Assembly: GCA_963843375.1 (NCBI GenBank)
Contig: CAWJKT010000009.1
Location: 160,001-224,000, forward strand
Direction of reading: 5' to 3'
Source of the DNA: an uncultured Pseudomonadota bacterium
Lineage (GTDB): Bacteria; Oederibacteriota; Muellerivitia; Muellerivitales; Muellerivitaceae
DNA length: 64,000 nucleotides
The position numbers and the translations under genes are program-made. Positions within the stretch are counted from its first letter, which is position 1; each line of letters opens with the position of its first letter. This document shows positions 1-64,000 of the stretch, one piece after another. The notes beneath the pieces were generated by a model that saw only the letters and a program-made list of their open reading frames with translations, did no database searches and was not told the DNA's origin.

Positions 1-2
1 AA

Positions 3-320
3 TCAAAAATTAAGTACAAGAAGCATTATCCAATTGAAGGTAAGCCTGATTTTGTTATTTTTAATAAGAAAATTGCCGTGTTTATCGATGGTGATTTTTG
101 GCATGGCAACAATTGGCGCCTACGGGGGTTTAAAAATCGAGCTCAAGAACTCAAAAGTTATAAGAAGTTTTGGTCAGATAAAATTAAAAATAATGTCGCG
201 AGAGACAACAAAACAAACAAGAATTTAAGGAAAAAAGGTTGGGTCGTTTTGCGCTTTTGGGAACATGAGCTCAAAATTGATCCTTTCAAATGTTTGATTA
301 AGTTGAAAAAGGCTTTTTAA
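3..320 (+). CDS. vsr: Very short patch repair endonuclease (Vsr family), 5' end outside window
   Basis: The open frame from nt 3 reads ...PIEGKPDFVIFNKKIAVFIDGDFWHG...FWSDKIKNNVARD...LRKKGWVVLRFWEHE, which are the typical Vsr motifs. Confidence 0.9.
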   Translation, partial: SKIKYKKHYPIEGKPDFVIFNKKIAVFIDGDFWHGNNWRLRGFKNRAQELKSYKKFWSDKIKNNVARDNKTNKNLRKKGWVVLRFWEHELKIDPFKCLIKLKKAF

Positions 321-401
321 TAAATCTTTGTTTTATTAGAGTTTGCGCGTATACTTTTTAAGGGAATAATTATTGAAAAATAGCAAGGTTGGTAAGAGGT
401 C

Positions 402-713
402 ATGAAAAAACTGAAAGAAGCAAAAAGATTCAAGGTCACAATTGATGACAAAAATACTTTTATTGCTTGGACTTTTAGCGAGAAGTGGAACGAATGGTCT
501 GAGCCTTATTTTGAAAAAAGCGAAGCTGATAAGGTTGCCAAGATTCATGACTGTAAATACAACCCCGAAAATGATTCTTATGAATTTGAGCAAAACGGTG
601 ATGTGGAAGAATTCGAGGGAATTGAAATTAAAACCATAGAAGGTATCAAAAAGGTTTACGCAATTGGTGTGGGTTCATGGGTTTGGGATGAAGCCGAATC
701 AGTTGAAAATTAA
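402..713 (+). CDS. Hypothetical protein (acidic; WNEWSEPYF and YAIGVGSWVW motifs)
   Basis: 103-aa ORF with RBS AAGAGG before the ATG; same orientation as its neighbours. Confidence 0.7.
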   Translation: MKKLKEAKRFKVTIDDKNTFIAWTFSEKWNEWSEPYFEKSEADKVAKIHDCKYNPENDSYEFEQNGDVEEFEGIEIKTIEGIKKVYAIGVGSWVWDEAESVEN

Positions 714-744
714 ATTGATTACACTAAATTAGGGGTATAAATTT

Positions 745-1017
745 ATGAGTCAATACATATGGAAAACTGAAAAATATGAATTTAAAACTGGTTGGGATCG
801 ACCGTTAGAATATTATTTTTTGGTGATAGAACACATTAATCAAAAGAAAAAGAAGAAAGCTCCTGTATTTTCCAACCTTGAAATTCTTACCGGTCCCGGA
901 ATGACTCTTGAAGAAATCGAAGAAACTTGTTTACGTTATGTTTCAGCGTTGCCATCAGATATAAAAATGGCCTTACAAAACGATAAAATCAAACAGTCTT
1001 TGGAGTTGTTCATTTAA
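745..1017 (+). CDS. Hypothetical protein (GWDRPL motif)
   Basis: 90-aa ORF with a purine-rich RBS (AGGGG) upstream; collinear with its neighbours. Confidence 0.65.
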   Translation: MSQYIWKTEKYEFKTGWDRPLEYYFLVIEHINQKKKKKAPVFSNLEILTGPGMTLEEIEETCLRYVSALPSDIKMALQNDKIKQSLELFI

Positions 1018-1051
1018 ACCAGTTCCAATGACTTCAAGAGAATTTTTGTAA

Positions 1052-1297
1052 ACGGGTTCTGTGGTGGTTTATAGGCCTTATGAATCGAGAATTCTTAAAG
1101 AAACCGCTGAATTTTTACCTAAGTTCAAAACCCCACTATACGTAATCATCAAACGCTTTAAGGACTTGCTGATACCCTTTCGTAATCAGAGTGTGCTTTA
1201 ACCGGAATTTAACGGTTCCGCCAGTCTCAAATCCTTCTTGCCTGTGTTGGTGCCCAACATGAGTTATGACTATTTGGAGATTGGTGAGGGAATATGA
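1052..1297 (+). pseudogene. Remnant of a DUF2779-like (RNase H-fold/exonuclease-like) protein
   Basis: One frame reads GSVVVYRPYESRILKETAEFLP...IIKRFKDLLIPFRNQSVL*PEFNGSASLKSFLPVLVPNMSYDYLEIGEG. It has an internal TAA and no N-terminus. Confidence 0.65.
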
Positions 1298-1347
1298 TAA
1301 AATACCGTTAACGAATAATTTAAAAACCACGCTAACCTTAGGTGCGC

Positions 1348-1911
1348 ATGGAAAATATCTTTTCTTTAAACTACCCAGAGTACGCAACCATCAATCGAAT
1401 CAGCAAGATTTTAAAAGGAACTGGTTATTCGGCTTTTATTCCCGTAAGTAGGCAGCAAAAGGGCGTTGATTTTATTCTTCAAAACAACAAGAAGCCAAAT
1501 CATACGGTGCGATTTCAAGTCAAGAGTTCCAAAGTTTACCCAGAAAACAAACTAAAAACGTTCAATAACAAAAAAGAATATGGTTTGACTTTATGGTTTA
1601 ACAATTTCATTAATTCCGGGCAATATGAAAAAGGAAATTCTGATTATTATCTGTTTTTCGGCGTTTACCCAATTTTCACGAAATACACCACCAAAAAATC
1701 CAGAAAATTAAACGATTGGAAAGAAATACTTCTGTGCTTTAAAGAAGAGTATCTCTTTTCCCATATCAAAGAGAATGAACGATTTTTATATATCCATTTC
1801 AGCCTGAATGAAAATGGAAACGTTTCTGACGTTCTGGCGACCAGAGGGTTTAAAGAACATACGGACGTAACCGACTATTTAATTGAAAATCAACTTAAAG
1901 AGATTCTCTAG
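1348..1911 (+). CDS. Putative PD-(D/E)XK nuclease / restriction endonuclease-like protein
   Basis: The frame contains EYAT...QQKGVDFILQ...RFQVKSS, a D...QxK pattern. It is AT-rich and lies next to vsr. Confidence 0.55.
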   Translation: MENIFSLNYPEYATINRISKILKGTGYSAFIPVSRQQKGVDFILQNNKKPNHTVRFQVKSSKVYPENKLKTFNNKKEYGLTLWFNNFINSGQYEKGNSDYYLFFGVYPIFTKYTTKKSRKLNDWKEILLCFKEEYLFSHIKENERFLYIHFSLNENGNVSDVLATRGFKEHTDVTDYLIENQLKEIL

Positions 1912-2125
1912 GTATCGTCTGAATATTGCAGTCTTCAATTTCTTTGTATCTACTTCTAATTTCATTAAAAGCGTTGGCCGAATATACGGGGTAGCATATC
2001 TTTTGGATCAAAATTCTAAATAAGGAAAAAGCTTAAACCCCTTACTTTCCACCCAATCTAGCCCTGTCCGTACCATCCCCTAATCTATAAACGTATAAAA
2101 ATCAAAAAGAAGAGAGGTGGTCCCA

Positions 2126-2209
2126 ATGCATCATGGAATTTTTGGTTTATTCGTGGTTTTGGTTCTTGTGTGCGTTTTCGCTGCTATTTTCTCCGGTAAA
2201 AAGGAGTAA
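2126..2209 (+). CDS. 27-aa single-transmembrane small protein
   Basis: RBS GAGGTGG is followed by ATG. The ORF reads MHHGIFGLFVVLVLVCVFAAIFSGKKE*, a hydrophobic core with a charged C-terminus. Confidence 0.5.
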   Translation: MHHGIFGLFVVLVLVCVFAAIFSGKKE

Positions 2210-2350
2210 TAAGTTAGATAAACAGTGAATTTTAGGAATTGAGGTTTTTGTTGTAAACGCCGCTCGAAAAGTGTGACGGTGGGCGGTCCAAAAGTGTGAC
2301 ACCCCCCGCCTTCCATACGCCTTACGGTGTACGGTTGTAGGTTAGCCTTA

Positions 2351-3124
2351 TCAATCCTTCTTGTCTTTATGCTTTAGCCGTTTTTTTGATTCCACCAATC
2401 TATGGCTTTGGCCGTTCGCCTCTAGAATATGTACCCGATGGGTCAAACGGTCAATAAGCGCCCCCGTCATTCTCTCGGACCCCATGACTTCCACCCAATT
2501 TTCAAAGGGTAAATTAGTGGTCACGATCAGGCTAGTGCGCTCGTAGGCCTTGCTGACCACCTCGAAGAGCAGCTCCGCCCCGGCCTTGGCGAATGGGACG
2601 TAGCCCAGCTCGTCCAAGACGATCAAGTGGAGTCGGGCCAACTGCCGGTGGAACTTAGCCAGTTGTTTCTCCTCCCGGCGCTCCAGAAGCTCGGTCACCA
2701 AGCTGGTGACCGAGAAGAATTTCACCGCCCGGCCCTGGCAACAGGCCTGGAAGGCCAGGGCCGTGGCCAAGTGGGTCTTCCCGGTTCCTGAATTTCCGAT
2801 CAGCAGGACGTTTTCCTTTTTATCTATGTACTCGCCCCGCAGGAGTTCACGGGCCAACTCCTGGTTGATCGAGGGCTGGGCCTTGAAGTCGAATGTGTCC
2901 AATGTCTTGAGCACGGGAAAGCCGGCATCCCGAATGCGCCGCTCCTTGGCCCGGCGCTCCCGATCCAACAGTTCCAACTCGGCTAGTTTCAAGAGGAATT
3001 GCGGGTAGTCGCTGCGCTCGGTGCGGCAGAGCTGGGACATCTTGTCGTACTCGCGCAACATGGTGGGTAGCTTGAGCTTCTTGAGGTGGTGTTCCAATAG
3101 AAGGGTCTTTTTGGATTCGCTCAT
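2351..3124 (-). CDS. istB: IS21 helper ATPase IstB
   Basis: Walker A GNSGTGKT, Walker B LIVLDELG, TTNLPF and ALIDRL motifs. ATGA overlap with istA. Confidence 0.95.
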   Translation of the reverse strand: MSESKKTLLLEHHLKKLKLPTMLREYDKMSQLCRTERSDYPQFLLKLAELELLDRERRAKERRIRDAGFPVLKTLDTFDFKAQPSINQELARELLRGEYIDKKENVLLIGNSGTGKTHLATALAFQACCQGRAVKFFSVTSLVTELLERREEKQLAKFHRQLARLHLIVLDELGYVPFAKAGAELLFEVVSKAYERTSLIVTTNLPFENWVEVMGSERMTGALIDRLTHRVHILEANGQSHRLVESKKRLKHKDKKD

Positions 3125-4635
3125 GACTCACCTCCCACCGGCATCAACTCGCGGTAGGCCGCAAGATCCGTCCGGGCCACCTGGACTTGCCGCAAGTGCT
3201 CACGCCCGTCCAGCTTGAAGGTGGTCATCCGGTAATACTCCCGGGAGTAGAGCAACTGAGCCACGCCGTCCCGGGTGTAGATTTCCATTTCCACGGCTTT
3301 CTTCACTGCCCGTGTGAGCTTGCCCATGGAATGCTTTTCCAAAAGCCGCATCGTCTTGATGAATTCCCGTGTCCCCTCGCCGTGGAACTTTTCTTTTCCT
3401 TTCATGCGGCGATGCAGGAGTGTGAAACTCTCCGGCAGATTCCAGTCTGCAAGGGGCCTGGCATGATCGAATGCTCCAGGTTTTCCCTCCAAAACCGCCA
3501 AATAATGCACGGGATTTAAGGCCTCACCCTCCTTGACCCAGAGGCGTTGGTGGGTGGCGATGAGCTTGTCCTTGTGGAAAATCTCCACCCGGTCGATGTA
3601 TCCCTTGACCACCACCGGGTGATGGGCCCACTCGCAGGGAACCGAATAGTCGTTTGTGTTGAAGCGCACCAGGGACATGGACGTGGCCGTGGTGGACTGC
3701 TTGATACAGCCGTCAAAAGCAGCCGCTGGCAAGGGCCTGAAATGGGCCTTTTCTTCGTCTAGAAGTTGCTCTTTGGGAAGTTTTTTGCCACGCAATTTGC
3801 GTTGCAAGTCCTCCTCACATTTCACCACCAACTGTTCGTTCCACCCCTCCATGTTCCCCGTCACCTGCGGCACCGGCACCATGAAATTCAGTCTCGGGTA
3901 TTTCACCATGCCTTCCACGACACCCTTCTCGTTGCCACGGCGCACGGTGCAGAAGTGGTGGTCGAAGAGGTAGTGGCTTACCAACTGCTGAAAACCCTGC
4001 GTCAACTCCCGTTCGTGTACCCCGATCAACTTCTTCACGAGAGTCTTGGCGTTGTCGTAGCTGATCCGCCAGGGCACTCCGCCGAAATACTTGAAGGCCC
4101 GGATATGGCCTTCCCAAACGAACTCGGTTGATTCCCGCTCGAACATCTGCACAAAAAAGGCATCCGAGTAGGGCAAGGCCATCACGAAGTAGGGGCGTTT
4201 TACCAACACTCCGTTGAGCTTGATCAGGGCATGGCCGAAATCCACTTGGGCCTCACCGGGCCGGTGGATCAAGGGCACAAAGACCTCGCTGTTTTTGCGT
4301 TTCAAGCCCCGGACGGCCTTTTTGACCTGGGTATAGCCCCCGGTGTAACCTTCCTCGGCCTTGAGGCGATCGAAGATGCGCTTGGCCGTATGGTGCTGCT
4401 TTTTGTGGACGTGCTTGTCGTCCTGGAGGATTTGCAGGATTCGGCCCAGGAAGGGCCCGATCTTCGGCTGGGGCCGCTCCTGCTTCATCTGGTAGCCAGG
4501 CGGCTGACTGTTTTCAAGAATCTTCCTCAAGGTCTCCCAGTGGATGCCTTCTTCCTCCATCACCTGGCGCTTGGAGACCCCCTCCACCAGGATTTTCTTG
4601 CGGATTTCAGTCCATTGGTCCATGTCCTTGTACAC
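3121..4635 (-). CDS. istA: IS21 transposase IstA
   Basis: N-terminal HTH and DDE motifs AQVDFG, YDN and NEKGVVEG. Probable GTG start at 4635 after GGAGG. Confidence 0.95.
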   Translation of the reverse strand: MYKDMDQWTEIRKKILVEGVSKRQVMEEEGIHWETLRKILENSQPPGYQMKQERPQPKIGPFLGRILQILQDDKHVHKKQHHTAKRIFDRLKAEEGYTGGYTQVKKAVRGLKRKNSEVFVPLIHRPGEAQVDFGHALIKLNGVLVKRPYFVMALPYSDAFFVQMFERESTEFVWEGHIRAFKYFGGVPWRISYDNAKTLVKKLIGVHERELTQGFQQLVSHYLFDHHFCTVRRGNEKGVVEGMVKYPRLNFMVPVPQVTGNMEGWNEQLVVKCEEDLQRKLRGKKLPKEQLLDEEKAHFRPLPAAAFDGCIKQSTTATSMSLVRFNTNDYSVPCEWAHHPVVVKGYIDRVEIFHKDKLIATHQRLWVKEGEALNPVHYLAVLEGKPGAFDHARPLADWNLPESFTLLHRRMKGKEKFHGEGTREFIKTMRLLEKHSMGKLTRAVKKAVEMEIYTRDGVAQLLYSREYYRMTTFKLDGREHLRQVQVARTDLAAYRELMPVGGES

Positions 4636-4767
4636 TCCTTTTCCTCCCGGAAGCGTGGTTTTCATCACTGAAAAGCCCACATCTTCTAGGGAATTTCGGG
4701 GAGTGTCACACTTTACGACCGCCTTTTTGACCCTTCAGACCGTCACACTTTTGGAACGCCGTTTACA

Positions 4768-4952
4768 CCTCGCTTCGGGATATCCCGGTCGTGATCCTGA
4801 CCAACTCCCGGTCGGAAGCGGACGTTCGGCAGGCCTATGAGATCGGGGCCAATTATTATTTGATAAAACCGGCCAACTTCGATGAGTTCCGCTCGGCCAT
4901 CCAAAAGGTGGAGGAAATTTGGCTGGCGGGGGTTAACGGGCAGGAGGACTAG
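4768..4952 (+). pseudogene. C-terminal half of an Rcp1-like response regulator, truncated by IS21
   Basis: Directly after the IS end the frame reads SLRDIPVVILTNSRSEADVRQAYEIGANYYLIKPANFDEFRSAIQKVEEIWL...*. The N-terminal half with the phospho-Asp is absent. Confidence 0.85.
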
Positions 4953-4961
4953 GAGGATTCC

Positions 4962-5594
4962 ATGAAACATTTAATGTCAAAAGTTTGGTGGATCTTGATG
5001 CTTAGGGGGATACTGGGTTTAGTTCTGGGGCTGGCATCTTTGTGGCTTTTGGGCAGCGGGGAAAAATACGGGGATGAATTTGGCTTTTCCTTCCTGATCA
5101 GGCCGGTGGAGTTGATGATGACCTTGGTTCTTTTGCTGGGATTTTACGCCTTTTTGGAGGGACTTTTCTCCATCCTTTTAGGAATACAAGACTTTGGCCA
5201 AGGACGCCGTTGGTGGGTACTGGTCGTGGAAGGGATGATGACCATCGGTTTGGGCCTTCTGGCTTGGATGCGACCTGGTCTTTCCATCTTGATCCTTCTT
5301 TATTGGATTGCCGCCTGGGCGATCCTGTCGGGTTTGATGGAGATGAACCAAGGCCTGCGGGGAACCGAATATCGGGACCGTCGGTCGACCCTTTTTTATG
5401 CCGGACTTCTTTCCCTGCTTTTCGGAGCGGTCATCCTTTTGCAGGGAACTGAAAGCGACCGCCTCGTCTGGACCATCGCCCTCTATGCGCTGGTATCGGC
5501 TGTTCCTCCTTTGATCTTGGGATACCACCTGCGCCGGTTCCGCTTGGGGTCCCTGAGAAAAAGAAGGCGCGTGGTGGTCCTCATGAGGGGCTAA
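4962..5594 (+). CDS. HdeD/DUF308-family membrane protein
   Basis: Multiple TM helices; WWILMLRGILGLVLG and AWAILSG motifs; RBS GGAGG. Confidence 0.8.
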   Translation: MKHLMSKVWWILMLRGILGLVLGLASLWLLGSGEKYGDEFGFSFLIRPVELMMTLVLLLGFYAFLEGLFSILLGIQDFGQGRRWWVLVVEGMMTIGLGLLAWMRPGLSILILLYWIAAWAILSGLMEMNQGLRGTEYRDRRSTLFYAGLLSLLFGAVILLQGTESDRLVWTIALYALVSAVPPLILGYHLRRFRLGSLRKRRRVVVLMRG

Positions 5595-5656
5595 AGATCT
5601 AAGAACATTGGTGGAAAAGGGCGCGAACGCTATTAAAGTGTTGAGGGGATTTCCGA

Positions 5657-6091
5657 CTAATTTTTTTTGAGCCAGGTTTCTTCCAAGTAATTTATCAAGG
5701 CCCCGAAATGGGGAATATCATGCGGCTTCATGAGGAAATCATCAGCTAAGGAGAACCTGGCCTTTAATAAATCATGATCATTACGCGATCCAGTTAAAAT
5801 CAAGACAGGGATTTTCTTTAAACCCGAGTCCTCTTTGATTGTGGAAAGAACTTCCCAACCGCTTTTCTTGGGAAGGCTCAAGTCTAATAAGATGACATCA
5901 GGGGAGAGATGAAGGGATTTAAGATCATGGGGCCGGAGATAGTCCAACGCGCTTTCGCCGTCGGGCGCTACCGTCACATTGATGGGCCGTCTTGAATTCT
6001 CCAAGGCGTTCTTCATAAGCTCCGCATCCGCCGGGTTGTCCTCCACTAGAAGAATTTCAAACGGTTTAGTTTTTTGAGTTTCCGCTTTCAT
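5657..6091 (-). CDS. Single-domain response regulator (Rcp1-like)
   Basis: LLVEDNPAD, ILLDLSLP, LILTGS, MKP and a C-terminal YLEETWL. ATG at 6091 follows AAGGAGG. Confidence 0.9.
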   Translation of the reverse strand: MKAETQKTKPFEILLVEDNPADAELMKNALENSRRPINVTVAPDGESALDYLRPHDLKSLHLSPDVILLDLSLPKKSGWEVLSTIKEDSGLKKIPVLILTGSRNDHDLLKARFSLADDFLMKPHDIPHFGALINYLEETWLKKN

Positions 6092-6149
6092 GCGTTGCCT
6101 CCTTTGAAAAGCATTAATTCCGATTCTGGAACCCAAACCCACCGATGTC

Positions 6150-6641
6150 TTAAAAACCCAAGTTCCTTGATGCGCCGGGCGGAAGGTCCAGTCTTAATTC
6201 CTTAATCCAGTTCTCCTCAAGATAATTTAACAAGACGCCATACTGAGACCACACAAGGGGTTTTAAAAGATAGGCGCTTACCCGAGTTTGGTAGGCTTTC
6301 CATTTGTCTTCATCGAAATTGGAACTGGTCAGGATCAAAGTGGGGATATCGCTCAAGTGGCGGGAACGCTTGATTTCCGACGCGACTTCATGGCCGTTTT
6401 TTCGAGGAAGGTTTAAATCCAGCAGGATGAAATCAGGCCGGGATGTGGAAAAATAGGGATTTTTTCGACGTAAGTAGTTAATGGCTTGTTCCCCGTCTTC
6501 CACCACGTTCAGATTGATGGCATACCTGGAATTTTTGAAAGTTTCCTTTAAAAGGTTAACGTCACCGGGATTGTCCTCAACCAGAAGGATTTCCACAGCC
6601 CTTTGTTTTTTCGCCGGTTGAGTCTTCTGAATGGATTTCAT
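6150..6641 (-). CDS. Single-domain response regulator (Rcp1-like)
   Basis: LLVEDNPGD, ILLDLNLP, LILTSS, LKP and YLEENWI motifs. Confidence 0.9.
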   Translation of the reverse strand: MKSIQKTQPAKKQRAVEILLVEDNPGDVNLLKETFKNSRYAINLNVVEDGEQAINYLRRKNPYFSTSRPDFILLDLNLPRKNGHEVASEIKRSRHLSDIPTLILTSSNFDEDKWKAYQTRVSAYLLKPLVWSQYGVLLNYLEENWIKELRLDLPPGASRNLGF

Positions 6642-6859
6642 GCCGCCCTCAGTTTTTGGAAAAAGTCTCGCCAAGGACAAGATGGAAAGACATTGTTTCT
6701 TGTCAAGTCAAGCCGCGAACCAATGAGCCGAAAAGCCGGCCCGTAAAAAACGAGCTTTGAAATAAGGTTAAATCCGATCGTGAATTTTTTTCAATCCCTA
6801 AAAGGGCCTTTATTTAAATTTTCAGCCAGAACGATCTTTTGTGATTTTTTTAAAAATTT

Positions 6860-7285
6860 TTAATTTGGTTTTTCTTGAATGTTCGGCGTGAAACAATTCG
6901 GGGAAGGTTCAACAGAGGAACGCACCATTTTTATTAAAGCACCGCCATCCAGTTGGTTTTTGACGATGTAGTGCTGAGCGCCCAATTTAACCGCTTCTGC
7001 GGCTAGGTCGGGATCGTTATAGCCTGAAAGCACGAAAACCGGGATGAGCGGCTGGATCCGGTGGATAAGCACCAAAGGTTCCAGTCCCAAAAAAATGGGA
7101 AGAGATAAGTCCAAGAGGATGGCATCGATCTTTTCCTGGGATATGCGTTTAAGGGCGGTATCTAATTCAGCGGCTCGCGCTAGTTCAAAATCCCCATTTC
7201 CGAATTCCTGAAAAGCCTCTATCAATAAAAAGGCGTCAGGGGAATTGTCCTCAACGATTAATATCTTGAATTTTCTAGGATTCAT
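6860..7285 (-). CDS. Single-domain response regulator receiver
   Basis: LIVEDNSPD, ILLDLSLP, FVLSG and GAQHYIVK motifs. Confidence 0.85.
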   Translation of the reverse strand: MNPRKFKILIVEDNSPDAFLLIEAFQEFGNGDFELARAAELDTALKRISQEKIDAILLDLSLPIFLGLEPLVLIHRIQPLIPVFVLSGYNDPDLAAEAVKLGAQHYIVKNQLDGGALIKMVRSSVEPSPNCFTPNIQEKPN

Positions 7286-7699
7286 AAAAGTATTTTATTT
7301 AATTTTCGGGCCTAAAAGCTTGGTTTTTTGCACTTGGATATAAAAAAGTATCCGAAAGTAAGGAAACCATTTACCTCTAATGAATAATTTTTAACTGATT
7401 TTTTACAAATTTTTTTTATTTTCTCTCTTGGTTCCTGAAACCTTGAGATTTTATAAAAATTCTTGATCAAATTCCCGATTTTAGATGGCTGGGTGTTTGA
7501 AATGCCCGCTGAATTGGCACGATTCCTTTTGGCGTTAATAAACCATATCGAATGTTTCCGAAAAATTATTTAAAAGCTCGGCGATATAATTAAATTGTAA
7601 TTGATAGCGATCGATTGTGCGGAAGTGGAACTCATCAATTTTCTTCCTCCTGCATTTCGCTATCCCCGGCCATTTTAACGATTTAAAACTGGAGGGCGA

Positions 7700-10600
7700 A
7701 TGTCAACTCAACTTCATCGTGAAGACTCGACTTTCGAAGCTGATTCCCTGGACGCGAACCAACTACTAAAAACCATGATGGCGTTAAAAAGGGGGGATTT
7801 TTCCGTCCGCCTTCCGATTGAATGGACCGGCACGGCAGGAAAGATCGCCGATACGTTCAACTATGTCGTGGAAATGAACGAACGCATGGCCGGGGAATTG
7901 GAACGGCTTCGTCAAGCTGTAGCTAAGGAAGGAAAGATCAATCAGCGGGCGTTGCCGGGGGAGTTTGGCGGATCCTGGTCACGGATGATCGAGTCGGTGA
8001 ACACCCTCATTGATGAACTGGTGCGCCCTACCAGTGAAATGTCGCGCGTTATTGGCGCCGTCGCCAAGGGAGACCTTTCCCAGGCGGCAGCCTTGGAAGT
8101 GAGCGGGCGTCCCTTGGAAGGAGAATTTCTTCAAACCGCCAGAACCATCAACACCATGGTGGACCAACTCCGGTCTTTCGCCTCGGAAGTTACCCGTGTG
8201 GCCCGCGAAGTCGGAACGGAAGGGAAATTAGGGGGCCAGGCTATCGTCCCGGGAGTCGCCGGTACCTGGAAAGACCTGACTGATAACGTCAATCTCATGG
8301 CCAGTAACCTGACCGGCCAGGTTCGTAATATCGCGGAAGTCACCATCGCCGTGGCTAACGGTGACTTGTCGAAAAAAATCACCGCCGACGTGCGTGGTGA
8401 AATACTCCAGTTAAAAGAAACCATCAACACGATGGTGGATCAACTCCGTTCCTTTGCCTCGGAAGTTACCCGCGTGGCGCGCGAAGTGGGTACGGAAGGA
8501 AAACTAGGCGGCCAGGCTATTGTGCCGGGAGTTGCGGGTACCTGGAAAGACCTTACCGACAATGTCAATTCCATGGCTAGTAATCTGACCGGCCAAGTTC
8601 GTAATATCGCGGAAGTCACCATCGCCGTGGCCAGCGGCGACCTGTCGAAAAAAATTACCGCCGACGTGCGTGGTGAAATTCTCCAGTTAAAAGAAACGAT
8701 CAACACGATGGTGGATCAACTCCGTTCCTTCGCTTCGGAAGTTACCCGTGTGGCCCGCGAAGTGGGTACGGAAGGAAAACTGGGCGGCCAAGCCCAGGTG
8801 CCGGGGGTTGCGGGAACTTGGAAAGACCTGACCGACAATGTTAATTCCATGGCAAGCAACTTGACCGGCCAAGTGCGTAACATCGCGGAAGTCACCACGG
8901 CCGTAGCCAACGGCGACTTGTCGAAAAAAATCACCGCCGACGTGCGTGGTGAAATACTCCAGTTAAAAGAAACCATCAACACGATGGTGGATCAACTCCG
9001 TTCCTTCGCCTCGGAAGTTACCCGTGTGGCCCGCGAAGTGGGTACGGAAGGAAAACTGGGCGGCCAAGCTGTCGTCCCGGGCGTCGCGGGAACCTGGAAA
9101 GATTTGACTGACAACGTGAACTTGATGGCCAGCAACCTTACGGGCCAAGTCCGTAATATCGCCGAGGTGACCATCGCGGTGGCCAACGGCGACCTGTCCA
9201 AAAAAATCACAGTCGACGTAAAGGGCGAAATATTAGCCTTGAAGAACACAATTAATATCATGGTGGACCAACTCAACGCTTTTGCTGGGGAGGTCACCCG
9301 TGTGGCCCGTGAAGTGGGTACGGAAGGAAATTTAGGAGGCCAGGCTCAGGTTCCGGGGGTCGCCGGCACCTGGAAAGACCTGACGGAGAACGTCAACTTG
9401 ATGGCCAGCAACTTGACAGGTCAAGTGCGCAACATTGCCGAGGTTACCATTGCGGTGGCCAGCGGAGACTTGTCGAAAAAGATCACGGCGGATGTGCGAG
9501 GTGAAATCCTCCAGTTAAAAGAAACCATAAACACCATGGTGGACCAATTGAGTTCCTTCGCTTCCGAAGTCACCCGCGTGGCACGGGAAGTCGGGACTGA
9601 CGGTAAATTGGGAGGCCAGGCCTATGTGCCCGGGGCAGCCGGTACCTGGAAGGACTTAACGGACAACGTAAATTCCATGGCCAGCAACTTGACCGACCAA
9701 GTGCGTAACATCGCCGACGTTACCACCGCCGTGGCCAGCGGCGACCTGTCTAAGAAAATCACGGTGGATGTCAAAGGTGAAATTCTCGAACTCAAAGATA
9801 CGATCAACACCATGGTGGACCAACTGAACGCCTTCGCGGGAGAAGTCACCCGCGTGGCCCGCGAGGTGGGTACGGAGGGGAAACTCGGCGGCCAAGCCCA
9901 GGTGCCGGGTGTGGGCGGGACCTGGAAAGAATTGACGGACAACGTAAATTCCATGGCCAGCAACTTGACCGACCAAGTGCGTAACATCGCCGACGTTACC
10001 ACCGCCGTGGCCAGCGGCGACTTGTCGAAGAAAATCACGGTGGACGTCAAAGGTGAAATTCTCGAACTTAAAGACACGATTAACACCATGGTGGACCAAC
10101 TGAACGCCTTCGCGGGAGAAGTCACCCGTGTGGCCCGCGAGGTGGGTACGGAAGGGAAACTCGGCGGCCAAGCCCAGGTGCCGGGTGTGGGCGGGACCTG
10201 GAAAGAATTGACGGACAACGTAAATTCCATGGCCAGCAACTTGACTGACCAAGTGCGTAACATCGCCGACGTCACCACCGCCGTGGCTAGCGGCGACCTG
10301 TCGAAGAAAATCACGGTGGACGTCAAAGGCGAAATCCTGGAGTTGAAAAATACCATTAACACTATGGTGGACCAATTAAGTTCTTTTGCTTCTGAAGTTA
10401 CCCGCGTGGCCCGCGAGGTCGGTACCGAAGGAAAACTCGGCGGCCAGGCTTACGTTCAAGGTGTGGGTGGTACTTGGAAGGAACTGACGGACAACGTCAA
10501 TTTTATGGCCAGCAACCTGACGGGCCAGGTTCGTAACATCGCGGACGTTACCACGGCTGTTGCAAAGGGCGACTTGTCGAAAAAAATTACGGTGGACGTC

Positions 10601-13600
10601 AAAGGTGAAATCCTAGAGTTGAAAAATACCATTAACACCATGGTGGACCAGCTCAACGCCTTTGCGGGAGAAGTCACACGGGTTGCGCGCGAGGTAGGTA
10701 CCGAAGGGAAACTCGGAGGCCAGGCCGAGGTGCCGGGAGTCGGTGGTACCTGGAAGGACTTGACCGACAGCGTGAATTCCATGGCCAGCAATTTGACCGA
10801 CCAGGTTCGTAACATCGCCGACGTCACCACCGCAGTGGCTAACGGTGACCTATCCAAAAAAATCACCGTCGACGTGCGGGGTGAAATTCTCCGTCTCAAG
10901 GAAACGATCAACACCATGGTCGACCAACTGCGATCTTTCGCCTCCGAGGTAACCCGCGTGGCGCGTGAAGTGGGAACCGAAGGAAAGCTCGGCGGCCAGG
11001 CTTACGTCCAGGGCGTCGGCGGTACCTGGAAAGACTTGACAGATAATGTGAATTCCATGGCCAGCAACTTGACAGGCCAAGTGCGTAATATCGCCGATGT
11101 CACCACCGCTGTGGCCCGGGGCGACTTGTCCAAAAAAATCACGGTGGATGTCAAGGGCGAGATTTTGGAGTTGAAGAACACCATTAACACCATGGTGGAC
11201 CAGTTAAACGCCTTCGGCGGGGAGGTCACCCGCGTGGCGCGTGAAGTGGGAACCGAAGGAAAGCTCGGCGGCCAGGCGCAAGTCAAGGGGGTTTCGGGGG
11301 TTTGGAAAGACCTTACCGACAACGTCAACCTTATGGCGGCCAATCTGACCGATCAGGTTCGTAATATTGCAAAGGTGGTCAGTTCGGTCGCCAGCGGAGA
11401 ATTGAAACAAAAACTCACCGTCGTGGCCAAGGGCGAAATCGCCGCTTTGGCTGACACGATCAATAGCATGATTGATACCCTGGCCACCTTCGCGGCCCAG
11501 GTCACCAGTGTGGCGAGGGAAGTCGGTGTGGAAGGGCGGTTGGGAGGCCAGGCCAATGTTCCGGGTGCGGCGGGAACCTGGAAGGACCTAACCGACAACG
11601 TCAATCAACTTGCGGCTAACTTGACAACCCAGGTACGCGCCATCGCCGAGGTGGCCACCGCCGTGACCAAAGGTGATTTAACTCGGTCAATTCGTGTTGA
11701 TGCCAGCGGCGAAGTTGAAACTTTGAAAGACACCATTAACCAGATGATCGCCAACCTACGCGGCACCACCCAGAAGAACGCCGAACAAGACTGGCTCAAG
11801 ACCAACCTTGCGCGCTTTACCCGGATGTTGCAGGGACAACGTGACCTTCCAACGGTTGCGAAGGCCATCCTGTCCGAACTGAACCAGGTTGTGGCAGCCC
11901 AACACAGCGCCTTTTATATCGCCAATACCAAGGAGCAGGGTGAAACACGCCTCCAGTTTCTTTCCGGTTTTGCCTATAGATCCCAACCGGAACTTCCAAA
12001 GGAATTCGCCCTTGGAGAGGGCTTAGTAGGAGAGTGTGCTCAGGAGAAGTCCCGGCTTCTGCTGAACAAGGTCCCCAGTAATTACATCCGCATAGGCTCG
12101 GGATTGGGTGAATCCACACCCTCGAATATCGTGGTGCTTCCGGTTCTTTTCGAAGGCCAAATAAAGGGCGTGCTGGAATTGGCGTCTTTTGAGACTTTCA
12201 GCACGACCCATTTAGCGTTCCTCGAGCAGTTAATGGAAAGTATCGGTATCGTCATTAATACTCTTGAAGCGACTCTGCGCACGGAAACTCTGTTGAAACA
12301 CTTGCAAAGCCAGCAGGAAGAATTGCAGAAAACCAACCAGGAGTTAGAAGAAAAGGCTGACCAGTTGGCCCTGACATCCAAATACAAGTCCGAATTCCTT
12401 TCCAATATGTCCCATGAGTTGCGCACCCCATTAAACAGCATGCTGATTCTCTCCCAACAACTGGCGGAGGATTCCAAGAACCTAACGACTAAACAGGTGG
12501 AATACGCTCGAACCATCCACGCTTCGGGCGGCGACCTGTTGCTTTTGATCAACGACATCCTTGATTTGGCAAAGGTGGAATCCGGCACCATGACCTTGGA
12601 TGTGGACAATGTGCCTTTCAACGAAATGCGCGAGCATATGGAAAGGCTTTTCCGCCACGTGGCCGAAGGTAAGGGCTTGAACTTTAACATCGAGATTGAT
12701 TCCCGGTTGGGCGGGGAGATTCATACGGACTCCAAGCGTCTGGAACAGGTCTTGAGAAATCTCCTTTCCAACGCCTTCAAGTTTACTGAAAAGGGTCAGG
12801 TGTCCCTCAAGATATCTTCCGCTAGCAGTGGCTGGAGCCCAGATCACCCGGCCCTTAGCAGGGCGGAGGAAGTGGTGGCTTTTTCCGTTATCGACACGGG
12901 AATCGGAATCCCTGAGGACAAGCAAAAGATCATCTTTGAGGCGTTTCAACAAGCCGAAAGCGGAACCAGCCGGAAATATGGAGGCACGGGTCTGGGTTTG
13001 TCGATCAGCCGGGAGTTGGCCAAGCTCCTTGGAGGACAGTTGACTCTGTCCAAGAGCCACCTTGGACGGGGTAGTACTTTTGTGCTCTACATGCCCAAGA
13101 ACTTCATACAGGTCAAAACGGCCGGCATGAGTACAAGCCAGGCTGAAAAAACGGCCTTATTGCTTCCTAAGCCTTACCGGGATCCCCTGAAGGCGGAAAA
13201 CGAAGGGGTGGTGGTGGCCGCAAGCAAGGTGGCGGACGACCGCAGAAACATCAAGCCCGGGGATAAAGTGCTTTTAATCGTTGAAAATGACGCCAACTTT
13301 GCCCGAATTCTGGTTGATGTAGCGCATGACAAAGGCTTCAAAAGCCTCGTGGCCCTTCGAGGTGATACGGCCCTGCGTTTGGCCGATGAGTTCCGGCCCA
13401 GCGCGGTGACACTGGACATTCAGCTTCCAGACATCGACGGTTGGAAAATACTTTCGCGATTCAAAAATGACCTGGCCGCCCGTCATATCCCCGTGGAGAT
13501 TATCTCTGCCGATGAGGATTGGACGAGGGGTTTAAAACAGGGGGCGGTGGGCTTTCTCGCAAAACCCGTCAGTAAGGAGGGGTTAAAGAAGGCCTTTGCG

Positions 13601-14428
13601 GACATCCAAAAGTTCCTAGAACCTGGTGTCCGTCAACTCCTGCTTGTTAGCGCCCAAAAGAGTCAGCGTAACAAACTCAAGGAAATGCTGGAATTCGGGG
13701 AGATCAAGGTGAAAGCCGTATCTGACAGTCGGGAAGCACTGCCGCTATTGAAGAAGGGAAACTTGGATTGTCTTGTTCTTGAATTGCCGGAAGCGGATGG
13801 TTTCCGAATGTTAAAGGAGATACATTCCAATTCCGATTTCGCCAACCTGCCCACTGTTGTTTACATCAACAGCGACTTAACCAAGGAAGAGGAAGCGCAA
13901 TTGAAGCGCGCTTCCAAAACTTGCGTCATCAAGGAGTCTAAATCCCTTGAACGTGTAGTGGACGAGGTGGCCCTTTTCCTTCACCAAGCGACCGCGAAAT
14001 TGCCTGAAACCAAACGAAAAGGAATTGAGCAATTGTACCAAAGCAACGCGGCCCTGACGGGGCGTAAGGTATTGGTAGTCGACGACGACATCCGGAATAT
14101 TTTCGCCATGACCAGTCTTTTGGAGCATCAGCAGATGAAAGTCGTTTCGGCTGAAAGCGGTCGTGAGGCCATCGACCTTTTGGAAAAGACTCCGGACGTC
14201 GATATTGTGTTGATGGACATCATGATGCCGGAAATGGACGGTTATGACACCATGCAGGCGATTCGACAAAAGAAATCTTTCAAATCCCTGCCCATCGTCG
14301 CTTTAACCGCCAAGGCCATGAAAGGGGATCGTGAAAAATGTATCGAGTCCGGCGCTTCGGATTACATCACGAAACCGGTCGATTCGGAACAGTTGATTGC
14401 CATTATGCGAATGTGGGTGAGCCGGTAA
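7700..14428 (+). CDS. Cytoplasmic hybrid histidine kinase: poly-HAMP - GAF - HisKA - HATPase - 3 x REC (group III/Nik1/OsaA-like architecture)
   Basis: Tandem 92-aa HAMP units and a GAF segment (GEGLVGECA). H-box [15 protein letters not shown]-box [11 protein letters not shown]-boxes DTGIGI and GGTGLGL. Three receiver domains, no TM helix; RBS GGAGG. Confidence 0.95.
8000..11760 (+). repeat. Tandem 276-bp (92-aa) poly-HAMP repeats
   Basis: The motif G(T/V)WK(D/E)LT(D/E)(N/S)VN recurs at exact 276-nt spacing from 8261 to 11573 (13 copies), with a more divergent unit before it. Boundaries are approximate. Confidence 0.95.
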
Positions 14429-14542
14429 CAAGCGAAGGAATAGGTTTCAAATCGAGAAAAGGGGAATTGAAAGAATCCATCCCAAGGGGGAAGAAGCCAG
14501 GTTGGATAAAGGTCTTTTTTGACCTTTGAAGGAGGGAAATAC

Positions 14543-15898
14543 ATGACAGAGAAAGATAGCCCGGTCAATATTCTCTTAGTCGACGATGAGCCGAAAAACC
14601 TTTTGGCATTGGAAGCCGTTTTGGAGGGACTAGGCCAGAACCTCGTGAAGGCGCGTTCGGGCGATGAAGCCTTAAGGCGTCTTATTCATGAGGACTTTGC
14701 GGTCATCCTTTTGGATGTGCTGATGCCAGGGATGAACGGTTTTGAGACGGCGACACTGATCCGTCAGCGCGACCGAACTAGATATACGCCCATCATTTTT
14801 TTGACGGCGGCTGGAAAATCCGAAACCGAGATGTTTCAAGGCTACGCTGTGGGCGCCATTGACTACTTGGTGAAACCTTTTGTCCCGTCGATCTTGCGGT
14901 CCAAGGTTGTAGTCCTGATCGATTTGTACCGAAAGAACGAGCAGGTTCGCCAGCTAAATGAAGAACTTAGCCATAGGTCTCAGGAGTTAGAGATCCTTAA
15001 CTTGAAATTAAAAAATGAAAACGAGATTCGCAAACGGACCGAAGAGGAGTTGCGCCAATCGGAGGAGGGGTTAAAAAGCCTCAACGCCACATTGGAGGCA
15101 AAGGTTGTGGAGCGAACGGAAACGGTGGAAGAACGAAGCCGCCAACTGGCCAAGATTAATGTCGAACTGGAGCAGTTCGTTTACGCCGCCTCTCATGACT
15201 TGCAAGAGCCCTTGCGAACGGTGACCAGTTTCTTGCAACTATTGGAGCGCCGCAACAGGGATTTGCTGGACAATGATTCAAAACAATTCATTGATTTCGC
15301 CGTCAAAAGCTCCGAACACATGCGCAGCCTGATCAACGGCCTTTTGGAATTCTCGCGGGTGAACTTGAAGGAAAAAAAGTTTCAGAGTGTTGATTGTAAT
15401 GTGATTGTAAGTGAGATCCTTAAACAATTAAACGCTTCCATTGTCGAAAGCGGAGCCAAGGTGGAATGCCTGTGGTTACCCGAGGTTTGGGGCGAGCCGA
15501 TGTTATTAGGGCAGCTTTTCCAAAATCTGATTGGAAACGCCCTCAAGTTTTGTTCCGAACGTTCTCCGCGAGTGGAGGTAGGAGCTGAAAAGCGGGAAGG
15601 GGAATGGCTTTTTTGGGTCAAGGACAATGGTATTGGCATTGAACCGCAGTATTTCCGCCAGATTTTCCTTCTTTTTCAGAGACTTAACAATCGTGAAAAT
15701 TTTCCCGGAGCCGGCCTGGGTTTGGCTGTATGCCAAAAAACCGTGGAACTTCACGGAGGTAAGATTTGGTGCGAATCTGAGTTTGGGAAAGGTTCCCGCT
15801 TTTTCTTTACGATTCCTTACTCCCCGAAAGTCGCTGAGGCACCCAGGTTGGAATCGGCAATTAAAAAGGAGAAAGTGGGGAATCCGGGCCAAGGCTAG
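14543..15898 (+). CDS. REC - coiled coil - histidine kinase (Cph1/bacteriophytochrome-type H-box)
   Basis: N-terminal REC (LLVDDEPKN, LLDVLMP), H-box ASHDLQEPLR, QNLIGNALKF, DNGIGI and GAGLGL. ATG follows GGAGG. Confidence 0.92.
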   Translation: MTEKDSPVNILLVDDEPKNLLALEAVLEGLGQNLVKARSGDEALRRLIHEDFAVILLDVLMPGMNGFETATLIRQRDRTRYTPIIFLTAAGKSETEMFQGYAVGAIDYLVKPFVPSILRSKVVVLIDLYRKNEQVRQLNEELSHRSQELEILNLKLKNENEIRKRTEEELRQSEEGLKSLNATLEAKVVERTETVEERSRQLAKINVELEQFVYAASHDLQEPLRTVTSFLQLLERRNRDLLDNDSKQFIDFAVKSSEHMRSLINGLLEFSRVNLKEKKFQSVDCNVIVSEILKQLNASIVESGAKVECLWLPEVWGEPMLLGQLFQNLIGNALKFCSERSPRVEVGAEKREGEWLFWVKDNGIGIEPQYFRQIFLLFQRLNNRENFPGAGLGLAVCQKTVELHGGKIWCESEFGKGSRFFFTIPYSPKVAEAPRLESAIKKEKVGNPGQG

Positions 15899-15977
15899 AG
15901 TAACGGATTCGGTTTGGGAAAATATCGCCTTTAACTAGGAGTTTTTACGGTAAAGCTACGTATGTAAAAGAGGACTC

Positions 15978-16682
15978 ATGTCTCTCGAGAAAATGAAATC
16001 AAAAATTGTTTCGACAATTCGAGAAGAATTTTTAAAACATCATGTTCGAATCGATGATGAGAACATACGTTCATCGGAAACGAAAGATGTTTTGTCGATC
16101 TGGATTGAACAAAAAGACGGCTTAAATACCAGCAGAGATAAATTTATAGTCAATAAGGGCGATTTGTTGGATGGGGTTAACTATTCCCTTGCCATCGATT
16201 ATCGCATTGGCAAATGGATAAATTATTACGAATGCGAGTTTTCCAAAATACGAACGAGGGCTCCCATTTTGATGGCGGACGACAACGTGGGTGATTGTTT
16301 TCTCGTGGCTGAAGCCTTGAAAGCCAATCTGGTTGAAAATCCTTTTGTGGCAGTTTCGGATGGCGAGGAATTGCTGAACTATCTTTTTCGACGAGGAAAG
16401 TTTGCCAGTCCAGGGTTGGCGCCTTGTTTTATTCTTTTGGATTTAAACATGCCTCGAATAGACGGACGAGAAGTCTTACAAGTCCTCAAAACCGACAATA
16501 GCTTTCGCAAAATACCAGTAGTGGTATTTTCTTCATCCAAAGCTGAGCAGGATATTTTGAAGGCCTATGATTACGGGGGTAATTCTTTCATTACCAAGCC
16601 CTCGACTTTTGAAAGGCTTTTAGAAATAGTGAAAATTCTTCAAGTGTATTGGCTGGATGTCATAGAACTTCCTTTTGGTTAA
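15978..16682 (+). CDS. Rcp1-like response regulator with an unrecognised ~95-aa N-terminal extension
   Basis: The C-terminal REC reads ILMADDN, ILLDLNMP, VFSSS, TKP and VYWL. Confidence 0.85.
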   Translation: MSLEKMKSKIVSTIREEFLKHHVRIDDENIRSSETKDVLSIWIEQKDGLNTSRDKFIVNKGDLLDGVNYSLAIDYRIGKWINYYECEFSKIRTRAPILMADDNVGDCFLVAEALKANLVENPFVAVSDGEELLNYLFRRGKFASPGLAPCFILLDLNMPRIDGREVLQVLKTDNSFRKIPVVVFSSSKAEQDILKAYDYGGNSFITKPSTFERLLEIVKILQVYWLDVIELPFG

Positions 16683-16891
16683 TAGATTTCCCTTAAGGTT
16701 TGAATTAGGGACATCCCATTTTCTGATCAAAGAGGTAAAATTAACTCAGAAGAAACAATTTAATTGTTGGGGTTGACGCGTCAACGATTATCATTCGTTC
16801 TCATTTAAAAAAGAGAGAAAACCTGGCTTGATCGCCGGGAGTTCCTCTTTCCTATGCCGATTCAATACTGATCAAATTGTTAGGAGGCGTT

Positions 16892-17344
16892 ATGATCTCG
16901 TTAACCCAAAAGTTAAGCCGGTCCATCCACGTCTTGCTCGTTGAGGACAACCTTGCCGATGTCACCCTCATTGTGGAAGCTTTCAAGGGGTGTCAAAAGC
17001 CGATCCAAGTGACTCGAGTGAAAGACGGGGAAGAAGCCCTTCAATATCTTCGGGGCCAGAGTCACCTTGCCCAGACCCATAGGCCCGATCTTGTCCTCTT
17101 GGACTTAAACATGCCAAAAAAATCCGGGTTGGAGGTATTAAACGAAATTAAATCCGACCCGGAATTAAAAGAGATACCCGTGGTGGTCTTGACTAATTCC
17201 AAGATGCAATCGGACATCCAAAAGGCTTACGAGTCCAAGGCCAATTTTTACATTGTTAAACCCTCCGATTTGGATGAACTATTCGGGGTCGCGAAATACT
17301 TGGAAACTATTTGGTTGAAAAGTGTGGACAGCCCAGACGATTAA
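16892..17344 (+). CDS. Single-domain response regulator (Rcp1-like)
   Basis: LLVEDNLAD, VLLDLNMP, VLTNS, VKP and YLETIWL motifs. RBS AGGAGG precedes the ATG at 16892. Confidence 0.9.
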   Translation: MISLTQKLSRSIHVLLVEDNLADVTLIVEAFKGCQKPIQVTRVKDGEEALQYLRGQSHLAQTHRPDLVLLDLNMPKKSGLEVLNEIKSDPELKEIPVVVLTNSKMQSDIQKAYESKANFYIVKPSDLDELFGVAKYLETIWLKSVDSPDD

Positions 17345-17407
17345 ATTCTTTGCGTTCGGATGAAAGGAAACCCTTCGATGGTTGGGTTTCCCCTGCGGTT
17401 GTAAGGG

Positions 17408-18742
17408 GTGGTTATGAATTTAACGCCAACCCGTATTTTACTGATAGAAGATAATCCCGGAGATGCCCGCCTACTTAAGGAGACTCTCGGGGAACAAAAG
17501 GAACCTCTGTATCTTTTAGAAAGAGCCCCGAACCTTCGTGAGGGCCTGGGACGTCTTAGCAGAGGTAACTTGGACCTCGTTTTGTTAGACCTGTTTCTTC
17601 CCGATTCCTCCGGCGTTTCGACATTAGAGTCGGCTTTGAAAGCCGCAAACCAAGTCCCCATTATCGTTTTGACGGGTCTGAATAATACGGAAACCGCCAT
17701 GAAATCACTCAAAGAGGGAGCCCAGGATTTTCTGGTAAAGGACAATTTAAGCAGGGAAGTTCTCACTCGTTCCATCAGCTATTCCATTGAGCGTTATCGC
17801 CTTCACAAAAAACTACAGGAGGACGAAGAACGGTATTATTTGGTTGCCCAAGGCTCTCATGATGGACTTTGGGATTGGGACCTTCAATCGGATCGGATTT
17901 ACTTCTCCCCGCGTTGGAAACTCATGCTAGGTTACGCCGATGGGGAGATCGGGTGGGATCCAAGTGAATGGCTCAACCGCATCCATCCGGGGGATCTGGA
18001 GAAGGTTAAGCGGGATTTGTCCGACCATCTTTCGGGCAAGTCTTCGCATTTTTCCAACGAGCATCGTCTTCAGCATAAGGATGGCCGTTATCGATGGGTT
18101 TTGGGCAGGGGGCTGGCCATTCATTCCGGTCGGGACATGCCAACCCGTATTGCGGGTTCCTTCACCGATATTACCCGCCATAAGGAAATGGAAAAGAAAC
18201 TGGCCTTGCGCGCCTTTTACGATCCATTAACGGGTCTTCCCAACCGAGCCCTTTTCATGGACTGCCTTGGTCGGGCCTTCGCCCGGCTGGAGAGACATCC
18301 ACATAACATTTTTTCCGTTTTCTTTCTGGACTTAGACCATCTCAAACAAATCAATGACCATATAGGTCACCAAGCCGGGGACGAACTCTTGATCGAGTTC
18401 GCCCGGAGAGTGAAATCCACCGTCAGGCCGAACGACTTGGTGGCACGTATGGCCGGCGATGAATTCACGGTACTTTTGGAAGACATTAAGGATATTCAGG
18501 AAACCAAAGAAGTGGCGGAGCGTATCCTGGAAACGATGCGAATACCCTTCCTATTAGGAGGGCAAGAGGTGGTTTCTACAGTTAGTATTGGTATTGCCTA
18601 TTCCGATTGTGGAAAGGAGGACCCCGATGGTCTTCTGAAAGCCGCAGACTCAGCAATGTATTTGGCCAAGGAAGCAGGCAAAGCCCGCTATGAAGTTTTC
18701 GGCCAACCCAAAAACCCCGGCGAACCGCCCGCAAATTCCTGA
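17408..18742 (+). CDS. REC-PAS-GGDEF diguanylate cyclase (AGDEF variant)
   Basis: REC domain, PAS (DGLWDWD...YFSPRW...IHPGD), DPLTGLPNR, DLD..K..ND..GH..GD, RPND I-site and AGDEF. Confidence 0.9.
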   Translation: MVMNLTPTRILLIEDNPGDARLLKETLGEQKEPLYLLERAPNLREGLGRLSRGNLDLVLLDLFLPDSSGVSTLESALKAANQVPIIVLTGLNNTETAMKSLKEGAQDFLVKDNLSREVLTRSISYSIERYRLHKKLQEDEERYYLVAQGSHDGLWDWDLQSDRIYFSPRWKLMLGYADGEIGWDPSEWLNRIHPGDLEKVKRDLSDHLSGKSSHFSNEHRLQHKDGRYRWVLGRGLAIHSGRDMPTRIAGSFTDITRHKEMEKKLALRAFYDPLTGLPNRALFMDCLGRAFARLERHPHNIFSVFFLDLDHLKQINDHIGHQAGDELLIEFARRVKSTVRPNDLVARMAGDEFTVLLEDIKDIQETKEVAERILETMRIPFLLGGQEVVSTVSIGIAYSDCGKEDPDGLLKAADSAMYLAKEAGKARYEVFGQPKNPGEPPANS

Positions 18743-19024
18743 AAAATTGCTGTCCAATATTTATTAAGGGGAAGGGCTTCTATAATTTCGTCAAAATCCA
18801 TCAATTGCCTTACTATAACCTTGTTTTGGGAAAATGAATTTTGTTAAAGTCCGAACGATAAAATTTTGATAGACACGGTTATGACACTAGTGCAAAATCA
18901 ATCTCCCTTTGGGAAGGCTGGTTGGAAAAACCTTTTGGATAGTAGGGTTTTTTTACGATTGTTTGCGAGTCTTTTAAAAATGACTGAAACCGCCTAAGGG
19001 CGGCTGGTCAATGTGTTTGAAATG

Positions 19025-19100
19025 GCTTGTAATAGAGGAAAATGGAGCAACGCTTCTTGTAAGCGGTACGTCACCGGTCCGATTTCCGGTCGCTACTCTA
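19025..19100 (+). pseudogene. Degenerate tRNA-Thr(UGU) remnant
   Basis: Reads GAGCA-ACGCTT-CTTGTAA-GCGGT-ACGTC-ACCGG-TCCGATT-T-CCGGT-CGCTAC. This keeps a TGT anticodon loop and a T-arm stem, but the stems are broken and there is no D-arm or CCA. It lies where tRNA-Thr normally precedes tRNA-Tyr. Confidence 0.6.
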
Positions 19101-19141
19101 CTTTTCTTTGATAAAAGACTCGGCTTTTCGCGAGGATTAGT

Positions 19142-19229
19142 GGACAGGTGCCCGAGTGGTCAATGGGAGCAGACTGTAAATCTGCCGGCCGTCCGGCCTA
19201 CGAAGGTTCGAATCCTTCCCTGTCCACCA
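19142..19229 (+). tRNA. tRNA-Tyr (GTA)
   Basis: GGACAGG/CCTGTCC acceptor stem, anticodon arm GCAGA-CTGTAAA-TCTGC, long variable arm, TTCGAAT and CCA. Confidence 0.97.
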
Positions 19230-19436
19230 TGCAATGCGCCCTGTTCTTCTAGAATTGTTTTAGGGGAGCGGGGCTTACTTTTAGCGGACCATCTTTACTC
19301 TTAGATTGAAAATTGGGATACTTTTAGCTCACGCAAGTTTTCTATAATTAGGGCTAGGGCCTAAAAACAAGAATTGTGTCACCCCCATTACCTTCATCGG
19401 GTTTTGCCCGATATAGAAATAAATGAGGGTGCGGGT

Positions 19437-19511
19437 GCGGGAGTAATTCAGTGGTAGAATGCCACCCTTCCAAGGTGGACGTCGCCGGTTCGAATCCGGT
19501 CTCCCGCTCCA
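19437..19511 (+). tRNA. tRNA-Gly (TCC)
   Basis: GCGGGAG/CTCCCGC acceptor stem, CCACC-CTTCCAA-GGTGG anticodon arm, TTCGAAT and CCA. Confidence 0.97.
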
Positions 19512-19584
19512 TTATTAATGTTGAGGGATTGAAGCTAAACCTTCCTTAACTTGTTTCCCTTGCTAATTGATTGGAATTTGAATC

Positions 19585-21390
19585 ATGAAAGATACCTTTA
19601 CAACAAGTAATCCATCGGAAGCCATTCCCGGGAATCCTAATCCCGTTACGGAAATGAATGCCTTCATGGATGACCGAGTTATCCTTTATGGCCGACCCGG
19701 TTTATGCCGTACCCCTGAGGAACTTCTTTCGAGCGATGGCTTCCAGAATGTCTTAAAACATTTTCTTAAAAAAATGATTGTCCAGGATTCGCCTATATTG
19801 AACTGTATCCTTCCTTTCAAAACGGGTGAGGATTATGACGCGCCTAAATTAGCCAGTTTCTTAAAGGAACTTTTAACCAAGGATGTGCATGAAACTTTTT
19901 TCGCGACGACTGATCTAGTGCTTTTAAAAGATTTTGTAGAGGAACTTTATGCTTATTGGCGCCGCCGGGAGCGATTCGTAATTTTCGACCGGGACGTAGA
20001 GGATGGAGGGATTGACCTAAAGGAATATCATCAAATCTTTGTCCGGGCCAATGAGGAGTTTAAAAGTCTAGTGCTGGGTACATACCGGCATATTTCGGCT
20101 CATGTGACAGGGGATTGGTTCAAGGTTTATCGGCAATTGCCAGCGGGGGTTGGGGTTGGGTTTTTAGCTGAAAAGATCAACTGGAAATTTCCCTCGGACA
20201 TTTACCAAAAACTTAAAAACATCCCTTTCATTCGCTTGTCGCTCATTTATCCTCCGCTCATTTATTACACGAAGAGCAACAAGCGACAAGGTAAATTCAA
20301 CCCCTTAGCCAAGAACCCGATGGATTCGGTCAAGCTTGATTCTTCCCGATGGCTTTGTTTCCCGGCTAAAATCGGAACCCTTATTATCTATATTTATTTC
20401 CATAAAGATTTCATTTCGCATGCAGCCGGTCTTTCAAATCTCTTTGAACTTGCCAGCGCACAGGAAATCGCAAACCATAAACCCGATGGAGTGATGTTGT
20501 TCGGCGTGGATCCGTCTTTGATGGAGAACCAGTTGGTGGGTTATTACGAAGACACTGCCAGCGGAGTTTTGGTGGGCGCGGTGGCCTTTCAAATCCCAGA
20601 CGTGGATTATTTCGGATATTTCAAAAAAACCGCCTTGACCATTCACAATCTCATTATGATCGAGAAGGAAAACCTTCCGATTCATGGCGCAATGGCCAAG
20701 ATTGATTTGAAATCGGGTAAAAGCGCCCATGTGGTGATCGTGGGTGATTCCGGCGCAGGAAAGTCCGAATCCTTGGAAGCTTTTCGAGTTTTAGCGGATA
20801 AATACATCCGCCAGTTGACGGTTATTTTTGACGACATGGGTTCCTTAAGTATTAATCCGGACGGGCAAGTTGTCGGCCGAGGTACCGAGGTGGGCGCTTT
20901 TGTTCGGCTGGATGATTTACATCCCGGGTATGCCTACACGGAAATTGACCGGTCGGTTTTCATGAATCCCCATTTAAATAATGCCCGGTTGGTTATGCCG
21001 ATTACCGAATACCGTCATGTGGTTGCCGGTTACCCGGTTGACCTATTTTTGTACGCGAACAATTATGACAATGTGGATGAGGAACATCCTCACCTGCAAA
21101 TGATGACGGATGAATCTGCTGCCTATGAAGTCTTCGCGAATGGGGCTCGTTTGGCCAAGGGGACGACCGATGAAAAAGGACTAGTTCACACCTATTTTGC
21201 TAATCCTTTCGGTGCTCCACAAAAGAAAGATAAACACGAACCTTTGGCCAAAAAATTCTTGAATCAATTGATCAAAAACGGCAAGAAAGTCGGCCAATTG
21301 CGCACTCGTTTGGGGATATCCGGTTATGAAACAAAAGGGCCCGAGGAAGCCGCCCAATCCCTTTTCCAATACATCACAAAAAATCTTTAA
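19585..21390 (+). CDS. Divergent PEP carboxykinase-like P-loop protein (PEPCK/HPrK superfamily)
   Basis: 601 aa. DYFGYFKK, LPIHGAM, Walker A GDSGAGKSE and FDDMG resemble the PEPCK YxGxxKK / H / GxSGxGK / DD motifs. Confidence 0.65.
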   Translation: MKDTFTTSNPSEAIPGNPNPVTEMNAFMDDRVILYGRPGLCRTPEELLSSDGFQNVLKHFLKKMIVQDSPILNCILPFKTGEDYDAPKLASFLKELLTKDVHETFFATTDLVLLKDFVEELYAYWRRRERFVIFDRDVEDGGIDLKEYHQIFVRANEEFKSLVLGTYRHISAHVTGDWFKVYRQLPAGVGVGFLAEKINWKFPSDIYQKLKNIPFIRLSLIYPPLIYYTKSNKRQGKFNPLAKNPMDSVKLDSSRWLCFPAKIGTLIIYIYFHKDFISHAAGLSNLFELASAQEIANHKPDGVMLFGVDPSLMENQLVGYYEDTASGVLVGAVAFQIPDVDYFGYFKKTALTIHNLIMIEKENLPIHGAMAKIDLKSGKSAHVVIVGDSGAGKSESLEAFRVLADKYIRQLTVIFDDMGSLSINPDGQVVGRGTEVGAFVRLDDLHPGYAYTEIDRSVFMNPHLNNARLVMPITEYRHVVAGYPVDLFLYANNYDNVDEEHPHLQMMTDESAAYEVFANGARLAKGTTDEKGLVHTYFANPFGAPQKKDKHEPLAKKFLNQLIKNGKKVGQLRTRLGISGYETKGPEEAAQSLFQYITKNL

Positions 21391-21494
21391 AATTAACTTA
21401 ATCATAAGCTGATGCTAATCATAAAGATCTCGGCCCGGGTTGACTAGGCTTCGGTCATGAAAAAGTCCGTAAATTTCATATTGGGAGGTGGGTT

Positions 21495-22899
21495 TTGAGT
21501 TTTCGTATTGAACATGATTCCATTGGCGAGTTGAAGGTGCCTGAAGAGGCTTTGTGGGGCGTTCAGGCCGAAAGGGCGGTCCAGAATTTTCCCATCAGCG
21601 GTATTAAACCTCACAAAGTTTTCATCCAAGCGACTGTTCATATAAAGAAAGCCGCCGCTAGGTTTCACGCCGCGGTTGGGATGCTTGACAAGAAAAAGGC
21701 TGAGGCTATTGTCGCGGCTTCTGATGAAATTTTAAAACAAGAAAAATGGCTGGACCATTTTGTGGTGGATGTATACCAAGCCGGCGCCGGAACCAGCCAC
21801 AACATGAACACGAATGAGGTTTTAGCCAACCGGGCTATCGAATTATTGGGGGGCAAAAGGGGAGACTATAAGCTTGTCCACCCGAATGATATGGTCAACA
21901 TGGGGCAATCCACCAATGATGTGATACCCACGGCCATTCGCCTTTCGGGGCTCCTGTTAACGAGGGATTTTCTTCCCGTTCTCAAGAAATTAGCCTCCAC
22001 TTTTCGCAATAAAGGAAAGGAATTCAAAAAGGTCTTTAAATCGGGCCGCACCCATTTGCAAGATGCGGCGCTGATGACGTTGGGTCAGGAATTTAACGCT
22101 TATGCTGAAAATATGGAGAGGCATTGCCTTCGAATCGAGAGAGCCTCTGGGGATTTAACCGAACTGGGTATCGGTGGTTCGGCGGTGGGTACCGGGCTCA
22201 ATACCCACAAAGATTATTGCAAGGAAATGGCGTCGCTGCTTTCTGAACAAACGGGATTGAAACTAACCCCTCATCCGAATCTTTTTGAAGCGATGCAAAC
22301 TATGTCGCCATTTGTTTCCCTTTCTAATGCTTATCGGAACTTGGCTTTGGATTTGACCCGCATCGCCAATGATTTCCGTTTAATGACGAGCGGTCCAGCT
22401 ACCGGGTTTGGAGAAATACTTTTGCCGGTCATGCAACCTGGATCATCAATCATGCCCGGAAAAGTTAATCCCGTCATGGCCGAGTGCCTCAATATGGTTT
22501 GTTATCAGGTGTTGGGCCACGATACGACGGTTGCTTTTGCCGCCCAGGCGGGCCAGATGGAATTGAATGTGATGATGCCCGTTTTGGCTTATAACCTGAA
22601 CCAGGAAATCACGCTCTTGACTAATATGCTTAAGGCTTTTGAAGAAAAATGCGTTTCGGGTGTGAAAGCCGAAGAGGCCCGGTGCCGCTATTACGCGGAT
22701 CAAAGTACCCAGGTGGCCACGGCTTTGAATCCTGTCATCGGGTACGAGAAAGCGGCGGAAGTGGTGAAGGCAGCATTGAAAGAAGGCAAAGACTGTTCGT
22801 CAGGTTGTCTTGGAGAAGAAATTATTGACCGAGGAAAAATACAATCAGGCGGTACAGCTGGAAAAAATAGTCGATCCTCATGGGCGGGACGGGGTATGA
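21495..22899 (+). CDS. aspA: Aspartate ammonia-lyase / class II fumarase family (apparent +1 indel near 22790)
   Basis: QAGAGTSHNMN, GRTHLQDA, GSSIMPGKVNPV and GQMELNV motifs. The natural C-terminus (TVRQVVLEKKLL...) continues in a shifted frame to TGA at 22899. Confidence 0.8.
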
Positions 22900-22981
22900 C
22901 GGAATGTTTTGATTGTGACGCATTCGGGGGCTTGGTTTGTTTGAGAGTGAGGAAAATGGCCTTAAATATAGCCATTTCTCC

Positions 22982-23009
22982 TTGACAGGCGACCTTTCAA
23001 ACGTACAAT
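22982..23009 (+). promoter_or_regulatory. Sigma70-type promoter for tRNA-Thr-tuf
   Basis: TTGACA (22982), a 16-nt spacer and TACAAT (23004), just upstream of tRNA-Thr. Confidence 0.7.
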
Positions 23010-23031
23010 ACCTTACTCTTGCATGACCCCC

Positions 23032-23107
<76 letters not shown>

Positions 23108-23154
23108 TCGTTGCATGGTAACCCAAAGTTTTAATTATTTTGGAGGAGCAGAAG

Positions 23155-24346
23155 ATGTCAAAAGAGAAATTCGTACGGAACAAGCCGCACGTGAATATCG
23201 GGACGATTGGTCACGTCGACCACGGAAAGACGACGCTGACGGCTGCGATCACGACGGTATTGGCGAAAAAAGGTTGGGCGACGGCGAAGGGATACGCGGA
23301 CATCGATAACGCCCCGGAAGAAAGGGAGCGCGGGGTTACGATTAATACCTCCCACGTGGAGTACCAGACCGAGAAAAGACATTATGCCCATGTGGACTGC
23401 CCGGGTCACGCGGACTATATCAAGAACATGGTGACGGGAGCGGCCCAGATGGACGGGGCGATTCTGGTGGTTTCGGCCGCCGACGGCCCGATGCCTCAGA
23501 CGCGGGAACATATTTTGTTGGCCCGCCAGGTCGGGGTGCCATTTATCGTTGTTTTTCTGAACAAGTGCGACATGGTGGACGATAAGGAATTGTTGGAATT
23601 GGTCGAAGTGGAAGTGCGTGATCTGCTGACCAAGTACGGTTTTCCCGGGGACAAGACGCCGGTCATCAAGGGTTCGGCGACGAAGGCCTTGGAAGGGGAT
23701 GCCGGGGAGCTTGGGGAACAAGCGATATTCAAGTTGATGGATGCGGTTGATAGCTATATTCCCGAGCCGAAGCGGGACGTGGATAAGGACTTCTTGATGG
23801 CGGTTGAAGACGTGTTCCTGATCACGGGGCGTGGAACGGTAGCGACGGGAAGAGTCGAAAGAGGCCGGGTAAAGGTTGGAGAAGCGGTGGAAATAGTGGG
23901 GATCAAGCCGACGAAGGACACGGTGGTGACCGGGCGTGGAAATGTTCCGCAAATTGCTGGATGAAGCCCAAGCGGGAGACAATATCGGAGTGCTCTTAAG
24001 AGGCGTGGAAAAGAAGGATATTGAGCGAGGGCAGGTATTGGCCAAGCCCAAGAGCATCCTGCCGCACGCGAAGTTCAAGGGAGAAGTCTACGTGTTGACG
24101 AAAGAGGAAGGCGGACGCCATACGCCGTTTTTCAACGGATATAAGCCGCAGTTTTTCTTCCGGACGACGGACGTGACGGGGTCGGTGAAGTTACCGCAAG
24201 GGGTGGAGATGTGCATGCCGGGGGACAACATCACGATGGACATCGAGTTGATCGTGCCGGTGGCGATGGAAAAAGAGCTGAGGTTCGCGATCCGGGAAGG
24301 CGGCCACACGGTGGGCGCCGGTGTCGTAACCCAGATCGTTGAATAA
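23155..24346 (+). CDS. tuf: Elongation factor Tu (apparent indel near 23930)
   Basis: [17 protein letters not shown] and NKCD in the first frame; EMFRKLLD...RFAIREGG in a second frame. Confidence 0.97.
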
Positions 24347-24369
24347 AGAAATCGAAGGAATAGACACTC

Positions 24370-24519
24370 ATGCGTGAGCAAATTACATTGGCTTGTTCGG
24401 ACTGTAAACGCCGCAATTATCATAAGACGCGGGACAAAAGGAAAACTCCGGATAAGTTAGAGGTTAAGAAATATTGCCGGTGGTGCCGCAAGCACACGTT
24501 GCATAAGGAAACCAAATAA
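24370..24519 (+). CDS. rpmG: 50S ribosomal protein L33 (Zn-binding, two CxxC)
   Basis: [17 protein letters not shown]...[17 protein letters not shown], between tuf and tRNA-Trp. Confidence 0.95.
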
Positions 24520-24532
24520 ACCGAAATTTCTT

Positions 24533-24608
24533 AGGGCAGTAGCTCTAATGGTAGAGCGGCGGTCTCCAAAACCGCGCGTTGAAGGTTCGAATCCTTCCTG
24601 CCCTGCCA
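24533..24608 (+). tRNA. tRNA-Trp (CCA)
   Basis: AGGGCAG/CTGCCCT acceptor stem, GCGGT-CTCCAAA-ACCGC anticodon arm, TTCGAAT and CCA. Confidence 0.97.
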
Positions 24609-24689
24609 GCTATGTCAAATCATCAGGCAAGCAGATGCCACTGGAGTCCTGCCATCCGGATGAAGGAACCAACGGTCAAAAGGTGAGGA

Positions 24690-24878
24690 ATGTTCGAGAA
24701 CTTAAAGGTTTTTTTCGCGGAAGCGAAGTCGGAATTTAAAAAAATCTCTTGGCCCAATTGGGAGGAGATCAAGGGTTCGACCGCTGTAGTCTGCGTCACT
24801 ATTATTTTTTTAATGATGGTTTTGGCGATTTATGATTTTGGCGTTAGCAGCCTGATGGGATTAGTAGTCAAACAATAA
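24690..24878 (+). CDS. secE: Preprotein translocase subunit SecE
   Basis: EFKKISWP motif plus one TM helix; conserved position before nusG. Confidence 0.92.
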   Translation: MFENLKVFFAEAKSEFKKISWPNWEEIKGSTAVVCVTIIFLMMVLAIYDFGVSSLMGLVVKQ

Positions 24879-24896
24879 AGAGAGGTAGTCTTGCAA

Positions 24897-25429
24897 ATGT
24901 CCAAGCGCTGGTACGTGATCAATACTTATTCCGGATACGAAGCCAAGGTAAAAACAAACCTGGAAAACCGGATTAAGAGCATGAAAATGGAAGACAAGAT
25001 TTTCCAGATCCTGATCCCCTCGGAGGAAGTCACCGAGACCCGTGCTGGCAAGAAGCGCATTACGAATAAAAAATTCTTCCCTGGTTATATCCTTGGTGGA
25101 AATGGATATGGACGAGAATTCCTGGTCGGTGGTTCGCAATACCCCCAAGGTCACCAGTTTCGTGGGGTCGGGCAATAAGCCCATTCCGCTTCCGGACGAG
25201 GAAGTGACGGCAATTCTTGAACATATTGGCAAACGCCGTGAGCGCAGGGCCTTGAAGAGCCAGTTTGATAAAGGTGATTTGGTGAAGGTGATGGATGGGC
25301 CATTTCGCGAATTTCTCTGGTTCGGTTGAGGAAATCAATCCGGAGCGCGAAAGGGTGAAGGTCATGGTGACCATCTTCGGCCGGCAGACGCCGGTGGAAT
25401 TGGAATTCCACCAAATCGAAAAAGAATAG
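24897..25429 (+). CDS. nusG: Transcription termination/antitermination factor NusG (apparent indels)
   Basis: [30 protein letters not shown] and the KOW region (DGPF...[10 protein letters not shown]), spread across shifted frames. Confidence 0.93.
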
Positions 25430-25469
25430 CTTGCTTTTAGGAAGCGAGTAGAAGGAATAAGGAAAAGTC

Positions 25470-25895
25470 ATGGCAAAAGAATTAAACGCGATGGTGAAGC
25501 TTCAAATACCAGCCGGCAAGGCGAATCCGGCCCCGCCGGTGGGACCGGCTTTAGGCCAGCACGGTGTCAATATCATGGAGTTCTGCAAGCAATTCAACGC
25601 GGCAACCCAAAAACAGGATGGTCTGATCATTCCGGTGGTCATTTCCATTTATAAAGACCGCTCCTTTACTTTTATTACCAAGACACCCCCGGCTTCAGTT
25701 CTCTTGTTGAAAGCAGCGGGTTTGGCCAAGGGTTCACCGGTTCCCAATAAGCAAAAAGTCGCCAAGGTGACGTTGAAACAGGTTGAGGAAATCGCCAAGA
25801 CTAAAATGCCGGATTTAAACGCCCAAAAGCTGGATTCCGCCATGCGAATGGTGGAAGGTACGGCTCGCAGCATGGGAATCGAAATTCAAAGGTAA
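25470..25895 (+). CDS. rplK: 50S ribosomal protein L11
   Basis: [23 protein letters not shown] and GTARSMG motifs. Confidence 0.98.
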
Positions 25896-25928
25896 CCTCC
25901 GGGTTTCTTTTGGTTTCAAAAAATAACT

Positions 25929-25966
25929 GTGGGAGCTTCATCGAAATGGTGGGGCGTTTGAACCAC
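25929..25966 (+). promoter_or_regulatory. Probable L1-binding autoregulatory RNA element before rplA
   Basis: GTGGGAG...ACCAC with an internal hairpin (CTTCATC/GGTGGGG), immediately before the rplA RBS. Confidence 0.6.
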
Positions 25967-25977
25967 GGGAGGAAAAT

Positions 25978-26688
25978 ATGGCTAAGAAGGCTAGCAAAAG
26001 GCATCGCAAAAACGCTGAGTTGGTGGATAAAACCAAGTCCTATGCCCTGACCGAGGCGGTTGGAATTCTTAAAAAAGCGGCACCCGCCAAGTTTAATGAG
26101 ACGGTCGAGCTTCATATCAAGCTCGGAGTGGATCCCAAAAAGGCCGACCAACAGGTTCGCGGTACGGTTTCTCTCCCGCATGGTACGGGCAAAACCCTCA
26201 AAGTCGCGGTTTTGGCCAAGGGCGAAAAAATAAAAGAAGCCGAAGCCGCCGGGGCTGATTTCGCAGGCGACACCGATTTGATTGAGAAGATCGCCGGTGG
26301 ATTCCTGGATTTCGACGTCCTGGTTGCGACCCCCGATATCATGCGTGAAACCGGTAAATTGGGTAAGGTGCTTGGCCCCAAAGGTTTGATGCCTAATCCC
26401 AAGGCCGGAACGGTAACCCCCAACGTGGCCCAAGCGGTAAAGGAAATCAAAGCCGGTAAGATCGAATACCGCGTGGACGACCAAGGCATCTGCCACGCAG
26501 GGGTAGGCAAGATCAAATTCGAAGAGAAACAGATTCTTGAAAACGCCCAGGCCTTGATCAAGACCCTGGTGTCAGTAAAACCCGCCTCGGCTAAGGGAAC
26601 TTATTTGATTTCGGCCCATTTGACGTCAAGCATGGGCCCCGGAATCAAGGTGGACACGGGGGAGTTTACAAAAACCGTCGCCAAGTGA
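25978..26688 (+). CDS. rplA: 50S ribosomal protein L1
   Basis: [20 protein letters not shown] and [11 protein letters not shown] motifs. Confidence 0.98.
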
Positions 26689-26744
26689 TATTATTCAAAG
26701 CTCCCCGGCCTTCGGGTTGGGGCGTTTAAGAATGTAAAGATTGT

Positions 26745-26862
26745 CAAAGACAGCAGGTGTTCCGAAAGGGACTTAATGCAAGCCTGCCGAGACGAATCGG
26801 AAGATTAAGAGTATTCCAATACCCTTCATCCGGTCGTTTCGGATGAGGGGTTTTTCTTTTTG
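26745..26862 (+). promoter_or_regulatory. L10 leader RNA with attenuator-like terminator
   Basis: AAGACAGCAGG...CTTAA...CCTGCCGAG is followed by the hairpin CCCTTCATCCG/CGGATGAGGGG and a T-run, upstream of rplJ. Confidence 0.8.
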
Positions 26863-26946
26863 AGGCCAAAGGTTCGATAGAACGAATCCGGCTCAAAATT
26901 CCCTTATCCCTAGTTTGAAAATTGATTCGAGAAGGTGGTGATTTTT

Positions 26947-27493
26947 TTGACAGAACACAAAAAGCGCGAACCGAAAGCGGAAAAGGTCCAGGTGGTGGAG
27001 GATTTCACCAAAAGGGTTCAATCGGCCAAATCGGCTGTCATCACGGGTTACACCGGGTTGACGGTAGAGGAAGTCACGGACTTGCGCGCCAAGCTTTTTC
27101 ACGCCAAGGTTGAATACCATGTGGTGAAGAACAACTTGGCCCGTATCGCCTTGAACAAGTGCAATATCACGGTTCTCGACGATCTTTTGACCGGCCCCAC
27201 GGCCATCGCTTTAGCGATGGAGGACGCAGTGGCTCCGGCACGAGTTCTTTCCAAGTTCGCCAAGGACCACGATAAGTTGTCCGTCAAGGGCGGATGGATG
27301 GAAGGGACGCAAGATCACCGTTCAGGACATCAAGGCCTTGGCGAATTTGCCGAGCCGCGAGGTACTGCTGGCGAAAGCCTTGGGCAGCATGAAGTCGCCT
27401 ATTTCCGGCATCGTTCAGGTTTTGGCTGGTCCGGCTCGCAAACTGGTTTATGCCCTCAATGCCGTCGCTCAGGCGAAGGGAAAAACAGCTTAA
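26947..27493 (+). CDS. rplJ: 50S ribosomal protein L10 (apparent indel near 27305)
   Basis: YTGLTV, VVKNNLA and LTGPTA motifs. The C-terminal [12 protein letters not shown] lies in a shifted frame. The start codon is uncertain (TTG 26947 or GTG 26935). Confidence 0.93.
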
Positions 27494-27560
27494 TTCTATT
27501 AACCTTCTTCGGCCTTTGTGGCCGGATACAAGAAAATTAAAATATTGGAGGAAGTTTCAA

Positions 27561-27941
27561 ATGCCTACTTTAACAAAAGATGAGTTTATCGCCGCGATAG
27601 AGCAAATGAGCGTTCTGGACTTGAACGAACTCGTGAAGGCTCTCGAGACCAAGTTTGGCGTATCGGCTGCTGCCCCCGTGGCGGTCGCCGCCGGAGGCGG
27701 AGCCGCTGCCGCCGCTGCCGAGGAAAAGACCTCGTTTGACGTGAATTTGAAGACGGTCGATGCCGCCAAGAAAATCAACGTCATCAAGGTCGTCCGCGAA
27801 GTCACAGGATTGGGCTTGAAGGAAGCAAAGGATCTGGTGGACGGGGCCCCGAAGCCCATCAAGACTGGCATTTCCAAGGCCGAGGCCGATGGAATCGTTG
27901 CCAAGTTCAAGGATTCCGGCGCCGAAGTCGAAATCAAGTAA
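27561..27941 (+). CDS. rplL: 50S ribosomal protein L7/L12
   Basis: [24 protein letters not shown] and [11 protein letters not shown] motifs; RBS GGAGG. Confidence 0.98.
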
Positions 27942-27951
27942 GCGGGTTTCC

Positions 27952-28000
27952 AAAGCCTCCTGCGGCGCGTTTCTTAAGTGCCACGGGAGGCTTTTTTGTT
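27952..28000 (+). terminator. Intrinsic terminator after rplL
   Basis: AAAGCCTCC...GGAGGCTTT stem followed by a T-run. Confidence 0.8.
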
Positions 28001-28060
28001 TTGTGGACTTGTTAAAAAAGGTAACATAGGCCACCCTTACCAAAACAGGGAGGTAAACTC

Positions 28061-28553
28061 GTGGAAAATGCTCTTATTGAACAAATCCGGAAAAATTTCG
28101 AATACGATTACTGGGCTAATGACCAATACATAAAGGCTCTTTTGGAAATGTCCCAGCCGCCTGAAAAGGCCGTAAAAATTTTCGCTCATATCTTATTTGC
28201 GTTGGATGTTTGGCTTGCCCGCTTGATGAAGGAGGATCTTTCCCAATACAAGGATCCCACTCCCCCCTATTCCCTCCTTGAGAGTCGGAAAAAATTGGAC
28301 GATCTTCATGAAAAATGGAAAAGGTATTTGGCTATCTTTAACGCCGGAGGAGATGACAGAGAAGTTCACCGCCCCCAACACCCAGGGAAAACTTTCCGAG
28401 CACATGGTTCAAAACGTTCTATTTCAGGTAGTTCACCCATTCCCACTATCATCGTGGCCAATTGGCGCCCCTCGTGCACCAGGCGGGGGCAAACGCCCCG
28501 GGACCGATTACATCGGTTATGCCTATGCGATAGGTGAGTCCAAATTAGTATGA
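28061..28553 (+). CDS. DinB/YfiT-family protein (apparent indels)
   Basis: YDYWAN, HILFA..VWL.R, HSHYHRGQ and TDYI motifs across frames. Confidence 0.8.
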
Positions 28554-29201
28554 ACAACGGCCTATTTATTACATTTGAAGGTACGGAAGGGTCCGGTAAA
28601 ACCACCCAACTGCGTCTCTTGGCCGCGGTCCTCAAGGAATACCGAGTCCCGCACATTGTCACGCGGGAGCCGGGTGGGTCCAGCTTGAGTACCCAATTGC
28701 GGCATTGGATCCTGAACAAACTGGAATACAAACTGATGCCCCGGACCGAATTGTTATTGTTCCTGGCCGACCGGGCCCAGCATGTAGGGGAAGTCATCGA
28801 ACCCGCTTTGAAACAGGGAAAAGTAGTTCTTTGCGACCGTTACTCCGATTCCACCTTGGCCTACCAGGGCGGGGGCCGGGGTTTCGAGATGAAGCTTTTA
28901 AAAATACTGAATCAAGTCGCGAGCGAATTGAAACCCGACTTAACCCTTCTTTTCGACCTGCCGGTTGAAGTGGGACTTCAGGCGGGCCCTGGGCCGAGGC
29001 AAGGGGAAGGACCGCATGGAAAGTGAAAGCCTGAGATTCCACAGGGCGGTCCGCCGGGTTTACTTGGAAACCGCCCGCAAGGAAAAGGGACGATTTATCG
29101 TCGTCAATGCTAACCAAAGCCGGGAATTCGCTTACCAGGAAATGTTGGAAGGCTTGATCGATCGGCTGCCTTTACGAAAAAAAGGTGGGAGACGTGGCTG
29201 A
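28550..29201 (+). CDS. tmk: Thymidylate kinase (apparent indel near 28980)
   Basis: FITFEGTEGSGKTTQ, TREPGG and LCDRYSDSTLAYQG motifs. Confidence 0.95.
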
Positions 29202-30267
29202 ATTTATCGTTCCCCGTTTGGAAAAACTTAATTCTCAACCAGAAGTCCAGAAGCTTTTAAAGGGTCTTTTGAATCATCCGGGCGTCCAAACTTTTCTTTG
29301 GGTTGGGCCGGAAGGGACCGGCAAGAAAACTTACGCTCTTCCTTGGTTCGAAGTCTTTTTTGCAAGGAAGGAGTCGATTGCCCGGGTTGCCCACCTGCAG
29401 GCAGGTTCTTTAGCAAAACCCATCCCGATCTCTTTTGGGTCCACCGTGGACTATTTCTGGAGCGATGATTCGGAAGATAATAAAAAACAAGGGATTGTGG
29501 TGGATGTGGCCAAACGCTTGCGGAAAAACTTAACCAGGCGCCTTTTTCGGCGCCTTTCAATGTCGCGGTAATTCCAAACGCGCGAGGGATTGAATGAGCA
29601 GGCCCAAAATGTTCTTCTTGAAAACCCTGGAGGAGCCTCCGGCCAACTCTCTGGTGATTTTACTTGCCGAAAAGACCGGAGATTTTCTTCCAACGGTCCT
29701 TTCCCGTTGCCGACTCGTTCGTTTTCCGGCCTTGTCCACAACGAATATTGAGGGGATACTGGTGAAGGATTACGGTTGGAAAAAGCCCGAAGCGTTAAAA
29801 GCGGCCGAGGAAGCAAATGGCAATTTGGCCTTGGCGTTGAAAATGAGTGATGAAAACTGGGCCCAATTCCGGGATAAGGTCTGTGGGGATTTTGACAAGG
29901 CTCTTCAGGGTCCGGACGAGGAATGGCTTTCCTTGGTCAGCGAATATGACCAATGGGAACCCGATTTTTTAGGCGATAGTGGAAATGACGGCAACCCAAC
30001 GAAAGGCCGAAGTATTAACCGCGGCCTTCCAGGTTTACTTGGCTTTGTGGTCCCGACGGTTATCAGGCGGGGCGGAAGTCCCTGACCAGATTGACCTCCC
30101 TGCCGGCGGACGTGGTCTTAAAATGTCTGCAAAAACACCAGGATATGATTCCAACTAACCTGAATTCGAGGATGATCCTGGATCATTTATTCTTGGAATT
30201 AAGGGAAGGTTTCAAAAAGGGCGAACTCCCTAACCGTTCTTTCTCGGAAATGTCGGTGCAAATGTAA
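29194..30267 (+). CDS. holB: DNA polymerase III delta' subunit (several apparent indels)
   Basis: GPEGTGK, HPD, LKTLEEPP and LPTVLSRC motifs; follows tmk. Confidence 0.85.
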
Positions 30268-30272
30268 AGTGA

Positions 30273-31857
<1,585 letters not shown>

Positions 31858-31858
<1 letters not shown>

Positions 31859-32625
31859 TGGCCGCTCTTATTGATTCCCATTGCCATTTGGATGACGAAC
31901 GTCTTTTGGTTGACGAGGAAAATGTCCTCAAGAAAGCCAGGGAATTCGGAGTGGAAATTCTCGTGACTATTGGTACGGACGAGAAAACATCGGCTGCGGC
32001 TGCCGAGATCGCCTCCCGACATCCGGGCCGAGTTTATCACACCGTGGGGGCCCATCCTTCGGATGTGGATCGTTTCGGTGAAATAGAACTTTCCGAAATC
32101 GAACGATTGGCCCGGGAAACAAAGCCCAAGGCTATCGGGGAAATCGGACTGGATTATTACCACGACTCAAACCGCCAAAAACAGGTGGAAATATTTGAAC
32201 GAATGATTAACCTGGCACGGAATATATCACTTCCCATTGTCATTCATGATCGGGAGGCTCATGAAGATATTCATCGAATCTTGAGGGAAAAGGCCAAGGA
32301 AATGAAAATCATGATGCATTGCTATTCGGCGGGACCGAATTTCGTAGATCGTTTTATGGATTTGGGCTGTCTTTTTTCCATCGCAGGGCCCGTGACTTTC
32401 AAGAACGGCAAGGATCACCGGGATGCCGTCGCAAAAATTCCACTCGATAAGCTTGTAGTGGAAACCGATTCTCCTTATTTAACGCCCCACCCTTTCCGGG
32501 GCCAGCGCAACGAACCCGCTTACGTGAAACTGACCGCTGAGAAAGTCGCTGAAGTTAAAGGAATAAGCCTTGAGGAGTTAGCCCTCGCTACCACGAAAAA
32601 CGCCAAAAAATTCTTTGGGATTTAA
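31858..32625 (+). CDS. tatD: TatD-family deoxyribonuclease
   Basis: IDSHCHL, GEIGLDY, IHDREA, MHCYS and ETDSPYL motifs. Confidence 0.93.
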
Positions 32626-32763
32626 GTTTCGAGATTAAGCCCCTAAATCTCTAAAAAAGGGGCCGGATCGTTTTAAAACCCCGCAATTTAACTGAAGATT
32701 TATTGTCCTCTCAAGGTGTTTGGGTTTTAAGACAAAAAGCCCAGGCAGTCCTCAACCCTGGAA

Positions 32764-33195
32764 TCAATTTCCCGTCAGCCGGTCGACGGACCTGACCAGC
32801 CTTGGAAACTCGAACATATTCATCGGTTTGACCAGGTACTCCTCCGCTCCCAAGGCGTGAGCTCGCCATTTGTCCTTTTCGTTTTCGGAGGCAGTAACCA
32901 CCAGCACCGGGATATGGCTCAAATGGGGGTCCTGCTTCATGTTCCCGAGCACATCCCACCCGTTTATATTCGGCAGGTTCAAATCAAGGAGGACCAAGTC
33001 AGGATCGGGCTCGCCGATGTAATGGCCTTCGTGTTGGAGGTAGGCTAAGGCCTTCGCACCGTTATAAACCACCGATAAGTGGACCGAATGTTTGCTTTGT
33101 TTGAGAACTCCTCGGATGAAAAAAACATCGGTGGGATTGTCCTCTACCAGCAGTATTTCAACGTGTTTAGATTTTTCTTCCTGGATCGCGGGCAT
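32764..33195 (-). CDS. Single-domain response regulator (Rcp1-like)
   Basis: LLVEDNPTD, VLLDLNLP, VVTAS and VKP motifs. Confidence 0.88.
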   Translation of the reverse strand: MPAIQEEKSKHVEILLVEDNPTDVFFIRGVLKQSKHSVHLSVVYNGAKALAYLQHEGHYIGEPDPDLVLLDLNLPNINGWDVLGNMKQDPHLSHIPVLVVTASENEKDKWRAHALGAEEYLVKPMNMFEFPRLVRSVDRLTGN

Positions 33196-33555
33196 TTTGT
33201 CTCCTTATCAATCGTGAAGATTTTTTCTTTTGGATCCTTTGTTTGGCAGAGAGTTGTATGACTCAGATATATTCATCCGGCCATTTTGTTATTTCAACCC
33301 CCGAAACTTACAATCCAGGTTTTTCGATTACTCTAATCTGAAATTAAGGGGGATTTTTTCTTGAATCGGCAAGACAAAAATTTTGCCAAAATCAATTTGG
33401 TTTTGAAAACGCATTTTTAACAAGTTTTTTCTCAACCGGAAATCGGTTTTATGGATGCAATTTTCCTTGGAGGTTTTTACCGAGTCGGCCTTTCAATTTA
33501 TTCGGTTTTTTATCCATAATCCAAAACTCGAAATCACAAAAGGGGAGGTGCGGGC

Positions 33556-33882
33556 ATGGAAAGAATTCTTTCAAGGTCGCGGTTCAACATCAGCAGCCTG
33601 TTGGCGGTGGCTGGTTTTTCGATATTATGCGGTTTCACCACCACAGCATCCGCCGAGACGACCGGCCCCGATCCGATTAATTTCTCCATGGTTTTAGCCG
33701 TTCTTATGACCGTGGTTATGCTGGTTTTTGAGGTGTGGTTGTTCTGGAAGGCGTGGAAGAATCGGTTGCCGGAGGAGGAACTCAATCCCACGGCGGCAAT
33801 CCAATCCCCACGCCCCGTTATCGTTCGGGTACCTGTCCAAAGAAAAAGAACCTCGAGGCAGAGAGATAAGGTGTTGGTTTAA
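33556..33882 (+). CDS. Small exported/membrane hypothetical protein
   Basis: RBS GGAGG, a signal-peptide-like N-terminus (ASA|E) and one TM helix. Confidence 0.6.
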   Translation: MERILSRSRFNISSLLAVAGFSILCGFTTTASAETTGPDPINFSMVLAVLMTVVMLVFEVWLFWKAWKNRLPEEELNPTAAIQSPRPVIVRVPVQRKRTSRQRDKVLV

Positions 33883-33994
33883 ATCCTTGGAGATGGTTTT
33901 AACGGTTTGTGAGTCAAAAAATACTTTCAAACCTCATGAACTGCCGATGACTGGTAAAACTACGGATGAAATTTCTTTTGCTTGGTCCCAAAGT

Positions 33995-35920
33995 TTATTG
34001 TGCTGAAAGGGACTTGACGATTTGAAGGGCAACGGGGTTTTGTGGTTGGTCCATTAAGACCCGTCGCATGCAAGTCAGGGCATCGTTGTACCGTTTTGTG
34101 TAGTAGTACAAACAGCCCAGATTATAGTAATAATCAAAATATCTTTCCTGAGACCTTTGGATTCCCTCCAGCAAACATGTTTCCGCAACATCTGGATGAT
34201 TCGTGTAAGTGGTGAAAATGCCTAAGTTCAAAAGTTCATTGGAATAAGCTGAAGGTTTATAAAAATCTCCCAAAAGGTGACTCCAGCCAGGTGGTGGAAT
34301 CGAAAGCAGGGAAGGAGCTTGGGAAATAATGGATTTGGAAAGTCCCCTTTCCTTCAAAAGTCGATCGTAATCCAAACCCGCAATTTGATCCGCGTAACCT
34401 TTGCGAACGTAAAGGGCTGTGCATTCATCCAGATAGACTAGTCTCCAATCGGGCATTTGGCTGAGATGAACCATCCATGGCATGGCGTAGAGCGGGTTGA
34501 AGAAAATAATATCGGGTCGGTATTTTTCGATCAGGGGTTCCAAGCCTCCTTCGGCAAGTGAGGCCGAATATTCCTTGAAAAAATCATTACCCATTACGTC
34601 TAACCGGCTATCCACGAAGGTTTTTTGCGGGCCTTTCCAATCCAGCCAATCTCCCGCGTCCAAGGTGTTGATGATCCTCCCATCTAAGTGGTTTTGGACC
34701 AAAAAATCGCAGGCCCGGTCCGGCATTGTCCCGGTGTCCAGTCCCAGGCCAAAACGATCCGAGAGACGGTTGGAAACATAATGGGCGTTGGTAACCACCC
34801 GGAGAGAGAATCCGATTAGAAACAGCGTCAAGGTCCAAGCGAAGAGTGGTTTAGCAATGAAGCGATCCTGAAACTTTTGAAGCCAGGTCCACCTCAAATC
34901 TTTCCAGCAATGGGCCGCAAGGGGAATACAAGCAATTATGAACAAAGGAATATTTCGAACTGCGGTGGCGGAAAGTCCAAAAAAAAACAAAACGAGAAGC
35001 CATTCGTGGATCTTCCGATGTCGAAAAGTGGCTACCAGCAAGACAAAAAGAAACAGGCTGAATGCCTTATAAATCAGCAGATAGGAGGGGGGTATCCAGG
35101 AAAAGGAATCGTGAATGGACCAAGGCGGCTGGAATTCTTTCGCGGCGTATTTGAAGATTTCCGATGAACCAAGGGTGCTAAGGAAAGAAAAAGGGAAAAG
35201 AAAGCCCCGAATAAAATGAGGATTCAATAAGCACAGCGCCACAGCCAGAGCCGAATATTTGATCAGCTTCTTATCGGCCTTGGCGGAACTAGCAAATCCG
35301 TAAAGCGCGTAAAATCCCATGATTCCCCAACCGATAAAGAAAAGGCCCTCGGTATTGACCCAAATCCATTGAATCCAGGGGAGTAAGAATAAGAGGTCTT
35401 TCTTTCCTGCTGCCCTCAATTCCAATATCCAAAGGGTCAGGCTTAAAAGGACCCAACTAAGTACCTCGGGTCTTACTCTTATGCGGGTTTCGGAAGCCAG
35501 GACAGCAGCGGCGAATAAAAGTACGCACATCCAAAGGGGCGCGTGGACTAGACGCAAACGAATCCAAACCAGGAAAAAAGCCATCAGGGCAAAACCTATA
35601 TGGGAAAGGGAAAGCCAAGTATACCCACCGACGCGGTAAAGCAGATAAAGAGGAACTTGATAAAAGCTTTCCATATCCAGATATTCGTGCCCGGAAACGG
35701 TATAAGTGAAGGTATCAATGGTTGGGAATTGGTGGTTCTGAAATATCCATTGCCCGGTTCGAAGGTGGAAACCCATATCCGAATCGTTAATCCGATGGGT
35801 TCCGAAAATAATCAGCAAAAGAAAACTACCGGAAAGAGGTAAAAGCCAGGGATTGAGGGATGAGAATAGGCTTGAACCGGTTGAGGAAATGGAGTTTTTA
35901 AGGGGGGGTGTTGAACTCAT
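33995..35920 (-). CDS. Polytopic membrane protein with C-terminal TPR (possible GT-C-fold glycosyltransferase)
   Basis: Many TM helices, an early DSDMGFHL..G loop, RVRPE and FVDSR motifs, and a TPR-like YYNLGCLYY at the C-terminus. Confidence 0.7.
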   Translation of the reverse strand: MSSTPPLKNSISSTGSSLFSSLNPWLLPLSGSFLLLIIFGTHRINDSDMGFHLRTGQWIFQNHQFPTIDTFTYTVSGHEYLDMESFYQVPLYLLYRVGGYTWLSLSHIGFALMAFFLVWIRLRLVHAPLWMCVLLFAAAVLASETRIRVRPEVLSWVLLSLTLWILELRAAGKKDLLFLLPWIQWIWVNTEGLFFIGWGIMGFYALYGFASSAKADKKLIKYSALAVALCLLNPHFIRGFLFPFSFLSTLGSSEIFKYAAKEFQPPWSIHDSFSWIPPSYLLIYKAFSLFLFVLLVATFRHRKIHEWLLVLFFFGLSATAVRNIPLFIIACIPLAAHCWKDLRWTWLQKFQDRFIAKPLFAWTLTLFLIGFSLRVVTNAHYVSNRLSDRFGLGLDTGTMPDRACDFLVQNHLDGRIINTLDAGDWLDWKGPQKTFVDSRLDVMGNDFFKEYSASLAEGGLEPLIEKYRPDIIFFNPLYAMPWMVHLSQMPDWRLVYLDECTALYVRKGYADQIAGLDYDRLLKERGLSKSIISQAPSLLSIPPPGWSHLLGDFYKPSAYSNELLNLGIFTTYTNHPDVAETCLLEGIQRSQERYFDYYYNLGCLYYYTKRYNDALTCMRRVLMDQPQNPVALQIVKSLSAQ

Positions 35921-36086
35921 CGGCCAATTATAACAAAGGGAATTTTTAAGTTCGTTTCCGCGTGTCGTGTTTTAAAAGACTAGGATTGTGTTTGTGGCGT
36001 TTTTTGGCCTTTTTGCCATCCTTCTATTGGCTTTGAAGCCCTTCCGAGTAAAATAACCCTTCCCAATTACCCGGAAAGGTAAAGAC

Positions 36087-37115
36087 ATGATCCGCGAAGC
36101 CTTAATTAAACTATCGCAAAAGAATTCCTTGCTCGAAAAAGAAACCCACGAGTGCATGCTGGAGATATTGGAAGGCAAAGCCACCCCGGCGCAGATTGCC
36201 AGTTACCTTTCGTTTTTAAGCTATAAAGGTGAAACGGCGGATGAAGTTGTGGGCAGCGTTACGGCTATGCGGGAAAAAATGGGAAAGGTCAACGCCAATG
36301 GATTAAGCGCCATTGATGTTTGTGGGACCGGCGGTGACCATCGCGGAACCTTCAATATATCCACCTGCGCCGCATTGGTTTTGGCAGGCGGGGGTGTCGT
36401 GATAGCCAAACATGGAAACAGGGCCGCTTCCAGCCAGTGCGGTAGCGCCGAGGTATTGGATACCTTGGGGGTGAAGATTGATCCGACCACTTATGTAATC
36501 GAGAAATGTCTCCAAGAGGCCAAAATTGCCTTTCTTTTCGCCCCCCATTTCCATCCCGCAATGAAAAACGTGGGTCCACTCCGCAAAGAGATGGGCATCC
36601 GAACGCTTTTTAATTTTTTAGGACCAATGTCCAACCCAGCTTCGGTTAAGAGGCAAGTGATAGGGGTTTCGGATCCCTCCAAAACCAAAATAGTGGCTGA
36701 GGCCCTCACCCGGTCCGGAAGCGAAAGGGTCATTACGCTGACAAGTCTTGATGGTTTGGATGAGGTTTCATGCGCGGACATGACGGAAATAAACGAGTGG
36801 TATCCAAATCAAAATCCCAAAACTAATCAGGGCGAAACTTTTCGCATTTCTCCCGAGGATTTTGGCTTTCAACGGCACCCACTGAAGGAAATTATGGGCA
36901 GCGACGCCATTTCAAACGCCAAGATTGTCACGGAAATCTTGAACGGTGAAAAAGGACCTAGGCGAGAGGTGGTTGTCATGAATGCCTCCGTTGGTTTTTA
37001 TTTGGCTGGGAAATGCCCTTCGATTAAAGAAGGAAGGGCCTTGGCTGAGGAATCCCTTGATTCTCATAAGGCCCTGGATGTCCTGGAAATTTTGAAAAGG
37101 GTTTCCCACTCATGA
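36087..37115 (+). CDS. trpD: Anthranilate phosphoribosyltransferase
   Basis: DVCGTGGD, FNIST, KHGNRAASS, RTLFNFLGP and DGLDE motifs. Confidence 0.96.
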   Translation: MIREALIKLSQKNSLLEKETHECMLEILEGKATPAQIASYLSFLSYKGETADEVVGSVTAMREKMGKVNANGLSAIDVCGTGGDHRGTFNISTCAALVLAGGGVVIAKHGNRAASSQCGSAEVLDTLGVKIDPTTYVIEKCLQEAKIAFLFAPHFHPAMKNVGPLRKEMGIRTLFNFLGPMSNPASVKRQVIGVSDPSKTKIVAEALTRSGSERVITLTSLDGLDEVSCADMTEINEWYPNQNPKTNQGETFRISPEDFGFQRHPLKEIMGSDAISNAKIVTEILNGEKGPRREVVVMNASVGFYLAGKCPSIKEGRALAEESLDSHKALDVLEILKRVSHS

Positions 37116-37895
37116 GTATCCTCCAGAAAATCGCTGAGACTAAAAGGGTGGAAGTTGCCCGAATTGATAAAAGAAAGGGGATTGTCGTCTCTGATCCAGG
37201 GCGCGAAGGCCCAAACGGCTCCGCTCGATTTTTTGAAGGCCGTTCACAGTCCTGGGAAGCTGTCGATTATTGGTGAACTAAAAAAGGCGAGTCCTTCCAA
37301 GGGAGTCTTGCGGCAGGATTTCCAAATCGAACCACTGGCAAGGGCTTATGCCAAGGCGGGGACCCAGGCCCTTTCGGTATTGACCGATGTCCAATATTTT
37401 CAGGGGAACTTTCTTACTTGAAAAAGGCCAAAGAAGCCTCGGGCTTGCCAGTCTTGACGGAAGGATTTTCTGATCGACGAACATCAAATTTACGAAGCTC
37501 GTGAAGCAGGCGCGGATGCCATCCTTTTGATCGTGGCCATGATGCCGCCCGCCAAATTAAAGGAACTCATGGCGATCGCCGATGAATTGAAGATGACGAC
37601 CTTAGTGGAAGTGCATGATGAAAGGGAATTGGAGGTTGCGCTTCGGGTCGGAACCCGGCTGATTGGGATCAATAACCGGAATTTGAATGATTTCACCGTA
37701 AGCCTTCAAACCACCCTTGATTTGATGAAGAAATGTCCCAAAGATTTGCCGGTGGTGAGTGAAAGCGGCATATTCACCCGCGAGGATTGCCTTCTTTTGA
37801 GAAAGGCGGGGGCTTCCACTGTCCTTGTCGGCGAGGCTTTTATGACATCGCCCGACGTGGAGGCAGCTGTGAAGGCGTTGATGCCCACAAAATAA
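37112..37895 (+). CDS. trpC: Indole-3-glycerol phosphate synthase (apparent indels)
   Basis: GELKKASPSKG, SVLTD, RKDF, LVEVH, GINNRNL and SESGI motifs. Confidence 0.93.
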
Positions 37896-38000
37896 TTTCG
37901 ATTTAATTTTTATACCGAAGTTCCATTGTCGCGGTTGTTCGCTTGTTGGGCGGACCCTTCATGCAATGACGGCGGTTTAAATTAAGTATTGAGGATTTAA

Positions 38001-38637
38001 ATGTTTAGCGTCAAGATTTGCGGGGTTACCCGCCTGAGGATATTCGAATCGAATCGCAAAAGCCGGGCGGAGATGCCATAGGATTCCAAATGTCCATGGG
38101 CCCCCGTAAGATTACCCCATAGCAGGCCAAGCGCTTCGTCAAGCGGGTTCCCCCCCGGTTGCGCCGGTCGGCGTTTTCGTGAACGAAGCGCTTTCAAAGG
38201 TAAAAAGGTTGATTAAACTTTGCGGTTTCCAAGCAGTCCAATTGCATGGGGACGAAACCGTCATCCTATTGCGGGAAAATCAATATTCCGGTCATCAAGG
38301 TGATTCGGATGAAAAAACCACAGTTTACAACGGCTTCCAGGGCTTTCCGGTTGCGGCCTATTTATTGGACTCCTATAATAAAAGCATCCCCGGTGGAACC
38401 GGCCAAAATTTCCAATTCTCATGGGCCCGGAAAGCGGTTCAAAAGCTTCCAGCCCCGGTTTTAATTGCTGGTGGATTAACATCGGACAATGTCCAAAAGG
38501 CTATCCGGTCCTCCCACGCTTTTGGAGTGGATGTATCCAGTGGCGTGGAAATCCGGCCAGGCCTCAAAGATCCCCGCAAAGTTTCCCTTTTTATCCGTCG
38601 CGCGCAAAATGCCTTTCATACTCTTGAAGAAAATTGA
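38001..38637 (+). CDS. trpF: Phosphoribosylanthranilate isomerase (apparent indels)
   Basis: VKICGVT, VGVFVN, VQLHGDE, GGTG, AGGL and GVDVSSGVE motifs. Confidence 0.9.
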
Positions 38638-38643
38638 GGCTTC

Positions 38644-39225
38644 ATGGCCGACCAGAAATCGCTCACCATCAAATTGGCCCACATTTACTATCACACGGGA
38701 AGTTGGGATAAAGCCATCGTGGAGTACGAGAAGATCATTGGCATGGATCCCGATGATTTAACGTCCACGTGACCTTGGGGGAGTTGTATTTAAAAAAAGG
38801 GGATTTGGAAAGGGCCTTCAAGGAATTCGAACTTTCGGCCAATGGGTATATGAGGGAGAAAAACGTCAAGAAGGCCGCGGGTGCTTATCCGTGAAATGGC
38901 TAATTTGATCCAGAAAATGGTGGAGCCCCAGGATATTGAGAGGGCGATTGGTCTTTACAAAGATATTTTAAAAAATTGCCCGAGTCAACTGAAGCCATGA
39001 CCAATCTTCGTGACCTTTATCTACGACATAACCAAATTGCTGAAGCGATTTCCTATACCCTTTCCTTGGGCGATCTTTATAATCGCTTGGATTACGTGGA
39101 CAAGGCCGAGAATGAATATGTTAAGGCCGCCACCTTGGATCCGGCCCACGCGGGAGCCAAGGAGAAACTGGAACAATTGCGAAATGAAACTCAATACGAA
39201 ACAAGCCTCAAGGGGGTGGATGAGT
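38644..39225 (+). CDS. Tetratricopeptide-repeat protein/domain within the trp operon, in frame with trpB as assembled (apparent indels)
   Basis: [40 protein letters not shown] and [26 protein letters not shown] are TPR consensus repeats. Confidence 0.75.
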
Positions 39226-40434
39226 TGTCTTCCCTTCCGAATACTCAAGGCTACTTTGGTCCCTATGGGGGCCAATATGTACCTGAAACCCTGATGGTGG
39301 CTTTAAGGGAATTGATCACGGCCTATGCCCAATCCCGAAGAGACCCCCGATTTAAAAAAGAAATCCAGTATTACCTTTCTGAATATGACGGACGGCCCAC
39401 CCCTCTGACTTTTGCCGCCAATTTGACCCGGTTGCTCAAGGGCGGGCGAATTTATCTAAAAAGGGAGGATCTGAATCATACCGGAGCGCATAAAATCAAC
39501 AATTGCCTGGGCCAAATTCTTTTGGCGCGGCGAATGGGGAAAAAGCGAATAATCGCGGAAACCGGCGCTGGCCAGCATGGCGTGGCCACCGCCACCGTTT
39601 GCGCCTTGTTTGGAATGCAATGTGAAGTCTATATGGGCGAGGAGGATGTCCATCGCCAGGCATTGAATGTTTTTCGCATGAAGCTGTTAGGAGCCCAGGT
39701 TCATGCTGTTTCTTCCGGTACCAAAACCCTCAAGGACGCCATGAGCGAGGCCATTCGGGACTGGGTGACAAATGTCAGGACAACCTATTACCTCATCGGC
39801 TCCACCGCCGGTCCCCATCCTTACCCCATGATTGTCCGTGATTTTCAAAAGGTGATCGGCGAGGAAGCCCGGCGCCAAATTTTAAAGCAGGAGGGAAAGC
39901 TTCCGGACACTTTGGTGGCTTGCGTCAATGGCGGCTCCAACGCCATCGGCTTGTTTTATCCTTTTATTCGGGACAGAAAAGTAAAAATGGTCGGGGTGGA
40001 AGCGGCTGGTGATGGGGTCCAAACCCGCCGCCATGCCGCCACCATGGCGAAAGGAAAACCCGGCGTCCTGCATGGCAGTTATAGCTACGTATTGCAAGAT
40101 CCGGATGGCCAGATCGCTGAGACCCATTCCATTTCAGCGGGGTTGGATTATCCCGGCGTGGGACCCGAACATGCTTGGTTGAAAGATACCAAGAGGGCGT
40201 CTTACGTTTCGGTGACAGACAAGCAAGCTTTGGAAGCTTTTCAAATACTTGGCCCGCAATGAAGGAATTCTTCCGGCCTTGGAAAGTGCCCATGCGGTTT
40301 TTCAGGCCATGAAATTAGCGCCCCGGATGAAAAAAACGTCTATCCTCATCGTGAATCTTTCGGGACGGGGAGATAAGGACGTTAATACCGTTTTGGAACG
40401 TCTGGGTTCCGGCTTTAAAGGCGCAAAGAAGTGA
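39225..40434 (+). CDS. trpB: Tryptophan synthase beta chain (apparent indel near 40250)
   Basis: [50 protein letters not shown] and NLSGRGDKD. The start is uncertain: TTG near 39225, or a fusion to the TPR domain. Confidence 0.95.
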
Positions 40435-41243
40435 GCCGCCGCCTTCACCGTCTATTCCAGGAGGCAAGAGCCCAGCATAGGCCGCTCTTTTTACCTTATA
40501 TTTGCATGGGATATCCCGACCTATAAAGCATCCTTTAAAGCGGCGCAGAAGCGGCTTTGAAAGGCGGTGCCGCGGCATTGGAATTGGGCGTGCCATTTTC
40601 CGATCCCATCGCGGATGGGCCTACGCTTCAAAAAGCCACCCACCTTTCTCTTGAAAATGGAACCCGATTTGCCGATGTTTTCCGGATGATCAAGGATTTG
40701 AGAAAGAAGGGTTTTTCGCAGCCACTGTTGGTCATGACTTATTTGAACCTGGTGGAACAAATGGGCCGGGGAAAATTTGCGGAAGTTCTTTTGAACTCCG
40801 GGCGGTGATGGGGCCATCATTCCGGATTTGCCTTTGGAACAATTTCCACCTTTTCGTCATTTTGATGCGTCGAAAAAACCTGGCTTTAATCCCTTTTATT
40901 GCCCCGACTTCCAGCCAGCGAGAGGATCAAAAAGGCCGATGCCCAAGGGGCGCCTTTTTTGTATTATGTCTCGGTTACAGGAGTGACGGGAGCCCGCAAA
41001 AAACTGGCGCCTGGTCTTTTATCGACATTGGGACGTTTAAGGAAGCAATTGAAAACGCCATTGGTAGTGGGATTCGGCATCTCCACTCCCGCCCAGGCGG
41101 CCCAGGTTGGAAAAGCGGCGGATGGCGTGATTATCGCCAGCGCGTTGGTGCAATTGATTTCGAAAACAAAGGTTTCCGAAATCGGTAAAGCGGTCGAAGG
41201 ATTTTGCCGACAGGTCGTAAAACAACTTTCAGCAAGCAGGTGA
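40431..41243 (+). CDS. trpA: Tryptophan synthase alpha chain (apparent indels)
   Basis: [31 protein letters not shown] and VGFGIS motifs. Confidence 0.93.
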
Positions 41244-41277
41244 GGGGTTTTTTAACTAAAGTTTGAAGGAGCTCTTC

Positions 41278-42119
41278 GTGGTTTGGTACCAAAAACCAAA
41301 AAAAGAAATCACCAAAGTCCAAGGGAAAAAAGCAAGTCCAGGTTCCCCAGGGTCTCTACGCCAAATGCAAGGGCTGTTCGGCGATTCTCTATAACAAAGA
41401 CCTGGATAAGAACTACAAGGTTTGTCCCAAGTGCGGTTATCATTACCAGCTTTCCGCCCTGGAACGCCTTTATTTGACCTTGGATTCGGGCTCTTTCGAG
41501 GAATTCGACGAAAAAATGGTTTCGGAGAATCCTCTGGGTTTTCCGGAATACGATGACAAGCTCAAAAAGGGCCAGGAAAAGGCCAAAATGAACGACGCGG
41601 TCATCACTGGTTTGGGCAAAATCAACGGTCAACCGGCTTCTATCGCGATTATGGATTTTCAATTCATGGGCGGAAGCTTGGGCAGCGTGGTGGGGGAGAA
41701 AATCACCCGGGCCGTGGAACGCGCAATCGAGAAAAAGATTGGGGTCATCATCGTTTCCACTTCGGGCGGCGCCCGCATGCAGGAGGGGATTTTTTCCCTG
41801 ATGCAAATGGCGAAGACTTCGGCCGCTTTGGCGCGTTTGAGGTGAGGCGGGATTGCCTTATATCTCCGTTTTGACCGATCCCACCACGGGCGGAGTGGCG
41901 GCTTCCTTCAGCATGTTGGGCGACGTGAATCTGGCCGAACCGGGGGCCATGATTGGTTTCGCGGGACCAAGGGTGATCGAACAGACGATTCGGCAGAAAC
42001 TTCCAAAAGGGTTTCAACGCGCGGAATTCCTCGTCGATCACGGGTTTGTGGATGCCATCGTTCCCCGTAGTGAAATGAAGCAAATCCTTGGGAAGTATCT
42101 GAAGTTCTTCCGGTCTTGA
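41278..42119 (+). CDS. accD: Acetyl-CoA carboxylase carboxyltransferase beta subunit (apparent indels)
   Basis: Zn-finger CxxC...[26 protein letters not shown] and GFAGPRVI motifs. Confidence 0.94.
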
Positions 42120-43416
42120 AACCGAAGCTCCAACTAGAATCCCTTGAGCAATTGGGCTGGCGGTTTGGACTTCAAACCATTCAGGCCCTATTGGGTGAGT
42201 TAGGCCATCCCGAATTTTCCCTCAAAGTCGTCCATGTGGCTGGTTCCAACGGCAAAGGCTCCACCTGCGCTTTCATGGCATCCTTTCTTCGGGGGCAGGG
42301 TTATAAAACAGGGCTTTACACCTCCCCCCATCTTTGCGATATCCGTGAAAGATTTCGAATCAACGGGACTTGGATTTCCGACAAAGGATTTCAAAGACAC
42401 ACTCCGAGATTGTTTTAAAAGCTTGCGAGCGGGTTGAAAAATGAAATCCGGCCATTTGCCCACTTATTTTGAGGCCTTGACCGCTATTGCATTTTCCTGG
42501 TTTCGAGGAACAAAAAGTGGATTGGCTGGTTCTCGAAGTGGGCTTGGGTGGGCGGCTTGATGCCACTAATGTGATTCCCCTGCCCCGGCTTTGCCTAATT
42601 ACCCCCATCGGGCTGGAACACCAAAATATCCTTGGAAAAACCATTCGAAAAATAGCCTGGGAAAAAGCAGGTATTCTGAAGCAAGGAAGCCTTGCGGCAA
42701 CGCTTCAATACCACCCCGAGGCGGCCAGAACCATCGAACAAACCTCCCGCGAAAAAGGAAGTAAGCTTTGGTTGTCAGGACGGGACTTTCACCATCGAAA
42801 AACCAAAGAAGGTTTTTACTGGGAGGGCCCGGGATTAAAGCACCATTTCAAATTACCTGACTTTCCGGATTACCAAGTGGACAATGCCGCCCTTGTGGTT
42901 GCGGGTATACAAGGTTTAAATCGGTTTGGGGTATTGGCGGCCCCGCAAAAAATCGAAAACGCGTTTCAAGCCATGCGCTGGCCGGGGCGGGCCGAAATGA
43001 TCCTCAAGAAACCGTTGGTTCTTCTGGACGGGGCCCATAATCCGGAAGCGGTCAAGGCGCTAAGTTCTTTTTTAAGAAGCCGTTACCCTCAAAAAAAATG
43101 GATCGTGGTTAATGGCTTTCTTAAGGACAAGGATTTCGGCGCTTGCGTGGATTTGTTAAGGCCCTTGGCCGCCTTGTCCATCGTTACTGAACCACAGAAC
43201 GGCCGGAAGAGGAACGCGGAAGAAGTTTTCGCCGCGTGGGAACGCGGGGGAGTCCACGCCCTTTTGGTGAAAGAGGCTTCCAAAGCCTTGTCGTTGGCTT
43301 TGGACAAATCTCGCACAATCGGGACGGGGATGGGCCTATTGGTTACGGGATCACTTTATTTAGTGGGAGAGTGCCGGAAATGTTTGGTGGGGTTAAAAGG
43401 GCTGACGACAATTTAA
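42116..43416 (+). CDS. folC: Folylpolyglutamate synthase/dihydrofolate synthase (apparent indels)
   Basis: [37 protein letters not shown] and TGSLYLVG motifs. Confidence 0.94.
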
Positions 43417-43457
43417 AGTCACCCGGGGGTCGTTCCAATACCGCGCCCGGTCCATGG

Positions 43458-44894
43458 TTGGATTACACAATCCTCGTCTTCCTAATTGCGTTAATTGTGA
43501 TCTTCAATGACCTATGGATAAGCGAGGAAACCCGCCCGCCCCATTGGGACATGGGCTGGCATCTTTCCAACAGCCTCGCTTACCTGGACACGCTACATTT
43601 AAGGACCTTTTACAGGCTTTGGACAAATTACCTTTTTTACCCGCCATTTCGCTATTGGACCACTCTCCCTTTTTACCTGGTTTTCGGTAAGACTGTGCGG
43701 GTGGCTGTCGATTCCAACATACTTTTCATCACTCTTTTGGCCTTTTCGATTTACGGCATCGGACGGGAATTGTGGAACCGTTGGACGGGTCTTTTGGCCT
43801 CGGTTTTCATCCTGGCCTCCCCGTTTTATGTTTCACAGTTTAAGGAGTATCAATTGGACGCCCCCCTGGGGGCCATGGTGGCTTTCAGCCTTTATCTCCT
43901 CATTAAAACAAACGATTTCTCTAAAAAAAGAACCTCCCGGTTTTTGGGCCTCTCGCTCGGGCTGGGAATGCTGACGAAGTGGGTGTTCTTTATCTGCATG
44001 GCATTCCCCCTTTTAGATGTTTTTATCCGGATCTGGAGGGAAAAACAAAATTCAAAAAAACAAAACCTCTTAAATTTCAGGGATTCGGCCGTTATCGCTT
44101 CGGTGGTTTCGCTTTTTTTCTGGTACGCCCATCATCCGCCGAAATTGCTTTATGACATGTTTCACTTTAGGATCCAGGGTGATCCGCCCGTTTATTATTG
44201 GTACTCGATTTCATACTATTGGTATCAATTGAGAGGCCAGCTTTACCTGATCCCTTTTTGCCTTTTTATTCTGGGGCTTTTGATAACCCTTTTGTGGAAG
44301 GAAGCGCGGGTCCGGAACCGCCCATTGTTGCTTTTTATCATCGGGAATTATCTCCTTTTCACCCCGCTTCATAAGGATCCGCGTTACACGATGCCAATGC
44401 TTGTGGGCGTATCCTTGATCGCGGTTTTTCCATTAGGCCTTATTAAAAATGGGGCGCTGAAAATGGGGTCATCCCTTTTGCTTTTTTTTTATTGTGTATT
44501 CTCTTTCTATTTCATCAGTTTTGGGCAAGGGGACTTGGTTTTTAAAGGAATAACCATCATGTCCGCCCATGGCTATCTCATCGGCGCGCCTACTCATGAA
44601 AATTGGCACCAGGAAGAAATGGTACAGGCCATCGCCGATTATCCCCCCGGGGAGAGGGAAGTGGCTTTCCAGGGCCCTGAAACGATGTATTTTAACGGTT
44701 GTGGCTTGTCCTATTATTCAAAGAAATATGGTGTTCAAATCAAGTCGATCGAGGAAAGGCCGGCCTTCCTATTGCTGAGAACCACAACCGAACCTTCCGT
44801 ACCCGCGGGTTACCGTTTAATTCAAAGGGACGTTTTGCCCGATGGAAGCCTCGTGGAATTGTGCAAACTAAGCGTCTCTGCGGGTTTGCCATAG
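43458..44894 (+). CDS. ArnT/PMT-like (GT39/GT83, GT-C fold) membrane glycosyltransferase
   Basis: RPPHWD..H, FYPP, YQLDAP, GMLTKW and KDPRY motifs with many TM helices. The start is approximate. Confidence 0.75.
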   Translation: MDYTILVFLIALIVIFNDLWISEETRPPHWDMGWHLSNSLAYLDTLHLRTFYRLWTNYLFYPPFRYWTTLPFYLVFGKTVRVAVDSNILFITLLAFSIYGIGRELWNRWTGLLASVFILASPFYVSQFKEYQLDAPLGAMVAFSLYLLIKTNDFSKKRTSRFLGLSLGLGMLTKWVFFICMAFPLLDVFIRIWREKQNSKKQNLLNFRDSAVIASVVSLFFWYAHHPPKLLYDMFHFRIQGDPPVYYWYSISYYWYQLRGQLYLIPFCLFILGLLITLLWKEARVRNRPLLLFIIGNYLLFTPLHKDPRYTMPMLVGVSLIAVFPLGLIKNGALKMGSSLLLFFYCVFSFYFISFGQGDLVFKGITIMSAHGYLIGAPTHENWHQEEMVQAIADYPPGEREVAFQGPETMYFNGCGLSYYSKKYGVQIKSIEERPAFLLLRTTTEPSVPAGYRLIQRDVLPDGSLVELCKLSVSAGLP

Positions 44895-46032
44895 ACAAGT
44901 CTGCAATCCCAAAAGGAAAAACTGAACATTCATGAATTGATGACTGAAGGTGTATTCGGTCAAGCCCCAAACCAGTACAGCGGAAAAGATGCATAAAAAG
45001 ACCCAGTTGAGGTCCTTCCCCTCGGTGCCGTCATATTGATATTTCAGCGCCGCCCGGTAATACCCCGCGATCCAAAAGAAATAGGCCGCCAATCCGATCC
45101 ATCCATTTTGCGCCAGGATTTGCAGAAAGTTGTTGTGGAGATGGGGAATAATCCATTCGGTGGAATTGGGATTACGGTATTTCGGAAAGACGTCTTCCAT
45201 ATTGCCCTGGCCAATTCCCCAGGGATAGTCCTTGATGATTTTAAACCCCGATGTCCAAATGAAAACCCGCTCGTTATTGGCGCTTTGGATTTGATGGTCT
45301 TTTCCGAAATGAATCCATAGATCGCCGATGCTTTTGATTCGGTCTTGGAGGCTTGAGGGCAAACAAAAGGGAAGAATTCCCAGGATGACCACCCCCGCCA
45401 GCAGCCATTTCTTATTGAAACGCCAAGCGCACAAAACAAATCCGACAATCAAGCCTAGCCAAGCGCCTCGGGTTTGGGTCAGGAGCAGGGCGGTTCCCAA
45501 AAGGGGGAACATAGCCCACCATTTGATGTTACGGGGATTATTTTTTAAGAAAAAAGCCAAAATAAGAAGAGAAACCATTAAAAGGCCGCCGAAAACCATT
45601 TTGTCTCCGGAAAAAGAATCGATCCTGTCTTGATGAAGAATAAAGTGTTTACCGATTCCAAAAATGGCACAAACGGAAGCGCCGTAAAGGAAGGCCGACA
45701 ATATCTTTTCCATTTCCTTGAAATCCAAGGCCATGGCCCCGACGGGAAAGATCATGAGAAAGGTCAGGTATTTATGGACGGTGTGGAAAGCTATTAGCGG
45801 GGTTTACGCCTAAAATGGCTCCAAGAAAAAAAGTGAACAGAAAAACCAACGTTGCGAAGGGAAAAAGTCCCTTGGGCCACTCGATTTTTTTTTTGTCCTT
45901 ATAGTGGATGAAAAGAAAAAAGGCTATCGCAATCCAAATGATATTTTGCAACGAGATCGAAGCGACCGAAGTGGCCGCGAAAGCTAGAAGCAGCCAAAAT
46001 AGAGGCCGGGTGTAGGAAAGTTGGTTTTCCAT
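44868..46032 (-). CDS. O-antigen ligase family protein (apparent indel near 45790)
   Basis: LLTQTRGAWLG, R..IW, PWGIGQG and HLHNNFLQ motifs. Confidence 0.85.
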
Positions 46033-46098
46033 CGGTTTGATTATAAAACCCCACAACCTTCTTCGGTTAAAAAACCCATAAAATAGGCCGCTTGTTCG

Positions 46099-46127
46099 TT
46101 GACAGGCCTATCCTTCAATGTTTAAAT
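46099..46127 (+). promoter_or_regulatory. Sigma70-type promoter for the ABC ATPase
   Basis: TTGACA, a 17-nt spacer and TTAAAT with an upstream TG (extended -10). Confidence 0.55.
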
Positions 46128-46287
46128 AACGGTGCTTTTGGTCGTCCGCCCCGCTGAAAACGGTTTTTTGCCGAAGCGGGATTCCCTCGGGGAGCGGTGG
46201 AAATAAGTGCCGGCGGCGAATTTGGTTCTGATCCGTTCCCGTGTTTTGCTTGAGACGGATCGGTTCCTGGTCATGGAGGATATTTAA

Positions 46288-47394
46288 ATGGCGAAAGTTG
46301 TCCTTAAAAGCGTGAATAAGGTTTACGCGAATAATGTCGTCGCGGTAAACAACGTAAATATCGAGATTGCCGATAAGGAATTTTTAGTTCTCGTGGGTCC
46401 CTCGGGTTGCGGGAAATCTACCACCCTTCGCATGGTCGCTGGCTTGGAAGAACTCTCCGGCGGTGAGATTCGTATTGACGATGTCCTAGTGAACGATGTC
46501 CCCCCCAAAGATCGCGATATCGCGATGGTCTTTCAAAATTACGCTTTGTATCCCCACATGACCGTGTTCGACAATATGGCTTTCGGGTTGAAACTTCGTA
46601 AGTATCCCAAGGAAGAAATCAAACAGCGGGTTTACGAGGCAGCCAATATTTTGGGCATTCAGGAATTGTTGAACCGCCGTCCCAAAGAACTCTCCGGCGG
46701 CCAAAGGCAGCGCGTGGCGGTTGGAAGGGCGATTGTCCGTAAACCTAAGGTTTTCCTTTTCGACGAGCCTCTTTCAAACCTGGACGCCAAGTTGCGGGTT
46801 CAGATGCGAGCCGAAATCTCCAAACTTCATACCCGCCTCCAGGCGACCATGATTTACGTTACGCACGACCAGTTGGAAGCCATGACCATGGGTGACCGGA
46901 TCGCAGTCATGAAGGACGGCTATGTCCAGCAAATTGCCGATCCCATCACTCTTTACGAAAAACCCGTCAATAAATTCGTGGCAGGTTTTATCGGAACTCC
47001 CGCCATGAATTTCATGGAAGGCACACTTAATAAGAAGCGAATGGGAATTTATTTCAACGAGGAAAACTTTGAAATTAAGCTTCCGGATAGTTTCGTCCCC
47101 TTAGTGGAGGGTCATGTCGGTCGGGAAGTCATCCTGGGGGTCCGACCGGAGGACATTCACGATAAGATGGACGCCGCCAACGCTTCTCCCGACAATACCA
47201 TCAGCGCCACGGTTGAGATTATCGAGCCTTTGGGCGCGGAAGCGTATCTCTACTTGACGACGGGCAAGAGTCCCTTTATCGCGAAGGTCGACAGTCATGA
47301 GCAAATTGAGATCAACCAGGATATTGAGTTGGTTTTCAATATGCAGAAGGCCCATATTTTCGATAAAGAAACGGAAAAGTGCCTCACTAATTGA
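46288..47394 (+). CDS. Sugar/glycerol-3-phosphate ABC transporter ATP-binding protein (MalK/UgpC/MsmX family)
   Basis: GPSGCGKST, MVFQNYALYPH, LSGGQRQR, FDEPLSNLD, YVTHDQ and a C-terminal TOBE region. Confidence 0.95.
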   Translation: MAKVVLKSVNKVYANNVVAVNNVNIEIADKEFLVLVGPSGCGKSTTLRMVAGLEELSGGEIRIDDVLVNDVPPKDRDIAMVFQNYALYPHMTVFDNMAFGLKLRKYPKEEIKQRVYEAANILGIQELLNRRPKELSGGQRQRVAVGRAIVRKPKVFLFDEPLSNLDAKLRVQMRAEISKLHTRLQATMIYVTHDQLEAMTMGDRIAVMKDGYVQQIADPITLYEKPVNKFVAGFIGTPAMNFMEGTLNKKRMGIYFNEENFEIKLPDSFVPLVEGHVGREVILGVRPEDIHDKMDAANASPDNTISATVEIIEPLGAEAYLYLTTGKSPFIAKVDSHEQIEINQDIELVFNMQKAHIFDKETEKCLTN

Positions 47395-47423
47395 CGTCGT
47401 GATTTTTTCTGCGGGTTTATTCC

Positions 47424-47455
47424 AAAAACCGGGGCGGCATTCCGCTCCGGTTTTT
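47424..47455 (+). terminator. Intrinsic terminator after the ABC ATPase
   Basis: AAAAACCGGGGCGG-CATT-CCGCTCCGGTTTTT hairpin. Confidence 0.8.
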
Positions 47456-47505
47456 GAGTTTTATGATAAATTTGACCTCTCTGAGCGTCGCGCTAAGGAG
47501 TATTC

Positions 47506-48811
47506 ATGAAAATCGCGGTGGTTGGAACTGGCTACGTAGGATTGGTCACTGGGGCTTGTTTCGCGGACTTGGGCAACATCGTGACCTGCGTGGACGTGGA
47601 CCGGGAGAAAATCCAACGACTTAAAAAAGGTCATGTCCCGCTTTTCGAGCCCGGCCTTGAAGAGATCATCCAGCGCAATCGCGGAAAAAGGCTTTTTTTT
47701 ACCACTGATTTATCCAAGGCCGTCCAAACCTCGGACTTTATTTTCATCGCCGTCAGCACTCCTGCGGGAAAAAGCGGGGAAGCCGATATCTTTAATGTCA
47801 AGGCGGTGGCCCTAGGGATAGCCAAATCCATCCATAAATACAAAATCATCATCAATAAAAGCACCGTGCCCATCGGCATGGGAGATATCGTCACCCAAAT
47901 CATCATCAAGCATGGCCCAAAGGATGTTTCATTTGACGTTGTTTCCAATCCCGAGTTTCTCAGGGAAGGCTCGGCGGTGGCCGACCTCCTTCGGCCCGAA
48001 AGGGTTGTCATCGGCGCCACCCGGCGCACCGCGGCCCAAAAGGTGGCGGAGATTTACAAGCCGCTCCATTGCCCCATCCTGATCACGGATTTAAAGAGCG
48101 CGGAAATGATCAAATACGCTTCCAACGCTTTTCTCGCAACCAAAATTTCTTTTATTAACGAAATCGCCAATCTCTGCGACAAGGTGGGGGCGGATGTCCT
48201 GCAGGTTACTCGGGGCATGAGTTACGATTCCCGGATTGGAGGCCAGTTTTTTAATCCGGGTTTGGGATTCGGAGGAAGTTGTTTTCCCAAGGATGTGGCC
48301 GCTTTGATCCATATCGGCAAGTCAAACCGATACCCTTTTCGAATCCTTCCCGACGTTCTGGAGATCAATGAAAACCAGAGGGTTTTGTTCGTGCAAAAGA
48401 TCCAAAAGACTTTGGGGAATTTAAAGGGTAAGACCCTGGCGATTTGGGGACTCTCATTTAAACCCAATACGGACGATATGCGAGAGGCGCCTTCCCTCAC
48501 GATTCTTCCTTCTCTTGCCGCTAAAGGGGCCAAAATCCGGGCTTACGACCCGGTTTCCATGGGCAAGGCCCGGAAGCTGTTTAAAAAGGTGAAATTCTGC
48601 TGAGACTGCTTATGAGGCCGCCCAGGGCGCGGACGCCGTTCTGATCCTAACGGAATGGAATGAATTTAAGCAGATTGATTTCCAAAAATTAAAGATCATC
48701 GTCCAGCAGCCAATCATCATAGACGGACGGAATATGTATGAAGCGCAGGAGATGGCGGAGAAGGGTTTTACCTATCACGGTATGGGGCGGGGCGAGGTTT
48801 CGCAGTTTTGA
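47506..48811 (+). CDS. ugd: UDP-glucose 6-dehydrogenase (apparent +1 indel near 48601)
   Basis: GTGYVGL, NPEFLREG, KYASNAFLA, GFGGSCFPKD and FKPNTDDMRE. The C-terminus (LTEWNEF...DGRN) is in a shifted frame. Confidence 0.93.
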
Positions 48812-48881
48812 ACCTTGAGTGTTTACGTTCGTCTATTGGCCGTCCGGCAGGTGCTAAGAGTTGGTTTGCGGGAGTTTCCAA

Positions 48882-49752
48882 GTGAAAATCGCTTTATTGG
48901 GTTCTACCGGGATGCTGGGTTCAAAGACCGCCGAATTTTTTAAAACTCGGGGTCATGAACTTTTGACCCCGAATCATTCCGACGCCGATTTGAGATATCC
49001 CCATACCCTTGAGAAATTTTTTCAAACCAATTCCTTCGAGGCGCTCATCAATTGCGCCGGATTCACCCGTGTGGACGCTTGCGAGGAGCCGTCCAAGTTT
49101 TCCATGGCCCTCAATACCAATGGGACTTCCGTTGGATGGCTGGCCCAATTTTGCAAAAAATCGAAAAGAATTCTTGTCCATTATTCCACGGATTATGTTT
49201 TCAACGGCTTGAAGGACAAGCCCTATGAGGAATCCGATCCCACCGACCCGCTCAATGTTTATGGGAAAACCAAACGGCAGGGTGAGAAGCTGATCGAAAT
49301 GGAAAAACCCGTTTTATTACCTTATCCGTTCTTCCTGGGTATTTGGGCCCCATGGGGATAATTTCGTCAATAAGATCGCGGGGCTTTTGAAAACACGACC
49401 TCGCTTGGAAGTGGTTTCCGACCAGGTAGGGGGGCCCACTTACACGGCTGATTTAGCTCAATTCACCCTTGAACTATTAGAAAAGAAGGCGGATCCCGGA
49501 CTTTACCATTTCGCCAACGATGGATATGTTTCCTGGTATGCCTTTGCCAAGGAAATTCAAAAACAGTTGGGGTTGTCCTCTTGTGAAATTGTTTCGGTTT
49601 TAAGTGAAAAGGTGTTCCGGCCTGCCGAGCGCCCCGCCAATTCCCGTTTCGACCTGAACAGGTCGGTCAAGGCCTTGGGACATCCCATCCGTTCATGGCA
49701 AGAAGCTTTAAGGGAATATTTGACGAAGGAATATAAAAGTGAAACGGCTTGA
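48882..49752 (+). CDS. rfbD: dTDP-4-dehydrorhamnose reductase (apparent indel near 49310)
   Basis: GSTGMLG, STDYVFNG, YGKTK, DQVGGPT and RPANS motifs. Confidence 0.9.
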
Positions 49753-50509
49753 ACTCTCGGTGGTCATCCCCGTCTATAACGAAGAATCCCGGGTGGGAGA
49801 AACCCTGGAATATTCCTTGGTCTACCTGAAAAAAAAGAAAATCCGGTCTGAAATCCTGGTGGTGGATGACGGCTCAAAGGATAAAACCCTCGAAGTGGTC
49901 AGAAAGTTTAAGACGTAAAGCCGGCGGAGGCATTGCCGTAAAAATTCTCAAGCACGAGATGAACCGGGGCAAGGGAGCCGCCGTTCAAACCGGGGCCCTG
50001 GCCGCCAAGGGCGAGACAATTCTTTTCATGGATGCGGACAACGCTACTCCTCTTTCCGAATTTGATAAATTTAGGCCTCTATTGAAAGAAGGGATCGAGG
50101 TGATCGTGGGAAGCCGGGCGGTCAACCGGAAAGAAGTTAAGATTCCCCAGCCCCTTTACCGCCAGGCTTTGGGAAGGCTGGCCAACTTGTTGATCCAGTT
50201 AATGGTGGTTCCGGGCATCTGGGACACCCAATGTGGTTTTAAGGCCTTTATCTCGAAATGCGTCCCGTCGCATATTTCCGCTTCAAACGATTAAACGTTT
50301 CGGTTTCGATTTTGAACTGCTTTTTCTCGCTCATAAGCTGGGTTTTTCCATGAGGGAAATCTCAGTGCAGTGGTTCAATTCTCCCAATTCCAAAGTGCAG
50401 GATGGGGGATTATGTCCTGACCTTCATCGAGCTTATTTCCATCCGCTGGAACGATCTCAAGGGACGCTACGAGCCCGAACTCTCCGGCGAAATAAGGACT
50501 ATCCCTTGA
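49739..50509 (+). CDS. GT2 polyprenyl-phosphate (dolichyl-P-glucose-type) glycosyltransferase (apparent indels)
   Basis: SVVIPVYNEE, VDDGSKD, NRGKGAAV, FMDAD, DTQCGFK and FGFDFE motifs. Confidence 0.85.
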
Positions 50510-51951
50510 AGTCCACCCCGACCAGGCGGCGCTCGCCGGATAGCCCATAACACCTTTTTTCTAGGGCTTAGTGAGATCGCGGCCCGTTTTTCCACTTGGG
50601 CCCTCATCGCTTTTTTGGGACGCCATTGGGCGGTTTCCCTTTACGGCCAATACGCGGTGGCGGTCAATTGGGTGGCCATTTTCGCGGTGGCCGGCGAATT
50701 GGGTTTGAATGCACTCACGGTCCGGGAGGTGGCCCACCGAAGGGGTAAAGCCTCATTTTTCCTTCGGCACGTTCTGGTCCTTCGATCCTCATTCTCCCTT
50801 CTCTTCTGGGGGCTTCTCATCGGGATTTCCCTGATGCTTCATTATGAACCCCTTCTCATCATTGGCGATGGGGGTTATGGGATTGCGGCTCATCCTGGAT
50901 TCGATGGAAGGGGGTTATGTTTATCTTTTCCAAGCCCACCAAGAAATGGGGCCCTACGCCCTGGTGAACATCTTGGGCGCGGCCATCCGGCTGGTCGGGA
51001 TTATCCTGGTCGTGTCGGCGGGGGCGCAGATCGTCGGGGCTGGTTCAATATGGGTGCTGGCGAGCGCGGTAGCACTCCTGGTGATGATGTTCCTCGGTCA
51101 TAAAAGGGGATGGAAACCCGGTCTGAAAGAATACCGTTTAAACGATTCCTGGAATGTTCTGAAGATGGCTTTTCCCTTGGCCACCTTCGGCGCATTACAA
51201 ACTCTTTATTACCGGGTGGATTCGGTCATCCTGAAAAGCTTTTCGGGCAACGAAGCGGTCGGTTTTTACGACATGGCGACGAGGGTTTTATTGTTCGCCT
51301 TGGCTCTTTCCCAACTTTACTCCCAGGCGGTTTACCCGGTTTTTTCATCAGTTCAGGACAAACCCCGCGATTTCGGACGGTTGGCCTTTAAGTGTGTTAA
51401 GTTTCTTTTCTTCCTCGGCCTTCCAATGACCGTGGGTGGATACTTTTTGGCGGGCCCTCTTTTGGTCCTGATTGCGGGCCCGCAATATGTTCCCTCGGGC
51501 CCGGCTTTTGCCGTCCTGGCCCTATCCATTCTTCCTTTTTTCATCGCCAATATTTACGTGGATATCCTGGCGGTAAAGAACACGGCCCGCCTCAACTTCC
51601 AATTCATCCTTCTGTTCTTTCCTGAACGTGGTCCTGAATTTTATCCTTATCCCTCGTTGGCAATTCGTGGGGGCGGCTTGGGCAACGGTTATCTGCGAAT
51701 ATTTGGGTGTATTCCTGGGGTTTGCCCTGGCGGCGCCTTACCTGAGACAAATGGGGAAGGTTTCGTGGCGGAGACCTCTGTGGGGTTCTTTGGCGGCCAG
51801 TTTGGTCATGGGATTGGGGCCTTATTATTCACCCCATCTTTATTGGCTTGTCTTGGGACCGATTGTTTATGCTATAGGCCTCTATTTGTTCAAAGCTCTT
51901 GAGGCCGAGGATTGGGCGAGTTTAAGGTCGATCCTGCGAATTTCAAATTAA
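50506..51951 (+). CDS. wzx: Polysaccharide flippase (Wzx/MOP family; apparent indels)
   Basis: YGQY, ELGL...VREVA, YYRVD, VGFY and LNFILIPRW..GAAWAT motifs; many TM helices. Confidence 0.85.
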
Positions 51952-51960
51952 GGAAATGGA

Positions 51961-53094
51961 ATGAAGCTCAAAGTTCTTTCGATCTTTGGAACCCGGCCCG
52001 AGGCCATCAAGATGGCTCCCGTCGTGGAGCGTCTTAAGACCGCAAAAGGCATCCAATCCTACGTTTGCGTGACTGCCCAGCACCGGCACATGCTGGATCA
52101 GGTTTTGGACCTCTTCAAAATCAAACCCGACTATGACCTGAACCTGATGAAACCCGGGCAAGACTTGACTGATATCACGACAGGGGTTTTGGTCGGTTTG
52201 AGGCCGGTTCTGAAAAAATTAAAGCCCGACCTGATCCTTGCCCAAGGGGACACCACGACGGTTTTCGCGGCTTCGTTGGCGGCCTTTTATGAAAAAATCC
52301 CAATGGGTCACGTGGAAGCCGGACTTCGCACTGGCAATGTCTTCTCGCCCTGGCCTGAGGAAATGAACCGCAAACTGGCCACCGCCATCGCCCGCCTTCA
52401 TTTCGCACCGACTCCAAAGGCCAAGGCCAATCTTTTGAGGGAAGGCGTTCCATCAAAAAACATTTTCGTGACAGGGAATACGGTCATTGACGCCCTTTTG
52501 GAAGTCGTGGCAAGGCTTAAGAAAAATCCAAATCTTCATAAGGTCCTCGCCAAGCGGTTTCCTTACCTGGATTCAAAACGCAAGCTCATCCTGGTCACCG
52601 GCCACCGGCGGGAGAACTTCGGGAAGGGTTTCGAGGATATCTGCCAGGCCCTTGGCGATTTGGCCCAAAGGAAGGATGTTCAGATCCTCTATCCGGTTCA
52701 TTTGAATCCTAACGTCCAGGCGCCGGTCAAACGTATCCTTTCCAACAACCCCCGTGTGCATCTTATTGAGCCCCAGGATTATTTACCCTTTGTGTTTTTA
52801 ATGAGCCGCGCCTATCTTATCCTCACCGACTCGGGCGGCGTGCAGGAAGAGGCGCCATCTCTGGGAAAACCCGTCCTGGTCATGCGGAATACCACCGAGC
52901 GACCCGAAGCCGTTGAAGCGGGGACCGTCCTGTTGGTAGGGACAGACCGAGGAAAAATCGTCAAGGAATCCCAAAGGCTACTGGACGAACCCAGGCGGTA
53001 CCAAAAGATGACCCGCGCCCACAATCCTTATGGTGATGGCCATGCTTCCGAAAGAATTGTGAAACATATCGTGAAATTCGGAGCTTTTCATTGA
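51961..53094 (+). CDS. wecB: UDP-N-acetylglucosamine 2-epimerase (non-hydrolysing)
   Basis: [30 protein letters not shown] and [11 protein letters not shown] motifs. Confidence 0.96.
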
Positions 53095-54341
53095 AACTGG
53101 CCTTTAACAAGATATCGGTCATTGGTCTGGGCTACATCGGCCTGCCGACGGCGGCCACCCTGGCAAGCCGGGGGGCGGAGGTCACTGGCGTGGACGTGAA
53201 CCCCAAGGCAGTCGAAGCCATCAACCGGGGCCAAATCCATATCGTTGAACCGGACCTGGATGCTGTCGTACGCCAGGTTGTGGCGGCCGGCAAGCTAAAG
53301 GCCGTTTCCAAGCCCGAACCGGCGGAAGCTTTTATCATTGCGGTTCCGACTCCATTTAAGGGTCAACATGAACCGGATCTTTCCTATATTGAAGCGGCGG
53401 CCAATTCTATCGCCCCAGTGCTGGTCAAGGGTAACTTGGTCATCCTGGAATCCACTTCGCCGGTAGGGGCCACCGAAAAACTCTCCCTTTGGCTTTCCGA
53501 AGCACGAAAAGACCTATCCTTTCCCCATCAAAAGGGAGGTGACTCCGATATTCGTATTGCCTATTGTCCGGAAAGGGTCCTTCCAGGACACGTCTTGAAG
53601 GAAATCGTGGAAAATGATCGGGTCATCGGGGGATTGAGCGACTCCTGTTCCGAGAAGGCAAAGTCTCTTTATAAGATTTTCGTCCAGGGCGAATGTCTGG
53701 TGACCAACGCCCGAACCGCTGAGATGTGCAAGTTGACCGAAAACGCTTACCGGGACGTCAATATCGCCTTCGCCAATGAACTTTCCCTCATTTGTGAGAA
53801 GCTCAATATCAACGTGTGGGATTTGGTGCAATTGGCCAACCACCACCCCCGTGTCAAGATTCTCCAACCGGGCCCGGGCGTGGGCGGGCATTGCATCGCG
53901 GTGGATCCCTGGTTCATCGTGGATTCGGCGCCCGAACTGGCCCGGCTCATTAAGACTTCACGGGAAGTAAATGACGGGAAGCCACACCATGTGGTTGCCC
54001 TGGTGAAGGAAGCGGTCACGAATTTGAAGAACCCTACGATCGCCTGCCTGGGACTGGCCTTCAAAGCGGACATCGATGATCTGCGGGAATCGCCCGCGAT
54101 GGATATCACCCATCAACTGGCGCAGGAAAAGGTTGGAAAGCTTTTGGTGGTCGAACCCCACGTGGAGATCCTGCCTCCCTCCCTTTCCTCTTTCCCCAAC
54201 GTTCAACTGGTAGAACTGGATGAGGCTCTGAAACAATCCCAAGTAGTGCTGCTCCTTGTCAACCACCGGCCATTCTATGATGTGAGCCGCAAGGTATTGG
54301 AGGGCAAGAAAGTCATCGACACCCGGGGGGTCTGGCGGTGA
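53091..54341 (+). CDS. wecC: UDP-N-acetyl-D-mannosamine dehydrogenase
   Basis: [30 protein letters not shown] and DDLRESP motifs; follows wecB. Confidence 0.94.
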
Positions 54342-56473
54342 AACAGGTCCTCATTCGACAGGGAAAAATAGTGGTTGAGGAAGTGCCGGCCCCCCTGGTG
54401 GAGCCGGGCCGAATTTTGGTCCGGGTTTCCCATTCCTGCGTTTCGGCGGGTACCGAAATGAGCAACGTCAAGGACAGCGGCCTGCCTATTTGGAAAAAAG
54501 CCCTCCGCCAGCCCGAGAAAGTCAAACAGGTCCTTAGGATGGTCCAGGAAGAAGGCCTTTGGTCCACCCAATCCCGAGTTCGTAAAAAACTCCAAACCGG
54601 CAAACCCATGGGTTATTCCGCTTCGGGGATTGTTGTGGAGAAGGGAAAGGGAATTACCGGGTTTTCGATAGGCGATCGTGTGGCTTGCGCAGGCGCTGAA
54701 ATCGCGAATCACGCCGAAATGATCCTAGTTCCCCAAAACCTGACCGTCCCAATTCCCAAAAGCCTTGAATTCCCTTCCGCCGCCACTGTTACCCTTGGCT
54801 CCATCGCCCTGCAGGGGGTCCGCCGGGCCCATCCCACCATGGGCGAAACCTTTGTGGTGATCGGTTTGGGACTTCTGGGCCAATTGACCGTTCAGATGTT
54901 GAAGGCCAACGGTTGCCGCGTCATCGGTACCGATTTGGACCGGGACCGCCTGAATTTGGCTGGAAAAATGGGTGTGGATTTTGCGATCGCCACCGACGGC
55001 CAAAACGTGGTGGAACAAATCTCACGGCTTACAGACGGGACGGGCGCGGATGGAGTGCTTATCACCGCGGCGACGCCCTCCAGCGAAGTGGTTTCCACCG
55101 CTTTCCAAATGTGCCGGCGCAAGGGACGCGTGGTTTTAGTGGGGGACGTGGGGCTGGACTTGAAACGGGCGGACTTTTATTCCAAGGAACTGGATTTTTT
55201 TATTTCCACTTCCTATGGTCCGGGCCGTTACGACCCGCTTTATGAGGAAAAGGGGATGGATTATCCCATTTCTTATGTCCGCTGGACTGAAAACCGGAAT
55301 ATGCGGGAATACTTGCGGCTTCTTGTCGACCAAAAAGTAAAGGTGGAGCCCCTCATCCACTCGGTTTTCCAAGTGGAAAAGGCTGCCCAGGCTTACCACG
55401 TTTTAAGTTCGGGAAAGCCACGCCCCATGATCGTGCTTTTGTCTTATCCCCAAACCAAGGGGAAGGGGGTCACCCGGGCAGTCCCAAATCCCATGGCTCA
55501 TGCTTACTCCGAAAAGAAAATCCGCCTTGCGGTTGTGGGGGCGGGTGGTTTTGCCAAGGGCATGCACCTGCCCAATCTTCAGGCACTTTCCCACCATTAC
55601 CATTTGAGGGCGATCATCAGCCGCACCGGCGCCAACGCCAATGCCACGGCCCGGCAATTCGGAGCCGATTACGCCTCCACAGATTTCGCAGAAGTCCTGA
55701 AGGACAGGGATACCGATGCAGTCTTGATTGCTACCCGCCACCAGACGCACGCTTCCATGACACTGGAAGCTCTGAAAGCGGGCAAGCATGTTCTGGTGGA
55801 AAAACCCCTGGCTTTGAATGAAAAGGAATTGTCATCGATTGAAAAATTTTACGAAAAGCCCGGGGGAAAACCGGTGCTTCTCACCGGGTTCAACAGGCGC
55901 TTTTCAAAATACGCCCGGGTCCTCCACGAGGCCGTCCAAAAGCGGACCAATCCCATGATCCTCAATTACCGCATGAATGCCGGTCATATCCCCCTGGACC
56001 ATTGGGTGCATGGGGAAGAGGGCGGCGGGCGAAATATTGGGGAAGCCTGCCACATTTACGATTTATTCACTTATCTTACGGGCGCCAGGGTGGTGAAGGT
56101 GGAAGCCCTGGCTCTCAAGCCCGCAACCGCCTATTACAGTGGCTCGGACAACTTCGTGGCTACCCTTTCCTTCGAAGACGGGTCGTTGGCGACATTGACC
56201 TATACGGCCCTGGGCTCCAAGGACCATCCTAAGGAAATGCTGGAAGTTTATCTGGACGGCAAGGTAATCGCCCTGAACGATTACAAGGAACTCGCGGCAT
56301 CCGGAGTTTCGGTCCCAAGGCTTTTGGGGAAGACTTCCGATAAGGGTCAAAAAGAAGAGTTGGAGGCCTTCGCCCGCACGATTCAAAAAGGCGGGGAATG
56401 GCCCATCGCCCTTTGGGAACAGTTGCAGGCAAGTCGAATAGCCCTTCGGGTTGAAGAGCTATTAATGGTTTGA
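54338..56473 (+). CDS. Bi-domain oxidoreductase (MDR/Zn-ADH-like plus Gfo/Idh/MocA)
   Basis: SAGTE, GLGLLG and SYGPGRYD in the first domain; GAGGFA, VEKPL and GFNRRF in the second. Confidence 0.88.
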   Translation: MKQVLIRQGKIVVEEVPAPLVEPGRILVRVSHSCVSAGTEMSNVKDSGLPIWKKALRQPEKVKQVLRMVQEEGLWSTQSRVRKKLQTGKPMGYSASGIVVEKGKGITGFSIGDRVACAGAEIANHAEMILVPQNLTVPIPKSLEFPSAATVTLGSIALQGVRRAHPTMGETFVVIGLGLLGQLTVQMLKANGCRVIGTDLDRDRLNLAGKMGVDFAIATDGQNVVEQISRLTDGTGADGVLITAATPSSEVVSTAFQMCRRKGRVVLVGDVGLDLKRADFYSKELDFFISTSYGPGRYDPLYEEKGMDYPISYVRWTENRNMREYLRLLVDQKVKVEPLIHSVFQVEKAAQAYHVLSSGKPRPMIVLLSYPQTKGKGVTRAVPNPMAHAYSEKKIRLAVVGAGGFAKGMHLPNLQALSHHYHLRAIISRTGANANATARQFGADYASTDFAEVLKDRDTDAVLIATRHQTHASMTLEALKAGKHVLVEKPLALNEKELSSIEKFYEKPGGKPVLLTGFNRRFSKYARVLHEAVQKRTNPMILNYRMNAGHIPLDHWVHGEEGGGRNIGEACHIYDLFTYLTGARVVKVEALALKPATAYYSGSDNFVATLSFEDGSLATLTYTALGSKDHPKEMLEVYLDGKVIALNDYKELAASGVSVPRLLGKTSDKGQKEELEAFARTIQKGGEWPIALWEQLQASRIALRVEELLMV

Positions 56474-56590
56474 TTCCAAGGGAAACAGGGCTTTTCTGAT
56501 ACATTCCGGCTTATTTTTTGAAAATTAAAAAATTTTTTGGGCCTTTTGTTTAAGATGGGTCCGATATCGAATCTAACCCTTTCGAAAAAA

Positions 56591-57364
56591 ATGAAAAACT
56601 TAAAACAAATCATCCATCAAAGCAAAAAAAGACTCCTCCAAATGCATTATGAGAACGGAGTGGGCCATATCGGGGGAAACCTTTCCTGTCTGGATATTCT
56701 GATGGTCCTCCACCACCAAGTCATGAAACCCGAAGATACCTTCGTTCTTTCCAAGGGCCACGCCGCGGGAGCTCTCTATATCACCCTTTGGTCCCTGAAA
56801 AAGATCACCGAGGAGGAACTCAAGCTTTTCCACAGGGAGCCCACCAAGTTGAGCGGCCACCCGGCCCCCCGTTGGAAAAAGGAGATCCCCTTTGCCACGG
56901 GAAGCCTGGGTCACGGTTTTTCCCTGGCCGCGGGATTGGCCCTAGCCAATCGTATTCAGGGCAAGACGGGCCAGGTTTATTGCCTGACCTCCGACGGCGA
57001 ATGGCAGGAGGGTTCCAATTGGGAAGCCCTTATATTCACCGTACACCAAAAATTATCGAACCTCACCCTCATCGTCGACTCCAACGGCCTTCAGGGTTTT
57101 GGAACAACGAAAGAGGTGGCCAGCCAGGATAATCTCATCGACCGTTTCAAATCCTTCGGTTTGCCGGTGGCCGAGGTCGACGGCCATGACGCGGAAGCGC
57201 TGGGAAAAATCCTCAATTCTTCCAAGCCGGGGCCTTGGGTGGTCATTGCCCATACCACCAAGGGCAAAAGCATTTCTTTCATGGAAAACAAGATGGAGTG
57301 GCATTACCTACCCCTGAAGGAAGACCAATATCGAAAAGCCCTGGAAGAACTGGGGGAAGCTTGA
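56591..57364 (+). CDS. Transketolase-like protein, N-terminal (TPP-binding) subunit
   Basis: GHIGG, SKGH, TGSLGHG, SDGEWQEG...WEA and HTTKGK motifs. Confidence 0.9.
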   Translation: MKNLKQIIHQSKKRLLQMHYENGVGHIGGNLSCLDILMVLHHQVMKPEDTFVLSKGHAAGALYITLWSLKKITEEELKLFHREPTKLSGHPAPRWKKEIPFATGSLGHGFSLAAGLALANRIQGKTGQVYCLTSDGEWQEGSNWEALIFTVHQKLSNLTLIVDSNGLQGFGTTKEVASQDNLIDRFKSFGLPVAEVDGHDAEALGKILNSSKPGPWVVIAHTTKGKSISFMENKMEWHYLPLKEDQYRKALEELGEA

Positions 57365-58269
57365 GAAACGAATTCCGCGACGCCCTGATGAAGCGGGCCA
57401 CCCATCCGGACTTCATCTTTCTTACCGGGGACCTGGGTTTCATGGCGCTGGAGCCTCTTCAAAAGGTCGCGGGAAAGAGATTTATCAATGCCGGTTTGGC
57501 AGAGCAAAACATGGTGTCGGTGGCGGCGGGTCTGGCCAGCCAGGGTTTGCGGCCTTGGGCCTATAGCATAGCCCCTTTTATTTACGCCCGTCCCCTGGAA
57601 CAAATCCGAAACGATGTGTGTCTGCATGACTTCCCGGTGACTTTGGTGGGTAACGGAGGAGGTTACGGTTACGGCGTCATGGGAGGGTCCCATCACGCCA
57701 TCGAGGACTATGGCATACTGCTTTCACTCCAAAATATGAGGGTTTGGGTACCCGCCTTTGGGGCGGACGTGGAATCCGCCGTCGCGCGAATTCTTGAACA
57801 AGCCCATCCCGCCTACCTACGTTTGGGAAGGGATGAAAAACCCATTGAGTTCGATCCTGGAGCCTATGCTCCCTGGCGAAAGGTTCTTTCGGGCGGTGGT
57901 TCTGCTATGGTCGTGGTGGGTCCAATTGCGGGAGTTTTGATGAAAGATTTTGCAGGTCTGGAAAACTCCAAACGCCCGAATCTTTGGGTGCTGACCGAAC
58001 TGCCCTTAGAGGAGAAGACGGTTCCCGGTCAGTTCCTGAAAGATATTGAAACGAGCGGCCATTTGGCGGTGGTGGAGGAGCATGTGGCCCATGGGAGCGC
58101 GGGGGAAATGATCGCCCGTTTTCTCCTTCTTTCGGGCAGGCCACCCAAGAAATTCAGCCATTTCTGCGCCCAAGGTTATCTCTCGGGTTATTATGGGTCC
58201 CAAAGTTTTCACCACAAGGAATGTGGCATTACCTCGGAAAATATTTTGAAAGTGATCAGCGCCGAATGA
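57361..58269 (+). CDS. Transketolase-like protein, C-terminal subunit
   Basis: TGDLG, NAGLAEQNMV, EQIRND, GSHH, YLRL and EEH motifs. Confidence 0.9.
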   Translation: MRNEFRDALMKRATHPDFIFLTGDLGFMALEPLQKVAGKRFINAGLAEQNMVSVAAGLASQGLRPWAYSIAPFIYARPLEQIRNDVCLHDFPVTLVGNGGGYGYGVMGGSHHAIEDYGILLSLQNMRVWVPAFGADVESAVARILEQAHPAYLRLGRDEKPIEFDPGAYAPWRKVLSGGGSAMVVVGPIAGVLMKDFAGLENSKRPNLWVLTELPLEEKTVPGQFLKDIETSGHLAVVEEHVAHGSAGEMIARFLLLSGRPPKKFSHFCAQGYLSGYYGSQSFHHKECGITSENILKVISAE

Positions 58270-60227
58270 AATTTCAAGATGAAGTTAAGCTTCTCCAGGG
58301 TCCAATCCTAATCCTCGGGGCCAGCGGTTTCATTGGGGCCGCGCTTTTGCGGACCTTATTGAAATACCGCGAGGACGTTTATGGGACTATGTTCCATACT
58401 CCCGCCTGGCGTTTGGAAGATTTGCCCGTGAAAAACATTATCCAAGCGGACCTGCTGGTGGACGCGAATCTCGACTACCTCCTCGTCCAAACCGATCCAA
58501 AGACCGTTTTCAATTGCGTGGCCTATGGGGCCTATTCCTTTGAGACCCAAAGCGACCTCATCTACCAGACCAATTTCAACCTCACGGTGAAAATCCTGGA
58601 GCGTTTGTCAAAAAGGGGGATTGCGGCCTATGTTCATGCCGGAAGCTCTTCTGAGTATGGGGACAAGGCTTCCGGACCAGGGGAAAGCCTTCTTCCCGAA
58701 CCCAACAGCGATTACGCGGTTTCAAAGGTGTCCAGCGCCAATTTCATCCACTATTACGGAAAAAAGAAACAACTTCCCTGCGCCAATTTGAGGCTTTATT
58801 CGGTTTATGGGCCCTATGAGGACTCTTCTCGTCTCATCCCCGCGTTGGTGAGGGCGGGGGTTGAAGGGAAATATCCGGAATTTGTTCATCCGGACATATC
58901 CCGGGATTTCATTTATATCGACGACGTCTGCGAAGCATTTGTGGAAACGGCCATTAACCTGCGACCGGCTCAATATGGGGATTCCTTCAATGTTGGAAGC
59001 GGTGTCAAGACCACCATCGCCGAGGTGGCCAGAGTTTCAGGTGAATTGTTTCAGATCAAAGGAAAACCGGATTTCCAATCCATGGAAAACAGGTCTTGGG
59101 ACCTAAAAGACTGGTTCGCCAATACTGGAAAAACCAAGGAGCTTTTAGGCTGGGAAGCCAGAACCTCTTTCAGCGAGGGACTCAAAGCCACCGCCCAATG
59201 GTATGGCGGCTTGGAAAGTAAGGAGAAGTATTATCAATCCTCCAAAAAATTTCAACTCGATACGAAACACAGTGTCTCCGCCATTATTGCTTGCTATAAG
59301 GACGCTCAGGCCATTCCCATCATGTATGAAAGGCTCAAGGCCACCTTTCAAAAGTTGAAGATCGACTATGAGATCATTTTCGTCAACGACAACAGCCCCG
59401 ACAACAGTGAGGAAATTATCACTGAACTCTCCAGTAAAGACCGACGCATCCTGGGGGTTTCCCACTCGAGGAATTTCGGTTCCCAATCGGCTTTCCGAAG
59501 CGGCATGGAGGTTTCCACCAAGAATTCCTGCGTGCTTCTGGACGGTGACCTTCAGGATCCGCCGGAACTCATCGAGCAATTCGTCGAAAAGTGGGCCGAG
59601 GGGTACGACGTGGTCTTTGGTCGCCGGGTGAAAAGGGAAGCACCCTTTTACATGCAAATGGCCTACAAGCTCTTTTATCGGATTTTCGATTATTTTTCCT
59701 ATTTGAACATTCCCCACGATGCGGGGGATTTTTCACTCCTTGACCGGCGGGTGGTGCGGGCTATCTTGGAATTTCCCGAAAGGGATTTCTTTTTAAGGGG
59801 TATCCGGGCTTATGTGGGGTTCAAGCAAATCGGGGTGGATTATCTCAGGCCGGAGCGGATGTTCGGCCGGTCCACCAACAATTTTGGAAAAAACCTGATT
59901 TGGGCGAAGAAGGGAATCCTCTCTTTCAGCAATACCCCGCTCACGATGCTGAGTTTCATGGGAACGGTGCTGTTTTTGATCAGCTTGTTGTTGGGCGCGG
60001 TTCAGTTCGTTTTAAGAATCCTGTTTCCTGACCTGGCTCCTAAAGGAATGGCCTCGGTCCTACTTTTGATTCTGTTCTTCGGTTCCATTAATTTGTTCGC
60101 CTTGGCCCTCATCGGCGAGTACATCGCTAAAATCTTCGAGGAAGTCAAGCAAAGGCCCCATTTCGTGCGGCGCGGCATCATAAAAGACGGGGAAGTCAGA
60201 CTCGCCTCGGAAACCCAAAAGAATTGA
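58266..60227 (+). CDS. Fusion of NAD-dependent epimerase/dehydratase and a GtrB/ArnC-like GT2 glycosyltransferase
   Basis: GASGFIG, GSSSEYG and YAVSK in the N-terminal half. VNDNSPD, SRNFG, DGDLQDPPE, AGDF and two C-terminal TM helices ending IGEYI in the C-terminal half. Confidence 0.88.
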   Translation: MKFQDEVKLLQGPILILGASGFIGAALLRTLLKYREDVYGTMFHTPAWRLEDLPVKNIIQADLLVDANLDYLLVQTDPKTVFNCVAYGAYSFETQSDLIYQTNFNLTVKILERLSKRGIAAYVHAGSSSEYGDKASGPGESLLPEPNSDYAVSKVSSANFIHYYGKKKQLPCANLRLYSVYGPYEDSSRLIPALVRAGVEGKYPEFVHPDISRDFIYIDDVCEAFVETAINLRPAQYGDSFNVGSGVKTTIAEVARVSGELFQIKGKPDFQSMENRSWDLKDWFANTGKTKELLGWEARTSFSEGLKATAQWYGGLESKEKYYQSSKKFQLDTKHSVSAIIACYKDAQAIPIMYERLKATFQKLKIDYEIIFVNDNSPDNSEEIITELSSKDRRILGVSHSRNFGSQSAFRSGMEVSTKNSCVLLDGDLQDPPELIEQFVEKWAEGYDVVFGRRVKREAPFYMQMAYKLFYRIFDYFSYLNIPHDAGDFSLLDRRVVRAILEFPERDFFLRGIRAYVGFKQIGVDYLRPERMFGRSTNNFGKNLIWAKKGILSFSNTPLTMLSFMGTVLFLISLLLGAVQFVLRILFPDLAPKGMASVLLLILFFGSINLFALALIGEYIAKIFEEVKQRPHFVRRGIIKDGEVRLASETQKN

Positions 60228-60255
60228 ACTCAAAATAAAACAACAGGGGCTTCAG

Positions 60256-61080
60256 GTGGAAACGAAAACAAATCCTGCCGTCCAAAGGCGTAACCTACTG
60301 CAGGGCGGGAAGGAGCATTGGAAGCCCCCGGTTTATTCAAATCGTCCAGGCTTCGTTCAAAAAGTCAAAATCATCCTTTTTCGTTTTTTAGACCTACAGG
60401 CGGGAAGCATCTGGAGGGACTTGCGGGCCGAGCTTCCCCAAGTCAAGGGAACAGTTGTGGATGCCGGATGCGGCGTGCAGCCTTTTCGCGGTCTTTTTTC
60501 GGCAGGGACTCATTACATCGGCCTGGACTCGGTGGATTCCAAGAAACACTTCGGGTATGAAGCGCCGGATACCCTTTATTATTCGGGGGTGGTTTGGCCG
60601 CTTGCCGATGGCACGGCGGATTTCATACTTTGCACCGAAGCACTGGAACACATCCCCGAACCCGTCTTGTTCCTAGGGGAGGCTTTCCGTTGCTTGAAAC
60701 CCGGCGGACGCCTGTTATTGACCGTCCCTTTTGCGGCCCGCTGGCATTTCATTCCCCACGACTATTGGCGTTTTACGCCCTCAGGGTTGGAAATCCTTTT
60801 AGGGAAAGCAGGATTTTCCCCCGTGAGGATATTTGCTCGCGGCAATCAATTGACGGTAGCCTTTTACAAAGTCATGGCAATCATCTTTGCCCTTTTGTTT
60901 CCGGTCAGCCCCTTTTTCCCGATCCGTCTTTTATCCTTTCTCGCGGGTCTGCTAAGCCTTCCTCTTTTATTCGTGACGGCTGTCCTGGCCAATTTCACCC
61001 TTGGCTTCGACGGATGGGCGGATTGCCTCGGCTACACCGTTTGGGGCGAAAAACCCCGAAAGGACGATCCGGCAAAGTGA
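60256..61080 (+). CDS. Class I SAM-dependent methyltransferase
   Basis: VDAGCG, TEALEHIP, LKPGG and PHDYWRFT motifs. Confidence 0.88.
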   Translation: METKTNPAVQRRNLLQGGKEHWKPPVYSNRPGFVQKVKIILFRFLDLQAGSIWRDLRAELPQVKGTVVDAGCGVQPFRGLFSAGTHYIGLDSVDSKKHFGYEAPDTLYYSGVVWPLADGTADFILCTEALEHIPEPVLFLGEAFRCLKPGGRLLLTVPFAARWHFIPHDYWRFTPSGLEILLGKAGFSPVRIFARGNQLTVAFYKVMAIIFALLFPVSPFFPIRLLSFLAGLLSLPLLFVTAVLANFTLGFDGWADCLGYTVWGEKPRKDDPAK

Positions 61081-61988
61081 AAACCAAAAAAGGATTTATC
61101 CGGCGTCCCTGCCCCGTTTGTTCCTCCCGGGACGAATCGAGGGTTTTCGCCGTGGAAAATTACGATCCCAGCCGACTGGACGAATTCGCCTTCGCCTCGC
61201 GCAAGATTCCCGAATACATGCATTACCGGCTGGTGGTGTGCCCCGACTGCGACCTGCTTTACGCCAATCCATTGCCCACGCTGAAGGCCCTTTCGGAAGC
61301 CTATCACGAGGCGGCTTTCGACAGCGTTGAGGAAGCGGGTTATGCGGCCCGGACCTACGGGTCTTTCCTGAAAGGAATCCTTTCAAACATCCCCGACAGG
61401 GTTGGAGCTCTCGACATCGGAACGGGCGATGGAGCCTTCCTGGAGGAGTTTTTAAAGCAGGGATTCTCCAAGGTGTCGGGGGTGGAACCTTCCAAGGCGC
61501 CTATTCAAGTCGCGAAAAAAGAAATTCGTCCCCTGATCATCCAGGGTTTATTTAAACCAAAAAAATTCAAGAAAAACAGTATGAGCCTCGTGACCTGTTT
61601 CCAAACCTTGGAACACCTTTATGCGCCCAAGGAAATTTGCCGGGATGTCATCCAAATCCTGAAACCCGGCGGAGCTTTCTTCGTGGTTTCCCACAACCGC
61701 CGGTCCCTTTCCGCCATGGTGCTGGGGCTCAAATCCCCGATCTTTGACGTGGAGCATCTTCAGCTTTTCTCGAATTCCAGCATTCAACGGATGTTCAGGG
61801 AAACGGGGTTTAAGCGGGTGAAGGTGAAAAGCATCCTCAACCTATACCCAGTCCACTATTGGCTGAAACTTTTGCCTTTTCCTAAAGCCCTCAAAAAGTT
61901 TATGATCCCCCTTCTTAAAAAAACTGGGTTAGGCTACATCCCTATCCCCTTGCCGGCAGGGAACATGGCGGTTATTGGATACAAATGA
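61077..61988 (+). CDS. Class I SAM-dependent methyltransferase with N-terminal Zn-ribbon
   Basis: CPVC...CPDC, LDIGTGDG, GVEPS, QTLEHL and LKPGG motifs. GTG start at 61077. Confidence 0.88.
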   Translation: MKTKKGFIRRPCPVCSSRDESRVFAVENYDPSRLDEFAFASRKIPEYMHYRLVVCPDCDLLYANPLPTLKALSEAYHEAAFDSVEEAGYAARTYGSFLKGILSNIPDRVGALDIGTGDGAFLEEFLKQGFSKVSGVEPSKAPIQVAKKEIRPLIIQGLFKPKKFKKNSMSLVTCFQTLEHLYAPKEICRDVIQILKPGGAFFVVSHNRRSLSAMVLGLKSPIFDVEHLQLFSNSSIQRMFRETGFKRVKVKSILNLYPVHYWLKLLPFPKALKKFMIPLLKKTGLGYIPIPLPAGNMAVIGYK

Positions 61989-62007
61989 AACGTTTAAAAG
62001 GAAAAAA

Positions 62008-62820
62008 ATGAGCCTGTCGGGAAGAAAAAAAGTCCGTCATTTTTTGCACGAACGCCGCCATCGCCGGATTCAAAAGATAAAACCCGTCGAGTCTGTGGCG
62101 GGCCTTGAAGGGGAAAAAGAGGCGGTTGAATTCGCCCCGATCAACTTCGACAAATATAAAGACCAATACCAAAAGGAAGTCCAGGATTCGATTTCTTTCA
62201 TCGGCCAAAAGCTGGATTTCTTCATTGAGAAGAAAGCCCAGCTTCTGCGCTCTCTCGCCCAAAAGCATGTTGGGGACCCGGCGAAACTGAAGGCCCTGGA
62301 TGTGGGATGCGGCATCGGGATCACGGATCAGTATTTAACCGCCCATTTCCATAAGGTTTATGGAGTGGACCTCGCCAAAGGGCTGGTCCAGAAGGCGGCT
62401 CAACTCAATCCCCGGGCCCTTTACAAAGCCTATAATGGACGAGTTTTGCCCTATCCGGACCATTCCATGGATTTGACTTTCGCCATCTGCGTCCTCCACC
62501 ATGTTCCGCCGGAAAATTGGAACGGCTTTGCACGGGAATTGGTAAGGGTCACCCGCAAGGGCGGGCTGGTGGTCATCATGGAACATAATCCATTGAATCC
62601 CCTGACGAACCGGGCGGTCAACCATTGTGAACTGGACAATGACGCGATCCTCCTTCGAATGGCCAAGACTAGCCGGCTTATTTCTCGAAGGAACATCCCG
62701 ATCGTTGAAAAACGATTCATCCTCTTCACCCCTTTTGAGGGGAGGTTCTTCGGATGGGTGGACAAGTCGCTGGGGTGGCTTCCCTTAGGGGCCCAATATT
62801 ATGTGGCGGGCAAAGTATGA
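62008..62820 (+). CDS. Class I SAM-dependent methyltransferase
   Basis: LDVGCGIG, GVD, VLHHVP and EHNPLNP motifs. The start is uncertain. Confidence 0.87.
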   Translation: MSLSGRKKVRHFLHERRHRRIQKIKPVESVAGLEGEKEAVEFAPINFDKYKDQYQKEVQDSISFIGQKLDFFIEKKAQLLRSLAQKHVGDPAKLKALDVGCGIGITDQYLTAHFHKVYGVDLAKGLVQKAAQLNPRALYKAYNGRVLPYPDHSMDLTFAICVLHHVPPENWNGFARELVRVTRKGGLVVIMEHNPLNPLTNRAVNHCELDNDAILLRMAKTSRLISRRNIPIVEKRFILFTPFEGRFFGWVDKSLGWLPLGAQYYVAGKV

Positions 62821-63968
62821 TCATCATGAGCGGGCGATTGAACACGCTCGTCCAAACCCTCGATGGACTGAATTCGACGGGGATTCCCCTGATCGCCAAG
62901 TCCGGGGATCGTCTTTTCGCGGCGGGTTTCACGGATGATCTTGGAATTTATTATTTTGTGCCCGAAATAGCCAAGGGGTTCGGAATCCCCCTCCAAACCG
63001 CCCTGAACCTGTTTCTTTTGGCTTTTATTCTTTTGGGATGGTTTTTGGGATGTTGCGGTTTTCTGAGGATTTTCAAAAATCCCACCGCCCGTCTTTTATC
63101 GGTGGCGGGCCTGTTTCTTCTGGCCTACCTGGCTTTCGCCAAGATATCCGACGTTTATGTGGTCATGATGTTCGCGGTGTCGGCTTTTGTCCCCAACTTC
63201 CTGGCGTTTTCTCGGACGGGTGAAGCGAATTGGAAAATATTGGGGCCTTGGTTTGCTTTGGGCGGATTGTTATTGGGTTATTGTAATTTCATCCGCAGCC
63301 AATCGGGCACGGGGTTGGTCCTGTTCCTTTTCGTTTGGCTTATCCTGAACGGCTTTATTTCCTGGAAGAACAAAGCCGTTTATTTTTTCGCCCTGTTGGT
63401 TTGTTTCCGAATTTCGGGCCTGCAATTCGAGACGCTGGAAAAAACCAGGGACGCCTATCTTGAAAAGGCCGTCCCCCAATACCAACCCCTGAACATCAGT
63501 CATCCCTTTTGGCACAGCGTCTACATCGGCCTGGGTTATCTTCCGAATCAATACGGGATCGAATACCGGGATGGGGTGGCAGCCGCCAAGGTGGCCTCGA
63601 TTGACCCGAAAGTGGCCTATTGCTCCCCCGAGTACGAAAAAATCCTAAAGGCTTCGACTCTGGAAATCGTCAAAACGAACCCCGTTTTTGTTTTGAAAAC
63701 GATCCTGATGAAAGCCCTCAAGCTATTCGGGTATTTTTTAATCTTCGCCAATTTCGGGATTCTTTTCCTTTTTTATGTCAGGCCTTCCTGGCGGGAAATC
63801 CTGCCCATGGCCGCTGGGGGCTTCTTCTATTCCTTGCCCGGCCTATTGGTTGTTCCCATGAAACCCTATGTTTTGGGCATGATCAGCATGTCGGTGGTTT
63901 TTGGCTGTTACTTGATTAGTTCGGGTCTAGAGAAAATCCTCCAGGGCCGGGAAACGCAAAAGGCATGA
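62817..63968 (+). CDS. Polytopic membrane protein (possible GT-C glycosyltransferase)
   Basis: Multiple TM helices with an acidic DD in the first loop (GFTDDLG) and a large loop containing HPFWHS.YIGLG. Confidence 0.6.
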   Translation: MIIMSGRLNTLVQTLDGLNSTGIPLIAKSGDRLFAAGFTDDLGIYYFVPEIAKGFGIPLQTALNLFLLAFILLGWFLGCCGFLRIFKNPTARLLSVAGLFLLAYLAFAKISDVYVVMMFAVSAFVPNFLAFSRTGEANWKILGPWFALGGLLLGYCNFIRSQSGTGLVLFLFVWLILNGFISWKNKAVYFFALLVCFRISGLQFETLEKTRDAYLEKAVPQYQPLNISHPFWHSVYIGLGYLPNQYGIEYRDGVAAAKVASIDPKVAYCSPEYEKILKASTLEIVKTNPVFVLKTILMKALKLFGYFLIFANFGILFLFYVRPSWREILPMAAGGFFYSLPGLLVVPMKPYVLGMISMSVVFGCYLISSGLEKILQGRETQKA

Positions 63969-64000
63969 AACTCAACGATCGGGTAAGGTCTTATTGGGAA
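63965..64000 (+). CDS. Start of next gene (truncated by window end)
   Basis: ATGA overlap with the previous stop; reads MKLNDRVRSYWE. Confidence 0.5.
   Translation, partial: MKLNDRVRSYWE

Follow-up and report, generated by a model that had tools for sequence, protein, structure and literature searches.

The decayed piece of tRNA-Thr(UGU) that lies just upstream of tRNA-Tyr(GUA) in this genome is almost certainly the outer right boundary of a tandem array of three elements integrated in the tRNA-Thr(UGU) gene. The explanation that accounts best for the whole of the locus, and which we consider probable, is that this remnant is the decayed right attachment site (attR) of the outermost element, and that a scrap of integrase gene left 190 nt upstream of it serves as a replacement promoter for tRNA-Tyr. 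The window, that is, the whole stretch of 64,000 nucleotides that was analysed, corresponds to C9:160001-224000 of the source genome G000, a 4.05-Mb assembly of 32 contigs that is 80% complete. Positions given without a contig name are window positions, and the features of the locus are collected in Table 1.

Table 1. Features of element C and of the Thr-Tyr junction (window positions unless a contig is named)
Feature	Position	Strand	Remarks
Element C	C9 89535-179055 (right 19 kb = window 1..19055)		89.5 kb; outermost of three tandem elements
vsr, 3' part	3..320	+	last gene of a defence block; block lies left of the window
IS21-family element	2258..4767	-	istA 3121-4680, istB 2351-3124
Signalling cargo	5657..18742		response regulators, 2242-aa poly-HAMP hybrid kinase, receiver-kinase, receiver-PAS-GGDEF protein
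A/T-rich non-integrase segment	18783..18865	+	common to integrase-less right ends of G000 (two), G015, G036 and L079; mostly gapless
Last 15 codons of the element family's tyrosine integrase	18866..18910	+	80% identical to residues 351-365 of an intact copy; tblastn E 2.7e-4
Direct repeat GACAC-N5-TGACAC	18870..18887	+	integrase 3' end
Sigma70-like motif	18870..18898	+	-35 TAGACA (18870-18875), 17 nt, -10 CAAAAT (18893-18898); faces tRNA-Tyr
Worn inverted repeat	18926..18954	+	copy of the repeat that comes after the integrase stop codon in intact elements
GC-rich hairpin	18981..19010	+	within a ~62-nt insert limited to integrase-less ends
Decayed 3' 45 nt of tRNA-Thr(UGU)	19056-19100	+	anticodon loop to CCA; attR core, displaced gene end
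Native chromosomal Thr-Tyr spacer	19101..19141	+	same block as the empty sites of G039 and G008
tRNA-Tyr(GUA)	19142..19229	+	only copy found in the assembly (80% complete); severed from the native promoter before tRNA-Thr

The best match of the remnant among the 46 tRNAs of the genome is the single tRNA-Thr(TGT) (score 72, the next being 58.5), with 92% identity over 38 nt by BLAST (E 2.5e-5), and its local alignment score of 65 stands against a maximum of 27 in 5000 shuffles. It differs from the intact tRNA-Thr(UGU) by four substitutions, one insertion and one deletion, that is, six changes in 45 nt, the first 11 nt of the core being unchanged. A covariance search with Rfam RF00005 gave no match up to E=1 and ARAGORN called no gene at the remnant, the full cloverleaf of a functional tRNA not being found there; at relaxed settings over the whole genome the output of ARAGORN was mostly noise. 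The sequence-only reading that first drew attention to the locus had named the lack of a covariance signal as grounds for dropping the idea, and the signal is indeed lacking, but the tRNA origin stands because direct sequence identity overrides the silence of both programs. The same reading had described a tRNA-like 3' two-thirds. The derivation from tRNA-Thr(UGU) was correct and the extent was not, since only tRNA positions 32-76 are present: the 31 nt before position 19056 match the 5' part of the tRNA at 6 of 31 ungapped positions and align instead with other island ends. The GAGCA motif that had been counted as tRNA also precedes a near-perfect fragment in an island end of the relative G036, so that it most likely belongs to the arm of the element, and the CCA end reported as missing is there in decayed form, as CTA. 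The distance to tRNA-Tyr, given as about 40 nt, was measured at 41 nt.

The assembly is error-prone, and the damage to the remnant could itself be sequencing error. By comparison with G001, a genome of the same genus that is 99% complete, tuf (about 23929) and an aspartase/fumarase-like gene (about 22782) each carry a frame-breaking single-base indel, and further frame-breaking indels were found in an rplJ-like gene and others (26931-27309 and onwards). Altogether 32 such indels were counted in 11.6 kb aligned in the window, some spurious ORFs being included in the count, vs none in 7.1 kb on contig C20, and in element A, the innermost of the array, they reach up to 8.7 per kb. The indels in tuf and the other genes are most likely assembly errors, and 'pseudogene' calls in the window therefore need care. 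At the remnant, however, sequencing error is refuted. Four runs were compared there; one (X2) provided no cover, and contigs of the other three, two of which come from a second study, span it with no differences and no gaps (X1 18414-19510, X3 18781-19229, X4 18693-19285). Because these three agree completely, the changes are real, and we give sequencing error a negligible probability. It had been judged unlikely from the start, on the argument that the long ORFs show no indels; the judgement was right and the argument wrong, tuf being frameshifted.

As had been anticipated, there is an intact tRNA-Thr(TGT) in the same orientation whose 3' half matches; it lies at C20:29560-29635, at its native left flank right after rlmB, and is followed by the left end of an element. 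Contig C9 carries two perfect same-strand tRNA-Thr fragments, at 32353-32403 (51 bp) and 89490-89534 (45 bp). With C20 placed before C9, the order is intact tRNA-Thr, element A, perfect 51-bp fragment, element B (57 kb), perfect 45-bp fragment, element C, decayed fragment, native spacer and tRNA-Tyr. Because of the two perfect copies further left on C9, the remnant is seen to close the outermost of three tandem elements. At least 188,672 bp of inserted DNA separate tRNA-Thr from tRNA-Tyr. The left end of element A carries a coupling protein, and its right end carries the only tyrosine integrase of the array; a search of elements B and C for a tyrosine integrase (PF00589) gave no match, and a profile search found no further att-like end inside C, the left core of which is perfect. 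By a reading of its ORFs, B carries metabolic cargo.

The placing of C20 before C9 was made because the array of G001 is collinear with both contigs. In G001 the intact gene, two perfect fragments and tRNA-Tyr are found over 188 kb of one contig, and both flanks are syntenic with C20 and C9. Its middle element matches element A at 94% for the left end on C20 and at 89.6% for the right end (first 32 kb region of C9), and the integrases of the two are 100% identical in protein; this copy of element A has VirB4-like and VirB6-like genes. In G000 itself the assembly does not join C20 to C9, and the ends of both look like junk. C20 ends in simple repeats, and the first 6.5 kb or so of C9 (C9:1-6550) has 56-65% GC and contains copies of insertion sequences; both are probably foreign sequence joined by the assembler.

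The remnant lies at the ancestral distance from tRNA-Tyr, with the native spacer after it, as would also be the case if the original tRNA-Thr had decayed in place after a duplication or rearrangement in which no integrase took part. Against this, the match is limited to the 3' 45 nt, the sequence upstream is an element arm common to other island ends, and at the native flank the intact gene leads into the left end of an element. Decay in place is refuted by this common arm and by the two perfect copies on C9, and we regard it as very improbable. The intact gene on C20, together with an empty site at 12 loci of relatives, thus upholds the original proposal that the remnant is the right attachment site of DNA integrated in tRNA-Thr(UGU). 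The claim that all window DNA to its left is inserted has also held, by the same two observations and by the signalling cluster not being found beside an intact Thr-Tyr pair in any of the five relatives searched. Integrated DNA had been supposed to form a single island of more than 19 kb, but it is made up of three tandem elements, and instead of the intact gene with a nearby integrase that had been expected as left partner, the nearest partner is a perfect fragment 89.5 kb away, the sole tyrosine integrase being in the innermost element.

Twenty-four loci were examined. In 12 the two genes are adjacent, an intact Thr lying 18-146 nt ahead of Tyr; another 10 loci are split; and the remaining two have too little upstream DNA. 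The assembly of G039 holds an empty Thr-Tyr site and both occupied junctions together (L069, L070, L071), which reflects either excision in progress or a strain mixture. G010 carries a homologous kinase inside a 154-kb Thr-Tyr gap; G012, with an empty site, matches the IS21 element only. At the outermost end of the G001 array (L002, G001:C4 about 319750), an unrelated T-arm-like sequence stands before the native spacer instead of a Thr fragment. In G016, a "tRNA-Leu(TAG)" called by ARAGORN at L009:1415-1489 is really a decayed tRNA-Thr attR; decayed attR ends can in this way enter annotations as false tRNAs. To the right of the junction, a 601-aa ORF between tRNA-Gly and a lyase gene (19585-21390) is found with 83% DNA identity in G001 and had no Pfam match at E 1e-5.

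Crossover in the anticodon loop and arm-type sites are features of tyrosine integrases. In the mechanism that we propose, the tyrosine integrase would recombine in the anticodon loop of tRNA-Thr(UGU), and every newcomer would restore the tRNA-Thr gene and shift the older elements rightwards, so that the end marked by the remnant would be the oldest. An intact integrase precedes the same fragment in element A, in G001 (X and Y), and in G036, G017 and G018. At the window end, the gene is absent apart from its last 15 codons. The direct repeat contained in these codons was found at the 3' end of 47 of the 48 integrases examined in the family and recurs inside left ends; such repeats are likely to be arm-type binding sites of the integrase.

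Two classes of right end can be told apart, one in which the integrase is complete and the repeat lies 125-126 nt from the core, and one in which the integrase is missing and this distance is 165-190 nt. The integrase-less class comprises the window end, the end of B, G015, one end of G036 and the metagenome locus L079, and is characterised by the ~15 codons, the A/T-rich segment and the extra hairpin. Alignments of the A/T-rich segment score 11-19, whereas none of the 500 shuffles made for each scored above 0. Integrase-less right ends with the common extra hairpin are found in three genera, and their cargoes differ. The left end of B is 97.5% identical over 5610 bp to sequence at the intact tRNA of G031, which belongs to another genus, and its right end is 99.97% identical over 3238 bp to sequence beside tRNA-Tyr in L079, the flanking genes of which are 73% identical to those of G000. 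These near-identical ends in other hosts point to a recent movement of B without an integrase of its own, in cis or in trans, L079 being one record that could be misjoined at the tRNA repeat. When the remainder of B was searched for in G031, G036, G015, G039, G003, G032, G013 and G001, the only high-identity match was at a contig end of G031; as this genome is 89% complete, the result does not show that the rest of B is lacking there. It is from near-identical copies in other hosts that we infer the mobility of the integrase-less elements.

The empty sites carry TTGACG..TATAAT upstream of Thr in 10 of 12 cases, and because the operon promoter sits upstream of tRNA-Thr, an insertion strands tRNA-Tyr. 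The motif T[TA]GACA-17-[GC]AAAAT is present 61-315 nt before Tyr in all 10 split loci and in none of the 12 adjacent ones, and four of the five occurrences of the exact motif in the 4.05-Mb genome are at integrase ends. In G010, G033, G034 and G035, and in the pre-Tyr copy of G036, the tRNA fragment is gone and the second repeat is lost, and both boxes are invariant. Among the first four, which belong to a single genus (the g10 genomes), 0 of 12 box columns vary vs 8 of 17 spacer columns (Fisher p 0.006, overstated by the fact that these genomes are kin and represent one event). In the flanks of the fragment-less cases, 22-23 of the 37 non-box positions agree with intact integrase ends, vs 19 at most in 163 other promoter-like sites. 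Since the motif is still present in five genomes, its boxes unchanged, after both the tRNA fragment and the second repeat have been lost, the scrap is likely to be a domesticated promoter, and these sequence comparisons lead us to favour the view that it acts as a replacement promoter for the stranded tRNA-Tyr. The outward -35 and -10 boxes, written into the last codons of the integrase and overlying the arm-type repeats, would offset the loss of the operon promoter. The host would need the promoter but not the tRNA fragment, so that the fragment would decay and the promoter stay.

It could also be that the scrap persists only because it works as a recombination arm, or has not yet eroded, and that transcripts of tRNA-Tyr arise by read-through from the signalling genes or at a promoter that went unrecognised. 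The direct repeat is general in the integrase family, as seen above, and the window retains both of its repeats. Taken by itself the window motif is a weak match, 9/12, of which one was found vs 1.2 expected by chance in the region. The co-oriented GGDEF gene ends 400 nt upstream and no terminator was found after it, so that read-through into tRNA-Tyr is possible. The ends in the window, G015, G016, G001 and L079 are so young that recency or arm-site function would suffice to explain why they are retained. Yet an arm site is useless without a core, and in the five genomes that lack both the second repeat and the tRNA core, the -35 box, the 17-nt spacing and the -10 box are unchanged. We therefore hold retention as an arm or by recency to be rather unlikely, and continue with the replacement promoter as the preferred reading.

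In intact integrases the -10 box is found mostly in close relatives of the Thr-targeting enzyme and is missing from several that precede an intact tRNA; its presence may partly reflect protein constraint. That it tracks promoter need across all intact integrases was considered and not cleanly borne out, the box following kinship more clearly. Elsewhere in the genome (G000:C11 about 457595, minus strand) there is a dead integrase of the same family, the last codons of which carry the same -35/-10 motif about 90 nt before tRNA-Arg(ACG); intact integrases related to it target the 3' end of tRNA-Arg(ACG) in other genomes. A search of titles and of the starts of abstracts, to which the subscription literature was mostly external, found no earlier account of a promoter that lies inside an integrase gene and serves the following tRNA of an operon.

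Element C lacks the integrase of its own that defines an IME or ICE, 15 codons of a tyrosine integrase being what remains. Of transfer genes it has coupling-protein pieces, the breaks in which could be assembly errors, and it has no DNA match to the transfer region of A; it also holds ArdC, RadC and a WYL pair. After the WYL pair comes a DISARM-like block (DrmA, DrmB, DrmC, a DrmE-domain protein and a C5 methyltransferase) with a type II restriction enzyme and vsr behind it (G000:C9:148985-160320, L041:6985-18320), the whole having 38-40% GC and ending at position 320. Further to the left inside C, a group II intron reverse transcriptase adjoins a 281-aa serine recombinase (G000:C9:135607-138005, L040). 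The signalling cluster is found in G001 at an unrelated locus, with 66-81% identity, and the poly-HAMP kinase cluster (7700-15898) has a paralogue of 70-75% identity at G000:C11:353538-359437.

It is somewhat more probable than an even chance that C is a fusion of the left half of a young conjugative element with the right end of a cargo element that is older and lacks an integrase. The two may meet at the IS21 element, which is a candidate for the point where the younger left part gives way to the older right part. This possibility refines the explanation given above and does not replace it. The left end of C is 98.5% identical to that of B over 206 bp, yet its right core has six changes; the backbone genes that C retains are those of a left half, with no DNA match to the right-half transfer genes of A; and the runs that have a letter-identical right end show an intact tRNA-Thr followed by a different left end, the B/C junction being uncovered in the four runs. 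On the other side, an inner att remnant was not found in C and the breakpoint was not located, absent contig cover proves nothing, and the junction contigs could stem from a related organism.

With the right core decayed, excising C now would leave the host with a damaged tRNA-Thr, and this damage may hold C in place, a possibility that we see as evenly poised. The predicted post-excision tRNA loses the cloverleaf in the fold (-25.0 vs -34.2 kcal/mol). ARAGORN still calls it a tRNA-Thr, and because of this the lock-in of C can be called only likely; the stronger proposal, that excision of C leaves a dead tRNA, was borne out only in part, the fold being lost and the call kept.

Regarded as the question was first posed, the remnant is an ordinary island boundary of the known tandem-array kind, and what is new is the predicted domesticated promoter together with the standardised integrase-less ends. 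For the family as a whole we put forward, tentatively and with slightly less than even expectation, a reading in two parts. The last codons of the integrase would encode a promoter that rescues the tRNA downstream of the target, and hosts would repeatedly have domesticated this 45-bp scrap as a lasting promoter of tRNA-Tyr; and an integrase-less cargo lineage with standardised ends (upstream segment, arm repeats, promoter, hairpin) would ferry 17-90 kb of unrelated genes between genera by means of the integrase of its neighbours. It suggests, in a form open to test, why elements that integrate in the leading gene of a tRNA operon need not deprive the cell of the tRNA behind it, and the genomes form a series whose steps run from an intact element down to the promoter alone. 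Were it true, it would explain the persistence of such island ends, it would mean that a host translation gene comes to depend on mobile-element sequence, and it would flag large integrase-less islands that island finders anchored on integrases would miss.

The array is probably a case of the known ICE-CIME accretion. As far as the accessible text on ICESt1/ICESt3 of Streptococcus thermophilus goes (PMC5704250), decayed integrase-less members are stacked there in tandem, and the arrangement is similar in that an intact integrase-bearing element lies by the restored target, older integrase-less ones lie behind it, and the target end is repeated at each junction. The present case differs in that integration is in the leading gene of a tRNA operon, the array reaches at least 188 kb and the outer core is decayed, and also in that the integrase-less ends share an upstream segment and a hairpin across genera, instead of being independent ruins. 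Tandem accretion with decayed, integrase-less members is also described, in the portion available, for SXT arrays (PMC5812530), and the accessible part of a preprint likewise assumes tandem occupation of one spot (bioRxiv 10.64898/2026.01.13.699239). The ssrA islands of Dehalococcoides, according to the excerpted account (PMC3146451), resemble our array in that several tandem islands lie behind one RNA gene, many of them lack integration modules and the farthest are fixed; they rely on a serine recombinase and tmRNA, whereas here a tyrosine integrase and the anticodon loop of a tRNA are involved, and that excerpt mentions no downstream-promoter role. The microcin H47 island of Escherichia coli (PMC3191183) is an integrase-less island shown by experiment to be moved by an outside recombinase, as we infer for the elements described here; it measures 13 kb and has long imperfect repeats, while ours measure 17-90 kb and reside at a tRNA.

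The closest counterparts of the predicted promoter are SXT, inserted in prfC, and IMEVchUSA3, inserted in dusA, which according to the available part of the source supply a new promoter at attR, as shown with a reporter for dusA and reported for SXT (bioRxiv 10.1101/2021.06.18.448947). In our case too an outward promoter sequence at the element end faces the cut-off host gene, and the element would compensate a gene severed from its promoter, as judged from sequence and its conservation. SXT and IMEVchUSA3, as that text presents them, enter the 5' end of a protein gene, which is also the gene that they rescue, whereas the promoter predicted here would rescue the next tRNA of the operon, lies within the last codons of the integrase, and persists after the element is gone.
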